Of a DNA stretch of 64,000 bases, positions 1 to 64,000 are shown piece after piece. The position numbers and the translations under genes are program-made. Location of the stretch: assembly GCA_050084515.1 (NCBI GenBank), contig CM114271.1, forward strand, positions 6,696,001-6,760,000. Direction: 5' to 3'. The stretch is from Blasia pusilla (taxonomy: Eukaryota). Numbering within the stretch: position 1 is the stretch's first letter; every line of letters begins with the position of its first letter. The notes under the pieces are model-generated. The model searched no databases and had not been told where the DNA came from. It saw only the letters and a list, made by a program, of their open reading frames with translations.

Positions 1-2
1 CT

Positions 3-104
3 GCTTTTCGTACTAGGTATGGACACTTTGAATACTTAGTTATGTCATTTGGTCTTACAAATGCACTTGCAATCTTTATGGACCTAATGAATGATATCTT
101 TCGT
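3..104 (+). pseudogene. Ty3/Gypsy reverse transcriptase fragment (truncated)
   Basis: Frame 3 reads [34 protein letters not shown], the classic Gypsy RT motif; similarity stops abruptly near 105. Confidence 0.85.
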
Positions 105-2924
105 CTAGTATCGCCATGGATGGTGAACATGGAGCTGAACCTATCTTCCTCGTGCTCTTAGTGAGCCAAAAATTCTTCTATAGTGGAGCCTTATTTTTGT
201 GATGTGTTTAAATCTTTGTGAAGCGTTCGGAGGATGCCTGCATGGCCAAACAGTTTTGTAGACACTCTAAAGACGGCTGGTTTCAAGAACATTGCTATCC
301 CGGGCGGCATGCCTTGCCTCCATGTTCATGGGGATAGTGGCTTAAGCGATCTCAACAAAATCCTCTTCTTTGTCAGAGTCATTGGAGTTAATAATCTCCA
401 TATCTAGACCTTCTTCCACATATGGAAACCACTCAAAGGAAAACATGGAATGGAATAGGGATGTGTTTAAAGGAAGGTGCAAAGTGGATATTGCACACTC
501 AATTCAAAGCTTAAGTAACCAAAACTCAACCTTGAACCAACCTACCGCATGATTGCATCAACTAGGCTGTCTGTGTCACTTTCTCTCTCATTTTGGCGAG
601 TATCACAAGTTTACTCTTCTTTTTCCAAAATTTGTAATTATATTTAAACCTTGGGAGATAGTACTACTCACTATTGTACTAGGCATATCGATAGGATTGA
701 CACATGCCATTGAAGAAAATAATGGCATCTCAACCTGTTGATGTTTAGTCCCCAATGTGAGATCCTAACGATAAGGTTCATGCCTATCTATCACCGACAT
801 TGCAAATAAGTGATGGAATGTCGTGAAACATCTCCAACATGGCTTGATGAAATTTGTCCATGGGGATGGCCAAAGGAAGAAGCTTCCGACCACACTCAAT
901 ACATGCCTTGACAATAGTGTGACAATAGTAGGGCCCATAAGTGCGCCCTTAAGTTCCTCTTTGGCCTTGTCAAATTCATTGACTCGGGCTAAGCATGCCC
1001 ATGATGTTTATTGGGTTCTAGCATCCTATGGGCCTCAAATGCAATAACAAGGTTAGTCATTGCAAGCATGGGGACGTGAGAGCCTATGACCTTTCAAGCA
1101 TGTTCTTTGGCTTTGTTCAAGACAACCTCTTTTGGTAGGCCCACAATTGCAAGATTGTGCCCCTAACTTTGATATTGGCATCGGATGGCACGGCATATGT
1201 ATCTGTATGGAATGCACTTTGGGGTGAGAAAAATGAAAGACACGGCCCAAAAGTTCACTTTCAAACTAAATGACAACCCTAATATGGCATATGCCTAGTT
1301 TAGCCATAAATTGACTATGGAAATGCAACACAAACTACCCTCATCTTCGTCTTCATCTTCTTCACCTTCGGTATTTGCTTCCACCTTTTTTTTCTGAGTG
1401 TGCTGAGGTGTTCCAGACAAAGGCCTTAACCAATGGCCAACAATATGCAAATTGAAAGTCTCTAGCAATCGGAAATATTCAATGAACTTCGAGCACAAGC
1501 CAATTTCTTGTGCTCAATGGAATATCAATAATGCACCCAATTCCCTGGCTTTCTGCTGGAAGGAGGTTTGAGATGCAGGTTTCTCTAGAGCAGGTGGGCT
1601 CTTGCTCATGAATGCAGAAAACATACTAAGATTATGAAAAAGAATACTATCTTTCTCCACTTCTCCCTTAAAAAATAACATCGAGGTAAGTACATTAACA
1701 CACATACACAGAAGAAAATATCTTTACTTTTGATAACAAGCATACGTTGCTAATTCAGTACGACCAAAATAACGGAAAGACAAACTTGGGTGCGTCAATA
1801 AGTACAAAATAACATCTTAGCGTATGTAGGTACTGTTTGTTTAGCAAAATAATAGCCAAGCGGTTTAGAGATGAAGGAGCATGGCCTACAACAATGTCAA
1901 CTATGAATACAATCTACCTCGTTTACATCATGGGCTCAAGGACCATGTAAAAGCATATCTATCCTTAGACAAATAAAAAAAATCCAACATGTATTTGCTA
2001 CAGTTTTTAATAATCTAAGTATATAGGTCTAGGAGGTCAAGACGCAAGAGAGCTTCAAATACTTGTACATGACAACCAACACTTATATGTGAAAGTAGGA
2101 TTATAAAACTTCGAAATAATTTTCACTATAATAAAAGTAGACAACATGAATGGCTAACTTACCTCGAGTTAAATTCAAAATAGCCAATAAGCTCAAAATC
2201 TTGGAAAAATCCGCAACATGATCCTTTTTATTGGGTACCTTATTATCTACATTTGTTTGGTAAATTATGTATATGCTTTTAGGTGTCACCCCAAGCATCC
2301 AAGGGAGCGTATCAGTTTCTTCCGTACATCTCAAATTTTGCCTCTATTTGTAATTAGACTTTTCCAACACTTCTCCAATAAATGAAGGGTTTAATGTTGA
2401 GCCATTGTAAAACTAGAATTGATTCATAATAAATTCCAATAATTATTCAATACTAGTCTAATAACTATTGAAATAATAGGGGCACATTTCAATATTGAAA
2501 TTATATTTGGAATAGAAATATAACAGAAATATCATATTTGTCCAACTATCCCAATACTATATCATGGATTGATCAATGATGACATTTCCAACACTAGAAA
2601 AATATCTTTCAAATTTGTTTCCAAAATTGATCAAGTACCAAATATGCTAACACTATATGATAGATCGACCAATAACAAAATTTCCAACACTCAAGTAGCG
2701 TCTTTCCAATTTTTTTCCAACATCGATCCATTATCAAATATCCCAAAATTAAATCATTGATGGACTAATGATGGCATTTCCAACATTGGAATAGTGTCTT
2801 TCCAATATTTTTCCTACATTGATCCATTACCAAATATCCAAGATATAAACCAATTATGGTATTTCTATCACTAGAAAAATATTTTTCCAGGTTTTCCCAT
2901 TATATTTATAATCCATTGATTCAA

Positions 2925-5900
2925 AATTTGAATTTGTTGCAGAAAAGCCGATCATTCTCTTGAAAATTCAGGATCATGTGAAGTGCCTGAAGGATCTTAC
3001 TTGTCTCAACTACCATATAAGGATCAATGAGCGATAGATATCTTCTCGTGTTACTTATCGCATTCCTTCTTCCCACGTTCTCAAGTGAAAAATTTACAAA
3101 CTGTAAGTCTAATTAGTGTATTGGAAGATACCTTTTCATAGGTTTTTAGCAAAGCCAACTCCCACTTGGATTTATTTCCCATGGGAGAAGTAGTTTCAAA
3201 CACAAAAAGTAATCTTAATTGACCATATCAAGTTAATACATTCTTTCCTTGTCCCTCTGCTTGGATTGCAACATCACAAAAGTAAGGCAAGCCAAATAAA
3301 TCAGAACTTGCTTGGACGTACATATGTCAATTTCCACACCTATCTCATGGACCAAAAGGAATTTCCAAGGCATTTGTGATCTTCAGTACCTAGCAAAAAA
3401 TACTTGTTCGTAGTCCTTCGAATGGAAAAATTAGACAGGTGCTAACTATTTTTTGGGTAATGTAATCTAACATTTCATAAGTACATTTAGTTGAGATTTG
3501 AGCCATGCATGCTATGAGAGCAAATTGCAAGTTAAATTTTAACTCTGGTTGAGCATTCAACAATCTTTGGGCGGCAATAGAAAGTGGGAGACGATGATCC
3601 TAAAAATGAGTCAACCTTAAGTCAAGGTTGTGACTCGATAGCATTTTAACTCCACTTTCCACAACCTATAAAAGAAACTTTCAAGTATGAATACCATAAA
3701 TTATTCAATTTTCTATAAACTAAACTTAAGATAAAGATGAACTAAAAAATCAATGTCTCCAAATTAGTTAGTTCCTTTTAAATTCAATCTCACCTTGTTC
3801 CATAGCAATGTTGCGATCAAGAGATTTGTACACATCTTGACCATACATATCATCTTGTAAAGCACCAAGTCTTTCATGATAAACCATGATCTGATGGTTG
3901 AAATCTCTACGGTTACAACAATGACAAGTTGTCTTCATTAAATTGAGATGAAGTTATTCATATATATTAGAACTAAACTTCCATGGTAATCCCGATTGTG
4001 GAATACTCTCACATAAATATATCATAGCATGTATCTTAACTAGATTGAACTCTGAGTTTTGCCATTCCCTCAAGCAACTTTTCATTAAAGCCACACCCCT
4101 GCATCAAAGATATAAAAAATGCACAAAGTTCCCAAAGCATATGTATTCAAAGTTCATTGAGTATCAGAATATGCATTTTAATCAGAAAAGTTGCATTAAA
4201 AAAATGGAAATTTATGAGACATAAATTACACTTACCGTTCCATCAATAAATCCATCTGCTGTAAGGATTCCTCAATGTGGCACCAAGTTCAAGGAGCAGT
4301 ATGATACCACTCCAAATATCTTGTGATTGTTTGAATGACAAAATCTGGAGAAATTCCAATCAAGAAAAATACAATGATATGCATTACTGAGACATGCTCC
4401 CGTGCAGCAAAAGAAGCTCCACTCGTATAATACTTGTACTTTCCTCTACAAATCGGGAGACAAAACTCAGGATATTGATGGTTTTTTCCGGATGAATGCC
4501 TTCTTGAGATCAAGCATATAGATGGTGTACCATCCTCGAGAGTAGCCATTCTCCTTACAATATCTACTAAAGTACAAAAATGACCTAGGTTGTTCATATA
4601 GAGTACATAAGGATGTAGGGCCTTATAAGGATCAATAATCTCGATATTCCCAATATTAAAACCCCACAAGGAATTGTGTATTCAAACCAAAATCAACCAA
4701 CATTAAATTAATTAAAAATATTATGTGACATATTCTTAGTATGAGAAGTTGAATTTATGAATCATTCAAGAATTGAGAAGGAAAATGGATTAGAAGAATG
4801 CCTTAACCATATGGATCTAGTATCTTTTTGAATATCTTCGGCCATGCCATATGTAAACTTTCCCATTCGATCATAGTGATTTCTCATATTCGTTTCAGTC
4901 CGAGATTCAAAAATGGTCACTTACCTCATTTAAACTTTCCTTTGGCCAAAGACACACGCTAAATGGATATGTACAATGATTGGTATCATATGTGCATGTC
5001 ACCTACATAAATTAAAAATTATCATCTTTTATTATTCAAAAATTAGATTCTATCAGTTAAAGAAAATTCATCTCATATATCAATTTCAAATTTCACCAAA
5101 CATAAATGAAAAACAAACCAACCTTGCATCCTTTGAGATGGTCACAAATGTTGGCAAATCACATGGGGAATACCCATTGTGGAGTACCAAAAGGGTTGTT
5201 TAAAGGTATACCTCTATAAACAAGTGAAAAAATATTAGTAAACTTGAATTGGTCATTTTGAATTGAAACAGAAAATCTATCATAACAACATATATGAACA
5301 AATATTTATTGGCATACAACTTTCAAATTGTTTTTAAAACATAGAAAATATACTTAGATTTTTTAAAAATTTAGGAAAGACATATAATTTTTTCTTTACA
5401 AATTTTTTTTTTTTTAAAAGTCTCAAAGTGGTACTGAAACTTTATGTTTTTAAGGATAGATAATAAATAAGTTACAATGATGCATGGAGACACTTTAGTC
5501 TAGTCAAACTTCCACTTCCCGATTCTGAAATATCTACAAATAAACATAACAAAGCATGCTCTCTTTAACATCTTTTACTCAAGGCTTTTTGCATCAATAC
5601 AACAAATCCATGAGGAATTAAGAGGCTTCATAAAAGTCTTTACCTGGATTACCACCATCTATTGTTGGTATTTTTCCCAAAAGTGCATTACCATCCATAA
5701 GGGATCTCATTGAACATTCGATGTTGGCTATAGTCATCATAATAGAATAACCATGAGTTTTCCGATCGTTTGATTGTGTTGTATGATGTGAGTAGAGAAT
5801 AATAGAAGCTATGACTTCACATGGGCATTATGTATCCATAAATTTCTGCATGCATGCAAAAGAATAAAAAGTAAATTCATTTTGTATGTTTTTACCACAA

Positions 5901-6300
5901 GATATTGAAAAAATAAGTTAGAGGGAGAATGAGACTTTGATGATCACCTATATCTCCCTCCACCATATCCATGTTGAAGGCCTCATGTAAAATCTTTCAT
6001 ACGCTCTTTGTGGAAAAAGTTTAAATCCATCTATGTTCTTTGGGGATGAAAAAAGTCGTGCCAAAACTTGCAATGGATCTTTGAAATGAAAGGTTACACG
6101 AGGGGCAATTCCTATCTTCTCACTCAGTAGATGTTTTTGCCAACCTCATCTCTCAAAGCTCATCAATGATTTCTCAAAAGTCCTCAAAGCATTGAGATTC
6201 TCGATCTTCATATCGCTCAATGAAAAATCTGGATGAAATAGGATCCGCAAGAGAGCTCGTACGTCACCATTAGACATGCCCATCTTGTTTCAAAAAAATC
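2925..6300 (-). pseudogene. Plavaka-like (CACTA-related) transposase, intron-containing and decayed
   Basis: Minus-strand pieces in the expected order: VTFHFKDPLQVLARL (~6060-6100), IASIILYSHHTTQSNDRKTHGYSIMMTIANIECSMRSLMDGNALLGKIP (~5670-5815), GIPLNNPFGTPQWVFPM*FANICDHLKGCK (~5120-5212), YVLYMNNLGHF (~4580-4610), ALHMILNF..FCNKF (~2930-2990). They are separated by AT-rich intron-like gaps and contain many stops. Confidence 0.7.
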
Positions 6301-6405
6301 GGATAAAATATGCAAGTTGAATGGTTCTGTCCAATGGCCTCCCATCTCCTAGAGATGTCTGAATATCATCATAATTAGAAAGAGATAGATGAGTTAAATG
6401 AGGAT

Positions 6406-6408
<3 letters not shown>

Positions 6409-6479
<71 letters not shown>
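6409..6479. repeat. (GA)n microsatellite, ~71 bp
   Basis: Pure GA run seen directly. Confidence 0.98.
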
Positions 6480-6481
<2 letters not shown>

Positions 6482-6699
6482 GGACCAAATTATAGGCTTG
6501 TAATTGTATCGGAGGAGAAGTTTGTGGCCTCAAGATGGGGGTGAGACATTGTTTCTTCTGAAGTAGCCTACATGCAATGCTCGTAGCTCGATGTCCTTTT
6601 TTACCTTCTAGCATACTCAAGTAGGAACATGACATAATACCTTTGGCGGATTTACAAATTTATCTCAAGTATCTATCTCGGCGTTTACCATGACATCAA

Positions 6700-9146
6700 A
6701 TTGGTCACTTAACCATTAAGGAGTTGTCTTGACGTTGGGATCTTCCACTTTCCCCCTTATACAGCAAAAACTAACAAGACTTTCTCATTCTAGAGTCTTG
6801 ATGGTGTCTCCTAGGTTTGAAGCTACCGTTGAATTATTCAAGTGCTAGTGAATAAAATGTGCATCTTATTGATTGTTTATCATGATTGATTTTCTCATAT
6901 ATAAGATATTTATTCATGAGAGATATCCTTGAAGTGTGGAGTAGTAGCTTACAATTCTTCAAGCCTCATTATGGATATGTAACTTTGAACATATAAAATC
7001 TTGATTGAAGATACTTAAATAAGAATGAAGTTTATCAAGTTTGGAGGAGAAAATAAGGCATGAGGTAGAATGCCTCTTGAGGTTTCCTTGAGGTCTGTCT
7101 TCTTCGTCATCTTCATATATGTGTCCTCTTTCAAGATGATTAAGAGGGCGATGATATGGCCTATTTTTGAGCCTACGTAGGCAAAAATTAATGGCCATAT
7201 GACCATATCTATCACTCTCAAAACATTGGTGTGTATCTCTTCGGACTTTGAATTCTGTCCCTCCTCTAGGAACCCCGGCCCTACCGGTTCAAGGAGCAAT
7301 CCCTTGTATGTTGGGGTTCCGATCTCTTTCCATTGGCACCTTTCCATTATACATTTGTGGCAAAGCTTTATGCTCGAAGCTTATCCATCTCCATGAGTGT
7401 GAGTCCGTACTGGTTTTTCACGTAAGCAACCACCTATCCTCCTCCTTCGTATAAATTTTCCATATGTTGGGCATATGCGATTGCTTCATTGATATCTTTT
7501 GGGTTGTCTCGAATCACCTCTTGACGCACCTTTCTCTTCAAAAATCTCTTCAACAGATCGAGAACTTCTACCCCACTCATGTCGCAGATTTATATGTGTA
7601 AGTCAGAAAACTCTTAAATATAGTGCTCCACAATACCTTTTTGCTCCAATTGCCATAGTTTCATTCTAGCAGTGAAGATTGGATCCACAACTTGGAAAAT
7701 TTGCAGCAACCCTTGTTTCATTCCGTACCATGTGATTTGTTGACTTTTTTCAATCAAGGATCTTTCCTACCCTTAATACCATATCAATGCTTGATCGGTT
7801 AACCAAGATCTTACGAACATCCTTGCAATATGATCATCAATGTTAAAAAGGGATAAATGGATTTCCATACGAGTGATCCAACCCTCTAATACCCCCATGG
7901 CTTGACTTCCTTTGTACGGGTCTATATTGCATGTCTTTGTCATTTTTAATATCAATCACGTTTGGTTATTCATCTCAATCACTCTTTCTACTGCTTAGGC
8001 CTCCAATGATTGTGCCCTGAAGGTTCTCTCTCTCTCTCTCTCATATATTTCTCACCGAAGAAACTTCTTGCGCTAATTCGTGGACTTGATTTTCACTTTG
8101 ATCAAATGCAACTCTCAACTCTCTCAATCACGAATCATATCCCTCAAAGTTTCTTCCATGGTTACTCCGACTTTCCTCTGACCCTTTACTACGACTTTAA
8201 TATAAGATGAAGATATACACATACCAATTTCGCACAATAGGGACTACAAAAGGCATTGTTGACGCAATGACTTCATCATAATACTCTTGGCCAAACTTCC
8301 TCACCATAAGCTCTCTATATGTTACCTTAGGTTGACAAACCACATGGACTATACATTGAGTGTTAAAAAATACTTATGGGAGCCTATTCAAATCCATTCC
8401 CCATGTCTTACCTAAAATAATATATAAATAGTGCAATCCCACACATGATCATATATAACAATAGGGAGGATCGTCGAGAAGCGAGACTCCATCATTTGCA
8501 TCATAAAAACTTCACCAAAGTGATATACGAGGTATCTCAAGAACTAGTGTCTATCTACATATAAGAGTTTGATGGTGAACGGATTAAGAAACGAAAAATT
8601 AGGAGACACTCTTGCTCTCCCTCGATCCATTACGTGCAAAACAAGCCTTCCTCCTTAATCTACTTCCAGCTCAATAGCCACTGCCAACCTCTAACAATCT
8701 ATCTAACTCTCGACAACGTATCATTACTTGGTCATCCTTGTCATAAGGATAATCCACTCTCGTAGGAAGAGCAACCTTGTTGTGATACCATTGTAACTCT
8801 CCAGCTTATGGAACCACTCTAGAGTTGCTCAAAGGTAGAATGCCTCTCGAGGCCTCTCCTCTTCCTTTAAATTCTTAGAGATAGGTACAATAAAGATAAA
8901 TTGGTTCTACCTATCCTTATGCCACGTATTCTTTTCTCATAATATGAGAGGATCTTCTTTGGACTCTAATGTCCCTATCTTAGCTTTCCCAACCTCATCC
9001 TTATCTTACTTTTCACCAACCTATGGCCCCACTCTCATCTTTATCTCATGTATCTTGTCTTTTCTCTTTTTTGGTAGATTCTTTCCCACTTATGCATTGC
9101 ATGTCATAGACTCTAACTTAACTATGACTAAAAAAGGATGGTTACA
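6700..9146 (-). mobile_element. Old Ty3/Gypsy relic: 5' LTR, tRNA-Met PBS and gag/protease remnants
   Basis: LTR-like 8792-9146 is bounded by TGTAAC...GTTACA. On the minus strand it is followed by TGGTATCA (8783-8790). Gag-like ORF 7773-7955 (LEGWITRMEIHL..WLTDQALIWY) and a degenerate protease-like HALF..NFI in ORF 7015-7347. Confidence 0.65.
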
Positions 9147-10592
9147 AGAAGACACTTTGGTAATCCGCTTCTCAATAAGTCATGAAAATCCCATCTAACT
9201 TAAGTTTAAAGTGGGTGGAGTATGTAGAAGAACAAAATTATGGTTAGAATTTGCATTGAAGAAACATGCTTCTTAAGAAGTCATCGAAATCCCTCTCGAT
9301 TGAAGGTTAAAGTGAATGTATTACGTAAAGTACGTGAATAACTGAAGGAGAAGAAAAAGCTATAAATATCATGTTATATATGTGGGGGAGGATGTTGACA
9401 AGGCACCTGAAGTTGTTACTTGGGAATTTACCTCACAGCCATTATGCCAAGATGAATTATGATTGGTATCAATTTCTAGCTCTCACTTCGTACTGAAGCA
9501 AACAAATGCAAAAATTAAATCACTACATAGAAAAGTTATAAGTGCAACTACTTTCAAGATTGAATGTACATCTTCTTCTACGATTGGTTTTACATCAATT
9601 TCCCTTTCGGGATGCTGAAATACCACAACCCAAACTACGAATAGATTGAGCTAAAGAGGAGCTAAAGAGAACAAGAGTTATCAAATGCATGAAAACCAAA
9701 ATCTAGTTGAGTGATCAATTTGATGTTCATGTACATGAAATGAACATAAGTCGCATGTGAGGAAATGAAGTAGCAGAGAGAATAGTTTGAAATTTAAACG
9801 TGAATAGGAGCTACATTAATCCCTTCGATTCAACCTGAGTATGTTATGATCTACCACATTGATTGTAGGCTTGCCTTGTCGTTGCTATTTTAGAACCCAA
9901 TCCATGCAAAGAGGATAGGAATGAGTCTTATTTGATCAAGAGGTCGAATTATCAAGAATTATTGAAAGAAGTGATGATCGTCTTCAAAATTTGTATAATA
10001 CTCGTTTATCTTGGATTGCAGAAATTCACTTACGCAAGGAAATTATCACCATTTTGCTGTAGAACCTCCTCCACAACAACTCTCGCTTCCTCTCGATCTT
10101 TCAACTTCAACCGCACTTGTTCCCAAATCGCGTATCCCCTCTCTGTAGCTGCACCTTCCACGACCACAACTCTCGGAAACCTAGTGAGCTTGCCGATTCT
10201 CTTCCCCTAGCCTTGAGATCATCTAAATGCCCTTACAAATTAGACTTGGACACAAAAAAAATTGCAAGAGGTTGCATCTGTCGTGCGCATACACATCGCT
10301 ACACAACATACATCGTTGTCACCGAACACACACACAAACACGCACGATCCCATGCTAACTCATGGCATCCAAACAACGAGACAAGAAGAACTAAAATATA
10401 TCCAATCGCCCCCCTAGCTGGTGGTTGTGTCCCTCTAACTCCAGATAGCCATCTATCCCTATCTACCATGACATACATCTCTCGGACGCTAAGAGCAAGA
10501 AGGCCGGGTGCTTATGTGGCCCCATCGTTAGTCGCCTTCATGTCATCCATGTCACAAAAAAATTCGAAATCGAAACCTACCTAGTATCTCCT

Positions 10593-11850
10593 CTATGTAC
10601 ATCTAGGACACATCCATCGTCCCCGAGGAACCCTAGTGAGAGGTGGCGTTAGACATGCCATATGCCAACCTCTCGAACATCCATCACAGACTAGCATCGT
10701 GGCCGCACCACAGGCAGAACCACACAACAAACAACACAAGCCTGCACGAACTATTGCTAATCTCGGATCTACTATACCATCAATGTTAGGAAGCTGATAT
10801 GGCGCAAAATTACGCACATGGTCCTTCCATACCATACCATCGCGTCCCTCCAGCAAGGGAACACTTGATGGCAAAACGTCACGCACTCTCAGGATAGTGC
10901 GCCCTGTAGTCACATCCAACGTCGTCGGTGCCGTCTGCTGATAGTAGACATAATCTCCCTGATTAAACCTCCAGATAGTTGGTTGATAACCACCACCCCG
11001 AATAGTCGCATACCTCAACGTATTCCGATGGTGCGCAATTGCCAAGTTCTCGAACACCATGGGCATCACTCTCTGAAACAACTCAGCCGTCTGAGAACAT
11101 GCTGGCATCCATACATCTGGGTCATCAAGGTCCAGCACCTCACCAGCATCTTGAAAAATGGCCGTAGGTTAATCTGGCTCTCGGCCATAAAGTAGCAAGT
11201 ACGGTGAAAAAGACGCTAAGGATGCTTGCCTGCTAAATCTGTATACCATCACCAACTAGGGCAACTGGAGGTCCCAATCTCCTAGGTGACCTCTCTGCAA
11301 GCCATACTTGCGTAAATCCCTCTTCACCGTCTGCACAACTCTCTTTGCTAATCCATCTGCCTCAGGATGATCTCGCGAAGTCGTGCGATGGTCGATCAAT
11401 GCCTGATCACACAAGGCCTGGAACTCACTGCAAAACCTCGGTACCTTGGTCTGTCAATACCTCAACCGGTGCGCCATAATGACTCAACACTTTTTCAAGG
11501 AAGGCATAAGCTACTCCCTCACTCGCTTTGTCAAGCAATGCAACCATCTCGATCCACTTCGAGAAGTTCTCAACCATCACCAACACATAACGACTGTGAA
11601 GCTCCGTCAAAGGCAAAGGTCCTGCAAAATCCAAACTCCATCTTTACCCTAAGCCCATGATCGATAATGGATGCAACTGTGGAGTTGGAGCATTGAACGA
11701 TGTTCGGACCTGATCACACACCATGCACCTGGCAACAAACTGCTGAACGTCAGTTTGCATGCCTCGTCACCAATACTGAATTTGGAGCAAGCTGTACATC
11801 CGCTTCACCCCAAAGTGACCCAACTCCTCGTGGGCATGCTGCACTAGTCG
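10593..11850 (-). pseudogene. Element A integrase (HHCC + DDE) with C-terminal PHD finger
   Basis: HEELGHFG, DFAGP, VLTDQGTE, GLAKRVVQT; ends [45 protein letters not shown] (C4HC3). Confidence 0.9.
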
Positions 11851-12229
11851 TGCTTGTTGCAAAGGATGCGGCACTACGCATATTCTGCCATCTTCCCAAA
11901 CCCTCAAAACATATGTCCCCTCCCAACGGAACCGTCTGGCCCGCTGTAGGATCCGATCCCACTCTCTAGCAGCCACGGTGCTCGCGATGCTACTAGTACG
12001 AAGGTACTCCAAGATTACTCCATCATCATGAATATCTTGGCCACCTGTGGTCTCCTCACTTGCCTCGGGATCCAAGGACTCTCCACTAAACCTCGCCATC
12101 GAAGTGTCCACACTCTGGCTGTCCATAGCCAACATCCCTAAATAGGCTGATGCTTGCCATCCTGGCACTGACTCCTCATCACTCTGTCCATGCCATCAAG
12201 CTCCAGTCGCATCGCGCTGACTCGAGCAT

Positions 12230-13640
12230 GGGTTACGACTCAACCCATCTGCATCCTGGTTGAGCATCCCAGGTCTATGTACCACCTGAAAATCATGCTC
12301 CTGCAACAACAGAGCCCATCTTGCAAGCTTCCTTGTAAGCTTGTCGGATTCCATCAACCACTTCAGTGGTTGATGATCAATGATGATGGTAAAGGGATTG
12401 CCAAATAAGTAATACCTGAAATGCGTGACAACCAAGCACTCACCCTCATATGAGATGTACTTTGCCTCTGCAGCGTTGTTTGAGCGGCTAGCGTAACCCA
12501 CCACAAACTCTCTACCCTCATCATCATGTTGGGTGAGCACCGCTCCAAGCCCCAACATGCTTCAATCTATGTGTAACTGGAAAGGACGCCCCATGATTGG
12601 TCTCCTCAAGATGGGCGCGATGTCAACGTGTCCTTGACCAACTAAAATGCTCGCTCTTGCTCATTCCCCCAGTGTCACTCGTGATCCACCTTGGTCAACA
12701 AGGTCAGCGGCTTTGCAATCGAACTGAATCCCTTGGCGTACCGCAGATAGAAGTTCGCCAATCCTATGAATGCGCAAACACGACTCATATCTGTAGGGCG
12801 TGGAATGCGTGAGATAGCCTCTACCTTTGTTTGCTAAACACCTAGGCCCCTTGGGTATATTGTATGACCCAAGTACTCAATGTGGTTGTAGAAGAACTTG
12901 CACTTGCCTGGATGTAGCTTCAGCCCATGTAATTGCAATCGTCGAAACACCTCCTCTAGATGTCGCTCATGCTCCTCAATCATGGTGCTAAAGACTACGA
13001 TGTCATCAATATAATACCTAGCAAAATCCAGACCAGCCAAGATCCTATCCATGACCCTCTGAAACTCAGCGGGGGCGTTCTTTTACCCAAATGGTAAGAA
13101 CCGCCACTGGTACAAACAATCCTTGCCGTGAGGATTGATGCCCCAAAATGCCGTCTTCTGCGTGTCTTCCAATCTAATATGCACCTGATGGTATCCGCCT
13201 CACAAATCCAATGAATTGAAGACCTTTGCGTGACCAATCGCATCAAAGATCTCCTAAGGGTGGGCATGGCATACCTATTGGACTTTGTCTGCCGATTGAT
13301 AGGTCGGTAATCCCCACACATCCGCCTATCTGTCTAGTTGCCATGCACATCCTTCTTGGCGGGCATGACAGTGGCAGATGCATACTCCCCATGCGACATC
13401 TCCACTAGTCCTGCTCCAACTAAGTCCTGGCTCCTACTCTGAATCAGAGCCCTCTCCATATCACTGTACCTGTAGGGTCGTCGGAAGATCGTCGTATCAC
13501 TCGACAACTCAATGCGGATCCCGGTCCCTTTAGCATACCCAAATCCTCCATGCTAAATGCAAAATAGCTCCTATAACTCCTAAGGAACTGGTGTATTCGG
13601 CGCCGCTATCCTTCTGTCAACTTAGGGCCCATATCTGGCT
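12230..13640 (-). pseudogene. Element A reverse transcriptase and RNase H
   Basis: MCGDYRPIN, YIDDIVVF, KLHPGKCKF, IEYLGH, GLGAVLTQ, DHQPLKWL, LARWALLLQE. Confidence 0.93.
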
Positions 13641-14009
13641 CCCAAGTCTCCATCGTGACTACGGTAGGACTTTCCGGCGCGGATATCGGTGGTTGCTATG
13701 GTGCAACCCCGTCTCAAACAACAACACTCGACCACTCTTCTGCAACCAACTGCAAACTCTGATCTCCTCCACATGCAGTGCCTGGAACCACACTCGATGT
13801 TGTGGCTATCATCTCTTGGCGTACTTGCAAAACATCCCAAGAAGTCCAAGGATGTCTCTCTCAATCTCCCTTGGTGTGTTGATCTCCTTGGGTCTCGCCC
13901 CCAGTCACTGCCTCCACTGTCTCGGTAAGCATGGGGCTCACCAACGCAATCGCTATGATCTGTTGCGATCTCATCCGACGCTGCTCAGCCACTCCCAAGC
14001 TGAAGATCC

Positions 14010-14930
14010 ATGTCAAGCAGTTCAGGTCCATCGCCTGACCCAAGACATGACGTCGTTATGCCTCTGATACTGACGGGACAACCGTCAGTCTTGGGGAAAA
14101 TCCCATCCCCCGCTCTCTCTCGTCGGCATTGGGCCCCACCAACCTCTGAACCTGGTCATCCCAAACCAAACCACGATCGGCCTCCTTGTATGCATAGGAA
14201 GCAGGAAAACTCACAAACGTGGGATAGGCTGCCCGCGGCTTGCCTACCCTGTTGACCACTGTCAACGGTGGTCGATCATCGTGCCTCACTGCCTGTGAGC
14301 AACGACCTGCATCCGGAATGGAATCCATTAACAAATGGGAGGGGCGCTCCACTCTCATATACGCCCTCCGTAACACCGTATGGGGCACCAAGTTGGTCCA
14401 CCATAGACGCGGGCGATGGGCTCTAGAACCTACACTCGCCGCATCCAAGAACATTTCTGGGCCGATCCAAGCATGCACCTGATGAGCACTCGTGACCACC
14501 TGTCACCTAGAGTCTCCTAAGATGGGCACATTCTCCAGAATGTAGGCTAGTGAACGAGATTGGTGCTCTTGCAACTGCCGTAAGACCCTCAACATCTCCC
14601 AAAACAACCTAGACCGAGTATCAGCCAACCCGCTGCCTCATCTAGCATTTGATTGGCCCTGACATGGCCAACCAAAAATGACCAAATCAATGGTCCCTAC
14701 CCGCTCTAAGTCCTGCGCACCCAACAACGAAATATGCCTCGGTAGGGAACTCTGGTATCCCTATACCGCGGACGTAGAAAACATAGGCGTAACTGCGCCA
14801 CATGTCGTAGTGAGATGCATCTTGCAACATCATCACTCTCCACATACAAGTAGTGTTATACTCGCACTCGTGCCTGCAAAACAGTAGGTAACCCGGTGCT
14901 AATCCCTCCAAAGAGATCTAACACTCAGAT
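14010..14930 (-). pseudogene. Element A DNMT3-like C5 cytosine methyltransferase domain
   Basis: Motif I VLDLFGGISTG (~14893-14924), motif IV GWPCQG (14656-14673), RSRLFWEMLR, motif VI YILENV, motif VIII AHRPRLWWTNL, motifs IX/X ERERGMGF...RHVLGQAMD. Canonical motif order, with several premature stops. Confidence 0.9.
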
Positions 14931-15299
14931 ACCCTCCTCCGGGATACACCACACAATGGGGGTGGTATCCAAGGGTGTCATCATAGCACTCCCTGCTACC
15001 TCGGGTTCCTCTGACCCGTCATGCTTTGGTGCAAACGCGTCGCTCCACGCGGTTTGCACGTGCTCATCTGCCAATCGTCGAAGCTCCTCAGTTGAGCCCC
15101 ACAACGACACCTCTATTCCATGGAATGATGCAGCTACCATAACACTCCTCTCCAGGGAAATGTCAAGAACGGGAGTATCCTCTACATGGACATGTCTCTC
15201 AATCAAATCACTAGGCCAAGTGATGGCACTGTTAAATGCTGCTAAGGTCGCCATCTCTCCTGGCCGTTGCTCGATCACTGCACATGTGAATCGAATGGG

Positions 15300-15720
15300 T
15301 AATGAGCTAAGGCGCCCATCACCTGACTGCCATCCTCGTCTGTAGGACTCTGACTCTTCCCAATAATCCATAGAAAACCCCATTGGGTATAACACTGCTC
15401 CACCAACCAAGAGGTCGTAGGACTCTGCATCAGTCACTATCGCCTTGGCTCGTACCAAAGACTCATCTCTAGGATGTCCCGGGCGAATCCTCACCACAAC
15501 CTCTTATTCGGTGATATATTGTGTGGTACTCGCTCCACCCAAGGATGTCTGTACCCGGAATGGACAACGCTCCACATCGGCTCTCGTCAAGCCCAATCCT
15601 CTGAATGACGCTTTCCCCAACATCAAGGGTTGCGCTCCAGAATCCAACAAGACGCGCTGCGGCCTAAAAGTTTTACCTCTGGGACTCACCAACTGGAAGA
15701 CCTCTCCTCTGTTATCTAGC
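15300..15720 (-). pseudogene. Element A aspartic protease
   Basis: RVLLDSGAQPLMLG active-site motif and downstream YDLLVG. Confidence 0.85.
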
Positions 15721-16379
15721 AACACAACACCATGAGAAGCCATGGCACGCTCTATCACGGGTCTAGCGGGCATCTCCGCCATCCTAGCAGCCGCGGCCTG
15801 CCATGAATCTAACGTGGATGGCCCAAGCATCCGCTCCAAGGGCAGGTCCATCAACTCCTCTACAATCACCTATGAATGTGATGCAAGAACTCCAACTCCA
15901 CGCTCACATAGCGTAGCGGCCAGCCGAAAAGCCTCGGCGGGCGTACCCCCCAACATCATAACATCGGAAGCAGAAAATAAAGGAGCGCGGTACACAATGG
16001 TGGCCGCCCCCAACAACGTGCTTGACACATGCCCCTCCTGAGCATCAACAACGGGAGTCTTCGCACTCGCTTCTCCCATCGCCCTCCGTGCCTGCACACC
16101 AACAACGTCACCAACTTTCCTGGAACTTTGATTAGGACCCATCGATGGGGTCCTCATCGCCTCGCACAATGTGGAAGACTGAGGAAGCCTAGTTTGTTTC
16201 CTGGCTTCCCCTCGCTGTGGATCCAACTCTGCGGCTGCTCCACACGTTACAACTACCGCGGCCTCCATTTGGGCAACCTCGCACATCCAACCAGGATCCT
16301 CCATATCTCTAGCTGCTCCATATGATGTCGATGCCACGGATCCGGCATCGGGTAATCTCAATGCCATAGCGGCAATCTG

Positions 16380-17748
16380 CTCCTATATCTGATGTATCTG
16401 AGCAGCCATCCTAGCCTCACGCCTGGCATCTCCCTCGATGCATCTAGGTGGTAGGACTCTACCTCCTCCACGGGCAGCTCGACCACCCTGTCGGGCAACT
16501 CCAGCTCCTTGTCCCCCAACGGGACCACTTGGTGCACGATCTCTAGCCCCACCCAGATTGGCTACTCGCTCTGGTGCCCTCTTTGGCCCTTGGTCCAGAC
16601 GTAACTCAGGATGTAAACTGAAACACCTGGCGAGTGTATGACCATACCTCTGATAATAGTCACATTGATAACCTCCTGGTGCAGCACCATCTCCTCCTCC
16701 ATGCTGAGGCACATGTCCATGACCCTGACGAGTGCAATCGCGTTGATGATGGACTCCACCACATGACCAACAAGTAATAGTAGGAAGCTATTGCTGAGCC
16801 GCATATGAAGGCACAAGTCTCTGTGGCATGCCAAGCCTCCCGATATCCTCCTTGAGCTTGTGATGCCACAGTCGACCTATCTCAGAGTCCACGTTGCTCC
16901 ACATGTAGTGCAGACAATTGTGACTGCTCTCGCCTAGAACCCATGGTGGCTACGCTCTCCTCCGCCATGTTGCGCTCAATTTTTTTGGCGGTCCTAAAAA
17001 CATCTCTCAACATAGGGGAGGTGTTTATAAGAAGCACCCTCTCCCACACCCGTGTCCGCAGGGTCCGATCCAGCATCGCGTACCATGACTGGATAGCGTG
17101 AGCCTCTATCACCCCTTGAGTGACGTTGATCAATTGGCGCAAGCGAGTGTAAGCATCACACAAACTCTCACGCGGGCGCCTCTGGAAGTCCTGGATGCTC
17201 CGCAACTTCTCCGTCCGTACCCCCTAGTAGCTTGCCCTCAACTCAGCAAAGAACTCAACCACAGGGTTGAACCTGGGACGAACCCGACTAGACGGTGCAA
17301 CTGCTCTCGTGCGAGTGACCCCTCCTAAAACATCACTATTGGAAGAGGAAGTAGCCTCTCCTGACTCCTCCTCCTCATCTGGGAACGGCTCTGTCCATGA
17401 TACATAATATGGGTCATAGTAGAGCCTCCACACCTTGATCTCAAGTGCATATCTTTGATAGAACTCATGGTAATCGTCCATAGGCGCCCCCTCTAAATGC
17501 TGGAACATACCGTTCCATGCTATAAACAGGTTGAACTCTCTAGAGTTCCTGGTCCGCTGGGAGTCGCACCATCTCCTAAACTCTACTATGAAATTGTGCA
17601 ACTCAATCGTGCCTACTTCACCTGAAAACCTACACGGTCCTTTACCCCGATCGTCCATCTCGTACGCCCAACTTGTAGGACCACTCACAATGTGTGGTGA
17701 TGTGCTCACAAACTCCTCTACATGCTCCCTCTCGTCTGAAGACGACAC
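16380..17748 (-). pseudogene. Element A gag (capsid-like plus two Zn knuckles)
   Basis: RFSGEVG..FQHLEG..FQRRPRESL.DAYTRLR gag-like motifs; CWSCGG.HHQRDC and CDY.QRYGHTLARC knuckles; Gly/Arg-rich tail. Confidence 0.8.
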
Positions 17749-18607
17749 AGAAGGAGATCGAGGTGGTCTCTCACGTGGAGACCCTCAAAATCTCGCACCA
17801 CTCCGGGTAAACCCTCCAGAGCTACTCTGAGGTCCACTACCTCGCCTCTCAAAATCTTGAAAGGATGCCGTGATGGCCCTCGTGCCCTTCTCACACGATC
17901 ACTCTCAACCTCGCGAGTAATCCCTCAATCACTCATCCCAAACATGCGGCACTCCATCTACACTCTCCCTCCTTGAGATGTGTAACGTGCGGCAACAAGC
18001 GCCGTGGTGGGGCGAATCGACCAGGCTATCATCTCATCGACAACCTACCCTCAACTTCGGACATCCCACGCAGGTGTATGTCCCCTAAACCACATACATA
18101 AATGATGCTCTCAGCATCCACACACCCAATATCCCCAAAATAACTACCCAAATCCCAAAATCCCTCACACGTGCAGGATAAAGGACCAGAATGGGTAAAC
18201 TGAACACATGTCGATGTCACTCCTCAGCAACTGCAAATCTCGACCCCAACTCGGTCATGGAGACAACTCCACCAATCAGCAAGTCATACTCCTCCCGTAC
18301 TGACACTGCTTAAAACTCCTTGATGGATAGTGCAGTTCCAACGGAACGGTGCGGCGTTGCCGACGGCACCGAAGGGCTACAAACGGCACGGCCCTCGATG
18401 GTGGGATGCGGCACTCGGCGGCATACCCTCCTCAATCAACAATAAACCCAGACTCTACTCCATAATGATGGTGCGGCTCCGCGATCGAGAGACGGTGCGG
18501 TACGGCCACGAGCAGCACGGCACGGTACTCGATTGTCGTCGAGCGGCTACCAATCACAACATAGCAGCATGAAATCAAAACTCAAACACCATAACCAGAT
18601 GTTATCA

Positions 18608-18690
18608 GATTTCTAGGGTTAAATTGTTCAAACCCTAAACCGCCGGCGTGGCGGTTGGTTTAGGGTTTGAACAATTTAACCCTAGAAATC
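18608..18690. repeat. Perfect 34-bp inverted repeat (15-nt loop) containing AAACCCTA telo-box-like motifs
   Basis: GATTTCTAGGGTTAAATTGTTCAAACCCTAAACC (18608-18641) is the reverse complement of 18657-18690. Confidence 0.95.
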
Positions 18691-19845
18691 GCCTAGCAAT
18701 GGCAATTTTGCAAGATTGACCATAACGTTGTACTCGCAACTCCAAATTGCGCACCATTTGTTACACAGCCTGCACAGCTTTACAATCTACAACAACGTCA
18801 AAAAATATTTGGAATTGGACATTCCAGTAAAAACTGACGGGGATTGTCATAAAGCCCAATGTCTCTTTCTCCTACACAAAATTTGGCAGCGCTTCCGCGC
18901 TGATTTCTCCCAACCAAAACCTTCTCCCAAGCTCTCTCCATGGTAACCTATTCTCCCAAGTCACCTCCTTGGCTCTTGACCTAATGTAGGAGGTCAAGGG
19001 CCACTTACCAAAAATAGAAAATCGATCATATACTTAAAATGGTACTTACCTAAAATAGTAAGTTCCTCAATATGGCTCCAAATGAGCCGAAACGAACGGG
19101 AAACCTGCTCTCTCAAGTTTCCCGGGGCCTCAGCATGTCATCCTCAACCTGCTGAGCGTGTCCTAGACTACTCACAAAGGGGCTCTACTAGATCTCACCA
19201 ATCTATCCTAAAAGACGTGACACATCAGTTGGAAGTTGACATTGGAAGGTATCATCAATCCCGCCATATTATTTGCTTATCCATTCCCATGAGTTGTACA
19301 ACATTATCAACCTTGCCAAATTAAATTTGAAATATGTATGTTAGGATCGTCCTTACAAGGTTTACTCTCTTACCTAGTGTGTCATACTCTGAAATTTGTG
19401 AGATGATGATGTAGGCTCGTTTCCCTTATTAAAGTCATACTCGGCACTTGTACAACCACATTCTCATCCTCCGCTTTTGCCATAGAAATTGCCTACACAT
19501 TCCAATGTAGATCCAAGATCCTGATTCATATTAGTTCCATTTATTTGACAAATGGCACAAAATCAACACATCTTTCATCTATGAAGAGTCTAAAGACTCT
19601 ACAGATCGAGATGTAGATGGAGTTGAAGTAATACATAATTATATGCTAGTTAGAACTAGTTGGGTAGTTAAAGAACCAAAATTTATGATACAGATTGTAA
19701 AATATCTTCTACATTGCTCTATAATCAAGTTGAATCCACCATAATTATTTCTGAATGATTCTCGTGTCCCTTTTCCATCGCTTTACGATTCCACTTTTTT
19801 CCCATATTCCGAAAGGCAATTGACATAACACTCTGTTCATATGAG

Positions 19846-20379
19846 ATTCAACAAAGTGGATAAGGAGTTTAGGATGATTATGGGTGCAATTCTTTCCAAC
19901 ACCGCTGTCACAAATTTCATGGAGATCCCACGGTTGGAACAATATTTGCTTCAGGTTGATCTACAACTAGACATTTGTCATCGAGCAATATCTCAATTTT
20001 TTGAGGTACAACTGCCTTTCTGTTGTGACTTGTAAATTGGTTTGATTTTTAGACATTGAAAGTATTCCTTCATATCTGAATTTTTGTTTTCTTTATATGG
20101 GTATACTCAATATTCTCAAGAAGGAAATATACCTCAAATGCTCAAGTATGAGCATAGGTCTTGTATCTCTGTAAAACCAATAGTAGAATCAATTAAAAAA
20201 AATCTGCAATAATATTTCCTTCTCCTTCCCTACAAGTCTATCTCATAAAAATCAATAGAGATGTGATGATACACTGGTTGACTCGCCACCAGAGGTCAAT
20301 CTTTCCTCTATTCGACTTCCTTGGAGATGATGATTTTCTGGAGATTTTAGGATAGTCAATCAACCTAGTAGTCATTCAG
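19846..20379 (+). pseudogene. DYNC2H1: Dynein-2 (IFT) heavy chain fragment, two exon-like pieces
   Basis: 19846-20005 reads (R)FNKVDKEFRMIMG..LQLDICHRAISQFFE|GT. 20293-20379 reads RSIFPLFDFLGDDDFLEILG*SINLVVIQ|GT, matching the remembered dynein-2 signature [29 protein letters not shown]. In-frame TAG at 20353. Confidence 0.7.
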
Positions 20380-20949
20380 GTTTATACTTCAGACTCAAAG
20401 TATATATATTTTTTATCACCATCCAGATGCAGATTCACATCAAACCGGATGGATATAATCAGTATAACTATGTATCGTCTACAACCAAAATATGGAAATG
20501 AATGGATTGAATATCTCAATTGTGTGCTCAATGATAATCGAGTATTCATTCTCCTAAGGTTCCATTTTAACACACACTTTCTTCCATTTCAATCTTCTTT
20601 TATAAATTCTTCACCGTTTTTTTATCAATTTTAGCATATGGATGCAATCACAACTAATCATCTGTTGTTGTACACCATAACTCATAATGGCAGGTTATGC
20701 TCTTCTGTTTCATGTAGTGGGGAGCGAATAAACTTCGGAGCCAAAGTGAAATTTTTTTTTAGTGCAAAATTTGAACTCTGCATCTCCTGCTAGATTACTA
20801 CAGTCTGCAAAACAAACCTGCTTGTGTTTTCTAGGGATGATTTCAATACGTCTATACTCCTTGAGAATTGGCTATGCCCTCTAGTAAGTCCTTCTTGAAC
20901 TATGATCTTTTTGTTGAAAACAGTCTTCTGCTTGAGTTGTGTTGTGATG

Positions 20950-22400
20950 GGAAAACTTAGATATGAATAACCAAAAATGAGATAATTAGGATTTCATAAG
21001 AGGAAGTTGGAATTGGACACCTGAAAGCTTACCATAAAGCCTCCACATGGATTTACAAAGAGATCTATTAGTCGGAAATAATCGATTAATTGGCCAAAAA
21101 TAGCTAAGTGACTTTATTTTTTGATTGATGTTAAGGTAATTTCCACATATTTGGGGAACCATATGCATGGCATAAACCTCCTTCACTAATATGATTGGGA
21201 AAAATGACTTCTCTTTATGTGATAGCTTCATGAATCTTCTTTTCAGTAGGTTCTCTCCTTATTTGAATGCATTTAGGAAGATTGGTGATTAGTGTATGAC
21301 TAGCCAAATCTATCCGTACACTAGCATCTTCAAAGTACCAAAATTCTTCATAATGAAGGCAAAAATAGTCATATGGTTTGTCAATCATTACATCTGCCAT
21401 CTCTCCACATGTCAAATTTAGGCTTAGTCTCCCAAGTCTCCATTGTGAACTCACTCAAAGAAGAAAGAGTGATATGTAATTGCAACCCTTATCACCTCCA
21501 TTACAAATATCCCATTATTATATCCAACATCATGCTCTAAGTATGAAAATTGAATATTAGGTGATCTAGTTGTCTTTCCCTCTTCATTCCAATAATTTCT
21601 TAAGAAGTCCATGAGTACATATCTCTCTTTGTCTTAGCCCCAATCAATGCCTTAATAGGCTATGTAGGTAATGTGTAACATTGAACGTGACAAGATGGAT
21701 AACACTCATATCAATTGTTTCTAAGCCAATTCTGGGTTGACTATCCAAATGAGATGACCCAATTCATTCCCTTACCCAATGCATATCTTTGTAATACCTT
21801 TGATATCTAAGATACCATCGTCATACCTACAAATAAACCCATTGCTTACTCTCCCTCACGAGTAGTAGACTCATTTGATATTAATGCATGGTGACATGGG
21901 CATCCTATGCCATGCTTAGTCCTCCTTTGGAAAAAGGCATGGAGAATGCTAGGAAACTCAATAGTGTGGGCCATATTGGTGTCAACTCCCCCACCAAATT
22001 GGGCAACGGCAATGATGTTTTATCATCATGATTCATAAGCTCACCTTAACTCCTATAATTGTAGATCTTTTATCCATCATAATTGTGGAAAATATAAAGT
22101 ATAAAATCCAATATTTATTATATCTAACAGTAATTCTCCTCTTAACCAAGAAAACACCTAATGCACGCATGTGATAACCAAGGTTGCACATGGACAGAGT
22201 CCGTACCTGCTGACATAACCATATTTTTGGACTTACTTCTGTCCTATAGAAGGACTTATCTATTTGGGCCCCATCTACCCCTTCTTTCTCATCCCCCCCT
22301 AGGCTAGTCTTGTATGCTCCCAAAGCTTGCATTTAGTAGGTCATGCTCTCCTTATTGGTGTGCATCCAAACACACCTACATACGCCAAGTTTTGGGCCAA
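20950..22400 (-). mobile_element. Highly degenerate LTR-retrotransposon pol relic
   Basis: ORF 20986-21231 has an integrase Zn-finger-like stretch (VKEVYAMHM..GNY..QKIKSLSYFWP); the rest is weak. Confidence 0.4.
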
Positions 22401-22809
22401 CCATCCTAATATATCTTGAATATAGGTCGAAGGTCATCCTTCAAGATCTAATCTGTATCTAGATCGAGTCAAATATGGGCCTAAGCCTTCACTCCCCTAC
22501 ACAAGCAAGTCATTCAAGACATGAGAAAAACTTCTTTGACAGTCTACACTAGCAAAACTCCTTGGTTTTATAACTAGGTTTTATAACTCATATGAGTTCT
22601 CTCTCACCATGAATGATTAAATTAGTAGTTACTTTTGAAGACAAAAAAACCAAGTCATATCTTCCACATAATTTGAATGACTAGCATGGTTTGCTCACAT
22701 CGCATGAAACTATGAGTCACATGAACATGATTGCCATATCACGTACATGATGTGGCAAGTGATTTAATGACATGCACTTAATGAAAAAAAAACTTTGCTC
22801 CAACCATAT

Positions 22810-22925
22810 GCCCCATTCTCCATCCATTATTTTCGTCCATATGTCGCACCCTCCATCCGTTATTTCCGTCCATGTACCGCACCCTCCATCCGTTACTTCC
22901 ATCGATGTGCCACACCCTCTATTCA
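22810..22925. repeat. Degenerate ~33-bp tandem repeat in a CCAT-rich tract
   Basis: Recurring CACCCTCCATCCGTTA(T/C)TTCC(G/A)TC(C/G)ATGT units. Confidence 0.7.
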
Positions 22926-25399
22926 GATCCCTCCCACCTTCCATCCTCCCATCAATTCCATTTTTCCATTCTTACTCCATCCATTCACCCTATTCGTTCA
23001 TGGACCCCATCCTCCATCCGTCCATCAACTCCTTCTCCATCCATTAACCCCATATGTTAACTCCATCTGTCCTCTTCATTCTTCTCCCTCCAAACTCCAA
23101 ACTCTATCCATCAACCTCATATGTCCATGAATTTCATCCCCCATCTATGTCCATCCATCCATTAGCCCCAACATAAATCCATTATCTTCGTATGCAAAAC
23201 ATGTCTTGGGGGCAAGATTCAAACTTGGAAAATCATACCCACATCGGAGTCTCCTACCACTAGCCCACACATCATTGTATGTTCATGTGTAAAATATTTT
23301 AATAGGTATAAAAATGTCATTTTTCCTTTTTATATATTTTTAGTTTTTAAAACTCACATTTCTATTATTTTGTTCCAAAAATAATTCTTACATTCATATG
23401 CTTTTATTTTAAGTCTTTAAGGAGCTTAAAATCCATACATAGAATAATAAATAAGTGATTTTAAAATGTATGATAATATATGATAATAGTTAAATAATTC
23501 ATATAATCTAGTATCATAATTTATTAGATCATGTAAAGTCTGAAAATAATCTAATGGTTATAAAAGTTGATGATTGTAATTTTTCTTAGAACCATCTTGT
23601 GAAAGAAGAAAAATGGATTCAATTATTGGTGTGTTAGTGGGTGGATTTTTCTTGATTCTAAAATTTAAAATTTGAAAGTAATGATGTTGCAAAATGAATA
23701 GGAAAATGTAAATGACACTTGAAATATTTTCCCTTAAAGTGCCTCATTTCTATTTTTTCCTTCTTTTCTGATACTTTTCTCCAAAAAGAAATGCATAAAT
23801 CATGCAACTTTTTCACAATGTGCACTTGGGTCTAAAAAACCAGACCAAATAGAAAATCTCAAAATGACCATCCACAAAGGGAATTAAAAATCATAAACTT
23901 CTACTTTTTTTTCCCAATTCTTGTATCATCATGGAAGATTAACTAGAAGATCTGAACTGTTCAAGTGGGAGAGGGCCTTCCCAATATCAAGTCCTTACAC
24001 TTTTACCTCAATCTAATGGTGGGAACAAATAATATTTCAAGATCATTATAAAACTAATTAAAATATTTAAAATATTTCCACTTAGAGTTATGCTCTTCCT
24101 CTATTCTTTTTTTTACTTCTCTTCAACCAAGAGTTTATAAATCATGTTGCTTGGTTAGAATATGCAAATTGATCTTAGGATCCAAGGCCGAAATGAAAAT
24201 ATTGAAATCCTTGTCCAAGGAGGGAATTAAGAATCGTAAATCCTTAAATATGGTCTCATAATTATGGTTTCATCATAGGAGACTAAATGGAAGATCTCAT
24301 GCGATAGAATGGTACAGGGTTTTACCAAAATCCATTCCTCCAATTTTTAACTCAATCCAATAGTAAGAACCAATGACGCTTCAAGATGGAGAAAATACAA
24401 ATAAGAATGCTAGTGACATGTTCACTCAAAGACAACGATCATTATCATGATTGGTCTTCGTCATTTATTGACCCATCACTCAAACTGGCATAAGGACACT
24501 AAATCATACAAAATTCTCATTTGTAATTTTTAAGATGAAGTTGAAATTTTTACGAGAAATATGGACGTTCCCCCATCAAATAGAATTGTTAGGGATAAAT
24601 GGATATTTTCATTAGAAATTATAAATAGGATTTCTTTAAACATACAGAAATTGAAAGTGGTATTAAGTATAATGTGATTATTCTTCCAAATTTTGATTTA
24701 GCCACATATGTATGGGTTATGCTTGAAAGTGTTAGGAACTTAGGATCTTAGTGAAATAGTGCCTCTATGCTTCACTACAGCGGAATATCTAACATAAATT
24801 ATGCTTAGGTAAATGAGAAACATCATATGATTGGAGGATGGAATCCTTAAAAATATAAGTGATTTTTCATAAGTCACAAATATTGGACAAGTGAGTCAAC
24901 CTCAACATAGGAGTCACAAATCAATGCCCACTTGGGCTCTATCATTAGACTTATAATATTTGGTTATTTTGTGTCAAAAACCCAAAGCCAACCTCTTAAT
25001 TCATCCAATCCCCTTAGATCACCTATATTGTTCTCAATATGGGGTCTACGTTTCAAAATCCATTGGATACCCTTGTGAGAAATCATATACGGGAAGTTCA
25101 AGAAAAACCTATTGCGGTAGGCAACGTTCTTGGTCGCCATGAATATATTTCTAGAAAAATCCATCCCCTTTTTCTAATTCAAAGAATTTCTCAAAGACCT
25201 TAACCCAAGCTATCATTGCAATAGTTTTGGCTCTATATATCTTAACTTATGCTCATGTGTTTGTGGGGATCTTTAATGCGTTGAAATCAACTTCTTAGCC
25301 TAAACTTTTAGCGCCAACTTAATATCCCAAATGCAGTTGGAGTCTAATAATATGACCTTAAATGTGGAGAACCCTTAAATAATGAATTATGTTTTGAGC

Positions 25400-26900
25400 T
25401 AGGTTGGAGTCTACTTGGTGTCAAATTCTTATGGGACTTGATAGATCTTCTCAAGTTCTACCCAACGTTTGATCATGCTCTCTTAGGTCATAACCATCAC
25501 TTTTTGAAATGCCCATCTAGGCATGTGTGTCTTGAGTTCTTGAGTCTTGTGTATCATTTCTCTCGCTCATGAAACTTTGACAAGTTTCCATCCTAGTGTG
25601 AGCTTACTAGAGTTTTGATTAAACTGATCTATTTTGTGTGAACTCCAAATATAGTAGTAGTACTTGTGTTGAAAATTTTGATTTTAACTTAATATTGAAT
25701 ATTCATCCTCAAGCTCATATTGATATCTCTTATGTTTAAAAATATTCTTTTAACATCTCAACTTACTCTAACAAATGCTTTTATCAAGGTATACAAAATT
25801 GGATGATCTGTACTTATTTATATAAGATGAATCGTTTTTGGACACTTTCTCCCTAATAAAGTGAGACTGCATCTTTGCATGTTTTTTTTAGGATGAAACA
25901 TTAAATCATCTACAAGTTTAATGTTACTAATATTACTTACCTAGAATATGACATAATATGAGTTTGCTAACATCAATTTCAACCAATATTTGATGAAGCT
26001 ACACTATCCTAAATAATACATTGGTTTATCTTATATACACAACCTATGTTGATGAGAAAGTAATTCTAGTTCGTTTCCTTGAAGCATGCTAATAACTAAA
26101 ATTCCGAAGGTAAAAGAACACCAAGATCTAGAATATTTATCAAACATGTTTCTTGCCCAATAACATATTTGAATCCATGAAACTCTAAATTGAAATATGG
26201 TTTATGTTAAAGTTGAATCTTAATACATAACTTCATAAGCTATATATTCCTTCTTAAAGCATCCCAACAAGGTCCCTTCATAAATTGACTCACAAAGTAG
26301 TTTTCAAATAAATCAAACTTTTGACCCTTAGCTATACACCTTAGAATCTACAACAAATTCTTTTGCTTTCACTGTCAGCTTCATACTTTTGTACAATGGT
26401 GTCGATATTTTCTTACAAACCACCATATCATATTTTGAGGGAGTGTGAAGAGTATACTTTTGTTATAAGAATCATATGATCTCATCAACTTAAAAACTCA
26501 ACACCAAGGTAGTACTTTGGCTCATCCAAATCCTTCACAAGAAATTCTTCTTATAGTTTTTTCTTGAATTCTTGTGTCATATCCCACTACTTATAGGATT
26601 GTGGAGGTAATTAAGATATAACACAATCATGATCCTATGACCTTCTTCTCTCAAGACATATACCAAAGAACAAGAATCACAAACTCTAAATCCAAGCTCC
26701 AACTAGACATATTTAAGGTCGTATCTTATGGATGTATGCAGGGGTTGCCATGACCTCTTTTCTTAAGAGATAAAGTAGTAAGTCATTCACTATTCGACAA
26801 CATTGCACAAACCATTGAACAATTATATTTACAAACTGAAGGATCTTCGGAATGTTAGACATTTCCCGTGCCCAAAAGTTTTGGGCGCAAAAAAATCAAC
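25400..26900 (-). mobile_element. Degenerate Ty1/Copia RT-RNase H relic
   Basis: Minus-strand GFRVCDSCSLVYVLREEGHRIMIVLYL (region before YVDD), KYYLGVEF and GKKHV (RTKHID-like); many stops. Confidence 0.55.
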
Positions 26901-27965
26901 AACTCTCATGGGTCACGAGGACGCACCAATTAATCCTATCTTACAAGCTCTTGGACCTTGTAAAGATATTTCTTAAATAAAAAAAAGAAAGAAAGAAAGA
27001 AAGAAATATAAATATATATAAATATATAAATATAAATATATATTACTAAGTGTAGAATTAATATGTTGATGTCTTGACATAATAAGTTTTTTGTGTGTTA
27101 TGTTTTAATAGCGGATCCATAGGTTGCCTTCGATGAGGTGGGAAGATAGACTCATAAGGCCGAGGACATGTAAGGACTAAGGCCCCTAAGGATGAAGATG
27201 TGTAAATTCTAGGCTTCTCTCATATTCATCCTTGGGTTGAACTAACCTGAGGCCGACGCGGGGCAGTCCGAGCCCGAGCTGCAGGTTGCCGGGAGGACAA
27301 GAGCCAGTGTCGGGATGAGAGCCGAGGAAGCAAGCGGGGATGTGGGACGTGGGCAAGTGGGGAGTGAGGGGGGAGCAGCAGCAAGGGGCGAGGGCAAGCG
27401 GGGACGGGTATCAAGCTCAAGCCAAGGTGGTGTAGGACAAGTTGGGCTAAGGCTTGCTCGAGCGGGGAGCGAGCCGGGATGAGAGTGCAGTGAGGGTGAG
27501 CTGAGAGCAGGACAAGCAGTCAGGCGAGGCAGGATGAGGAGTCAGGAGAGGCAGGACGAACAGTCAGGTTAAGAGAGCTCAAGATTGAGCGCGGAGCGAG
27601 CTAGGATGCGACCCAAGGGAGCGAGCGGGGACGCGAGACGAGGGCGAGCGGGGAGCGAGGGGCAAGGTCAAGCAGGCAAGTGGGAAAGAGGATCGAGCTC
27701 AAGCAGAGGCGCTGTAGAATGATCTCAAGATCGAGCTCGAGCTCGAGCTGAGGCCCGATCGAGGGGGGAGCGAGCCGGAACAAGATCGGTGTGAGCGCGA
27801 GCCAGGAGCAGTCGGGTTGAGGGAGCAAAGATCGAGCGCGGAGTGAGGCGAGATGCAGGGAGCAAGCGGGGGCGCAAGACAAGAGCGAGCACGGATAGGG
27901 TGAGCATTTAGCCGCTCGAGCTTGAGCCGAGGCGCTGCAAGACGAGCTCAAGATCAAGCTCAAGC

Positions 27966-28066
27966 CGATCTTTGAGGGGACGAGAGTGAGCGAGCGGGTT
28001 GAGAGAGACGATCTTCAAGGGAACGAGAGCGAGCGGGTTGAGAGAGTCGATCTTCGAGGGGACGAG
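27966..28066. repeat. ~40-bp direct repeats (2.5 copies) at the end of a GAGCGAG-rich tract
   Basis: CGATCTT(T/C)(G/A)AGGG(G/A)ACGAG..GAGCGAGCGGGTTGAGAGAG repeated. Confidence 0.8.
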
Positions 28067-28083
28067 GGGTGAGGGAGGGGACG

Positions 28084-28310
<227 letters not shown>

Positions 28311-29557
28311 GAAGTGTAGAAAATAGATTGGCCAATGGTGGAGGTGTCATGAATGCAAGTATTTTAATTGTTATATTTATGGAATTCTCCAGCTCATTGA
28401 TCAACAATATTAATCACTCACTTCATTTTTGTTTTGCAACGCGCCACTAGCACAAAGCACTATGATCTCCTACAGAGGAATGTGCCTGCTTGGTGGAAGC
28501 AACGCAAGGCTGATAAGAAGAAGAAGTGTGCCCAAACGGCAAAGGCGGCTGCGCTTGATCGAGAGCGGTAGATGTACTGCAGCATAGGGAAGGTTCCCTG
28601 TTTCTCATCTTCTTGTTTGTTAGTTGAGTTGATTGAGCACTGCTTCCAAGATTTTGGTATAATCTGGTGGGATGCATTTTTTGATACTGCTCCCGACCAT
28701 GATATGCTCAAGAGCATTCAGTTTTGTCTAGTGGATGAGTGAGTGTGCCTGTGGTGTGACAAAGTTTACTCTAAAATTCTTGCTAAGCCACAACGTGATG
28801 GTGACTCGGAATTTAGTAGGGCTTGGTATCATCTTCAAGGGGTTGTAGCAACCCTTTGCGTGTGGATTAGGTCGAGACTATTTTACTCGGCTTTGTTCCT
28901 AGCATTGTCTTCCTCCACTTTGTATGGAGAGGAAGACCTAGAGGCCCTTCGTTCCAAGAGAGAGGCGCAAGTGAAAATGACTATGGACCACATCAAGAGT
29001 CAAGCACACCTTGCGACCTACAAGCACATGCAGACCGAGGAGTATTGGCAACCACTCGCCACAAGAGATTACCATGCATGGAAGAAGAGCAAGAAGGAGG
29101 AGGTCTTGGCGGGGTTCCATAAAAGAATAGTTGAGGCTCGCATGAAGAAGTACCCCGACACTTCAAAGGAGGAGGCCAAAGTGTAGGTAAAATTGATATT
29201 TTGTTGTGTGAATGTTTCCAATTTCCTTTTTTTTAATGTTATTGTTTATCCTATGATGGATGTGACCACTTGTTTCAGTGTTCGGACACTATGTAGCAAC
29301 TGTTTGGACAGGAATGTCACAGTTCTACATATGTTCTATGTCTACTAACATGGTGTAATGCTTGTCATATGTAGGGTGGTATAGATGAGGAGATCATTGA
29401 TACCTCAGATGACGAGGAGGAGACACAAGAAGGAAGTGTATCAAAAGATGTTGTGGATGCGGAGACTAAATGTTCATCAAGTATAGTGAAATGATTGTTC
29501 CAAATCATTCCCTTGCTGTATAGGGTAGGAGAACTAACATCCCTCCTTTGTCGTGTT

Positions 29558-30208
29558 TGTCGTGCGCATACATATTGCTACACAACATACATCGCTCGTC
29601 ACATCTACACCACACAACACCGATCTTCCCCACACACGGGTCGATCCACACATGTAAAAAAATCAACTCATACATATACATGGAGATCACACAACAAAAA
29701 TAAAGAGTAGTAAAAATGGCACACCCGACATAAAACTCCACTCCTCAATCTACATCGGCATATCGAGACTCGTCCACCTTGTGCTATCAAGGAATCCGGA
29801 CGCTAGCACCCTAGTCCTAGCTCACACACATACAAGGGAGGTGCTCCAACGGCCCAACATGAGAAAGATGGCTTAGGAAAGCCATCTTCCTCTCTTATAT
29901 AGGGTTGGGAAGAGCCAAAAGGCTCTTCCCCTAAAAAAAGTTGTCAGAAACAACGTTCCTGACACAATGAACCTATCCTCAAACTCATCCGACACCATGG
30001 GACAAAGTTACACTCAAGATAGTCCGTTGGCTCCTATGCCCTATCCACGATAGATCTCGGCCTATCGACTACTCAGATGTGACAGTTGTCGTGCGCATAC
30101 ATATCGCTACACAACATACATCACTCGTCACATCTACACCACACAACACCGATCTTCCCCACACACGTACAAAAATCAACTCATATATATACATGGAGAT
30201 CACACAAC
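29558..30208 (-). repeat. Element B 3' terminal block B1-AC-A2-B2
   Basis: On the + strand GTGACA-GT-TGTCGTG lies at 30079-30093, with the B segment duplicated on both sides of A2. Confidence 0.93.
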
Positions 30209-30287
30209 CGGGCCCCTAGGTGGTTGTTGGATCCCCCCAACTCCAGATAGAAAATATCACATCTCTCTGACACGACCTACTACCCTA

Positions 30288-31440
30288 TACACATCTCGGA
30301 CACATCCATCATCCCGTGGGAACCACATCAAGAGGGGGGGTCAGACATGACATATGCCACCCTCGAGAACAACCATCACATACCAACATGGTGGCTGTAG
30401 CCCTCGCAGATCCGCACAACATACACCTCAAGCCTGCAGGTACCACTGCCAAGCTCGGATCCACCGTCCCATCTACGTTCGGAAGATGACATGCTGCACA
30501 ATTGTGCACATGATCCTTCCAAACTATACCATCCCGTCCCTCCAACATGAGGACTCCGGTCGGTAATACCTTGCGCACACGTAGGATCGTGCGCCCTGTA
30601 GTGACATCTAGCGTCGTGGGTGCCGCTTGTTGTAAATACACGTAATCTCCAGGATGAAACCTCCTAATCCCTGGATGATAACCTCCTCCACGAATGGTCG
30701 CGTACCTCAATGTATCTCTATGCTGGGCAATAGCTAAGTTCTCAAAGGCCATAGGCATAACTCTACGAAAAACTTCTGCCCTCTGAAAACATGCTTGTAC
30801 CCACACATCTGGATCATCAAGATCTAACATCTCCGCCATGTCACGTCGAATCGTTGAAGGTAAATCTGGCTCTCTCCAAAAGAGCAAAAAGTACGGTGAA
30901 AATGACGCCAAGGATGCCTGCCGACTAAAGCGATAACCCATAGCCAACCATGGCAACTGTAGGTCCCACTACCTCAACTGTCCCCGCTGCAAGTCATACT
31001 TGCGCAATCCTCTCTTCATCGTCTGTACCACTCTCTCCGCCAACCCATCCGCCTCAGGATGATCTCTGGACGTGGTGCGGTGATCTATCAGCGCCTTATC
31101 ACACAAGGCCTGAAATTCTCCCCTAAACTTGGTACCCTGGTTAGTCAACACCTCCGCCGGTGCACCAAAGTGACTAAGCACACGATCTAGAAACGCATAA
31201 GTTGTTCCCTTGCTTGCCTTGTCTGGTAGTGCCACCAACTCTATCCACTTGGAGAAATGCTCCACCATGACCAACACGTACCTATGATGACGCCTTGTCA
31301 ATGGCAAAGGTCCCGCAAAGTCTAAACTCCACCGATAACCTAAACCCATAATCGGCAAAGGATGTAACTGCGGAGTGAGAGCATTGAAGGATACTCGCAC
31401 TCTGTCACATACCATACATCTGGCCACAAACTCACTAGTG
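30288..31440 (-). pseudogene. Element B integrase with C-terminal PHD finger
   Basis: [54 protein letters not shown]. The His pair of the HHCC region appears deleted near 31460. Confidence 0.9.
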
Positions 31441-31579
31441 TCCACCACTATAGTCATCACCTATGGTTGACCTGCCATAGTCAACCAACAAAGATAGGCA
31501 GATGCATGCCTGCCGAGCACCATCTCCTCATCACTCTCTCCGTGCCATCGAGCTCCTGTGTCATCTCTCTGACTCGGAC

Positions 31580-33020
31580 ATGGGTTACGACTCAACCCAT
31601 CCGCATCCTGGTTCAGCCGACCTGGCCTATGAACCACCTCAAACTCATACTCCTGTAGTAACAGAGCCCACTTGGCAAGCTTTCCCATAAGCTTGTCGGA
31701 CTCCATCAACCACCTCAACGGCTGATGATCAATGATAAGTGTGAAAGGGTTGCCGAATAAATAGCACCTAAAATATGCCACGGTCCACACTGCAGCCAAG
31801 CACTCTCCCTTGCAGGAGTTGTACTTTGCCTTTGCAATGTTGTTCGATCAGCTTGCGCAAGCCACAATGAACTCCCTCTTCTCGTCATCCCTCTGAGTAA
31901 GCACTGCTCCTAGACCCAACATGCTCCAATCCGTATGTAACTGGAATGGGCGACCCCTAACCGGTCTCTGTAAAATGGGTGAGGACGTCAACCTGTCCTT
32001 GAGCTCCTGAAATGCTTGCTCCTGATCATCTCCCCACAACCACACCTGATCAGGTCTCGTCAACAAGGTCAAAGACTTTGCGATCGCACTAAAATCCTTG
32101 ACATATCGTCGATAGAAGTTTGCCAGTCCAAGAAATGCTTGGAATCGACTTACATCTGTAGGGCGTGGAATATGCGCAATAGCCTTTACCTTCGTCTGCT
32201 GAACGCCTAACCCACTCGGGTATATGGTGTGTCCCAAGTACTCAATCTGCTCCTGAAAGAATCTGCACTTGCCTGGATGTAACTTCGGTCCATGTAACTG
32301 CAATCGCCGAAACACCTCCTCCAAGTGTCGCTCATGCTCCTCAACCGTGGAACTGAAGATAAGAATATCATCTATGTAACATCGCACAAAATCCAAGCCA
32401 GCCAGAATCCTATCCATCACTGAACTCTGCAGCGCATTCTTCAACCCAAATGGTAAGAACCGCCATCGATACAAGCAATCTCTCCCGAACCGATCTATCC
32501 CCCCGAATGCTGTCTTCTCCCTGTCTTCCAACCTGATAGGAAGCTGATAATAGCCAGCATGGAGATCTAAAGTATTGAAGATCTTTGCATGCCCTACCGC
32601 ATCAAAGATCTCCTCTGGAGTAGGCATGGTGTACTGATCTGACCTCGTCTGTCGGTTGATAGGACGGTAATCTCCACCCATCCGCCTATCTGTCCAATTA
32701 CCATACATATCCTTCTTCGCCGGCATGACTATGGCAGATGCATACTCCCCATGTGATAACTCCACAAGTCCTGCCTCCAACAAGTCTTGACTCCTGCTCT
32801 GAATCAAGGCTCGCTCCATATCAGAATACCTGTAGTGTCGACGAAAGATCGGCGTATCACTAGCCAACTCAATTCGTATCCCGGGACCCTTCAGCGTACC
32901 CAAGTCTCTCATACTCAAGGCAAAACAACTGACATGCCCTTTCAGAAACCTATGAACTCGCCATCGCTCTCCTCCTATCAACTTGAGACCTATCACAGGC
33001 TCCCAAGTCTCCATCATGAC
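31580..33020 (-). pseudogene. Element B reverse transcriptase and RNase H
   Basis: 396-aa ORF 31848-33038 with DYRPIN, LPFGLKNA, CYIDDILIF, FLGLANFYRR, FQLHTDWS. Confidence 0.95.
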
Positions 33021-33329
33021 CTCACTCGGAGAGGACACAACCTCCGGCTTTGGTTGCTATGTAGCAATCCTAGCCACCTCCGCAACAGCCACTCCACTAT
33101 GACCTCCTACACCATGCTCCACATCCAAAAAATGAACATGTGCTACTCTAGCCGCCAGCACTTTACTCTGCTCGAGAACGACGCCCCAGAAGTCCATGGG
33201 TGCCTATCTCTCCTCGTCTCGCCCCACCAATGCCTCAGACCCGTAGAGGGCAATGGTCCAACTCGTGGGCGTGACGGCATGGATGACACTCGCATCCGTC
33301 TCTCCCGCCAGCCATACCTAGGCCGACTA

Positions 33330-34270
33330 TCCATGTGAGATAGTTGAGGTCCATGGCGCCTTAACACTGTCTCCGGGATGCCTCGGTCATCCCTCGCACC
33401 GCCGTAGTACCGGTAGTGAATCCATGGGCGCTCGCGCATCATCTGCTGAGGCTCCTCCAATGCTCCGGTCACCTCATCCCAAATCATGCCTGGCCCTCCC
33501 TGACGAAAGGCATGGGATGCTGGGAAGCTCACCAACGTAGGTAAGGCTGCCCTCAACTCCCCCACCCTATTGGCCATGTCCAACGGTGGTCTATCATCCC
33601 GTGTCACCACTTGAGATCGACGCCTTGAGCCCAAAATAGCATCCACTGTGAGATGTGGTGCTCTCTGGACTCCACCGTATGCTTGACTCAGTTCCTCTGA
33701 TGGTATTAGGTTGGTCCACCACAGTCGTGGACGATGGGCACGTGACCCAACTCTCGCTGCATCTAACAACACAGCAGGTCCCAACCAGGACCTCACCTGA
33801 TGTACACTCGCCATCACACGTGCACGAGTGTCTCCCAATAACGGCACGTTCTCCAAAATGTACGCTGCAGAACATATTTGACTCTCCTGCAAGTGTCGTA
33901 CTACTCGCAGCATCTCCCAAAACATCCTTGACCTCGGATTGTGCAATCCAAATCCTCGGCCAGCTGATGAATGACCCTGATATGGCCATCCAGAAATAAT
34001 CAAATGAATGGTGCCAACTCAATCCAGATCCTGCGCCCCCACCAAAGAGATGTCGGCGGGTAGCGTATGCTGATATCCCCGTACTGCAGATACCGGCAAC
34101 AACTCAGGATACCTCTAGAACAATCTTGCCACGTGACGTAATGATACTGGCCATGCGGTCTCATCTCTCTCCACATAAAGGTACTGATACACCCGTATGC
34201 TTGCCTGCAATAGTGCAGCCAATCCGGTGCTAATCCCTCCGAAGAGATCTAACACCCTAACACCCTTCTC
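33330..34270 (-). pseudogene. Element B DNMT3-like C5 cytosine methyltransferase domain
   Basis: VRVLDLFGGISTGLAALL..YLYVE; IISGWPYQG (catalytic Cys mutated, TGT to TAT); PRSRMFWEMLR; YILENV; GSRAHRPRLWWTNL; EEP. Confidence 0.9.
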
Positions 34271-34599
34271 TGGGCCTTGCAACACAAGAGGTGTGATATC
34301 CAGTGGGGTCAACATCTCCACTCTAAGAGCCCGATCGCCACGGGACTCTCCCTGCTCTGGGACAAAAACATGACTCCACGCCTGCCTCACGAGGTCGTCG
34401 GCACTCCTATGTAGCTCCCGAGTCGTACCCCACAATGGTGAAGAGGCCTCGCCAACATGGGAAGAGACACCCGCCATGGCGTGTCTCTCCGTGGGACTAT
34501 CCGCTGCTGGGACATCCTCCGCATGTGCGTTCCCCTCCAGCAACTCTCCTGGCCAACTAACACTACCTGTGAAAGCTGCCAACGTGGTCATAGACTCGC

Positions 34600-35122
34600 C
34601 TCGTGATCGACCACCTCATCCCGCAAACTACATGGGTAACTGACTCATCCGGCCGTCACCTGACCGCCATCCTGGCCGATAAGTCTAAACGGTCTCCTCC
34701 CAGAAGTCAAGGATGAATCCTAGGGGATATAACACTGTACTCCCCACCAACACATCGTACGACTCAGCTGGTGTCGTAATCGCATGTGTGCGCACCATAG
34801 CACTATCCGTCGCATGCTCTGGCTGGATTCTGACAACAATCTCCTGTCGAGTCATATACTGAGTGGGTCATACGCCCCCAATCGAGGTCTGTATCTGGAA
34901 GGGACAAGGCTCAATGTCGGCCTTCCATAACCCCCACGCTAAACACGCCGCCTTCCCTAACATCAAGGGTTGCGCTTCTGAATCAAGTAGGACGCGCTGC
35001 GGGTGGTATACTGTCCCCGTCGGACTAACCAAGCGAAATACTCCAGCTCGGTTATCCAGTAACATTACTCCAGGTGTCACCACTGCTCGCTCTATGGCCG
35101 GTCGAGCTGGCATATCTACCAA
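34600..35122 (-). pseudogene. Element B aspartic protease
   Basis: RVLLDSEAQPLMLG (DSG changed to DSE) and YDVLVG; colinear with element A. Confidence 0.8.
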
Positions 35123-35749
35123 CTTTGCCGCTGCCGCATGCCATGACTATGTGGGGAACGTCCCAAGCACCGGCTCTGAGGGCAAGTCCACCACCTCTTC
35201 AACTACCTCTGAACAAGAAGCAATCATCTCTCCACGCTCACACAACGTGGTGGCCAACCGGAACACCTCAGTTGGTCCAACTCCCAACGTCGCCAACTCT
35301 ATGGCCGAAAATAGTGGAGTCTGACTCACTCTGGTGGCCACCTCCAACACTATGGTCGACACTGACTCCACTCGAGCGGGCATAGGAGTTGTCACTCCAA
35401 CTCCTCGTGACGTCGACGTAGGTGCCTGAACTGTAGGCACCGCTGGTTGTCGAGCCACCATCGATGGTGTGTGTAGTGCCTCCGACAATGTGAATGACTG
35501 TGGAACCCTGGCCTGCCGCCCATCGGTCCCCTCTGGTGGGTCAATCTCAACTCCACCTCTCGATGGCTTGGTGCCTCTCGCAGCACCCCGAGTCACCACT
35601 GCAGCTGCCTCAACCTGGGCTGCACTACACATAAATCCCATACAGGCGAGATCCTCACCTGGGTCGGGGTAAGAGGTAGAAGCCGAGTCACACTAGCCGC
35701 TCGCGACTCCGTGCCTTCCCTAAGCTGCATCATCGTCATGGCAGCAATC

Positions 35750-37126
35750 CTCTACTCCAACTGATCGATGCGTGAGAGAAGTGCCGGCTCTGGTGCTCCT
35801 GCTCCATCTCCTCTGGCTGGTGGTGGTCCTCTACCACCATTTCTAAGAAGAACTCCCCGACCTCCTCCAGGATGACCGCCCCCAGGCCCTCGGCCTACCT
35901 CTGGACGTGCCCCTCGGCGAAGGTCAAAACAGCCATCCCTAGTGTAACCATATCTGTGGCAATGGTCACACTGGTGTTGTGGTGGGGCCATCCTCTGTGG
36001 CTCCTGAGCAATCGGAGGCACTGGTGGTCCTCTCCCATGCTGTGGGCAGTCTCTCTGCCTATGGGCCCCTCCACACGTCCAACAAGACCACATCGGTCCC
36101 TGCTGGGCAACATATGTAGGTACGGGTCATTGCCTCATAGGCTCACGATACCCGCCCTGCTCTCTAGGCACACTCGCCCGCTCTCGTGGTACTGGTGCTC
36201 GCTGTGGCACCTGTGGGGTCACCGTCGCTCGTGGACCCATCGATTCTTGAGAAAATCCAGGGGTCACTACTTGCTCCTCACTCATGTTGAGCTCAATACG
36301 CTCAAACAACTCAAAGACCACCTTCAATGTGGGCTTCGCTGTGTGAATCAGCACCGCATCTCGGACTCTCCTCTGTAGTTCTCGGTCCAGAACCCCGTAC
36401 CAATAGTGGACTGACTGCGCCTCAGTCACTCCAAACGTAGCAATGATCAGCCTCCTCATGTGTGTGAATGCCTCTCTCAGACTCTCTCCTGATCGTCGCT
36501 GAAAATCTCAGACTCTTGACTTGTCGGTAAATGCGTGACGCCTGGTAGCTCTTCCCCAACTGTCGAAAGAACTCCATAGTGGGGTTGAAGCTAGGTGGCC
36601 CTCTACCACCAGAGGTCTCTGCCACATCGCCTGTCTCACTGCCCTCCTCTCCATCTAGTCTCCGGGATGATGGTGTGGATCTCTCTCCTCTCACAATCCC
36701 ATCATATGCCTCGCGACCACTAGTGGACACATACCCTGGAGCCCAATACATCCTCCAAGCATCGATCTCTACTGAATATAGTGATCAAAACTCCATGTAG
36801 TCATCCATCGGAGGACCCTCCAAGTGCTGGAACAACCCCTTCCATGCCATGAAAGGATTAAACCGTGTCAGGGTCTGTATCTCCTGGAAGTCGCACCATG
36901 TGTCGAACTCATGGATAAAATCATCTAAGTCGATGGTGCCCACTGCACCCGAGAAACGACGCATGCCCGGATGGCCCATGTCAACCATCTCCTGCCAAGT
37001 ACTACTGTCTCTGTCTGTGATCTCGTCACCAGACCCAATGTCCAGTGATGACGATCCAGCCACGGATGGATGTCGAAGGAGCTCCTCACTGGTAACCCCT
37101 CGGTATCTCACTCCACTCTGTGTCAC
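35750..37126 (-). pseudogene. Element B gag
   Basis: RFSGAVGTIDLDDF..FQHLEGPPMDDY; knuckles CWTCGGAHRQRDC and CDHCHRYGYTRDGC. Confidence 0.8.
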
Positions 37127-38169
37127 ACCACTACTACTACACGCACTACCCCGTTCTTCGGAACCCTGGAAGAACGCCGTGATGAAAAATCCTGTCTCAC
37201 CCGCTCAAGCACTCAGACTTACCGAGAGTCTCCTACACGCCTCACTATCTCACCTATGCTAACATCAATCCTGTGATAACATACCCGGCCTCACGCACGC
37301 TCAACACTCAGGCTCACCATGAGCCTCCCAACTGACTCACCTAACCTAGCGACACTCTCTCGGGTCATACACGCGACCCCTACTCGGCAACCGCCGTATA
37401 TCCACCAACATGCTACACATGAAAAGAATCTACACTCATCACCATCACTGCACCCATCTAGCACCAGCTAGTACCCGATACCCAGCACTCTCAATCACAC
37501 ACGACAAGTGTGGGAAAAGGGACTCGAATGGGTAACCTCATCACGCCCTCCAACCTACTGCATCGTCAACATGCACTCCTCCACATGATATGACAATCTC
37601 CGCAACACAACACTCTCCTGGACCAACACGTTGATCCTCCCGTCAACAGATGCGGAAAACCCGTCGGCTTCATGCACACTGCCCCTCCATCGTCAACTCT
37701 CGCAATGCCTTGTCGCGTCCCAAACATCATGTCAGGCACGCTGTCCAACTATGTCGGTCACTCACAACGTCAAAATAAATGGGGAGGGGGCGCGCACTCT
37801 ATCGCGCGCCCCATCTCGGGAGGGGTGCGCCGCCGCCGCCCGCCGCCTGCCCCGCCTATCGCTGTCGCCGCCGCCGCCGCGTCGGCCCCATCGCCCGTCA
37901 GATCTCTTTTCTTCTCTCTCTCGACATCCTCACTCGCGTACACCCGACGCTCCACCACACACTACACTCGGCTGTTGTCCCGCGTCAGTCCGTACCAGCA
38001 AAATCTGAGAAAAACGGACAGCGCTTCCGCCCACGGCCTTCTAAACAGAAAAATGAAAAACACCCGCAACACACGCATCTCCTGGGGCTCCCGACCAAGG
38101 CAACTCGCTTGCCTACCTGCAAACAACGAATTCCCACCACCCCCTTGACATTTTTCTCATGTGAAAATT

Positions 38170-38641
38170 AAGAGTAGTAAAAACGGCACACCTGGCCTAA
38201 AACTCCACTCCTCAATCTACATCGGCATATCGAGCCTCGTCCACCCTGTGCTATCAAGGAATCCGGACGCTAGCACCCTAGTCCTAGCTCACACACATAC
38301 AAGGGAGGTGCTCCAACGTTCAACATGAGAAAGATGGCTTAGGAAAGCCATCTTCCTCTCTTATATAGGGTTGGGAAGAGCCAAAAGGCTCTTCCCCTAA
38401 AAATAGCCCTCCCCTTGGTAACCTGCGTGCACAGTTTACCAGGGGCGGGTGACCTGGTCAACAAGTCACCCGATTGTAAAAGACCACAACATAAAAGTTG
38501 TCAGAAACAACGTTCCTGACACAATGAATCTATCCTCAACCTCATCTGACACCGTGGGACAAAGTTACACTCAAGATTGTCCGCTGGCTCCTACGCCCTA
38601 TCCACGATAGATCTCTGCCTATCAGCTTCTCAGATGTGACA
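38170..38641 (-). repeat. Element B 5' repeat A1 (U3/promoter-like, TATA flanked by hairpins)
   Basis: Near-identical to 29703-30084 apart from a ~90-bp indel; minus-strand CCCTATATAAG at ~38360-38370. Confidence 0.9.
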
Positions 38642-39567
38642 TGGAATCTGCCTTTCAATCAGCAAAGAGGCAAAGGAGGGTAGCCAAGAAGGAAGACACG
38701 GAGAAGAAGGCTGTAGAGACATGGGCGGCACAAGAAAGATCAGCCATGGAGAAGGCATTGGATGAGATGAGAGCAGAGAAGGCCGCCTTGGAGGAAGAAT
38801 TACAAAAATTCAAGGCAAATGCAACCATCATGGAGGAGGCGACGACTGAGAAATAATCCATGGAAGCAACCATGGAGTCTACAGCGGTTGCAGAGGATGT
38901 ACCCCGTGCACATGAACCCCCTATTCCTGAACCTCATACTCTTGAGCCAATTGCAGCAGCGCCTAAGGAGCGTGTGGTTCTTCCAAAGGCACCGGTGATG
39001 CCTCGTAGTAGGGCTAAGACCAAGGCACCTAGAAAGGTGAGAATCGGTCTTGCTATGTTAGAACTTTGTTTTCTATGTCTATGTCACTCTTGCCTCACAG
39101 GTGACGACCTGTATGTGTTGCTCTTGCAGGCATGAGGGTTGTGATGAAGACTATTGTAGGAAGGAGCAGTGGGAACAGCCGAGATACCTAGTGTAAATAT
39201 CTAGCTCCTTACTTTGTTATTAATTTCCATGTTTGAATATGCCTTCCTATGGTTGCTTCATTTCCTTTCTTCACACTTTGGTTCCTTTCCTTATACAGGC
39301 TGGTTGGAGTTAGGGACCACGTTGGAGCAAATCCTAGATATGACATTTTGTAGTGGGTCTAGAAGTTCCAAAGCATAAAGTACAACTTTCATCAAGAGCG
39401 TAGCTCGCTGGTAGCAACATTCTTTCTCATTAGCTACTTGGCAGCACCTGTCTTAACTTCTATTACATTAAATATATAAAGCTCCTTTTTTGTGTCACAC
39501 TTTCACTCCAGATGCTTTTTTTCTGAGCTTACAATATCGTGTCACTTGTAAACTTTAGAAAACTTAC

Positions 39568-40253
39568 TGCACTGTTCGCTTGCACGGTTCGTCCGATTAC
39601 CATGTAGTTAATTATGGCACCATTTGTTAGGTGTAAGCTAATTTATCGAACAATAACTTACCTTACATGGAACACTTAGTGCACTGTTCGCTTGAATAGT
39701 TCGTTTGATTTCCATCTAGTCAATTCTAGCACCATTTGTTAGCTGTAAGCTAATTCATCAAAAAGTAACTTACCTTACATGGAACACTTAGTGCATTGTT
39801 TGCTTTAATGGTTCATCCGATTTCCATCTTGTCAATTTTGGCACCATTTTTTAGGTGTAAGCTAATTCATCGAATAGTAACTTACCTTATATGGAACACT
39901 TAGTGCAATGTTTGCTTGAACAGTTCGTCTGATTTCCATCTAGTCAGTTCTAGCACCATTTGTTAGGTGTAAGCTAATTCATTGAATAGTAAGTCACCTA
40001 ACATGGAACACTTAGTGCACTGTTTGCTTGAATGGTTCATCCGATTTCCATCTTGTCAATTTTGGCACAATTTGTTAGGTGTAAGCTAATTCATCGAATA
40101 GTAACTTACCTTATATGGAACACTTAGTGCACTGTTTTCTTGAACAGTTCGTCCAATTTCCATCTAGTCAATTGTGGCACCATTTGTTAGGTGTAAGCTA
40201 ATTCATTGAATAGTAAGTCACCTAACATGGAACACTTAGTGCAGTGTTCACTT
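39568..40253. repeat. 112-bp tandem array, 6 full copies plus a partial copy
   Basis: Unit starts (TGCA.TGTT) at 39568, 39680, 39792, 39904, 40016, 40128 and 40240. Confidence 0.95.
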
Positions 40254-40299
40254 GGGTTGTTTGAATTATTCTTGAGAAAGTTTTTTTGAAGAGTCTTCA

Positions 40300-43200
40300 C
40301 TTTACTTTCCATAATATGAATTCACATTGTATTGGCCGCATGCAACCATCACTTCAACTCTGCATGTCTATACGAGCATTTGATTCCCGCAATATGGCTT
40401 TCACACATGAACTTGCTCGAGTCTTTTGCGCTTCGCATACTTGCTATTGTTGATCACCACGTTGGAGGCGTTCCACCATTCGTTGAGTTCGAATAGATTC
40501 CAATTTTTTCTTCTGCTTCTTCACTTGGCTGCAATTTTTCGGTGTTATTTCTACATACTTGACCCACAACATCTCCAAATCCACTTTCAAGTCCAACTCC
40601 TAGTTCATAGTGCTGAATCTTTGCTTGGGAGCAAAATGCAGCTTCATAGCGGGTTGGGTTATGATCTCATGGTGAATGTGAGAATTGGTGAGACTCGTTT
40701 TTTTCCTTTTCCGACCATCCGTCATATTTTCCACAAAGTCCTTTCTTTGAATCAAACTCCAATCAGCACCATAGACTCTCTCCATCCGTGTTGGCGGAGT
40801 GTTTTCCTTGTCCGAGAAGTGTGTAGCATTTAGTTTGCGTTTGGCCTTCAAGTCAAGTACTTTCTGGATGACATCTTTTAAAAGAGTAAGGGAGTGGTCC
40901 ATGAGGATAGGACAATGATCTACTTTTCTTGATATGTCTGTAACCAATGAAACCAAATCTTGCTCTCCAACTACTGTAGGGCCTTTATCATCGGTCATGG
41001 GGAAATTAAAGTCTACAAAGGTATCGAGTTCCCCATCCCCAACTACCTCACCCATCAATGCAATCATCCCCCCCGCAATAATCCCCTTCTTTCTACCCAA
41101 ATACATGAAGATATCAGTGTCTGTGTGACCTTGCATTAGAAGAACCTTCACTTGCACAAAACAATAAAAAATTTCAGTTTTGAAATGTTGGAACACCGGA
41201 ATCGGAAACCAAATGTATCCCCTTTATGAAGGATGAAATAGCAACAAACATGATGTTTACATGTGTTCCCCTCAGTAGCGTGGGGGCACGTGCAGGTGAT
41301 GTCATCCTTGTCATAATCAACAACTTCATGAGTTTGGAGGGGTTTTGATTGACTTTTCACAAATGCAACTTTCCTCCCGATGATGGAAGTTAACGTAACA
41401 TATTCATGTGGAGTGGACTTGGCATTCTTTATTGCCATGACCATATTGTTCTCCACCATTTGATTCCGCACACACCCTTGCATCTTCAAATTCGAGGTAC
41501 ACGAATAGTACAACTCTACTATGTCAACTAGCACATGCAATAGCCACGACAAGCGACGTTGAAGTTGAGTTCTCCTGGAAGCTTTCAAATGAGTCGTTAA
41601 CATGGAATGCCAACGCTCCACAACGCCAGTTGTATTCTGATTTGCTCTCCTTATGGTGCTCCGATTATGGTTAGCCCATCTGCGTATCTTGGGAATCCAA
41701 TATGCTTGGAAGTACTCACAAAATACTAGTTCTTGACCCTTGCATCGATGTAAAAAAGCTTCAGCAGTTACCACAGGATCTGCAAAGTCAAGAAAGAGGA
41801 TTTATGTGAGTACTCCACATTACACTCCTTCGATAGGTGCCTCCGAACACATATTGGAATGTTCAAAGACCTATTCAAAACTATTCCACGTGTGCTTCTA
41901 AGCCTCATAATTGGAAACAACGAGGCGGTGATTTCAAAAGATGTGTTCCTGTATCTGTGGTATACATGACTCGAGCAAGCTTTCTATTCATCCAAGACTT
42001 GATAATGGGATCTCTAACCTTCATATGCAAGTTTTTTATCTACGCTTTGCGGATGTGCCAGATGCATAGGAATATTATGATTCCCGGAAAGGTTTCTCTG
42101 AATACAATGGAGGAAAAAAGTATTACACATTTGAAGAACTAAACCATTGAAAGTGTTATATAATGAATTTTTTTATATTTAAACGTACATAACACAACAT
42201 GAAACAAATTCACGTATCCATGGCGTTGCAACTACTAAGCAAAATGGAACACCTGCTGGTTTGTTTTGTTCTCAATAGAACAAAGCCAAACTAGGATGTT
42301 GTTGGACCCACATTCTTACTACAGTTGCATCACATGGACTGTAATGATGTGAATTTAGCTTCAATTGTAGTATGATGTTGCAGATATCTTTCATGGTGAG
42401 ATTCATATCCCTTGACCATATGACCTTCTCAATTGTTCTACCCGAACACCTCTCTTTGATGTGTCGGTAGTGTTCGTTTAGAATGTCTGCAGGCGAAACA
42501 CCAGCTCTCAACAGACGTTCAACAAACTCACGGCATCTATAAGATAGAGGTGATGCAATATGAGCATTTGCATCACGTCTATCTTATAGATGCCGTGAGG
42601 AGGTATCTGAACTATATGTTGAGGATGTTCCAACATGTTTACATTGAGTGTTCAACAAATGACGTGATTGACATTGAATGTCCCCGACAAATAATTAAAC
42701 CAACGAACTGCCAATGAGATTGAGGAAGGGAACAAAAGAAGGGGACACCTCGAAGCTGACATTGCAGCAAGCAAAAAATGAATTACGCAGGACCCGAAGC
42801 ATTGGGAAGCATTATTCACCTTGGGCATCAAAACCGCACTAGCTCTTTCCTGCTCCTGTGTGTGTCTCAAACTCCTCAACTCCTCCCTGCTGTTGCTGGC
42901 CCTCATGTTCACCTTGGGGGGCTCACAATATGCCTCTGCGGATCCTCTCTGCCCCGACTGCCTTGCCCCGCGTGACCCTAATCCTTGTCTTGCCTCGGGT
43001 TTCCCACCATTTACCTCGGATTTCAAAAGATGGGCTCATGCAACTCGGGCAGCCCCGCATCGACCTCGGGTTCGCTTAACCCGAGGATGAATAGGCACGA
43101 GGATTCTAGGAGAGTGCATCATTGGATGACTTCCCTCACTGTGCATTTCGAAAATACCATAACTCCTCACTCTGAAATAGTGAACAAATTTGACCTCGAA

Positions 43201-43620
43201 GCCAACGTGTGAAAAGCCAAGGTGCAACAAGTCAAAGCTTTGACTCAACTGCCTGAAATAGTAGGAAACACGTCAATGTGTCCCTTGAATACCACAACAC
43301 TCACCACGTGAAAGAACGTTGAGAAAACCCATATAGTATCCTCAACGAAACGGTGGAACTTCCAATGAAGCACACGTAGTACGTTTCTTAAGTTCCCTCC
43401 GAAACGTGTCATAAAGCATGCGCAGATCTTTGGACAAGTTACTTCCCATCCTAGTCACCGTTTGGTAGGCGTTGGTGCCATCCAAGTCAACAGGCTCTAT
43501 TGGGCGTCCTCGCCGGATCGTCTTGGAAGCACATGGATCCGTGATTTCTGAGGGAACCTAAGAACCTCCAACTCACAACAGCCTTGCGATTGATTCGTCG
43601 CCGTTGTCCCTTTTCGCCAT
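40300..43620 (-). pseudogene. Mutator-like (MULE) transposase with SWIM Zn finger, decayed, with introns
   Basis: LTMKDICNI..DATVVRMWV; FPGIIIFLCIWHIRKA; EYFQAYW..NTTGVVERWHSML; SWIM CTCPHATEGNTCKH. Confidence 0.85.
42527..42599. repeat. 32-bp inverted repeat (1 mismatch, 9-nt loop) inside the MULE transposase
   Basis: CTCACGGCATCTATAAGATAGAGGTGATGCAA versus TTGCATCACGTCTATCTTATAGATGCCGTGAG. Confidence 0.95.
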
Positions 43621-43898
43621 GATCGCGAGCGTGGATCTTAGAGCCAACGTTCTACACTTCACAAACTGTTCGTGGGAGTTCCGAAGGAATGTCGACTCCG
43701 AACGTCGTTCAGTCATGCTAAGGTACGGAACCATCCAAGGAGTGACTTCAGCAATTTGGCGGGTATTTTGTAAAGTTCAAGCTGGATTCAGGCACTAGAT
43801 AGGCCCCCCCCCTTATCGTCCGCAGCATCCATTGCGGACACGGACCACACGGGCGAGAAAAAATAATTTTGGCAGGTAGTTTCTCGGCTTCAGGTTCA

Positions 43899-44169
43899 TC
43901 TATATTACTATTTTATTACGGGCTAACTGCCCTGCATAATAAGACAAAATAGTGACACCAAATAACAACTTTTTATTTTTATCCTGCTGGCATGTTGGGT
44001 GACGATTTTGGGGTTTTAATGGGAAGTGATTTTAATGTAATGGGAGTACGGCGAATGAAAGGTAGTGGAGTGGTGGGGAGTTTAAAGACATGGGGAGTGG
44101 GATCTTTTAAAACAACCCCCACTACTCTTTATGCCAATGCTTTGTGCAAAGCACGGGCATGCTAACTAG
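43899..44169 (+). mobile_element. Small non-autonomous Helitron (271 bp)
   Basis: Sits between A (43898) and T (44170). 5' end TCTATATTACTA; 3' GTGCAAAGCAC hairpin followed by GGGCATGCTAACTAG. Confidence 0.75.
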
Positions 44170-47100
44170 TGGGAGGTTGTGCAAGATGGGGTCCTCCGTG
44201 TATAACTTTGCAAACTTGCACCCCTCGTAAATACAAATGCACACACAAATCTAGTTATTATCCTAAGTTGTGGTGAAGAGCCGCAAACCTAACCGTACCT
44301 CCTTCCGCCTATCCATGTGTTGGAGGTGGACTTTGGTACTTGATTTTTTTGAGTCCCTTTTTTTTATTTCCGGTTTTCTATCATGAGTTTTTAACGAGGT
44401 TAATGAGTGTTCTTCCGCCTACCGATGATGAGTGATATGGGTCCCGTCCAAGTGGGGCTGATGGGGGTTTCCTTGTATGCTTTATTAATCAAAGTCATTT
44501 ATTTGGATTTCTTTTGAATTCCATGTTATATTATATTAAAAATTAGAATGAGGAGAATATTTTAATAATTAGATTAATTTCTATATTTATTTTTCTTAAT
44601 CTCCATAAATGAACATGATCGGAGTTCTTAAGGCCGGGTGAGTAATTTTTAGTCTAATGTGTAGTGTAGCTCCTTCTCAAAGTAAAAAGGGAATATGTTG
44701 TGTAGATTTGCATTAAATTGCATGTGATGGCATTTAAGGACGGTTAAAAAAATGAAAATTTAAATTCATTACATACTTGAGATGTCTATTAAACTTGTAA
44801 GCTAAGGTAGTGGTATGTTCATGAAAATGATAGGCATGTCATATTGTCACAAAGTCTTAACAAAAACTAAAATTTTTATTTTATTTGAATCATGATTAGG
44901 GTATGTTCCTTTAGTCGTTTTTTTTTTCTAGAATTTTTAAGTTAAAATTGGCCTTATTATGGCATGTGAATGATCTTTAGGAAATAAAAAACCAAAAGAT
45001 CCCCAAAGGATTCTAGAGGTGATAATCATAAATTTGAAAGAAATATCTCCTATGAAAAGCCCAAATTCGAAGGTCCCATGTGTAGGAGGAGTGGTAATGT
45101 AAGAAAAAGATCATGGATATTTATCTCTTAGAAGATTTTAGGGATGTGGGATTGGTATGAAATTTTATGAAATAAAAATTCATTTATTATAAAAGTATTT
45201 GAATGATTCAAAATTTAAACTAAAATCTATAAATCATGATTTTCTCGTTCTGGCACGTTTTCATATGTCAATTTCTTTTTCTCTCCATCGTGTGCTCTAC
45301 ACGTGGTTTATAATCAATTTCTCCAACTGCCCCGCCCTCCCCCCCTAAGGGCGGCACACTGATTGTCTCCGCAAAAGGTAAAAAGAAAAAATTGAGTGCT
45401 GGATAGTAAGAACTTTCCTTATCAAGTCAAACTGAAATCAAACAAGTTCATATTATGGATGAACAATGTTCAATGAGAACATTGCTCATGAACAAAAACA
45501 CCTGTGACGATACCAATCGTACTTTACGTGCGCGATCAGGACAACGGGAAGACGATAAGAGGTTTTTTTTTTCTTAGAGAGGGAGACGCGCGACTGCCAA
45601 TGTGGGGTGATGGAGTCGTTCTTTGGTAACAGCTTTGACAAGCGAGGGTGGGGACACTCATGAGTGGGTAGAACGAGACCTGCTCCCAACCTCTCGCATC
45701 TACGCTGTCCTTTCCTGGGCGAGGAGAGTAAATTAGGAGGTTCTCACAATACTCCTCATTCACTGGTAGGTCGGTGAATTGATAAAGTCAAGGAAAGACT
45801 GCGCACGCTCACTCACAGCACACGATATGGAAATTTGGTTTCAGACGGGAGACTCGCGGACACCGATGGTACTCTGACAGGGAGAACCTTGCAAATATTG
45901 AGTCAGTTTCTTGGCGTCTTCATTTATGGATGTGGTCACAAGTTTGCAAATCCACTGCATTATAATAAGAAACCTAGGAAGACAAGCATCTCAATTCGCA
46001 CCAAGGTCTACCTCATTTCCAATCTACCACAATCGCCAGGTCGCTGAAATGATGGAGTCACAGTACATCAGTAGGGACCAGTAGAGATCAAGGAAAGTGA
46101 GCGCCTTCACTTACAAAGCGAGAGCAGAAAATCTAGTGTGGGACAAGAAGCCCGTGAAAACCGATGGTACTGTGGCAGTGAGAACCAGGCGAATAGTCAG
46201 TCACATTCTGGGCATCTTCGATCATAGATGTGCTACCATCATCCTCAAAACTACCTCAATTCGCACGAGGGTTTATCTAAATCCATTGCGTAAAATTGTC
46301 ATCATACTAAGCTCTCATAGGACTGTTGTCGCACTGATCTGGTTCATTTCTTTTCTCCTCCTGTGGCGCAAAATTGATAGGAGAGGCGGTGCCACACAGG
46401 ACTGATAGTAGGGCAGTCAGTCCTCGAATGGTGTGTTTTCGCCCCCTGGTGGAAACGCAATTACTGAGACGGGAGCACTGAGCATCACCAGACTGCAATT
46501 TTTGCGACGGTGCAACAGGTATCAATCTCTGCTCTCTCTGTATGTTGCACGTGTGTAACCTGAAAGACTCGAATCCTGTTGGCTGTGATGCGCACCAGAT
46601 GCAAGCCAAGGCCTTGGTTTCTGGTGACCTTGAGCAAAGCTAGTTTCTCCATCGGATCGGAAACGAGTTCACATCGAATCTGTTTTCTCGTTTAGCCGAA
46701 ATATTGTCAATTTCAGATCTCTTGCGACCTGCTCTTGGTGTCCCTTGCAACGAAGAAGTCAGGTACCCGTAAGATTCTTGTAAGAATCCAGTTTCACCTC
46801 TCCTCTAAAACCGTGGACCACGAATCTCTATTGTGGACGCAAGGCGACTCGGTACATTCATTCTTCCCTGGTGCCACCAACTCAATCAGGGAAAAGAACT
46901 ATCGATTTCAAGGTCGTTTTGAATCAAGTTGCCTTGGGACCATAGTCCGGGGAGTGTTTTCACGAGAACCGGTACAGAACCGGTGTTCCAGAGCCCGGAC
47001 CGGTAAATTTAGATTTCCAACCGGCTTTTCAGATACGTTTACAAAGAAATCCCCCCTAAACCTGCCAGTTTTTTTTTGACGAGTTTGGATTGAATCGGTA

Positions 47101-48619
47101 ATTGTTGATTTTAGCCGGCTACGATTACTCGTAACCCCGGATCTCCCCGTTCATTGCTTGGGACTTGTCTAGATTTCAACTTCGACTTATTTATTTCACA
47201 TGAGCAGTTTGTGTACGTAACTGAACTTATCTCAGATCGTTAGTGCTATTCAGAAAGACGACAGGGACCCTAACGTGCAATCGGACAAACAAATTTGTCG
47301 TAGTCTGGGCCACCTTGTCAGGAAATTTAATCAACTGTAATCTGCTCCTCAGGATCGTCAGGCATCGTCCTCATTGGGGGGGAATGCCCCCTTCTTCCTT
47401 TTCTGGTCCTGTTGTGGCCTTCAGGTTTTGACTCTTTGAGTCCCCCTCTTTTGTACTTCCGATGGGTTTTCCATCACTCGTTTTTATCGAAGTGCATCTT
47501 TGTTCTTTCCTCAAGGGGCCAGAGAATACCTTTCTACTTTGCCAGATTAGGGGAAAAAGCAGAAACTTAGAATCTCTCTCTTTTAAACGCAAGGTTTATC
47601 TATAGGCTATGATCAGTTCTCGGGGCTTACTTTTTCTAGAAAATCAGTGAACCCCACATTATGTCATATCGGGAAATGGATGAGCCTTACTCGTACCTCC
47701 GATTTGGGTGTTTAGTTTTGGTTTTAGAATCTCTCTTTTTCTTTCGTCGAGTGACGACTACCTCCCTCAGAAAGCACAGCTCTGTGCTTGCTGGCCCTGA
47801 AACAACAGTAAGTGGTTGGCCCAAAGCCACCTGGATTCGCTGTCTTGAAAATCCAGCTGATATTCTCGCTCTTCAGTCTTTCCTTAGGATGCTACTCCTA
47901 CAGCAACTTCCATGTGGAAATCCAGGATCGAGGAACTCGGGCTATGATTTGCATTCTGTCCTCTCTGTCACTTCCCTTAACATCCACCATACAACCATCT
48001 TTGGCTATCTGTCACTGCTTGATCTGGCCTGCTTTCATGCTGCAAATATGCGAGCGTTAAGTGTCATGGCTACTGAGTAACTGGGGCCCAAACATCAGCT
48101 CGTTGGTTTATTGTCTCTCCCAGAATGGCTTCCCGTGGCGGAGAAAAGCGAATTATAACTCAGAAATTGCTAAGTCTGGCATCACCAGAGCTGTTCATCC
48201 TATTGAGTTGCCTATGTTCACTGCCCAAAGATGCTACACTTGCAAACAGTGTTCTTTTGTAGTCCTAATAAGCTAAGGTAGATCGTGTTGTAAAGTGTTT
48301 CTTGCCTGTCTTGGCTGACATTAGGATGCGCCGCACTAACAATCTGATTTTATGCACTAATACTACGCGAGTGTTCCTCCTCTGGAATGGCGATATCTAC
48401 TCTTTCCTCCTGTGACTAAAGGTTCTGACGAGTCTAATTTCGAGGTGTTCTCTCCCTCCCTCTAGTTTCCCTTGGCAACACGGACAATTCTAAGATTATC
48501 AAGCACTTTCCGTCACACCGCATGTATTACTTAGTTCCTTCATCAACCATGTGCAAGAAGGGCTGATCTAACTGGTGTGTGTGTTACTCTAGGAGTCTCT
48601 CTCATAAGATCACAAGGTC

Positions 48620-49123
48620 ATGGATAATACTCAGCAAGAAAAAGACGTCCCACGACAAGAACAGTTACCAAGATGGCGTGGAGCGCTGCAAACCACGATC
48701 CGTGCTCCAATTGAGAAAGCATGGGATCTCAGTGCAGATTTTTGTGGTATGAAAAGGTGGGTTAATACCGTCGACATCTGTGCAAAAATTCAAGGTGAAC
48801 ACCAGACGGCAGGATGCGTGCGGTACTTGGAGGGCAATACGTTTCCAAGACCAGATGGTGGCAAGTCCTGGGCGAAAGAGAAACTTCTGGAATTTGATGG
48901 CGAGAACCATCGTATGGTCTACACGATGCTGGACAACAATTTCGGGCTGAGCAAGTATGTATGCACCTACATTTTGCAGGACGTCGGTGACGGGAGAACC
49001 CATGTAGACTGGTCCTTTGAGGTGGACGCCATGGCCAACAGGACCGAGCAGCAGCTGAAGGAATACATGATTGGAGTGTACAAGGTATCTCTTGAGCGAC
49101 TTGAAATGCTCTGCAATTCTTAG
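48620..49123 (+). CDS. SRPBCC/START-fold (Polyketide_cyc2) protein, lachrymatory-factor-synthase-like, 167 aa
   Basis: Intact ORF with WRG..TIRAPIEKAW..DF, GCVRY, WAKEKLLEFD, YTMLDNNFG, VDWSFEVD and a C-terminal helix. A branch-point/acceptor-like CTAAC...CTCTAG just upstream (~48568-48592) suggests a 5'UTR intron. Confidence 0.88.
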   Translation: MDNTQQEKDVPRQEQLPRWRGALQTTIRAPIEKAWDLSADFCGMKRWVNTVDICAKIQGEHQTAGCVRYLEGNTFPRPDGGKSWAKEKLLEFDGENHRMVYTMLDNNFGLSKYVCTYILQDVGDGRTHVDWSFEVDAMANRTEQQLKEYMIGVYKVSLERLEMLCNS

Positions 49124-51666
49124 GGCCGCTCCCATGAGAGAGCGAGTTCACGACATTGAATAAATAATGAATTTGTGATTTAGCGTTCTTTGTAGCATGA
49201 CGTAGTAGATTTTCGCAGGTACTTAAAGGCCCTTTCCACTCGACCAGGTACTTAGGGCCCCATCCCATGGCCACTGCCGTAAAGGTCCCCGATCTCGGGT
49301 CCTCACAGCAGCCGGGAAAATGATCGGTCGATTGAAGTTTCGCCGGGTTCGGCATGGGTAAAAGCCTTCGGGGCAACTTTCTTGGAGTCACGGCACCATG
49401 GAATGTACACATGAGTTGAAGTGAAAGGCGAATTCCATAGCTCCCTCATCGAAGCCTGGAATTGATTCCAATAGGGCATAATTGGTAGCAGAAATTCCTT
49501 TCATCATTAACTGTGTCATCTGCCCTTTTCTGTTTGTGCCACACTGGGCTTGACAATTTATGATACTAGTAAATGCATGTGGGGGAAAGTAGCCTCATCG
49601 AGTGTGGTTAGCTGAGAAGAGACCGGTGTCAAGGCTATAAACAACCCAAAAAGATAGATAAACCTAATAATATTGTAGATGTCGAAATTCCCAACACATG
49701 TAACAAGAATTTATTGAAATCAAGATGTTTACAAAATTATTAGTAAGAATATTTAAAGCACATACTTATGCCATTTGCATAAGTATGTGCTTTCCATTTT
49801 CTAACAATAATGTAAGATTTGAAATCCAAAAAACTACTCATTTCATTGCATATATGAGAGGTTTCAACGTTTGTAATTTTTATTCCCTTCTTCTAACTTG
49901 GAAGTTGAAGCTCCAAAGTTAGTAAACATTTGTAGGAGTGGTATAAGAGGTCCAATCATACAAAAATAAACCTCCACAAATATAGAATCCACTCTAATTT
50001 TAACAAGCATGAACAGATTATTATCAAAGGGACTTTTCTTTTTAAGAAGGGTTTCATTTCTTTGGGAAAACTATATTAAAAATAACCCCCCTCCCTCGTA
50101 TAGATGTTTTATTTATAAGAAAATATTAATTTTAAGAAGAGCCTCTACATAGTCTAGAGGAAGCAATCTTTGACTATTTTTAGAACACTTTGTGCACATA
50201 TAATTAAGTCTTTCTCATCTTAAAAATCAGACAACACTTTCGATAGATAACGCTTTCAATTTTCTAGCAGGACTAACTATCGTCTTATTGGGGCTACTCA
50301 ACACCATCAATGGATTTTAATGCCCCCCAATCTAGGGATTGTGGATTCTTGCTTTCAATCCTAACACCTTCACAAGAGGACATGTTATGCAATTTTAATT
50401 TGGTGCCCAATCCCATATATACGCAGTATCCTTATCTAACTTCATGAGAGGATCAAAATTTGAGGACTAAATTTCATCAACAACCAAAAATTTCAAACCA
50501 TGGGTTATCAACATATATATCCTCTATGTGTTTTGAGATTGTCATAAGAGTATTTGTTTCATTTGACCAAGATCTTGAATTTTCTTATTAAAGTTTGTTA
50601 TCAAATAACATTCGTGCTAAGATAAGTTTCTACATCATTTCTATCATTTAAGTTTATATTTTTATAATTAGGGAAGCTATTTAATATGAAATTACAAGTA
50701 TGCAAACACTAAGAAACAATCCAATGACGCATTAGTGCTATACAAACTAAAATTTCTTACTTTCTTGCTAAAAAATGTATTTAATAAAAATTACTCATAT
50801 GCATCTCAAATAGCTAAGTCTTCGATGCACACACAAACACTGTCAAACATGGATACACAAAGTAAGTTTTGATAGCAGACCAAAGGGAAATCAACCTTAG
50901 TGGTAGAATTAACACTACCTAGTAGCAAGATTCAAGGTATGCCAAGTTACGAGACAAGTATCATCATCAGAAGTAAGGGCGGACCAATCCACCGAAGGAA
51001 GGTTAAGATGGGTGAGATATCTTGAGACGAAAGGGAAGCAATTGCAAACAAGCCACTACCTAAGATTAATCAAGACGTGTGGGTCGTTTTAGACAAGACT
51101 TGGGAATAAAAGTGAAGGTGCACAATTGATTATTTCAACTAACGGGGAATCAAGATTATTCAAGATGGTTGGTCTAGTTGTCTATCATGAGTATTATGAG
51201 ATTAACCTTAGCAGAAAGGGCACATAGCCACTCATGACGGCAAAGGATCAAGCAAGAGAGCTAAAAGACCCTTTAGCCAAGTTCCCAATCAAGGTCGAGA
51301 AGAAAAGAATTTTGGAGTAGTTGAGATGGCAAAAATATCATGAGACTAGTGGTAAAACTCGAGGATCAGCAAGACACCCATGAGATGCCAAATAGGAGGA
51401 ATCAAGATGGGTGTCAACCATGAGATGCAAAAATCAGTGTTTAAATCACGGTTTGAGGTTCCAATTAAGATGAGTTTGGGGAAGTCAAGATGGGTAGAAT
51501 CTTTCAAACAAGAGACACCCCCAAGTCATCTTAGGGGACAACTAGTGAAACGCAAGTTTGCAAGACATAAACCACGTCGGGGTTGTGGTCCAAAACCAAG
51601 GGCCCAAGATGGATATTGGGAAAATTGGGGTTTCCCTTCACAACCCCAAAAGTGTATATAGGGAGG

Positions 51667-52524
51667 TGTCCTCTCCAAGATTGCACACAAAAAACATCCA
51701 TGTTTGTGCGGGCCCAAGTATCCATGTCCTACACCTGAGTTTGCCAAGCCCGTAACGTAGAGTCAGGCTTGGCCAGCTTGCACCCATTTTTTAGCTCGTA
51801 GAAAGTCCGCGTGCGGCCCGTAGGGCAGGTTGGGCCCCCATTGGACACGCTCACGCTCATAGCTCTCAATGCGCGAGCCTTCAACCCGCCATATGGCCCT
51901 TGTGTGGGCTCGGCCACGGGCCTTACGTGCGCCTAAGCCTGTCCAATGGAGGTCTAGCCCACCCTGGGGGCTTTCTGTGTGCTAAAAACCGGTGCAATCT
52001 AGCGAGCCCGGATCTACGTTATTGGCTCAGCAAGTCCGTTTCATGGAAACATACTTGTTTGTTTCTATAAAACCCTAACCCTGTCTCCTATTGAGGATAG
52101 AGTCATAGGCAAGCTCTTCGTACACATGAACCGCTACATTTGGTACTCACACGAAGCAAGAAAGCTTTATCTTGGTAAGTTACCTAGCCTACTATAGGGT
52201 TATCTTAATCAGGGTTAGTTAACTACAGTTGGTATAACTCGAAACTACGGTTAGTATTAGGATTAGGGTTGCTTATAAATAACTTATATAATTGAGAAGA
52301 GGACTTGCCTCCATTCATTCTCTCATTGCAAAATTTCATTCTCCGTGGGATTTCCCTTCAGAACCCCAATAGAGAAGAGAGGCAAGAGAAGCCAAAATTT
52401 CAGTTTGGGGCAAGGAAATTTCAGTCATAGCTCAATGTAGAAGATTTCAGGTGAAGCTCTGACGATGATAGAACTTTGGAGATATTTTAAAGGATTTTTC
52501 TAGTCCATTCAAAAATCTCGGCCT
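51667..52524 (+). mobile_element. Probable LTR fragment into which element C inserted
   Basis: Purine tract AGGGAGG then TGTCCTCT; AAACCCTA motif, TATAAATA near 52275 and a CT-rich leader; cut at the start of element C. Confidence 0.4.
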
Positions 52525-54479
52525 TGTCACATCTTTTAGGGTAGATCGGTGAGATCTAGAAGAGCGCCTTCGTGAGTAGTCCAGGACACGCTCAGTAGGC
52601 CAAGGATGACATGCTGAGGCCCCTAGAAACCTGAGAGAATAGGTTTTCCCTTCGTTTCGGCTCATTTGGAGCCATATTGAGGAACTTACTATTTTAGGTA
52701 AGTACCATTTTGAGTATATGATCGACTTTCTATTTTTGGTAAGTGGCCCTTGACCTCCTACATCAGGTCAAGAGCCAAGGAGGTGACTTGGGAGAATAGG
52801 TTACCATGGAGAGAGCTTAGGAGAGGGGAGGGGTATACCTCAAGGAGAGAGAGCTTGAGAGCTCATTCTCTCTTTGTTGAACCTCTTGGCATGAGGCGGC
52901 GGAGCTATGGTCCCTTGCCTTGTGAGTATAACCCAAGCCTCTCATTAGGAGAGTGGGTTTGGTTTGACATGAGAGAGAGTGCACACCTTTGAGAGCCATG
53001 GTGTGAGATGGTGTAGAGAGAGATTGGATCATACTTTACAAAGAGAGAATAAGAGAGTGAGAGAGCCTCATGGGGGAGCTCGCTGGTCACTCGCTGTTTT
53101 TGCAGGTTGGGGACCGTGTTCCCCGTTCAGCGGCTCATGGGAGTGCTCACCAAAGCAAGGGTTGTTTTGATTGTTCTTTGCATTTGCTGATTTTTCGTGT
53201 GGAAGAGTGGCGCGCGGAAGCGTTGCCCAATTTCTGATAGGGATTGATTATGGTCAATCTTGCAAAATTGCCATTGCTAGGCGATTCTAAGGGTTAAATT
53301 GTTCAAACCCTAAACCAGCCACCACGCCGGCGGTGGCCGTCGTCGTCACCGGTCAACGGTCAACCATCAGTGTCAACAGTCCACCGTCGGTTGTTGCCAT
53401 TGCCGAGCCTTGCTCAGAGCTGCATTCGGCCATTGTCCATCCTCTGGTTGCCATTGCCGCCATTACGAAGTGGAGGGTCTTCCACGACCACCATTGATTC
53501 TCTGACTTGCGCCGCCACCACGTACTTTGGTTTGGCCGCCACCATCATCGTAGTTTTGTCATCAACCACCGATGGTAGATGACTTCCGGTTATGGTGTTT
53601 GAGTTTTGATTTCATGCTGCTATGTTGTGATTGGTAGCTGCTCGACGACGATCGAGTACCGTGCCGTGACGCCCGTAGCCGCAACGCGCGGCCGATTGCC
53701 ATGTCGTGCCGCTCCTGGCCGCACCACACCGTCTCAATCACGGAGCTGCACCGTCATTGTGGAGCAAAGTGTGGGTTTATTGTTGATTGAGGAGGGTATG
53801 CCGCCAAGTGCCGCATCCCACCATCGAGGGTCGTGCCGTTCCGTGCCGCCTGCAACACCGCACCGTTCGCTGGAACCGCACTGTCCATCAAGGAGTTTTA
53901 AGCAACGTCAGTATGGAAGGAGTATGAATTGCTGATTGGAGGAGTTATCTCCACGACCGAGTTCGGGTCAAGATTTGCAGTTGCTGAGGAGCATCATCGA
54001 CATGTGTTCAGGTTACCCATTCTGGTCCTTTACCCTGCACGTGTGAGGGATTCTGGGATTTTGGTAGTTTATTTGGGGATATTGGGTGTGTGGATGCTGA
54101 GAGCTTCATTTATGTATGTGGTTTAGGATGTCCGGAGTTGAGGGTAGATTGTCGATAAGATGATAGCCTGGTCAATTTTCCGCACCACGCCGCTTGTTGC
54201 CGCACGTTACACGTCTCGAGGAGGGAGAGTGTAGATCGAGTGCTGTATGATTGGGATAAGTGATTGAGGGATTACTCGCGAGGTTGAGAGTGATCGTGTG
54301 AGAGGGGTACGAGGGCCATCACCGCATCCTTTCTGGATTTTGAGAGGCAAGGTGGTGGACCTGTTAGTAGCTCTGGAGGGTTTACCCGGAGTGGTGCGAG
54401 GTTTCGAGGGTCTCCACATGAGAGATCACCTCGATCTCTCACGTGTGTAGAGGAGTTTGTGAGCACATCGCCACACATT

Positions 54480-55760
54480 ATGAGTGGTCCTACCAATTGG
54501 ACCGCATAGGTTTTCAGGTGCAGTAGGCACGATTGAGTTGCACGATTGCATAGCAGAGTTAAGGAGTTGGTGTGACTCCAAGCGGGCCAGGAACTCTAGA
54601 GAATTCAACCCGTTTACAACATGGAACGGTATGTTCCAGCATTTAGAGGGGGCGCCCATGGACAATTACCATGAGTTCTCTCATAGATATGCATGTGAGA
54701 TCGAGGCGTGGAGGCTCTACTATGACCCACATTATGTGTAATGGACGGAGCCGTTCCGAGATGAGGAGGAGGAGTCAAGAGAGGCTACTTCCTCTTCCAC
54801 TAGTGATGTTTTAGGAGGAGTCACTCGCACGAGAGTAGTTGCACCGTCTAGTCGGGTTCGTCCCAGGTTCAACCCTGTGGTTGAGTTCTTTGCTAAGTTG
54901 AGGACGAGTTACCAAGGGGTACAGACGGAGAAGTTGCGGAGCATCCACGACTTCCAGAGGCGCCCGGGTGAGAGTTTGCGTGAGGCTTACACTCGCTTGC
55001 GCCGGTTGATCAACGTCACTCAGGGGGTGACAGGGGCTCAGGCTATCCAGTCATGGTACGCGATGCTGGACTGGACCCTGCGGACATGGATACGGGAGGG
55101 GTGCTTCTTATGAACACCTCCCCTACATTGAGAGATGTTTTTAGGACCTCCGAGAACATTGAGCACAACATGGTGGAGGAGAGCGTAGCCACCATGGGTT
55201 CTAGGCGAGAGCAGTCACGATTTTTTGCACTACCTGTGCAACAACGTGGACTCCGAGATAGGTCGATTGTGGCACCACGAGCTCAAGGAGGATACCGGGA
55301 GGCCGTGCCACAGAGACCTGTGCCTTCATATGCGACTCAACAGCAGCCGCCTACTACTACTTGTTGGTCATGTGGTGGAGCCCATCATCAGCACAATTGC
55401 ACTCGTCAGGGTCATGGATGTATGCATCAGCATGGAGGAGGAGATGGTGCTGCACTAGGAGGTTATGAGTGTGACTATTGTTAGAGGTATGGTCATACAT
55501 GCGCCAAGTGTTTCAGTTTACATCATGAGTTACGTGTGGACCGAGGGCCAGAGAGGGCACCAGAGCGAGTAGCCGGTCCAGGTGGGCCTACAGATCGTGC
55601 ACCAGGTGGTCCCGTTGGGGGACGAGGAGCTGGAGTTGCCCAACAGGGTGGTGGAGCTGCTCGTGGAGGAGGTAGAGTCCTACCACCTAGACGCGTCGAG
55701 GGAGATTTCGGGCGTGAGGCTAGGATGGCTGCTCAGATACATTAGGTACAAGAGCAGGTT
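54480..55760 (+). pseudogene. Element C gag
   Basis: RFSGAVGTIEL..FQHLEGAP; FQRRPGESLREAYTRLRR; CWSCGGAHHQHNC; CDYC. Confidence 0.82.
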
Positions 55761-56432
55761 GTCGCTATGGCATTGAGATTACCTGACGCCGGATCCGTGG
55801 CATCGACATCATATGTAGCACCCAGAGATATGGAGGATCCTGGTTGGATGTGCGGGGTTGCCGAGATGGAGGCCGCTCCAGTTGTGATATGTGGAGTAGC
55901 CGTAGAGTTGGATCCATAGCGAGGGGAAGCCAGGAAATAGACTAGGCTTCCTCAGTCTTTCACGTTGTCTGAGGCGATGGGGACCCCATCGATGGATCCT
56001 GATCAGAGTTCCTAGAGAGTTGGTGACGTTGTTGGTGTGTAGGCACGGAGGGCGATGGGAGAAGTGAGTGCGACGACTCTTATTGTTGATGCTCAAGAGG
56101 GGCATGTGTCGAGCACGTTGTTGGGGGCGGCCACCATTGTGTACTGTGCTCCTTTATTTTCTGCTTCCGATGTTATGACATTGGGGGGTACGCCCGCCAA
56201 GGCTTTTCGGCTAGCCGCTACGCTATGTGAGTGTGGAGTTGGAGTTCCTGCATCACGTTCAGAGGTGATTATAGAAGAGGTGATGGACCTAACCTTGGAG
56301 CAGATGCTCGGGCCGTCCACGTCAGATTAATGGCAGGCTGCAGCTGCTAGGATGGCAGAGATGCCCGCTAGAGCCGCGACAGAGCGTGCCATGGCTTCTC
56401 CTGGTGTTGTGTTGCTTGATAACCGAAGAGAG

Positions 56433-56850
56433 CGTCTATGGTGGACCAACTTGGTGCCCCATGCGGTGTTACGGAGGGCGTATGCGAGAGTGGAGCGCCC
56501 CTCCCATTTTCCAGTGGATTCCATTATGAATCCAGTTTGTCGATCACAGGCAGTGAAGCACGATGATCGACCACCATTGACTGTAGTCAACAGGGTAGGC
56601 AGGTCGCGGGCAGCCTTTCCCACGTTTGTGAGTTTTCCCACTTCCTATGCATACAAGCAGGCCGGTTCTGGCTTGGTTTGGGATGACCAGGTTCAGAGGT
56701 TGGTGGAGCCCAACGCCAACGAGAGAGAGCGGGCGATGGGATTTCCCCCAAGAGTGACAGCAGTCCCGTCAGTATCAGAGGCATCACGACGCCATGTCTT
56801 GGGTCCGGCGATGGACCTGAACTGCTTGACATGGATCTTCAGCTTGGGAG
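56433..56850 (+). pseudogene. Element C C-terminal half of the DNMT3-like domain
   Basis: RLWWTNL...EPNANERERAMGFPPRVT..SEASRRHVLGPAMDLNCL (motifs VIII-X); the N-terminal half and the protease are deleted. Confidence 0.85.
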
Positions 56851-57188
56851 TGGCTGATCAGCGTCGGATGAGATCACAATAGATCACTGCGGTTGCGTTG
56901 GTAAACCCCATGCCTACCGAGATGGTGGAGGCAGTGGCTAGGGGCGAGACCCAAGGAGATCGACACACCAGGGGAGATTGAGAGAGACACCCTTGGACTT
57001 CTTGGGATGTTTTGCAGGTATGCCAGGAGATGATAGCCACAGCATCGAGTGTAGTTTCGGGCACTGCATGTGGAGCAGATCAAAGTTTGTAGTTGGATGC
57101 AGGAGAGCGGTCAAGTGTTGTTGTTCGAGACGGGGTTGCACCATAGCAACCACCGATATCCGCGCCGGAGAGTCCTACCGTACTCACG

Positions 57189-58570
57189 ATGGAGACTTGG
57201 GAGCCAGATATAGGCCCTAAGTTGACAAGAAGAGAGCGGCGCCGAATACATCAATTCCTCAGGAGTTATAGGAGTTGCTTTGCATTTAGCATGGAGGATT
57301 TGGGTACGCTGAAGGGACCGGGGATCTTCCGACGATCCTACAAGTACAGTGATATGGAGAGGGCTCTGATTCAGAGTAGGAGCCATGACTTGGTTGGAGC
57401 AAGACTAGTGGAGATGTCGCATGGGGAGTATGCATCTACCATTGTCATGCCCGCCAAGAAGGATGTGCATGGCAATTGGACAGATAGGCGGATATGTGGG
57501 GATTACCGACGTATCAATCGGCAGACAAAGTCGGATAGGTATGCCATGCCCACCCCTAAGCAGATCTTTGATACGATTGGTCATGCAAAGGTTTTCAGTT
57601 CATTGGATTTGCGAGCCGGATACCATCAGCTGCCTATCAGATTGGAGGATAGGCAAAAGACGGCATTTTGGGGCATCGATCCTCACGGGAAGGATTTTTT
57701 GTACCAGTGGCGGTTCTTACCATTTGGATTAAAGAATGCCCCGGATGAGTTTTAGAGGGTCATGGATAGGATCTTGGCTGGTCTGGATTTTGCTAGGTGT
57801 TATATTGATGACATCGTAGTCTTTAGCGCCACGGTTGAGGAGCATGAGCGACAACTAGAGGAGGTATTTCGACGATTGTAATTACATGGGCTGAAGTTAC
57901 ATCCAGGCAAGTGCAAGTTCTTCTACGACCAGATGGAGTACTTGGGTCATACAATATACCCAGGGGGCCTTGGAGTTTAGCAGACAAATGTAGAGGCTAT
58001 CTCACGCATTCCACGCCCTACAGATGTGAGCCGTGTTTGCGCATTCATTGTGGTACGTCAAGGGATTCAGTTTGAGAAGACGCTGACCTTGCTGACCAAG
58101 GTGGATCACGTGTGGCACTGGGGAGATGAGCAGGAGCAAGCATTTCAGTCCCTCAAGGATAGGTTGACGTCCGCGCCCATCTTGAGGAGACTCATGGATT
58201 GTCCTTTCCAGTGGCACACAGATTGGAGGATGTTGGGGCTTGGAGCGGTGCTCACCCACCATGATGATGAGGGTAGAGAGTTTGTGGTGGCTTATGCTAG
58301 TCGCTCAAACAATGTTGCAGAGGCAAAGTATAGCTTGTATGAGGGTGAGTGCTTGGTTGCGGTGTAGGCTGTCGCGCATTTCAGGTGTTACTTATTCGGA
58401 AATCCCTTTACCATCATCACTGATCATCAACCACTGAAGTGGTTGATGGAGTCCGACAAGCTTACAGAGAAGCTTGCGAGATGGGCTTTGTTGTTGCAGG
58501 AGTATGATTTTCAGGTGGTACATAGACCTGGGACGCTCAACCAGGATGCATATGGGTTGACTCGTAACTC
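57189..58570 (+). pseudogene. Element C reverse transcriptase and RNase H
   Basis: ICGDYRRIN, LDLRAGYHQ, LPFGLKNA, CYIDD, FQWHTDW, LARWALLLQEYDF. Confidence 0.93.
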
Positions 58571-58949
58571 ATGCCCGAGTCACCGAGATGCGACTGGAGC
58601 TCGATGGCCTGGAGAGAGTGATGAGGAGTCAGTGTGAGGATGGCACGCGTTAGCCTATTTAGGCATGTTGGCTATGGAGAGCCAAAGTGTGGAGACTTCA
58701 ATGGCGAGGTCTAGAAGAGAGTCCTTGGATCCCGAGGCCAGTGAGGAGACGACAGATGGACGAGATATTCATGATGATGGAGTAGTCTTGGAGTACCTTC
58801 GTACTGGCAGCGTTGCAAGCACCCTGGGTGCTAGAGAGCAGGATCGGATCCTACAGCAGGCCAGACGGTTCCGTTGGAAGGGGACACATGTTTTGAGGGT
58901 TTGGGAGGATGGCAGAGTACGCATAGTGCCGCATCCTTTGTAGAGAGCA

Positions 58950-60182
58950 CAACTAGTGCAGCATGCCCACGAGGAGTTGGGTCACTTTGGGGTGAAGCGG
59001 ACGTACAGCTTGCTCCAGATTCACTATTGGTGGCAAGGCATGTAGAGTAACGTTCAGCAGTTTGTTGCGAGGTGCATGGTGTGTGATCGGGTCCGAGCAT
59101 CGTTCAATGCTCCGACTCCACAGTTGCATCCATTATCGATCATGGGCTTAGGGTATAGACGGAGTTTGGATTTTGCAGGACCTTTTCCTTTGACGGAGCG
59201 TCACAGTCGTTATGTGTTGGTGATGGTCGAGCACTTCTTGAAGTGGATCAAGTTGGTTGCATTGCCTGACAAAGCGAGTGAGGGAGTAGCTTATGTCTTC
59301 CTTGACATAATGCTCAGTCATTATGGCGCACCGGCTGAGGTGTTGACAGACCAGGGTACCGAGTTTCGCGATGAGTTCCAGGCCTTGTGAGATCAGACGC
59401 TGATTGACCATCGCACGACTTCGCGAGATCATCCCGAGGCGGATGGATTAGCGGAGAGAGTTGTGCAGACGGTGAAAAGGGGTTTACGCAAGTATGGCTT
59501 GCAGAGAGATCAACTAGGAGATTGGAACCTCCAGTTGCATTGGTTGGCGATGGGACACACATTCAACAGGGAGGCATCCTTATCATCTTTTTCACCGTAC
59601 TTGCTACTTAATGGCCGAGAGCCACATTTACCTGTGGCCATTCGTCAAGATGTTGGTGAGGTGTTGGACCTTGATGGCCCAGATGTATGGATACGAGCAT
59701 ATTCTCAGAGGGCTGAGTTGTTTCGGAGAGTGATGCCCATGGCGTTCGAGAACTTGGAGATTGCGCAACATCGGGATACGTTGAGGTATGCAACTATTTG
59801 GGATGGTGGTTATCGACCAACTATCCGAAGTTTGCAACAGACGGCACAGACGACGTTGGATGTAACTACAGGGCGCACGATCCTGAGAGTGCGTGACATT
59901 TTGCCATCCGGTGTTCTCTTGCTGGAGGGATGCGATGGTATGGTATGGAAGGACCATGTGCGTAATTGTGCACCATGTCACCTTCCTAACATTGATGGTA
60001 CAGTAGATCCGAGCTTAGCAGTAGTTCCAGCAGACTTACGTTGTATGTTGTGTGGTTCTGCCCGTGGTGCGGCCACGATGCTAGGATGTGATGGATGTTC
60101 AAGAGGTTGGCATATGGCATGTCTGACACCACGTCTCATTAGGGTTCCTCGGGGACCATGGATATGTCCCAGATGCATATAG
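58950..60182 (+). pseudogene. Element C integrase with C-terminal PHD finger
   Basis: [81 protein letters not shown]. Confidence 0.92.
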
Positions 60183-61078
60183 AGGAGATACTAGGTAGGT
60201 TTTGATTCCAAATTTTTCTGTGATATGGATGACAGGAAGGCGACTAACGATGGGGCCACATGAGCATCCGGCCTTCTTGCTCTTAGCGTTTGAGAGATGT
60301 ATGTCATGGTAGGTAGGGATAGATGGCTATCTGGAGTTAGAGGGACCTAACCACCAGCTAGGGGGGCGATTGGAGATATATTTTAGTACTTCTTGTCTCG
60401 TTGTTTAGATTCCATGAGTTAACATGGGCTCGAGCGTGCTTGTGTGTGTGTTCGGTGACAACGATGTATGTTGTGTAGCGATGTGTATGCGCACGACAAC
60501 CGTTACGTCTTTTAGGATAGATCGGTGGGATCTAGTAGAGCGCCTTTGTGAGTAATCGAGGACACGCTCAATAGGTCGAGGATGACGTGCTGAGGCCCCG
60601 AGAAACCTGAGAGAACAGGTTTTCCCTTCGTTTCGGCTCATTTGGAGCCATATTGAGGAACTTACTATTTTAGGTAAGTACCATTTTGAGTATATGGTCG
60701 ACTTTATATTTTTGGTAAGTGGCCCTTGACCTGCTACATCAGGTCAAGAGCCAAGGAGGGGACTTGGGAGAATAAATTACCATGGAGAGAGCTTAGGAGA
60801 GGGGAGGGATATACCTCAAGGAGAGAGAGATTGAGAGCTCATTCTCTCTTTGTTGAACCTCTTGGCATGAGGCGGTGGAGCTATGGTCCCTTGCCTTGTG
60901 AGTGTAACCCAAGCCTCTCATTAGGAGAGTGGGTTTGGTTTGACATTTAGAGAGAGTGCACACCTTTGAGAGCTATGGTGTGAGATGGGGTAGAGAGAGA
61001 TTGGATCTTACTTTATTGGAGATATTTTAGTACTTCTTGTCTCGTTGTTTGGATGCCATGAGTTAGCATGGCATCCAA

Positions 61079-62420
61079 CGAAGCACTAGTTTGCGAAGAT
61101 CCTCGTCGTTGGTGACGCCGTCTTCGTGTTTTACGGGACTTCGGTGAGGCCTCGTACGCCTCTGCGGAGGCTATGACTGCTTCCAGGGAATCTCGTTGGC
61201 CTCGCCGGTAGTACCGGTCCATTTCTTTGGACAATCCCAACACAAACCAATCTACCAATTATGAGGTAGTAGTGTGTTCAAGTTTATTCACAAGGCTTCG
61301 AAACCTTTGGGTGTATTCCCTGAGAGTTTCCTTCTTTTTACGTTTCAGGTCGCGAAGCTTTGTAAGAAGCCTGTCCTCGAACTCCAGGTCACGGAACTCA
61401 TGAAGAAAGGCTTCCAGTATCCTTTTCCGGGTTTCTGTGACGTCCGCTCCGAGACCCTCGTACCATTGGCTTGCTCGCTTCTTAAGCAGGCCAGGAAAGA
61501 CTCGCAACAAATCCTCCTCTGAGCCTTCCCCATTAGCCTTAGCTACATGGATAAATTCAAGCATAAAGTTTTCAACATCATCTCGCTGTCCCCCTGCAAA
61601 CGTGGGGTATCTTAGCAGCGTCTTCCTAGTGTTGGCCATTGGGAATGGTCTGCTGTTGGGTCCCAAGCTTGATGCTCGGGAGGGAGGAGGCAGCGGTTCC
61701 GATGTAGTTGATTTGGTCGGCTTCTCGTCGTGTGAGTCCCCAAAGGGGTTCCAGGTTTACTCTTCGTCCGACTATGAATTGGCAGGAGACATGGTGGGGA
61801 GCGTATTTCTGTCCCTCTTCTCGCTCTTGGGCTGCATGCGAAGACAAAGACTGGGAGACACCCCCGGAGGTCTCCAAGACGGGTGATCTTCTTGTTGCTT
61901 ATTGCGTCGATCAGCTCGCTGATCGCGAAGAGGGCCAGGAGACTTCCATGAGTCCCTTCTAGGATTCGGGAGCTTAATTCTGCACCCACGATCGCCACAA
62001 GGTAGAGGTCCATGGAGGGAAATTAAATCTTCCTAATTCTTAAAGCCTACAGGAGTGTGCAGGTGCTCTTAATCTTCCTCCCAAGTTTTCCTCCCATCAA
62101 CAGAAGTACCGGGTCATCACCAAGTACAACTGACGTTCATGGGCGAAGCACCCTTTGGCGATTGGTTTTTTGACAATACTTATTAATTTTTCTATCTTTT
62201 CTAGCACCAATGCAGCAAACCGGTTGTTATCTTCTGTCATCCATTCTCCGAGGGGGATAGCTAGAGATAGCACATGGTCTTCAGTAAGAACTAGCTGGTT
62301 GGGTCTTCTAGGAGACGAGTCTTCTTTCCCCGCTCCTGGATTTCCCATGTGTCTCTCTTCCTCTCCTGCAAAGCTTATGATCCCCGGCAGCAGCGCCAAA
62401 AAGTTTCTGGTCCTCTATGT
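61079..62420 (-). mobile_element. Athila/Tat-like Gypsy 5' fragment (PBS and gag)
   Basis: Minus-strand TTTTTGGCGCTGCTGCCGGGGA (Athila-type PBS) at ~62381-62402; gag ORF 61259-61666 (PTFAGG..VENF..ASQWY..LEAFLHEF..ETLREYTQRF). Confidence 0.75.
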
Positions 62421-63724
62421 AATGTACAAGAGTTTCTATTTTACAGTTGTTTAATAAGTTCGATCCCCAAGAGGATCATTGTTTGATGAAAAGAGAGTTC
62501 AAAATCACAATTCTGTCGTAATAGTTGTATTTAAATGGGTATGATTTATATTCAATGTCTTATCAATATCTTCGGATCTTTCTTAGTACCAAAGTTTCTT
62601 TTCTCAATTCTCTCTAGTGGACTTGACAGCACGCTCAGGTAGATTTCCTCTCGATCTCAAGAAACCTCACAGAGACCTCAACATGAAAGCTGGCTTCTCC
62701 TACTTTCGGAACTCAATCCGTCTTGGCAGGCTACTCTCTGTCAAACAGATTTTCCTACAACTCTATGTTTATTATTCCATTGATGAGAAAGGTTCGTCTG
62801 ATTCACTTCTCACTCTGCAGACCCAATAAGAATACTCAGACATAAGCATCGCACATCAGAATGAAGGAATTATTGCTTTACTACTCCATCAAGAATAAGA
62901 AAGCTTCAAAGTGTATACAAGCTCGAGAGGGTACTACTCCCTTGCTCGGACCATTCCTACAACATAAGGACTTTGTAAGAGAATGATGATGATAGCTACT
63001 TTCATTGCTTCTTAAATAATCTCTGAAGGAGGAGTGATCCAAAGATTCGAAGCGGTTTTGATGAAGCTGGTGGCTCTTCAACTTTTGTAACTACCTAGAT
63101 CTATGGTGCTCTTTGCTTTTCCTTTGATCCCTATGAATTCGCAGAACAAAACTGTCATAACTACCAATTTGATACCAAGGGTTGTGTCTCTTCCTATTCT
63201 AAGTGTTCTAACTATGTGTCGCTTGAAATCACTGCCAGTCTTAGCTTCGCTTCGCTGCTAAGTCTGGACCTCTTTTGCTTTGCTTGAGCACGAAGCTCTT
63301 TCTCCTGATTTGAAGACGAAGCGCTCCATTCTTGGTTCTTGTTCTAGGTGCTTCGTTCTTCGTGCTTTGTACAAGAGCAAAGTACTTCTTTCTCTTCTTC
63401 TTCTTGCTTCGTTATGCTTCGTTATAGAGCAAAGCACTTCATAGACAAAGCTTTGTTGAGCTTCGTTATCGTTCTGAAGCTAGCTTCTTGTTGGGTTTTG
63501 AGACTTCGTTATTTGAGTCTCCTCTCCTCTTAGGCAAATCCTTGATTTTCTATCTCTCTGCCTTGTCCTTGGAGCTTCGTGATTCACTTTAATCTTACTC
63601 ATTCCTTCCCATAATAATATATAATAATCAAAATCATAATGTATACGTGGTGCTGGCGGGAACCTAGTACTTGATATACAAGTTTTCGTTGAATAAAAAG
63701 ATATATTTCTTCAAAAGTACAAAA

Positions 63725-63903
63725 TTGTGGGTATCACAAGAGCCTAAAATTATGACTTGTGAATAACATCGGTCTTCATGGAGTATTCCTCATCAACAAT
63801 CATAGGCAAATTATAATGTTTGGAACTTTTATATAAAGCAATTTCTCATTGGTCAAGAATTATGGAAGCTTGTTACAAGTAATGAGGCCAAACCAAAAAT
63901 GTG
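63725..63903 (+). mobile_element. Ty1/Copia 5' relic (PBS-like site and gag start)
   Basis: GGTATCACAAGAGC near 63730, then NYNVWNFYIKQFLIGQELWKLVTS (Copia gag N-terminus). Confidence 0.65.
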
Positions 63904-64000
63904 ACTCAACAAACTTAAATGCTCACACATGGAACTAAGGCACAAGTTAAATAATCCATTATATTTCAATCACGATCGGTTCGCTAATGATTAGTCATAT

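Follow-up and report, generated by a model that had tools for sequence, protein, structure and literature searches.

The locus raises the question of whether a plant retrotransposon carries a DNA cytosine methyltransferase as a regular part of its pol region, and what such an enzyme might do there. The window, the whole 64-kb stretch of DNA that was analysed, contains element A (10279-19222, minus strand), element B (29557-38641, minus strand) and element C (52526-61075, plus strand). With high probability, these are three decayed insertions of one Ty3/Gypsy-type family of the same kind as KnitGypsy-Dnmt3, whose Gag-Pol carries a DNMT3-type C5-methyltransferase (MTase) between protease (PR) and reverse transcriptase (RT) and has an integrase that terminates in a PHD finger, and which is very abundant and still transcribed in a host that is probably a liverwort. 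Elements A and B share approximately 65% nucleotide identity overall. All three copies are dead, and no intact copy was found among them in the window.

The Gypsy-type assignment made in the earlier note is borne out by Pfam and tblastn, which give the order PR, C5-MTase, RT, RNase H, integrase (Integrase_H2C2 and the rve DDE core) and PHD finger in the family. In element A, all of these features lie on the minus strand. The gag region (16383-17784), with a CCHC zinc knuckle (CWSCGG..H..C), was delineated from ORFs and by tblastn with residues 9-254 and 289 onward of the Marchantia protein P0123; its pieces gave no Pfam match. The PR region is an ORF (15504-15869, LLDSGAQ) that aligns to the PR regions of P0123 and P0129, and for the Pfam protease model the one match is a weak one in the relative L055, which falls short of the cut-off (E 2e-4). 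RT (12687-13650, YIDD) was located by tblastn and RVT_1 (E 1.2e-17 on 12834-13082), and RNase H (12196-12618) by RT_RNaseH (E 3.2e-24). The integrase (10740-12195), comprising an H2C2 zinc domain, the DDE core and a C-terminal region, is identified by Integrase_H2C2 (E 1.3e-5 on 11767-12195) and by tblastn with ORF2 of L055; on the equivalent ORF of element B, the rve domain matches with E 4.1e-13. The predicted PHD finger (10599-10733; PF00628, E 1e-10, 41.9 bits, residues 146-190 of ORF 10593-11168) forms the C-terminus of the integrase and is also present in element B and in the relatives L055, L061, P0192, P0203, P0170, P0220, P0186 and P0197. No tyrosine recombinase was found in the elements, which contain rve and Integrase_H2C2 and no other long ORF.

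The MTase domain of element A (approximately 14005-14930, minus strand) lies between the LLDSGAQ ORF and the RVT_1 match. Motifs I, IV, VI, VIII, IX and X occur in canonical order, and every motif listed in the earlier note was found on the minus strand: motif I (VLDLFGGISTG) in the translation of 14706-15005, and GWPCQG, ILENV, AHRPRLWWTNL, ERERGMGF and LGQAM in order in a single frame over 13861-14760. The domain is broken by five in-frame stops within 304 aligned codons and by one frame change near 14766-14784. In element B (33301-34290, minus strand), the same domain has two in-frame stops within 304 aligned codons and one frame change near 33428; ORF 34115-34615, in the same frame, contains motif I (LDLFGGISTG), and motif IV reads GWPYQG, with Tyr replacing Cys. 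In an alignment of 19 sequences, motif IV never varies at W, P, Q and G, and its Cys is lost only in element B and P0019; the E and V of ENV are almost invariant. Element C retains the C-terminal part alone (56427-56837, plus strand; alignment to element A and tblastn), which runs from RLWWTNL in motif VIII onward and contains none of motifs I-VI. Because A 13520-14410 aligns in C immediately following A 15702-16828, an internal deletion has removed the equivalent of A 14411-15701. The same pol position proposed for the domain in A, B and partly C is supported, in C for the C-terminal part.

A search with PF00145, whose curated cut-off is 22 bits, gave 38.9 bits (E 8.9e-10) for the read-through of element A (P0001, with X at stops) and 25.6 bits (E 9.8e-6) for the 291-aa ORF 33143-34018 of element B, with matches in the window copies confined to the motif IV-VI stretch of the model. 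A C5-MTase profile hit, the lack of which the earlier note had named as grounds for abandoning its claim, was therefore obtained for both A and B; the C fragment taken alone gave no match. ORF1 of L055 scores 51.1 bits, and other intact relatives also exceed the cut-off. The suggestion that the domain is free of introns agrees with tblastn, in which liverwort polyproteins align colinearly across the MTase region, so that there is no sign of introns.

By sequence searches and a predicted structure, the domain appears closest to DNMT3A/B/C, with DRM, bacterial enzymes and DNMT2 ranking lower. The domain profile matches DNMT3A at 1.6e-19, DNMT3C at 5e-18 and DNMT3B at 5.5e-18; DRM follows at 1.7e-12 to 1.8e-9, bacterial enzymes at 4e-6 to 1e-5 and DNMT2 at 1.5e-5, and a single-sequence search ranks the families in the same order. 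Among the profile matches listed at E<=1, none is named DNMT1 or chromomethylase. Profile positions 1-216 and 274-305 are colinear with residues 7-198 and 235-266 of the DNMT3A chain, whereas DRM matches positions 1-125 only, at DRM residues 228-350 in its own C-terminal part. This upholds the view that the domain is DNMT3-like rather than a permuted DRM. The model of the relative P0003 (pLDDT 69.8, pTM 0.73) matches DNMT3A in Foldseek with E 2e-16 and a TM score of 0.73 by target length, and the matches listed, down to rank 49, are all DNMT3A/B/C. Since the tree was built from retroelement MTase domains only, with neither host DNMT3 nor DRM sequences, placement in a DNMT3 clade rests on the ranking of E-values and folds rather than on phylogeny. 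Cellular DNMT3A/B/C are the best match in both sequence and fold, with motifs I to X colinear and the AHR.R..W.NL block shared. The element domain, only about 20% identical to them, differs in being embedded in a polyprotein and in the greater length of the insert separating motifs VIII and IX (poorly modelled, pLDDT 55-65). Pfam detected no PWWP or ADD domain beside the MTase, the only reader being the PHD finger after the integrase. According to a 2025 MBE paper, protist and algal DNMT3s have no companion domains either, so the missing PWWP/ADD does not define the catalytic clade.

The domain might in principle be foreign to the element: a fragment of host DNMT3, an assembly chimera, or another insertion that happened to nest in a single ancestral copy. 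A foreign origin would accommodate the stops and frame changes that fill the window copies and prevent a continuous frame from being demonstrated in those copies alone. All three window elements have the domain at the same position, as do Marchantia P0129, K. nitens P0150 and P0179. In L061, one 847-aa ORF spans MTase, RT and RNase H, and in L055, 1369 and 1047 codons lie in one frame with a single stop between them; the proposed in-frame membership in pol holds in L061 and P0179. In the comparison of A with B, dN/dS is 0.17 for the MTase (297 codons), 0.14 for PR plus linker, 0.10 for RT-RNase H and 0.20 for gag, ratios that are rough because the A-B dS is saturated (pS 0.65-0.73). Purifying selection has acted on the MTase domain during the divergence of these two lineages. 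The A-C value for the MTase, 0.91 over 132 codons, is as expected from decay after insertion. A foreign origin is hardly credible given the equal position in A and B, which are about 65% identical, and in elements from Marchantia, K. nitens and metagenomes, some of which have one MTase-RT ORF; given a dN/dS of 0.17 that resembles those of the neighbouring pol domains; and given the hundreds-fold whole-genome sequencing (WGS) coverage of the MTase region.

That coverage also bears on the claim of an amplified lineage. The WGS depth is approximately 0.36 on six flank bins, a baseline of about six reads, compared with 445-1290 over the internal region, which suggests approximately 1000 copy equivalents and agrees with amplification. 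Over the MTase, the depth is 489-641, about half that of RT and integrase, which could reflect either greater divergence of the domain or its absence from some copies. The transcript check proposed at the outset also gave a positive result: reads from three RNA-seq runs span the entire element at depths of 7-140, rising toward the element 3' end, with an orientation bias above 10:1, the sense assignment of which assumes a dUTP-type library. The numbers of RNA reads that are 90-95% like copy A are 3918/4288, 3477/3873 and 4060/4423, and this limited identity indicates that most reads come from other copies.

Of 897 candidate proteins, 139 reach E<=1e-3, and 452 cluster representatives reach E<=1e-30. 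The best named relatives, from Calypogeia, Marchantia, Sphagnum and Riccia, are 59-65% identical; K. nitens KFL_009030040 is 42% identical to copy A over the domain (E 3.4e-48), and a chlorophyte relative has a different domain order. Both window MTases cluster with bryophyte sequences from Marchantia, Calypogeia and Sphagnum (SH-aLRT 99), which supports a land-plant host, and the K. nitens sequence falls in another clade (SH-aLRT 100). The land-plant origin supposed earlier is further favoured by the sole host-type gene in the window, which best matches liverwort proteins at 52-58% (one gene, four matches).

Another finding concerns the terminal repeats, which are split in the order A1-int-B1-A2-B2 in elements B and C and in the relatives L061, L078 and L079. 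In element B (minus strand), the 5' repeat A1 (38164-38641) is 93-96% identical to A2, and the 3' end (29557-30208) consists of B1 (30086-30208), A2 (29697-30084) and B2 (29557-29695). In element C (plus strand), A1 (52526-53038) is 94.4% identical to 60502-61015 over 514 nt, and the 3' end (60369-61075) consists of B1 (60369-60501), A2 (60502-61015) and a partial B2 (61015-61075). Element A (minus strand) starts with TGTCAC in the first 303 nt of repeat A (18920-19222), which are 92% identical to both A repeats of C, the rest of the repeat being rearranged; it ends with repeat B (10279-10410, ...CGACA), without a second A and B. This A-int-B form can also come from B1/B2 recombination. The termini read TGTCA...CGACA, with TG opening repeat A and CA closing repeat B. 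Target duplications of 4 bp are seen as GATG (copy A, possible), CCAA (L079) and GGTC (L061), with three of four bases in L078; none is recognisable at copy B, and the end of C is truncated. A G-run precedes B1, and the A2|B2 joint is base-exact. Just past the end of repeat A lie bases that could pair with a stretch within the repeat: 13/13 positions are complementary in C and 15/15 in L061 and, by manual comparison, 13/15 in B and 15/16 in L078. The complementarity is weak in L079, and measured against shuffled sequences the duplexes reach only modest z-scores (-2.3, -2.4, -1.7, -1.5 and +0.24).

The split-repeat layout, the TG...CA ends and the 4-bp duplications suggest integration from a circular intermediate. 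Tentatively, and at somewhat less than even confidence, minus-strand synthesis would prime itself where repeat A ends, and plus-strand synthesis would begin from the G-run ahead of repeat B; from these proposed start sites, the reverse-transcribed LTR would be B+A. An end-joined cDNA, resembling a 2-LTR circle, could then be opened by the integrase at CA-NN-TG between B and A, giving A-int-B-A-B. It is very unlikely that the split repeats are instead secondary rearrangements of ordinary LTR elements, as products of tandem or solo-LTR recombination. LTR elements do recombine often, and the form of copy A is derivable by B1/B2 recombination; however, the same order with base-exact junctions recurs in two window lineages and at three loci of a lineage whose MTase is about 40% identical, and no element with two identical plain terminal LTRs (TG...CA) was seen among those examined. 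In addition, WGS depth in the end bins is roughly double that of the internal region, and the joints are covered by 1002 reads from A-end to B-start and at least 576 reads from B-end to A-start. Repeats described as DIRS-like in the Klebsormidium element (PMC5890265, Fig. 4c legend) argue in the same direction.

As for function, it is conceivable, at somewhat less than even odds, that the MTase, made as part of Pol, accompanies the complex that carries out reverse transcription or integration and methylates the new DNA of the element itself or the DNA at the insertion site, while the PHD finger would anchor the integration complex at histone H3 in a particular state, comparable to the chromodomains of chromoviruses. 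Purifying selection shows a function and not which one, and the domain might not act as a DNA methyltransferase in vivo at all, serving instead to recruit or block host enzymes, in the manner of a DNMT3L-like adaptor, or to methylate the element RNA. DNMT3L-type adaptors have lost catalytic motifs, whereas FxGxG, PCQ, ENV, an RxR-type motif VIII and motif X are conserved here across deeply diverged lineages. The fold and best matches are those of the DNA-acting DNMT3A/B/C, with the tRNA enzyme DNMT2 14 orders of magnitude weaker. In PMC5890265, methylation was not detected when the KnitGypsy-Dnmt3 domain was expressed in yeast, which its authors deemed inconclusive, and RNA methylation is raised for a LINE-borne DNMT. 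On balance, a role other than DNA methylation is unlikely, and the proposal that the enzyme travels with Pol and methylates DNA is retained as the working explanation. A still broader picture, which must be regarded as doubtful, is that of an ancient green-plant retrotransposon lineage with a chromatin toolkit (DNMT3 writer and PHD reader), which would combine DDE integration with end-joined circular cDNA opened inside the LTR instead of linear cDNA, and which persists at about 1000 copies, still transcribed, in a probable liverwort. If this were true, a transposon-encoded de novo methyltransferase could shape the methylation landscape of its host by marking its own new insertions.

The kind of element is already known, as Gypsy-DNMT3 was published in 2018 for a green alga; the earlier note cited this report (de Mendoza et al. 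2018), and PMC5890265 bears out what the note says of it. According to that paper, KnitGypsy-Dnmt3 of K. nitens likewise has an intronless DNMT3-type domain in a Gypsy-type Pol ORF with the order PR, DNMT, RT, RNase H and integrase, is likewise under purifying selection (Ka/Ks < 0.2, versus a dN/dS of 0.17 here), and has repeats "like a DIRS element", as in the window when compared by description. Unlike it, the present family resides in a land plant, probably a liverwort, not in a charophyte alga, and reaches approximately 1000 copy equivalents, as opposed to few copies in K. nitens. No integrase PHD finger, TG...CA termini with 4-bp duplications or self-priming-like site was found in the available part of PMC5890265, the term PHD occurring 0 times in its main text. 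SymbioDIRS-Dnmt3 of Symbiodinium, described in the same source, also carries a DNMT3-type domain in a retrotransposon Pol, and its domain performed de novo CG methylation in yeast; it has a tyrosine recombinase and a DIRS backbone, in contrast to the DDE integrase (rve) and Gypsy-type RT-RNase H seen here, and its acquisition and that of KnitGypsy-Dnmt3 were independent in the view of the authors (PMC5890265). Chromoviruses, Gypsy elements with an integrase chromodomain, similarly fuse a histone-reader domain to the integrase C-terminus, and chromodomains are summarised, in the 2026 preprint 10.64898/2026.05.21.726589, as targeting insertion. The reader here is instead a PHD finger (PF00628), as predicted from sequence.

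With respect to the repeats, PAT/Ngaro-type elements have split direct repeats in the same A1-int-B1-A2-B2 order; unlike them, the present elements contain no tyrosine recombinase but a DDE integrase, together with 4-bp target duplications. In Tf1-type self-priming, a segment inside the 5' repeat is complementary to the bases just after the repeat, and the same relation is seen here. Set against these systems, what is new is the land-plant membership, the high copy number, the conserved integrase PHD finger and the split-repeat layout.

Self-comparison of the window resolves three decayed Gypsy-type copies, namely copy A (10279-19222, minus strand), copy B (29557-38641, minus strand) and copy C (52526-61075, plus strand). 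Copy A shares 89% identity with copy C across 7470 aligned bases; with copy B the figure is 65% across 7952 bases of a global alignment, rising to 72-81% in conserved blocks. The G+C content of the elements is 50-56%, compared with 32-40% in the background. According to Pfam searches and to tblastn alignments of liverwort polyproteins, the coding region runs from gag, which includes a CCHC knuckle, through protease (LLDSGAQ), a ~190-codon linker, methyltransferase (MTase), RT (YIDD), RNase H and integrase (H2C2 and rve) to a PHD finger; the gag and protease pieces of copy A gave no Pfam match. The earlier note had read C5-methyltransferase motifs in canonical order in copy A, and these are borne out: motif I is VLDLFGGISTG in the translation of 14706-15005, and motifs IV-X follow in order in one frame of 13861-14760 (GWPCQG, ILENV, AHRPRLWWTNL, ERERGMGF and LGQAM). 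It had also proposed a profile search with PF00145, and at the cut-off of 22 bits both copy A (38.9 bits) and the copy B ORF at 33143-34018 (25.6 bits) match. Copy A was scored as a read-through with X at stops, because its single ORF pieces remained below threshold (E 0.0053, 16.7 bits). The positions that it gave for the domain are correct, and the location is the same in the three copies; copy C, which lacks the equivalent of copy A 14411-15701, retains it only from motif VIII onward (56427-56837).

All three copies are degenerate. Among the 304 aligned MTase codons, copy A has five stops and copy B two; the frame changes near 14766-14784 in copy A and near 33428 in copy B, and in copy B a Tyr replaces the catalytic Cys. 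Across the whole coding region each copy has many in-frame stops and several frame changes, and no functional copy exists among the three.

The class of the enzyme was assessed against solved structures. With copy A alone, DNMT3A ranks first (1.4e-7), together with DNMT3B and DNMT3C, and the weaker matches are M.HaeIII and M.HhaI (0.01-0.04) and DRM (0.14-0.37). With a family profile built from 19 members, the values are 1.6e-19 for DNMT3A, 5e-18 for DNMT3C and 5.5e-18 for DNMT3B, followed by tobacco DRM (1.7e-12), DRM2 (~1.7e-9), bacterial enzymes (4e-6 to 1e-5) and DNMT2 (1.5e-5); no entry named DNMT1 or chromomethylase appeared at E<=1. The profile is colinear with DNMT3A from motif I to motif X, whereas against DRM only its first 125 positions match, at the C-terminal part of DRM, as expected for a rearranged enzyme. 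In a Foldseek search with the AlphaFold model of the relative P0003 (pLDDT 69.8, pTM 0.73), DNMT3A/B/C were alone among the matches listed, to rank 49, the best with E 2e-16 and a TM-score of 0.73 by target length. These sequence-match and fold rankings point to a DNMT3 affinity, and the earlier reading of the domain as DNMT3-like and not DRM-like is thus upheld.

The MTase occupies the identical position in the three window copies, in Marchantia polymorpha P0123 and P0129, in Calypogeia P0122 and in the Klebsormidium nitens protein KFL_009030040 (P0150). In metagenomes, 248 relatives were confirmed, 80 loci were taken and the open frames of 40 were examined. Most of the 40 have decayed to the same degree as the window copies, and ORFs of >700 aa across the domain occur in L055, L061 and L053 only. 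The domain is in frame with pol: in L061 one 847-aa ORF spans MTase, RT and RNase H, and a database polyprotein of 2188 residues (P0179) contains CCHC, MTase, RT, RNase H and integrase. In L055, gag-PR-MTase (1369 codons) and RT-RH-INT-PHD (1047 codons) lie in the same frame with one stop between them. This stop (5083-5085) is the only one in an otherwise open frame of 2416 codons and could be a single lesion or a stop that is read through; the equivalent place in L061 carries no stop. The protein P0043, which a public source annotates as a DNA cytosine methyltransferase from a 'Candidatus Obscuribacterales' MAG, is 90.5% identical to the MTase end of L055 976-5082, which is the gag-PR-MTase ORF of a eukaryote-type retroelement; judged from this match, the contig was probably binned wrongly into the MAG.

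Codons of copies A and B, compared by way of guide proteins, gave a dN/dS of 0.17 in the MTase (297 codons), 0.14 in protease and linker, 0.10 in RT-RNase H and 0.20 in gag, ratios that are rough because the synonymous sites are saturated. Between copies A and C, the values are 0.91 for the MTase (132 codons) and 0.81 for gag. Because dN/dS is 0.17 in the first comparison and 0.91 in the second, the MTase was under purifying selection while the lineages diverged and decayed neutrally after insertion. In this large and old family, the DNMT3-type domain, with its conserved catalytic motifs, belongs to pol and has been maintained by selection.

Among candidates of similar length, 139 of 897 matched the domain, as did 38 longer proteins, and an exhaustive profile search returned 452 cluster representatives at E<=1e-30. 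The best named relatives, at 59-65% identity, are from Calypogeia fissa, Marchantia polymorpha (many loci), M. paleacea, Riccia sorocarpa and several Sphagnum species; the K. nitens relative has 42% identity. In a quick maximum-likelihood tree of 53 domains, all from retroelements, the two window sequences share a clade of 25 (SH-aLRT 99) with every named bryophyte sequence, and K. nitens falls in a separate clade of 9 (SH-aLRT 100). The sequences of copies A and B do not group together, that of copy B being a long branch. The metagenome loci L061, L078 and L079 were considered as members of the K. nitens clade, an assignment that was rejected: by blastp the L061 MTase is 37-45% identical to every clade tested, and L061 is thus another distant lineage. 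A second architecture, RT, RNase H, DNMT, integrase and PHD, is found in P0192, P0203, P0170, P0186, P0197 and P0220, with P0157 also listed; P0220 is a 'pol' of the chlorophyte Scenedesmus sp. Either the DNMT domain moved within pol or it was captured twice. Small shares of the element's words (0.05-0.09) were also seen in air metagenomes (runs X8, X9, X12 and X13).

A single host-type gene was found in the window, at 48620-49123 (plus strand). It is intact, has no introns and is of the SRPBCC / lachrymatory-factor-synthase-like kind (Polyketide_cyc2 E 5e-20). Its best matches are from liverworts (Riccia fluitans 55%, Marchantia paleacea 52%, M. polymorpha 58% over half the length), so that, judged by this one gene, the probable host is a liverwort that is not closely related to Marchantiales. 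Elsewhere in the window, a tandem array of a 112-bp unit (~6-8 copies, 65-89% alike) lies at 39446-40305, and long (GA/CT)n microsatellites, which show as LS/ER runs in ORF lists, lie at 27900-28450 and 6290-6530. ORFs at 40600-41801 (minus strand) with a weak SWIM zinc-finger match (E 0.002, below the cut-off) may be remains of a MULE-type transposase. Rfam gave no match in the window at gathering thresholds.

The family is abundant and transcribed. When reads were counted at >=90% likeness, one WGS run had a mean depth of ~0.36 in six flanking bins and depths of 445-1290 in internal element bins and 489-641 in MTase bins. This gives a rough copy number on the order of a thousand copy equivalents, the flank baseline being about six reads. 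In three RNA-seq runs the whole element is covered at a depth of 7-140 that climbs toward the element 3' end, and reads with the first mate on the plus strand prevail by >10:1, a bias consistent with sense transcription provided that the libraries were of the common stranded design. Reads at least 99% like copy A number just 8-9 in each run, which makes other copies the source of the RNA. A joint from 13108 to 13416 in the RNA was rejected as an intron, having non-canonical ends (GG..CT) and 3-4 reads per run, and was taken as a deletion variant. A different repeat at 8000-9301 has a WGS depth of 60-80, compared with ~0.36 in single-copy flanks, and an RNA depth of 40-130. At fixed sites nearly all of its reads disagree with the window sequence, and in each run 250-355 RNA reads continue differently past 9147. 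It has no Rfam match and no clear ORF, and resembles a truncated and diverged copy of some multi-copy sequence that is highly expressed.

Compared with the family majority, copy A has T/A for C/G at 437 places and the reverse at 99. When copy B serves as the outgroup, C>T and G>A account for 148 of the 280 changes on the copy A branch, with per-site rates of 5.6% at CG, 5.6% at CHG and 1.9% at CHH. This is the pattern expected of methylated plant DNA, and it is silent on who methylated.

The ends of copies B and C are not formed by a pair of plain LTRs. Their direct repeats are split into two segments, repeat A and repeat B, in the order A1, internal region, B1, A2, B2. The 3' block of B1, A2 and B2 lies at 29557-30208 in copy B and at 60369-61075 in copy C, and copy A ends in a repeat B at 10279-10410. 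The same order occurs in L061 (14286-14939), L078 (14297-14946) and L079 (14285-14907), whose MTase is only ~40% identical to that of copy A; in L055 no terminal repeats were found, probably because the contig ends inside the element. Since WGS reads contain ~1000 joints of A-end to B-start and at least 576 of B-end to A-start, and the end bins have ~2x the depth of the interior, the layout is family-wide. The Klebsormidium element is described in the Fig. 4c legend of the 2018 paper by de Mendoza et al. (PMC5890265) as having repeats of DIRS type. The element here encodes a DDE integrase, and no tyrosine recombinase is present. Its integrated unit starts with TGTCA (the start of repeat A) and ends with CGACA (the end of repeat B), and the 4-bp duplications that flank it (GATG in copy A, CCAA in L079, GGTC in L061; 3/4 bases in L078) point to the DDE integrase.

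The joints suggest how this layout may arise. The A2|B2 joint is exactly A-end plus B-start, B1|A2 reads CA-NN-TG, and a G-rich run directly precedes B1. The bases just after the end of repeat A are complementary to a segment inside it. The match is 13/13 in copy C and 15/15 in L061; compared by hand it is 15/16 in L078 and 13/15 in copy B, and in L079 it is weak. This pairing is retained by three different sequences, with duplex z-scores against shuffles of -2.3, -2.4, -1.7, -1.5 and +0.24 in five elements. In the elements inspected, a TATA-like motif lies ~31 nt upstream of the complementary segment. The G-run would be the plus-strand primer site and the stretch complementary to repeat A a self-priming site. 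The reverse-transcribed LTR would be B+A and the linear cDNA B-A-int-B-A, the ends of which would be joined; if the resulting circle then opened at the B|A site within the upstream LTR, the integrated form A-int-B-A-B would follow. Copy A (A-int-B with a target duplication) could be the product of a one-LTR circle or a B1/B2 recombinant. Together, the split repeats, TG...CA ends, 4-bp duplications, G-run and self-complementary end of repeat A suggest, at the level of sequence, that the element integrates from a circular cDNA with joined ends. At 18608-18690 a perfect 34-nt hairpin, whose inverted repeat carries telomere-like TTTAGGG units, was considered as a priming structure and rejected; copies B and C have no counterpart, and it is therefore specific to copy A.

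A PHD finger (PF00628) is joined to the integrase C-terminus, at 10599-10733 in copy A, ~30309-30420 in copy B, ~60040-60180 in copy C, residues 990-1034 of L055 ORF2 and 13079-14233 in L061. It is present in all three element loci examined past the integrase (the window, L055 and L061) and in 6 of the 7 long polyproteins with a Pfam integrase, and is kept in every lineage readable past the integrase, the chlorophyte-type architecture included.

DNA methylation is the main means by which plants silence transposons, so a transposon family with a de novo methyltransferase is counter-intuitive. Tentatively, and with somewhat less than even confidence, we propose that the Pol-borne enzyme methylates the element's own new DNA or the DNA of its insertion site, and that the PHD finger guides the integration complex on chromatin. 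Methylation of the cDNA was proposed by the 2018 authors, in whose account CG methylation was demonstrated only for dinoflagellate DIRS domains (PMC5890265). The main rival explanation is that the domain acts as an adaptor or methylates RNA; the Klebsormidium domain gave no methylation in yeast, a result that the authors call inconclusive (PMC5890265). DNA methylation by the Pol-borne enzyme is the reading that we prefer.

The Gypsy-DNMT3 kind itself has been known since 2018. The streptophyte case published so far, as presented in that paper, is a low-copy family of one alga with enzyme activity that was not demonstrable (PMC5890265), and its main text does not contain 'Marchantia', 'moss', 'liverwort' or 'PHD'. 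Later mentions include the phrase 'streptophytes (Gypsy-DNMT3)' in a 2026 preprint (10.64898/2026.05.21.726589) and one of DNMT3 members 'embedded within retrotransposon structures' (PMC12344493). The literature searches, which did not extend to supplements, where bryophyte members may be listed, found no description of bryophyte or Marchantia members, the PHD finger or the integration ends. The specialist interest of the present family thus lies in its land-plant hosts, a model species among them, its high copy number and transcription, and its permuted repeat and integration layout. Liverworts and mosses, among them the laboratory model Marchantia polymorpha, have elements of this kind, and in the present genome the kind is high-copy and transcribed; tractable land-plant systems are thus available for asking what the enzyme does. 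The permuted layout is a testable lead on how the element integrates, and the PHD finger on how it chooses chromatin: chromoviruses carry a chromodomain at the integrase C-terminus, whereas the element described here carries a PHD finger at that place.

Follow-up and report, generated by a model that had tools for sequence, protein, structure and literature searches.

The retrotransposons described here, from a 64,000-nucleotide window of the Blasia pusilla genome (contig CM114271.1, positions 6,696,001 to 6,760,000), carry split direct repeats in the order A1-internal-B1-NN-A2-B2 and encode a DDE integrase. Their integrated form is probably a circular permutation of the reverse-transcription product, with an internal junction cut by integrase and the outer ends joined; we infer the cutting and joining steps, no intermediate having been seen. 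The elements are best explained as Ty3/Gypsy-type retrotransposons of a streptophyte lineage, an account in which, taken as a whole, we place somewhat more trust than doubt.

Repeat organization

Two families in the window, represented by E2 on the minus strand and E3 on the plus strand, have the layout A1-internal-B1-AC-A2-B2 (Table 1). The original prediction had described this common layout, and its E2 termini, TGTCAC at the A start and CACGACA at the B end, are confirmed. The A segments of the two families are, as it had stated, largely unalignable (blastn between them gives no match); at the end of B, however, 36-45 nt show 91-97% identity from one family to the other. A third copy in the window, E1, which the original prediction did not mention, consists of A-internal-B only.

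In E2, A1 (38641 to 38163) and A2 (30084 to 29696) share 92.6-95.5% identity over two blocks, A1 having about 86 nt extra at 38407-38492. For B1 (30208 to 30087) against B2 (29695 to 29558), identity is 94-98% over two blocks without gaps, or 85.6% with a 16-nt indel. A2 meets B2 at 29696/29695, and A1 is neither preceded nor followed by a B.

Table 1. Positions of repeats, signals and coding domains of the three elements within the 64,000-nt window
Element	Feature	Position	Strand	Basis or remark
E2	Repeat A1	38163..38641	-	5' end of element; TGTCAC start at 38641; identity to A2
E2	TATA box TATATAA within A1	38361..38367	-	Read from sequence; paired segment begins 35 nt downstream
E2	Putative mRNA 5' segment TTTCTCATGT, pairs with primer binding site (PBS)	38323..38332	-	10-nt perfect complement of 38153-38162
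E2	Putative self-priming PBS ACATGAGAAA	38153..38162	-	Directly 3' of A1 end; complementarity
E2	C-5 cytosine DNA methylase fragment	33803..34009	-	PF00145, E 9.8e-06; ORF piece 33143-34018; upstream of RT
E2	Reverse transcriptase (RT)	32223..32684	-	PF00078, E 6.1e-24
E2	RNase H	31647..32036	-	PF17919 and PF17917, two adjoining ORF pieces; in-frame stop between
E2	DDE integrase core	31056..31337	-	PF00665, E 4.1e-13
E2	C-terminal PHD finger	30327..30425	-	PF00628, E 8.8e-08
E2	Decayed polypurine tract (PPT) TAGGGGCCCG	30209..30217	-	Adjoins B1 start; intact G-runs in same place in E3, E1 and relatives
E2	Repeat B1	30087..30208	-	CACGACA end
E2	Spacer AC, B1 end / A2 start	30085..30086	-	Two bases between abutted integrase-type ends
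E2	Repeat A2	29696..30084	-	Identity to A1
E2	Repeat B2	29558..29695	-	3' end of element; CACGACA end at 29558
E3	Repeat A1	52525..53038	+	Repeat comparison with A2
E3	Putative mRNA 5' segment ATTCTCTCTTTGT	52865..52877	+	12-13 nt perfect complement of E3 PBS
E3	Putative self-priming PBS ACAAAGAGAGAAT	53038..53050	+	Complement reached by 0/1000 and 1/300 shuffles
E3	PPT AGGGGGGCGA	60360..60369	+	Adjoins B1 start
E3	Repeat B1	60370..60498	+	Repeat comparison
E3	Two-base spacer AC	60499..60500	+	Read from sequence
E3	Repeat A2	60501..61015	+	94.4% to A1; start decayed to CGTTAC
E3	Repeat B2	61016..61071	+	Ends early after about 56 nt; without CACGACA end
E1	A-internal-B only	10279..19222	-	E3 family; 86-88% identity to E3
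E1	Target-site duplication GATG, 5' side	19223..19226	-	Read from sequence
E1	Target-site duplication GATG, 3' side	10275..10278	-	Read from sequence

For a census, 80 metagenome loci were fetched, 49 of which were mappable. B-A-B lies behind pol in 27 of the 49, with A1 also present 8-10 kb upstream in 10 of the 27, while B alone without A2-B2 is found in 14 of the 49 (likewise in E1); these counts are slightly inflated, as three pairs (L047/L049, L053/L055 and L016/L017) look like one locus assembled twice. Since it recurs in unrelated metagenome contigs, the layout is neither chance nor a one-off; it is real and systematic. Ordinary AB...AB LTRs were seen in none of the mapped loci; the layout is A...B-NN-A-B, and, unlike the Ty3/Gypsy norm, no two identical LTRs flank the internal region. 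It is plausible that LTR finders pass over such elements.

Integration ends

Among 15 testable elements, 7 (L006, L038, L043, L002, L041, L068 and E1) have the same 4 bases ahead of A1 as behind the terminal B, where about 0.07 perfect matches would be expected by chance according to our own arithmetic. Three further elements match at 3 of 4 positions. E2 (TCCA vs AACA), L008, L047, L020 and L062 have no matching duplication. Every copy read has TGTCA at the A start and GACA at the B end, and the A start TGTCAy and B end CAyGACA form a short inverted repeat. TG...CA termini with 4-bp target-site duplications (TSDs) agree with those of Ty3/Gypsy elements (4-5 bp), E2 itself being without a TSD.

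That the layout arose by a local rearrangement, or from a conventional LTR element joined by a solo LTR unrelated to it, is scarcely conceivable. The missing duplication of E2 would suit it, but the layout is present in two window families and 27 metagenome loci, which already refutes this origin. The duplications flank the A1 start and the terminal B end, that is, the whole unit and not A2-B2, and the 4 bases before A2 never equal the 4 after B2 in the copies read.

Coding content

The polyprotein order is DNA methylase - RT - RNase H - DDE integrase - PHD finger, in which RT - RNase H - DDE integrase (PF00078, PF17919/PF17917, PF00665) follow one another as in Ty3/Gypsy; the pol of intact relatives additionally contains PF17921. 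The C-5 DNA methylase lies within the pol region of E2, upstream of RT, and of relatives, and no DNMT match was obtained in the 6 ORF pieces of E3 scanned (E1 was outside that scan). No chromodomain (PF00385) was found at the integrase C-terminus, where a PHD finger (PF00628) occupies its place. The 5' 4 kb of these decayed copies gave no Pfam match to a gag or protease domain, and an aspartic protease was seen only in the distant locus L040. The closest relatives of the window elements are liverwort proteins with 74% and 63-69% identity.

Published descriptions (PMC8969392, PMC8557442) assign split direct repeats, as the original prediction did, to tyrosine-recombinase retrotransposons, and give these as having no TSDs. 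Its assignment of the layout to a DDE-integrase element is borne out by the encoded RT, RNase H, DDE integrase and PHD finger, and a profile search for a tyrosine recombinase (PF00589) yielded 0 matches in 26 ORF pieces from the window and the loci, in 4 long ORFs of the loci and in 6 database proteins. Site-specific insertion of a closed circle by a recombinase, the DIRS/Ngaro-like route, agrees with the repeat topology alone and is extremely improbable given a DDE integrase, no PF00589 in any piece scanned, and TG...CA termini with 4-bp TSDs, which are not described for DIRS-type elements.

Signals for reverse transcription

In 11 of 23 A1-bearing elements the bases just after A1 are perfectly complementary, over at least 10 nt, to a segment of A located 128-176 nt before the A end and 31-35 nt after a TATA box. 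The pairing exists in four different covarying sequence versions and was matched by 0-5 of 300 shuffles; the 10-nt match of E2 was reached by 3/1000 and 5/300. A perfect match of at least 10 nt is absent in the other 12 of 23, which could reflect decay, as all copies examined are old and decayed, or a weaker rule. In E1, A1 has lost the stretch corresponding to the primer segment and PBS of E3. A search for a tRNA-type PBS found none. A G-run stops precisely where B1 begins, and B2 begins at that same base.

A PBS after the upstream repeat and a PPT before the downstream repeat, as in Ty3/Gypsy, are thus both present, and these cis signals suggest ordinary reverse transcription. The different replication route that had been proposed therefore finds no support in the signals, which are conventional for the Tf1/sushi type (self-priming PBS after A1, polypurine tract before B1); the unusual step would accordingly be integration, not replication. 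With the PPT abutting B1 and the PBS following A1, the 'LTR' of reverse transcription would be B-NN-A.

Junctions between repeats

Of 24 displayed loci, 22 have exactly 2 nt between B1 and A2 (AC 8, GC 7, AT 5, GT 2); this spacer is likewise AC in L019, E2 and E3. The A2|B2 joint, in the copies displayed or aligned, occurs in five length states from -3 to +1 nt of PBS-proximal bases. It is precise in the E2/E3/L004/L006/L019 type. L015 has a duplication there, L053/L055 an 18-nt filler, and L073 an insert of about 134 nt that comes from the 3' end of the internal region and carries the PPT. No sequence derived from the internal region lies between A2 and B2 in 26 of 27 B-A-B loci. Retroviral circle junctions are ragged, with PBS- and PPT-derived insertions, and the A2|B2 joint is similar. 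It is best read as two reverse-transcription ends joined, ragged like a retroviral circle junction, and its raggedness could in part be inherited sub-family differences rather than fresh joining.

The L073 insert would also suit primary tandem dimers (A-int-B-NN-A-int-B) reduced to the observed form by deletion of the second internal region. This is very improbable: none of the 49 mapped loci is a tandem dimer, and 26 of 27 joints fall within a few bases of the A end and at the B start, where independent deletions would not land.

RNA reads with the same species label are mostly sense over the internal region. They place neither the transcript start nor the poly(A) site (four begin/end places are listed, with 5-7 molecules each). 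Reads of the E1/E3 family run across B-end/AC/A-start: 25+40 and 79+71 reads have loose ends at 30075/30079. RNA covering the A2-B2 region is in keeping with two-repeat template switching as proposed for Ngaro/PAT, by which a linear A...B2 cDNA with integrase ends would be made directly, without end joining. The RNA would run from A1 to B2, the minus strand would begin right after B1 on NN and the A2 start, B would serve as a second R for the jump to B2, and the ends would be completed from the internal B1-NN-A2. The topology equals that of Ngaro/PAT, and the B end is strongly conserved between families. We nevertheless consider template switching unlikely: no primer site beyond TGTCA is conserved after B1, the covarying self-primer site after A1 and the G-run before B1 would have no role, and a templated copy would not give rise to the varying PBS-proximal bases, filler and PPT-containing insert at A2|B2.

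Proposed integration model

In the permutation model, transcription would start about 32 nt after the TATA box inside A, as judged from sequence. The first 10-17 nt of the RNA would pair with the bases directly after A1, a Tf1-type self-priming indicated by the pairing and its covariation between families, and the plus strand would be primed by the G-run polypurine tract directly before B1. From these start-site, self-priming and PPT signals a linear DNA [B-NN-A]-internal-[B-NN-A] is expected, with B-NN-A as the 'LTR'. The integrase-type ends would then not be at the cDNA tips; they would lie within each LTR, facing each other across a constant 2-nt spacer. Integrase would cut the near-palindromic junction in the left LTR in a restriction-like manner, as HIV integrase does on the U5-U3 junction, and the outer tips (A2 end and B start) would be joined, whether in a 2-LTR-type circle formed before the cut or by host end joining after it. 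The resulting insert would be A1-internal-B1-NN-A2|B2 with a 4-bp target duplication. Copies such as E1 may have had both junctions cut or have arisen by later B1 x B2 recombination.

The mirror permutation A-B-NN-A-internal-B was found in 0 of 21 loci with A1 and 0 of 3 window copies, so the model needs an added assumption: the left junction may be the only double-stranded one during plus-strand synthesis across about 8-9 kb, which would account for the one-sidedness.

The short copies can also be taken as the true transposing unit, A-internal-B being cut at both junctions from linear cDNA or a one-LTR circle, and the long copies as occasional incomplete cuts. Such copies make up 14 of 49 mapped loci besides E1, and 4 of 6 testable short forms have perfect 4-bp duplications. 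This reading is improbable because RNA of such a unit, having no downstream R or promoter-proximal part of A, could not complete reverse transcription, the long form is commoner (27 vs 14), and B1 x B2 recombination gives the short form with the same duplication.

An extension of the permutation model to a whole lineage of streptophyte Gypsy elements, with obligatory cutting of a built-in palindromic junction by an integrase that behaves as a restriction enzyme, sealed reverse-transcription tips and a provirus that is circularly permuted cDNA, is offered tentatively and with more doubt than belief. If true, the lineage would have reached with a DDE integrase what Ngaro/PAT elements reach with a tyrosine recombinase, and split direct repeats would report integration topology and not a tyrosine recombinase. 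End repeats permuted as if a ring had closed and re-opened elsewhere would mean that integrase normally cuts internally.

Relation to known systems

KnitGypsy-Dnmt3 of Klebsormidium nitens is a Gypsy-type polyprotein with DNMT in pol, with repeats given as a DIRS-like arrangement in the Fig. 4c legend and as 'A-coding region-B-A-B' in the Fig. 1e legend (de Mendoza et al. 2018, PMC5890265). E2 likewise combines a C-5 DNA methylase in a Gypsy pol with DIRS-like repeats. The layout was therefore already on record for a Gypsy element with DNMT in the Fig. 4c legend, and the suggestion of a possibly undescribed lineage has to be given up to that extent; that legend names no mechanism, and legends 4c and 1e together with section 9 give no termini, TSD, PBS, PPT or mechanism. 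The window elements have their closest relatives in liverworts; the best K. nitens match to the RT piece of E2 (P0025) reaches only 46% identity.

With the Tf1/sushi group (Tcn1 clade in plants; Neumann et al. 2019, PMC6317226) the elements share a PBS complementary to their own RNA start, not to a tRNA, the transcript 5' end being predicted and the pairing present in 11 of 23 elements. They also share the domain order RT-RNase H-integrase, a likeness of features and not a phylogenetic placement. They depart from Tf1/sushi elements, which carry a chromodomain and a pair of ordinary LTRs, in having permuted repeats and an integrase ending in a PHD finger. Ngaro/PAT elements (PMC8969392, PMC8557442) have the same A1-internal-B1-A2-B2 topology, with ends abutted at the internal B|A junction, but use a tyrosine recombinase and are described without TSDs, in contrast to the DDE integrase and 4-bp TSDs of the window type.

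Abutted ends also occur outside these groups. In transposon circles of IS3/IS911, inverted-repeat ends lie abutted, a few bases apart, and a DDE enzyme cleaves them prior to insertion; these are bacterial DNA transposons without an RNA intermediate and without homology to the window elements. Tetramers of HIV-1 integrase make an internal cut in the palindromic U5-U3 junction (PMC1905944), and integrase can open 2-LTR circles into linear DNA again, which can then be integrated (PMC4372172). As at the retroviral 2-LTR junction of these reports, the integrase ends of the window elements meet in a near-palindrome, at which a tetramer of integrase could cut internally. Retroviruses produce abutted integrase ends only by circularisation, a side path, whereas here they would be built into the LTR and the reverse-transcription ends would be joined.

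Structure of the elements

The repeats of E2, a minus-strand Gypsy element with a DNA methylase domain, and of E3, a plus-strand element, were mapped by repeat finding and direct reading. The split layout that had been described on E2, namely A1-internal-B1-NN-A2-B2 with A and B as repeat segments and NN as a two-base spacer, was recovered at coordinates that agree almost to the base, and direct reading gave the same segment order for E3. A third copy, E1, is absent from the list of the original prediction and was found by self-comparison of the window. Copies with A2-B2 are termed long and copies of the form A-internal-B short.

Coordinates of the element features in the window
Element	Feature	Position	Strand	Remark
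E2	A1	38641 to 38163	-	starts TGTCAC
E2	Internal region	~8 kb between A1 and B1	-	
E2	B1	30208 to 30087	-	ends CACGACA
E2	Spacer AC	30086-30085	-	
E2	A2	30084 to 29696	-	
E2	B2	29695 to 29558	-	ends CACGACA
E2	Conserved B ends	30087-30122 and 29558-29602	-	
E3	A1	52525-53038	+	
E3	B1	60370-60498	+	then AC
E3	A2	60501-61015	+	
E3	B2	from 61016	+	breaks off after ~56 nt
E3	Conserved B end	60455-60499	+	
E1	Whole copy	19222 to 10279	-	E3 family; A, internal region and B only; GATG flanks either side
E1	Conserved B end	10279-10322	-	

Segment A had been described as largely unalignable between the families of E2 and E3, and outside the conserved B end neither A nor B aligns. The two window families share 91-97% identity over the final 36-45 nt of B, which hold a short internal repeat (GATrTGTATG, twice); the commonest repeat type among related metagenome loci, here the common type, has GTCAyGACA twice in its B end. 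A1 of E1 breaks off at 18920 (region 18726-18919, minus strand). The E3 stretch at about 52828-53205, comprising the primer segment, the A end and the primer binding site (PBS), is missing from E1, and the approximately 190 nt that replace it only partly resemble the E3 leader. The elements form GC-rich islands (50-56%) against a background of 32-45% GC.

Coding content and relatives

The open reading frame pieces of E2 encode, in order, a C-5 DNA methylase, reverse transcriptase (RT), RNase H, an rve integrase core and a C-terminal PHD finger; those of E3 encode RT, RNase H and PHD. Stop codons and frameshifts break all three copies. The 5' 4 kb gave zero Pfam matches, and gag and protease were therefore not recognised. 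A tyrosine recombinase had been predicted to be lacking, and no match to this family was obtained in 18 ORF pieces of the window, four long ORFs and eight upstream ORF pieces of related loci, or six database relatives.

The top protein matches of the E2 RT piece carry the liverwort names Calypogeia fissa (74%) and Marchantia polymorpha (63-69%), followed by Sphagnum and then Klebsormidium nitens (46%). These matches make the host probably a bryophyte, and judging by their names the lineage seems to extend from Klebsormidium across liverworts and mosses. In E2, metagenome loci L048 and L064 and database proteins P0007, P0008, P0010 and P0019, the DNA methylase has two placements within this one lineage: it lies upstream of RT in E2 (33803-34009, minus strand), in L064 and in Marchantia-like proteins, whereas the intact ORF of L048, 2034 aa long, has it after RNase H and before integrase. 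A literature search found nothing on PHD-finger integrases of LTR retrotransposons in Marchantia.

Distribution of the layout

Scanning metagenome contigs with a profile of 17 relatives gave 80 loci, of which 49 allowed A and B to be placed by blastn. B-A-B stands directly behind pol in 27 loci, ten of which also have A1 8-10 kb upstream, so that the layout is not a one-off rearrangement, as had been argued from E2 and E3. Four further loci show B-A followed by the contig end, a truncated B2 or a rearrangement, 14 have B without A2-B2 despite downstream DNA being present, three have A1 only on a contig ending before the 3' end, and one pattern is unclear. B was never found upstream of A1 (0 of 21 loci with A1, 0 of 3 window copies). 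Three pairs are likely the same place assembled twice (L047/L049, L053/L055 and L016/L017). From these counts the layout is therefore the rule in a lineage spanning at least four repeat sequence types.

In a nearest-neighbour test the own partner was nearest for 7 of 48 B and 8 of 18 A segments, the copies being too decayed; all that this test shows is that B1 and B2 are not separate lineages. Among loci L004-L078, B2 of another locus was the nearest relative of 15/21 B1 and 18/20 B2 segments, and decay seems to be faster in B1 than in B2.

Integration ends and junctions

Target-site duplications (TSDs) were assessed in 15 testable elements by comparing the 4 nt that immediately precede TG at the start of A1 with the 4 nt that follow CA at the end of the terminal B. 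Identical 4 bp flank three of nine long copies (L006 AAGG, L038 CCTT, L043 ATAA) and four of six short copies (L002 TACA, L041 TTTT, L068 ATGG, E1 GATG). Three further long copies agree at three of four positions, and E2, L008, L047, L020 and L062 are mismatched. With a chance rate of about 0.005 per element, by our own arithmetic, seven perfect matches in 15 are far above expectation. A single DDE-type reaction therefore inserted the whole unit from A1 to B2. The alternative that A2-B2 is a separately inserted solo LTR is refuted by the TSDs, which flank the whole unit.

The two joints behave differently. At B1/A2 exactly two bases separate CA from TG in 22 of the 24 loci displayed (AC 8, GC 7, AT 5, GT 2), and the two exceptions are one degenerate locus assembled twice; AC is also found in L019, E2 and E3. 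The B end and the A start form a short inverted repeat, CATGACA/TGTCATG in the common type and GACA/TGTC in E2 and E3. The A2/B2 joint of the common type is ragged, with five length states from -3 to +1 nt, and the bases that vary are those at the start of the PBS. Anomalies at this joint include a duplication in L015, an 18-nt filler in L053/L055 and, in L073, about 134 nt from the 3' end of the internal region, which include its polypurine tract (PPT); the joint is precise in the E2/E3/L004/L006/L019 type. Variation of this kind is typical of retroviral 2-LTR circle junctions. Given the fixed B1/A2 junction and the ragged A2/B2 joint, B1-NN-A2 looks copied from RNA and A2/B2 looks like two DNA tips newly joined.

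Reverse-transcription signals

In every relative read, the first base of B1 is directly abutted by a G run (GGGGGGGG, or TAGGGGGGCG(A)), and B2 begins at the same base as B1. This run occupies the place predicted for the PPT, adjoining the U3 start. Immediately after A1 lies a stretch of 10-17 nt that is perfectly complementary to a segment inside A located 128-176 nt before the A end. Such a match is present in 11 of 23 A1-bearing elements and was reached by 0-5 of 300 shuffles. The paired sequences differ by family and change together: TTTCTCATGT/ACATGAGAAA in E2, ATTCTCTCTTTGT/ACAAAGAGAGAAT in E3, a 17-mer in L006/L012 and TAGTTTTTCTAGAATT/AATTCTAGAAAAACTA in the commonest type. The paired segment starts 31-35 nt after a conserved TATA box, where the transcript would start; the predicted start is 38332 in E2 and 52865 in E3. 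Judged by sequence, the pairing next to A1 is the signature of putative Tf1-type self-priming, which is reported for the Tf1/sushi group and as a prediction for the plant Tcn1 clade (PMC6317226).

A tRNA-type PBS was considered and rejected. There are no tRNA genes in the window, and the elements contain no match to an initiator-Met PBS motif; window-wide it gave four matches with two mismatches against 5.5 expected, one of them in the RNase H region of E2 but on the strand opposite to the element. Aragorn returned no tRNA genes in the metagenome loci in a very fast run that was not relied on.

From the PBS and PPT positions, reverse transcription should therefore give (B-NN-A)-internal-(B-NN-A), the LTR being B-NN-A. 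The original prediction is partly supported: the lineage is of Gypsy type, shows Ngaro-like topology and gave no tyrosine recombinase. Its proposal of a different replication route is not supported, since reverse transcription looks conventional.

Transcription

Two RNA runs with the same species label were mapped on E2 at 90% likeness. First mates fall on the plus strand over the E2 internal region, which by the convention of most stranded libraries would mean RNA of the element's sense. Coverage is about 5-23 over the pol half, against about 0.4-8 over the 5' half. E1/E3-family reads anchor on the conserved B end and extend into their own A start on one side and their own B on the other, with loose ends at 30075/30079 (25+40 and 79+71) and at 30122 (77 and 156). 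Reads thus cross from the B end to the A start, and the B-NN-A junction is therefore transcribed, as expected of a part of U3. The four begin or end places listed on E2, of 5-7 molecules each, do not locate the transcript start or the poly(A) site. Read joints A1/A2 and B1/B2 listed on E2, besides which the reads gave more than 2000 further loose ends and 43 further joints, were dismissed as mapping ambiguities between repeat copies. The GT-rich B2 was considered as a possible downstream element for polyadenylation in A2.

The 5' flank of E2 (38638-38900, plus strand) holds a coiled-coil-type open frame with a high content of E, K and A. Matches of RNA reads to it are confined to 38638-38680, and the reads diverge either side (77-113 and 59-76 reads, agreement 0.96-1); their source is likely an expressed paralogue or repeat family.

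Proposed integration route

Read from the sequence, or directly implied by it, are the putative PBS, PPT and TATA positions, the integrase-type ends with TSDs, the fixed internal junction and the ragged outer joint. In the route proposed here, integrase would cut the left LTR at its junction of abutted ends. The two outer cDNA tips would be joined to each other, either in a circle formed ahead of integration or by host end joining once a two-ended insertion has taken place; both orders would yield A1-internal-B1-NN-A2/B2. As a general scheme we regard this route as somewhat probable. For HIV-1, integrase tetramers are reported to cleave the palindromic U5-U3 junction internally (PMC1905944), and 2-LTR circles are described as substrates that integrase can re-linearise and then integrate (PMC4372172).

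The mirror product, A-B-NN-A-internal-B, was not found among the census loci with A1 or the window copies. Timing is suggested as the cause of this one-sidedness: after the second strand transfer the left junction would be double-stranded throughout the long plus-strand synthesis, during which the right junction would be single-stranded. Short A-internal-B copies might arise by cutting of both junctions or by later B1 x B2 recombination, which the data do not separate.

Relation to published elements

The layout had been thought possibly undescribed. It is already in print in one sentence: the legend to Fig. 4c of de Mendoza et al. 2018 (PMC5890265) gives KnitGypsy-Dnmt3 of Klebsormidium nitens a DIRS-like repeat arrangement, which the legend to Fig. 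1e defines as A-coding region-B-A-B. The passages of that paper on KnitGypsy-Dnmt3 mention no termini, TSDs, priming sites or mechanism, and our literature search met the name in this one paper only. By title and start of abstract, the publications found on split direct repeats concern tyrosine-recombinase elements, general TE reviews, curation guides and unrelated topics, and none describes such repeats on a Gypsy element. Searches also found nothing on cleavage of palindromic circle junctions by the integrase of an LTR retrotransposon, and did not find the bryophyte spread, TSDs, self-priming, PPT position or permuted-LTR reading in print.

Split direct repeats are used as a diagnostic for tyrosine-recombinase retrotransposons, and the sections consulted in PMC8969392 and PMC8557442 ascribe them to DIRS-type elements without TSDs. 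Here they occur on TSD-making DDE-integrase elements, and classification by topology alone would therefore misfile these. LTR finders that seek a pair of equal terminal repeats would probably set the limits of these elements wrongly. A DNA methylase and a PHD finger are further features of the lineage.

In retroviruses, internal junction cleavage is debated as a side activity. If the proposed mechanism is true, a natural element family would integrate mainly through internal cleavage at a junction of abutted ends, and could serve as a natural system for studying this reaction.

Further features of the window

In the E2 leader, DNA-contig word depth drops at 37646-37966 from thousands to 2.5 (X1) and 216 (X2); this stretch is specific to the copy or a small sub-family. 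Differences between E2 and mapped reads or contigs are dominated by transitions (T>C 116-121, C>T 44-129, A>G 66-75, G>A 41-99), each transversion numbering 5-23. A tandem array of about six copies of a 112-nt unit, 85-91% alike, lies at 39558-40254, just upstream of E2 in window coordinates. The long simple-sequence array at 28001-28360 has a reported spacing of 8-12 nt, although the offsets of blast matches point to a unit of 2 nt; the repeat recurs over 71 nt at 6409-6479.

Follow-up and report, generated by a model that had tools for sequence, protein, structure and literature searches.

A PHD finger behind the integrase of Gypsy retrotransposons with a Dnmt3-like methyltransferase in Blasia pusilla: a possible chromatin-docking module

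Three copies of a Ty3/Gypsy retrotransposon lie in the window, i.e., the whole stretch of 64,000 nucleotides of Blasia pusilla DNA that was analysed (contig CM114271.1, positions 6,696,001 to 6,760,000 of the forward strand). Copy 1 (10279..19222, self-BLAST and tblastn) and copy 2 (29557..38641, self-BLAST, Pfam and tblastn) are on the minus strand, and copy 3 (52526..61071, self-BLAST) is on the plus strand. Copies 1 and 3 belong to one family, with 86-88% identity in BLAST alignments and 90% across the 3′ half of pol. Copy 2 represents a related family that is about 75% identical to both. The order of the element is gag (putative)-PR-Dnmt3-like DNA methyltransferase (DNMT), a UAG stop, and reverse transcriptase (RT)-RNase H-integrase-PHD finger. 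RVT_1, RT_RNaseH and rve follow each other in the Pfam scans, which is the pol order of Ty3/Gypsy elements, and PR was located by tblastn with the relative P0106. For copies 1 and 2, the Pfam scan of the 4 kb upstream gave no match to a gag family; in the intact relatives P0108, P0142 and P0163, Pfam detected zf-CCHC. The repeats of copies 2 and 3 are arranged as A-coding-B-A-B, with an extra B before and after the 3′ repeat.

In copy 3, self-BLAST placed the 5′ repeat A at 52526-53038, the first repeat B at 60370-60427 (homology to copy 1 extends to 60498), the second repeat A at 60502-61015 and the second repeat B at 61016-61071. The A pair is 94.5% identical (K2P 0.057), and no target-site duplication is evident by eye at the ends of this copy. 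An internal deletion has removed PR together with the N-terminal half of the DNMT, of which the C-terminal half is found at 56424..56846 (tblastn with P0106 and P0078 DNMT queries). It is followed, again by tblastn, by RT (57429-57971), RNase H (58101-58517) and the integrase (58920..60029), which comprises a zinc-binding domain (58920-59105), the rve core (59145-59459) and a beta-rich C-terminal domain (59580-60029; strands at model residues 166-189). The pol region is decayed, with eight in-frame stops within 57147-60179. Copy 2 consists of a 5′ repeat (38164-38641), PR (34664-35131), DNMT (33371-34267, with PYQ as motif IV), RT (32208-32744), RNase H (31635-32051), rve (31032-31346), the C-terminal domain (30438-30911), a first repeat B (30086-30208), the 3′ repeat (29697-30084) and a second repeat B (29557-29695). 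Its repeat pair is 95.9% identical, and the stretch 30291-33056 contains four in-frame stops and no frameshifts. Copy 1 holds a partial 5′ repeat (18920-19222), PR (15288-15818), DNMT (13996-14936, with motif IV retained as PCQ and stops nearby), RT (12843-13384), RNase H (12283-12618), integrase (11340-11877) and the C-terminal domain (10749-11219). It terminates after B at 10279, precisely at the expected start of the 3′ A repeat. All three copies are dead pseudogenes and show only what the family encoded. An intact-looking PYR/PYL-like ORF lies 3.4 kb from copy 3, so the three insertions are not obviously restricted to gene-free heterochromatin.

The last pol domain of copy 3 is a PHD finger of 45 residues (60042..60176, plus strand; PF00628, 41.6 bits, E 1.3e-10), which is separated by one residue from the stop codon at 60180-60182. 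On the minus strand, the corresponding fingers are located at 10599..10733 in copy 1 (41.9 bits, E 1e-10) and at 30291..30425 in copy 2, where an in-frame TGA (30309-30311) breaks the domain between zinc ligands six and seven and the part before the stop scores 32.5 bits (E 8.8e-8). As these values are well over the PF00628 gathering score of 24 bits, the matches are far beyond chance. The ligand spacing C-x2-C-x11-C-x2-C-x4-H-x2-C-x14-C-x2-C is found in all three copies, and all eight ligand codons are present. A preliminary description had claimed a C4HC3 PHD finger as the end of pol in the three copies, at coordinates that prove correct to within a few bases in each copy, and had proposed a PF00628 search; that search, with rounded E-values of 1e-10, 1e-10 and 9e-8 and every copy above the gathering score, bears the claim out. 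The finger is preceded by the integrase zinc-binding domain, the rve core and the beta-rich C-terminal domain, and thus sits where chromoviruses have their chromodomain, again as had been described. The Chromo family gave zero matches in the Pfam scans of the window ORFs and of the relatives, so that the PHD finger is the sole recognisable reader on these integrases. In the AlphaFold2 (AF2) model, pLDDT is 86-96 across the finger of copy 3, which adopts the PHD fold; with a pTM of 0.38, the packing of the finger on the remainder of the protein is not modelled with confidence.

The finger is strongly conserved among the relatives. In an alignment of 49 sequences (39-78% identity), the eight zinc ligands and P253 are invariant, and D234 and W257 are at least 90% conserved. 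The full C4HC3 pattern occurs in 92 of the 102 homologues retrieved with the integrase tail. Signature positions were counted in 105 PHD fingers of canonical length. Asp directly follows Cys3 in 92/105 of these fingers; in solved complexes, this Asp and the P-x-G-x-W loop keep H3R2 and the N-terminus of H3 in place. The Trp before Cys7 is retained in 100/105. Two positions before the His, where readers of H3K4me3 have a cage Trp, a Gly is found in 94/105.

The nearest solved fingers by sequence (E 2e-14 to 1e-6) are CHD4 PHD2, KDM5B/5A PHD1, DPF2/3, KAT6A and ATXR5, together with PHF21A, BAZ2A/B, AIRE and UHRF1; fingers of the ING, BPTF or TAF3 type are absent from the 60 sequence matches listed. 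By fold, the nearest structures found with Foldseek superimpose with an rmsd of 0.5-1.7 A over 45-54 columns, at target-normalised TM-scores of 0.74-0.82 for single-finger chains. Several of their entry titles mention ‘unmodified H3’ (BAZ2A, UHRF1) or ‘histone H3’ (ATXR5, MOZ), and the fold matches listed also include 3sow, the UHRF1 PHD finger with an H3K4me3 peptide, as well as the UHRF1 PHD finger with PAF15 and Stella peptides. Altogether, the closest solved fingers (DPF2/3, MOZ, BAZ2A/B, ATXR5, UHRF1, KDM5A/B and BHC80) mostly bind the unmodified tail of histone H3, and the earlier assignment to a histone-reader type agrees with the H3 N-terminal tail being read by the nearest relatives in both sequence and fold. 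With the fingers of this class (BAZ2A/B, BHC80/PHF21A, KDM5A/B PHD1, DPF2/3, MOZ PHD2, ATXR5 and UHRF1), the element's finger shares 35-48% identity and a common signature of C-D-x-C, W/Y-H and P-x-G-x-W-x-C-P-x-C. It differs from them in that they are parts of host chromatin proteins and in that the loop after Cys2 has lost its acidic residues in the sub-clade of the window. Several readers of H3K4me0 use acidic residues near Cys1 and Cys2, which contact the unmethylated K4. In the window sub-clade, in which the PHD finger is terminal, the loop after Cys2 is non-acidic (mean net charge -0.34 vs +1.74 acidic in the other layout described below), with GAAT as consensus, and acidic residues are also absent from the consensus flank before Cys1 (AVVPAGxx). 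The internal-PHD layout has the consensus CE.C...DDE, in which acidic residues are present. Because acidic loop and flank are missing in the window sub-clade, the ligand of its finger may differ from that of the H3K4me0 class.

Besides the PHD finger, the element encodes a DNA methyltransferase, and the methylation writer of the preliminary description was thereby recovered: PF00145 matches in copy 2 (E 9.8e-6), and tblastn with intact relatives detects the DNMT in copy 1 as well as copy 2, and in copy 3 its C-terminal half. Motifs I, IV, VI, VIII and X align. For the relative P0094, the top PDB matches of the DNMT are DNMT3A/3B/3C (E 1.3e-6), with M.HaeIII and M.HhaI ranking behind them; phmmer with the DNMT ORF of the window itself gave no PDB match at E 0.01. 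Judged by sequence, the methyltransferase of the element is Dnmt3-like. A word-based search with the DNMT region of P0018 returned four proteins, and an exhaustive search was used instead.

The two domains go together throughout the clade. Among 80 relatives retrieved by RT/RNase H patterns, the DNMT is present in 51/55 judgeable loci, the PHD finger in 46/54, and both in 28 of the 36 loci judgeable for both; in four of the 80, the frame is open across the C-terminal domain and the PHD finger is canonical. Starting from the other domains gives the same picture. Among the best 150 relatives of the window's DNMT, 39 of the 41 that extend past the integrase have the finger. Among 102 PHD-seeded matches, BLASTP with an intact DNMT found the methyltransferase in 35, and none is demonstrably without it. 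The PF00145 flag on 6/102 had suggested that the PHD finger is far commoner than the DNMT, a reading rejected on the BLASTP result (35/102); Pfam under-calls this DNMT, flagging 11 of 16 proteins that are all positive by BLASTP. The pairing of a reader-type domain with a writer, proposed earlier for the window, therefore holds as a clade-wide co-occurrence of PHD finger and Dnmt3-like DNMT.

Two layouts exist, with the DNMT either before RT or between RNase H and integrase, and in both the PHD finger directly follows the integrase C-terminal domain. The layouts fall on opposite sides of one branch (SH-like 100 in FastTree, SH-aLRT 100 in IQ-TREE): the position of the DNMT changed once, and the finger stayed on the integrase. 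Two relatives deviate from the pairing. P0282 has a DNMT and no PHD finger, and shows a Tudor-like match below threshold at the same end, which would be consistent with targeting modules that can be swapped. P0039, which groups within DNMT-bearing relatives, has kept the finger and has no DNMT between RNase H and integrase; its N-terminus begins 100 residues before RT, and a DNMT further upstream is possible. Judged by few named proteins, the clade ranges from green algae to liverworts and mosses, and the named proteins nearest to those of the window come from liverworts and mosses, not from Klebsormidium.

In the three window copies, the two ORFs on either side of the UAG share one frame. The stop separates DNMT from RT and has the context TAG CAA CCA; in copy 3 it lies at 57144..57146 on the plus strand, and the same 9 bases occur on the minus strand at 33059..33051 in copy 2 (TAG at 33057-33059) and at 13698..13690 in copy 1 (TAG at 13696-13698). 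Related loci share the feature, with a homologous in-frame stop in 20 of the 21. The strict CAR-YYA motif follows it in 5/20 and the relaxed TAR-CAR-YYN in 17/20, and in L001 and L002 the ORFs (1370/729 codons and 1048 codons) are separated by nothing but TAG. The tobamovirus-type read-through context is UAG-CAR-YYA, and TAG CAA CCA is a candidate for a programmed read-through site. A conserved leaky-stop context would put DNMT and PHD finger in separate primary translation products. The UAG-CAA context suggests that read-through sets the ratio of the DNMT product to the integrase-PHD product; if true, this form of recoding would be unusual in a plant LTR element.

The best explanation of these observations is that the PHD finger is a chromatin-docking module of the integrase, comparable to the chromodomain of chromoviruses, in a green-lineage Ty3/Gypsy clade that also carries a Dnmt3-like DNMT. 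A probability of roughly 0.5 is given to this reading. In the lineage of the window, gag-PR-DNMT would be the primary product, and a minority of ribosomes would read through the leaky UAG (TAG CAA CCA) into RT-RNase H-integrase-PHD. After reverse transcription, the finger at the extreme end of the integrase would bind histone H3 at its N-terminal tail, in which K4 would most likely be unmethylated. Integration would in this way be tethered to nucleosomes away from H3K4-methylated promoters, by the same logic as proposed for the chromodomain of chromoviruses.

Since the co-occurrence of PHD finger and DNMT is near-perfect, the finger could serve the DNMT instead of the integrase. The two might cooperate in the way that animal DNMT3 combines its ADD and catalytic domains: the finger would read unmethylated H3K4 and place or activate de novo methylation, either on the new copy itself or around it. 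Both could be joined in a read-through polyprotein that stays uncleaved or, in the second layout, in a DNMT-integrase-PHD protein. The reader of DNMT3, the ADD domain (GATA-like plus PHD), is directly fused to the catalytic domain and regulates it, and its specificity is for the same mark class as that of the H3K4me0-type PHD fingers. The element thus offers a functional analogy to DNMT3A/3L, pairing an H3K4me0-type reader with a Dnmt3-type writer, and the solved relatives of its finger read the mark class of ADD. Co-occurrence emerges from either search side, no PHD-seeded match has been shown to miss the DNMT, and in the second layout the DNMT lies directly N-terminal to the integrase-PHD part. 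Moreover, the catalytic domain of KnitGypsy-Dnmt3 alone was inactive in yeast, for which missing co-factors are one possible reason in the part of that report consulted (PMC5890265). Co-occurrence could, however, be mere shared ancestry, and unlike in DNMT3 the reader is a plain PHD finger on the integrase, about 1000 residues (RT, RNase H and integrase) away from the DNMT and behind a stop. Upstream of that conserved stop, the abundant product would contain the DNMT, and the finger would be made in the rare read-through product. The single move of the DNMT, with the finger remaining on the integrase, also argues against such cooperation, as do P0282 and, if its upstream region indeed has no DNMT, P0039. 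Cooperation of the two domains is considered doubtful.

It is likewise improbable that the finger binds a non-histone partner, such as a host chromatin protein, a non-histone N-terminus or nucleic acid, or that it mainly stabilises integrase multimers. The loss of the acidic loop and flank in the window sub-clade would suit such a role, as would the lack of confident packing in the model, and the UHRF1 complexes with PAF15 and Stella illustrate that this class of PHD fingers takes non-histone ligands. Against it stand the conserved Asp after Cys3 and P-x-G-x-W loop, and the fact that all close solved relatives are chromatin proteins. A more elaborate proposal is a split, self-encoded de novo methylation system, in which the Dnmt3-like writer and the H3K4me0-type PHD reader would cooperate to methylate the element's own new copy or its landing site in H3K4me-free chromatin only, at a dose set by the leaky UAG; it is regarded as quite unlikely. 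The pol regions of the three pseudogenes contain 4 to 8 or more in-frame stops, and the finger might be taken for a relic that has lost its function or for a pattern of cysteines arisen by chance; this is ruled out for practical purposes by its conservation, with Pfam E-values of 1e-10 in two independent families, ligands invariant down to about 40% identity and retention in both layouts of a deep clade.

Integrase docking, the preferred reading, has its closest precedent in the chromoviruses, in which a histone-mark reader is likewise fused to the integrase end after the C-terminal domain, with a presumed role in integration targeting; the reader is a chromodomain there and a PHD finger here. 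The element itself is of the ‘Gypsy-DNMT3’ kind of streptophytes, first described as KnitGypsy-Dnmt3 in Klebsormidium nitens (de Mendoza et al., 2018; PMC5890265). The likeness is to the published description, the K. nitens sequences being outside the comparison. It extends to a Gypsy-order pol containing an intron-less Dnmt3-like DNMT and to the odd A-coding-B-A-B repeats, reported there and found here in copies 2 and 3 (PMC5890265). By contrast, the main text of that paper does not mention a PHD finger, which its figures or supplements may show, and the part of it consulted is silent on the UAG read-through context and the second domain order (PMC5890265). PHD fingers in green-lineage Gypsy LTR retrotransposons are known from REM1 and Gypsy-7a_cRei of Chlamydomonas, and the finger has been called ‘a common accessory domain’ of Chlamydomonas transposons, in publications that, in the parts consulted, cite Perez-Alegre 2005 and Kapitonov and Jurka 2003 for PHD-bearing transposons (PMC6673714; PMC8557442; PMC9940879). 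The legend for Gypsy-7a_cRei differs in its order RT, RH, PHD, INT, which suggests a PHD finger before the integrase, and lists no DNMT. The EpiLTRs of Cymbomonas and Euglena, as far as their description was available, resemble the present element in combining DNA methyltransferase and chromatin reader in one LTR retrotransposon, as ‘epigenetic toolkits’, but they do so with an adenine methyltransferase, a DNMT4-like DNMT and a chromodomain (bioRxiv 10.64898/2026.05.21.726589).

As a type the element is not new, because retrotransposon PHD fingers (PMC6673714) and Dnmt3-bearing Gypsy elements (PMC5890265) are in print, with some of the present details unreported in the parts of these sources consulted. 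Within the window, the PHD finger is an ordinary family feature in dead copies. On a wider scale, a large green-lineage retrotransposon family carries a PHD finger and a DNMT, and one branch of it was described in 2018. Retrotransposons that encode a cytosine methyltransferase call into question the idea that methylation serves host defence alone, and a putative histone-tail reader borne by the integrase, accompanied by a Dnmt3-like domain in two domain orders, may offer a handle on how such an enzyme is aimed.

The three decayed Ty3/Gypsy copies in the window all close their pol with a C4HC3 PHD finger, as the preliminary description had claimed. The finger lies at 60042-60176 (+) in copy 3, at the end of the ORF 59391-60182, at 10599-10733 (-) in copy 1 and at 30291-30425 (-) in copy 2, where it contains an in-frame TGA (30309-30311). 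In a Pfam search, all three copies scored above the PF00628 (PHD) gathering score of 24 (41.6, 41.9 and 32.5 bits), and the pol ends of the two minus-strand copies are nearly identical in translation to the end of the ORF in copy 3. The identification is correct, and chance is excluded by a wide margin.

By self-BLAST, copy 1 spans 10279-19222 (-), copy 2 29557-38641 (-) and copy 3 52526-61071 (+). Identity is 86-88% between copies 1 and 3 and ~75% between copy 2 and either of them. All three are pseudogenes, as illustrated by eight in-frame stops in the pol of copy 3, four in that of copy 2 and frameshifts in copy 1; in copy 3 a deletion has additionally removed the protease (PR) and the N-terminal half of the cytosine methyltransferase (DNMT). 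Members of repeat pairs differ by a K2P distance of 0.04-0.08. G+C makes up 44.6% of the window, where the CpG observed/expected ratio is 0.65 and TG and CA are in excess. The ORFs of copy 2 have the domain order DNA_methylase, RVT_1, RNase H, rve and PHD (Pfam), and the copies are collinear with P0106, an intact relative of 2811 residues that carries DNMT, reverse transcriptase (RT), RNase H (RH), integrase (IN) and, at its end, PHD. N-terminal to its DNMT, at residues 1004-1095, P0106 shows a weak aspartic-protease match (E 0.0019), which is under Pfam's cut-off. Among named proteins, the closest occur in Marchantia polymorpha (71% identical across the integrase tail), Calypogeia, Riccia and Sphagnum and, farther off, in Chromochloris and Tetrabaena, so a liverwort or another bryophyte is the probable source.

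Several other features surround the copies. An open 171-residue ORF at 48608-49120 (+), 3.4 kb upstream of copy 3, strongly matches Polyketide_cyc2 (E 5.5e-20), the START/Bet v 1-like fold to which PYR/PYL-type proteins also belong, and looks like a host gene. Mobile-element remnants are a Retrotrans_gag ORF adjoining the 3' end of copy 3 (61262-61756, -) and an ORF with a weak SWIM zinc-finger match (41151-41801, -). A tandem array with a period of 112 bp occupies 39446-40305, where six overlapping 300-nt copies share 65-89% identity with the reference copy.

The element is a member of the Gypsy-DNMT3 kind, which is already known. From 5' to 3', copy 2 consists of a repeat (A; TGTCACATC...), the coding region, a segment B (...GCGCACGACAAC), the repeat again and B again (29557-30208 and 38164-38641, -). 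Copy 3 is arranged likewise, with a shortened final B (60370-61071, +), and copy 1 terminates exactly at the end of B (10279, -), its 3' repeat being absent. B measures 56-139 bp and flanks the 3' repeat on both sides. By eye, no obvious purine-rich tract or tRNA-type primer site adjoins the repeats. A-coding-B-A-B is also the layout that PMC5890265 gives (Fig. 4c legend) for KnitGypsy-Dnmt3, a Klebsormidium nitens Gypsy; this order, common to copies 2 and 3 and that element, supports membership in the same kind. Judged by its matches, the DNMT is Dnmt3-like, a property shared with KnitGypsy-Dnmt3 as reported there: the best PDB matches of the intact relative P0094 are DNMT3A, 3B and 3C (E 1.3e-6), with M.HaeIII and M.HhaI behind. 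Motifs I, IV, VI (ENV), VIII and X align between the window copies and relatives. Copy 1 retains PCQ as motif IV; the dead copy 2 (33371-34267, -) has PYQ, not PCQ, and has therefore lost the catalytic Cys.

Raw RNA-seq reads from three runs labelled as the same species were mapped on copy 3 (52526-61071). Depth was low, with 23-47x in the repeats and 3-4.5x in the PHD bin, and the first mate of most pairs was on the minus strand. Because ~95% of the reads match at just 95-99% (339/354 for X22), related copies are transcribed, while copy 3 itself is not clearly so. Reads bridging 60368 to 61015 number 8, 21 and 4 in the three runs, and run X1 shows similar joints in its DNA contigs. The joints probably stem from copies with a B resembling the second B of copy 3, or from copies without the internal A.

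A reading of PHD as common and DNMT as rare, taken from precomputed Pfam flags, was wrong, since the P0106 DNMT matches 35 of the 102 homologues found with the integrase tail (BLASTP). The others start too near RT to judge (21), are short fragments (44) or have an RNase H-integrase gap of unexplained content (2, one with a partial DNMT); none of the 102 demonstrably lacks DNMT in this comparison. The co-occurrence was assessed in two samplings independent of each other. In the first, metagenome contigs were scanned for peptide patterns of RT and RNase H alone; of 410 matching stretches, 351 could be confirmed, and the best 80 of these were analysed. Within these 80, DNMT lies upstream of RT in 51/55 loci with sufficient upstream sequence and PHD follows integrase in 46/54 with sufficient downstream sequence. 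Among the 36 judgeable for both, 28 have both, six DNMT alone, two PHD alone and none neither. The eight PHD-less loci lack the PHD pattern in every frame, and L073, the one DNMT-less locus examined, is a decayed copy. The second sampling was an exhaustive HMMER search with the window's own DNMT ORF, giving 811 cluster representatives at E<=1e-3 (378 at E<=1e-10). Retroelement domains occur in 79 of the best 150 of the 811, and 41 of these 150 reach at least 60 residues beyond the integrase C-terminal domain. PHD is present in 39 of the 41, by the C4HC3 pattern in 38 and by Pfam in P0213. The two exceptions are P0224, with a decayed tail, and P0282, a DNMT-integrase protein that has at this end (~890-1040) a basic, Lys/Arg-rich stretch and a sub-threshold Tudor-like match (PF21743, 21.8 vs 27.2 bits), a possible reader swap in place of PHD.

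The elements occur in two layouts. The window's type is PR-DNMT-RT-RH-IN-PHD, with a terminal PHD. The other, RT-RH-DNMT-IN-PHD, continues in a tail of 35-507 residues without Pfam domains and includes P0036, P0078, P0141 and P0176; in two members, P0252 and P0269, a G-patch separates DNMT from integrase. In 62-row trees built on RT-RNase H together with integrase, one branch divides the layouts (SH-like 100 in FastTree, SH-aLRT 100 in IQ-TREE), and copy 2 falls inside the window's group beside P0009 and P0010. Since a single branch separates them, DNMT would have moved once or been captured twice, with PHD fixed on the integrase.

The PHD is conserved as a feature of the family. Its eight ligands and P253 are invariant in 49 aligned relatives, D234 and W257 almost so. 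Its best sequence matches in PDB are CHD4 PHD2, KDM5B/5A PHD1, DPF2/3, KAT6A and ATXR5, besides PHF21A, BAZ2A/B, AIRE and UHRF1. When the 263-residue integrase tail is modelled with AlphaFold2, the finger has a pLDDT of 86-96, and Foldseek superposes it on the same proteins (0.5-1.7 A), with entry titles such as 'BAZ2A PHD ... unmodified H3 10-mer', 'UHRF1 ... unmodified H3 N-terminal tail' and 'ATXR5 PHD domain in complex with histone H3'. In 105 canonical-length clade fingers, Gly stands two before His in 94, Asp after Cys3 in 92 and Trp before Cys7 in 100. This Gly argues against an H3K4me3 aromatic cage; in solved PHD complexes, the Asp and Trp hold H3R2 and the H3 N-terminus. The loop and flank are non-acidic in the window's sub-clade and read CE.C...DDE in the other layout, so the exact ligand may differ between the two. 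The finger is best explained as a chromatin tether of the integrase. As to the proposed pairing of a reader with a writer, the two domains co-occur clade-wide from either search side and may form a functional PHD-DNMT pair.

PHD fingers in retrotransposons have already been published in general terms (PMC6673714), also as a 'common accessory domain' in Chlamydomonas (PMC8557442) and in the legend for Gypsy-7a_cRei (PMC9940879). Gypsy elements with Dnmt3 are likewise described (PMC5890265; PMC12344493; preprint 10.64898/2026.05.21.726589), the 2026 preprint including methyltransferase-plus-chromodomain 'EpiLTRs'. In the full-text library searched, with PMC5890265 covered in its text, no description of PHD paired with DNMT in a retrotransposon was found. 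As far as searched, neither the clade-wide co-occurrence nor the two layouts nor the UAG context has been reported.

This context concerns the junction of DNMT and RT. In the nearly intact loci L001 and L002, gag-PR-DNMT and RT-RH-IN-PHD share one frame with a single TAG between them (TAG with the six bases after it at L001:5083-5091 and L002:4661-4669). The window copies have TAG CAA CCA there, at 57144-57152 (+) in copy 3, 33051-33059 (-) in copy 2 and 13690-13698 (-) in copy 1. An in-frame stop occupies the homologous site in 20/21 related loci with a locatable junction; 17 of the 20 fit TAR-CAR-YYN and five the strict UAG-CAR-YYA, which is the tobamovirus leaky-stop consensus. In the full-text library searched, a query on stop-codon read-through in LTR retrotransposons gave no match to this UAG context. 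Many clade database proteins begin ~100 residues before RT because the conserved stop precedes it. The conserved context suggests a programmed read-through separating gag-PR-DNMT from RT-RH-IN-PHD. If this read-through is real, the majority of DNMT molecules would be produced without the PHD-bearing half.
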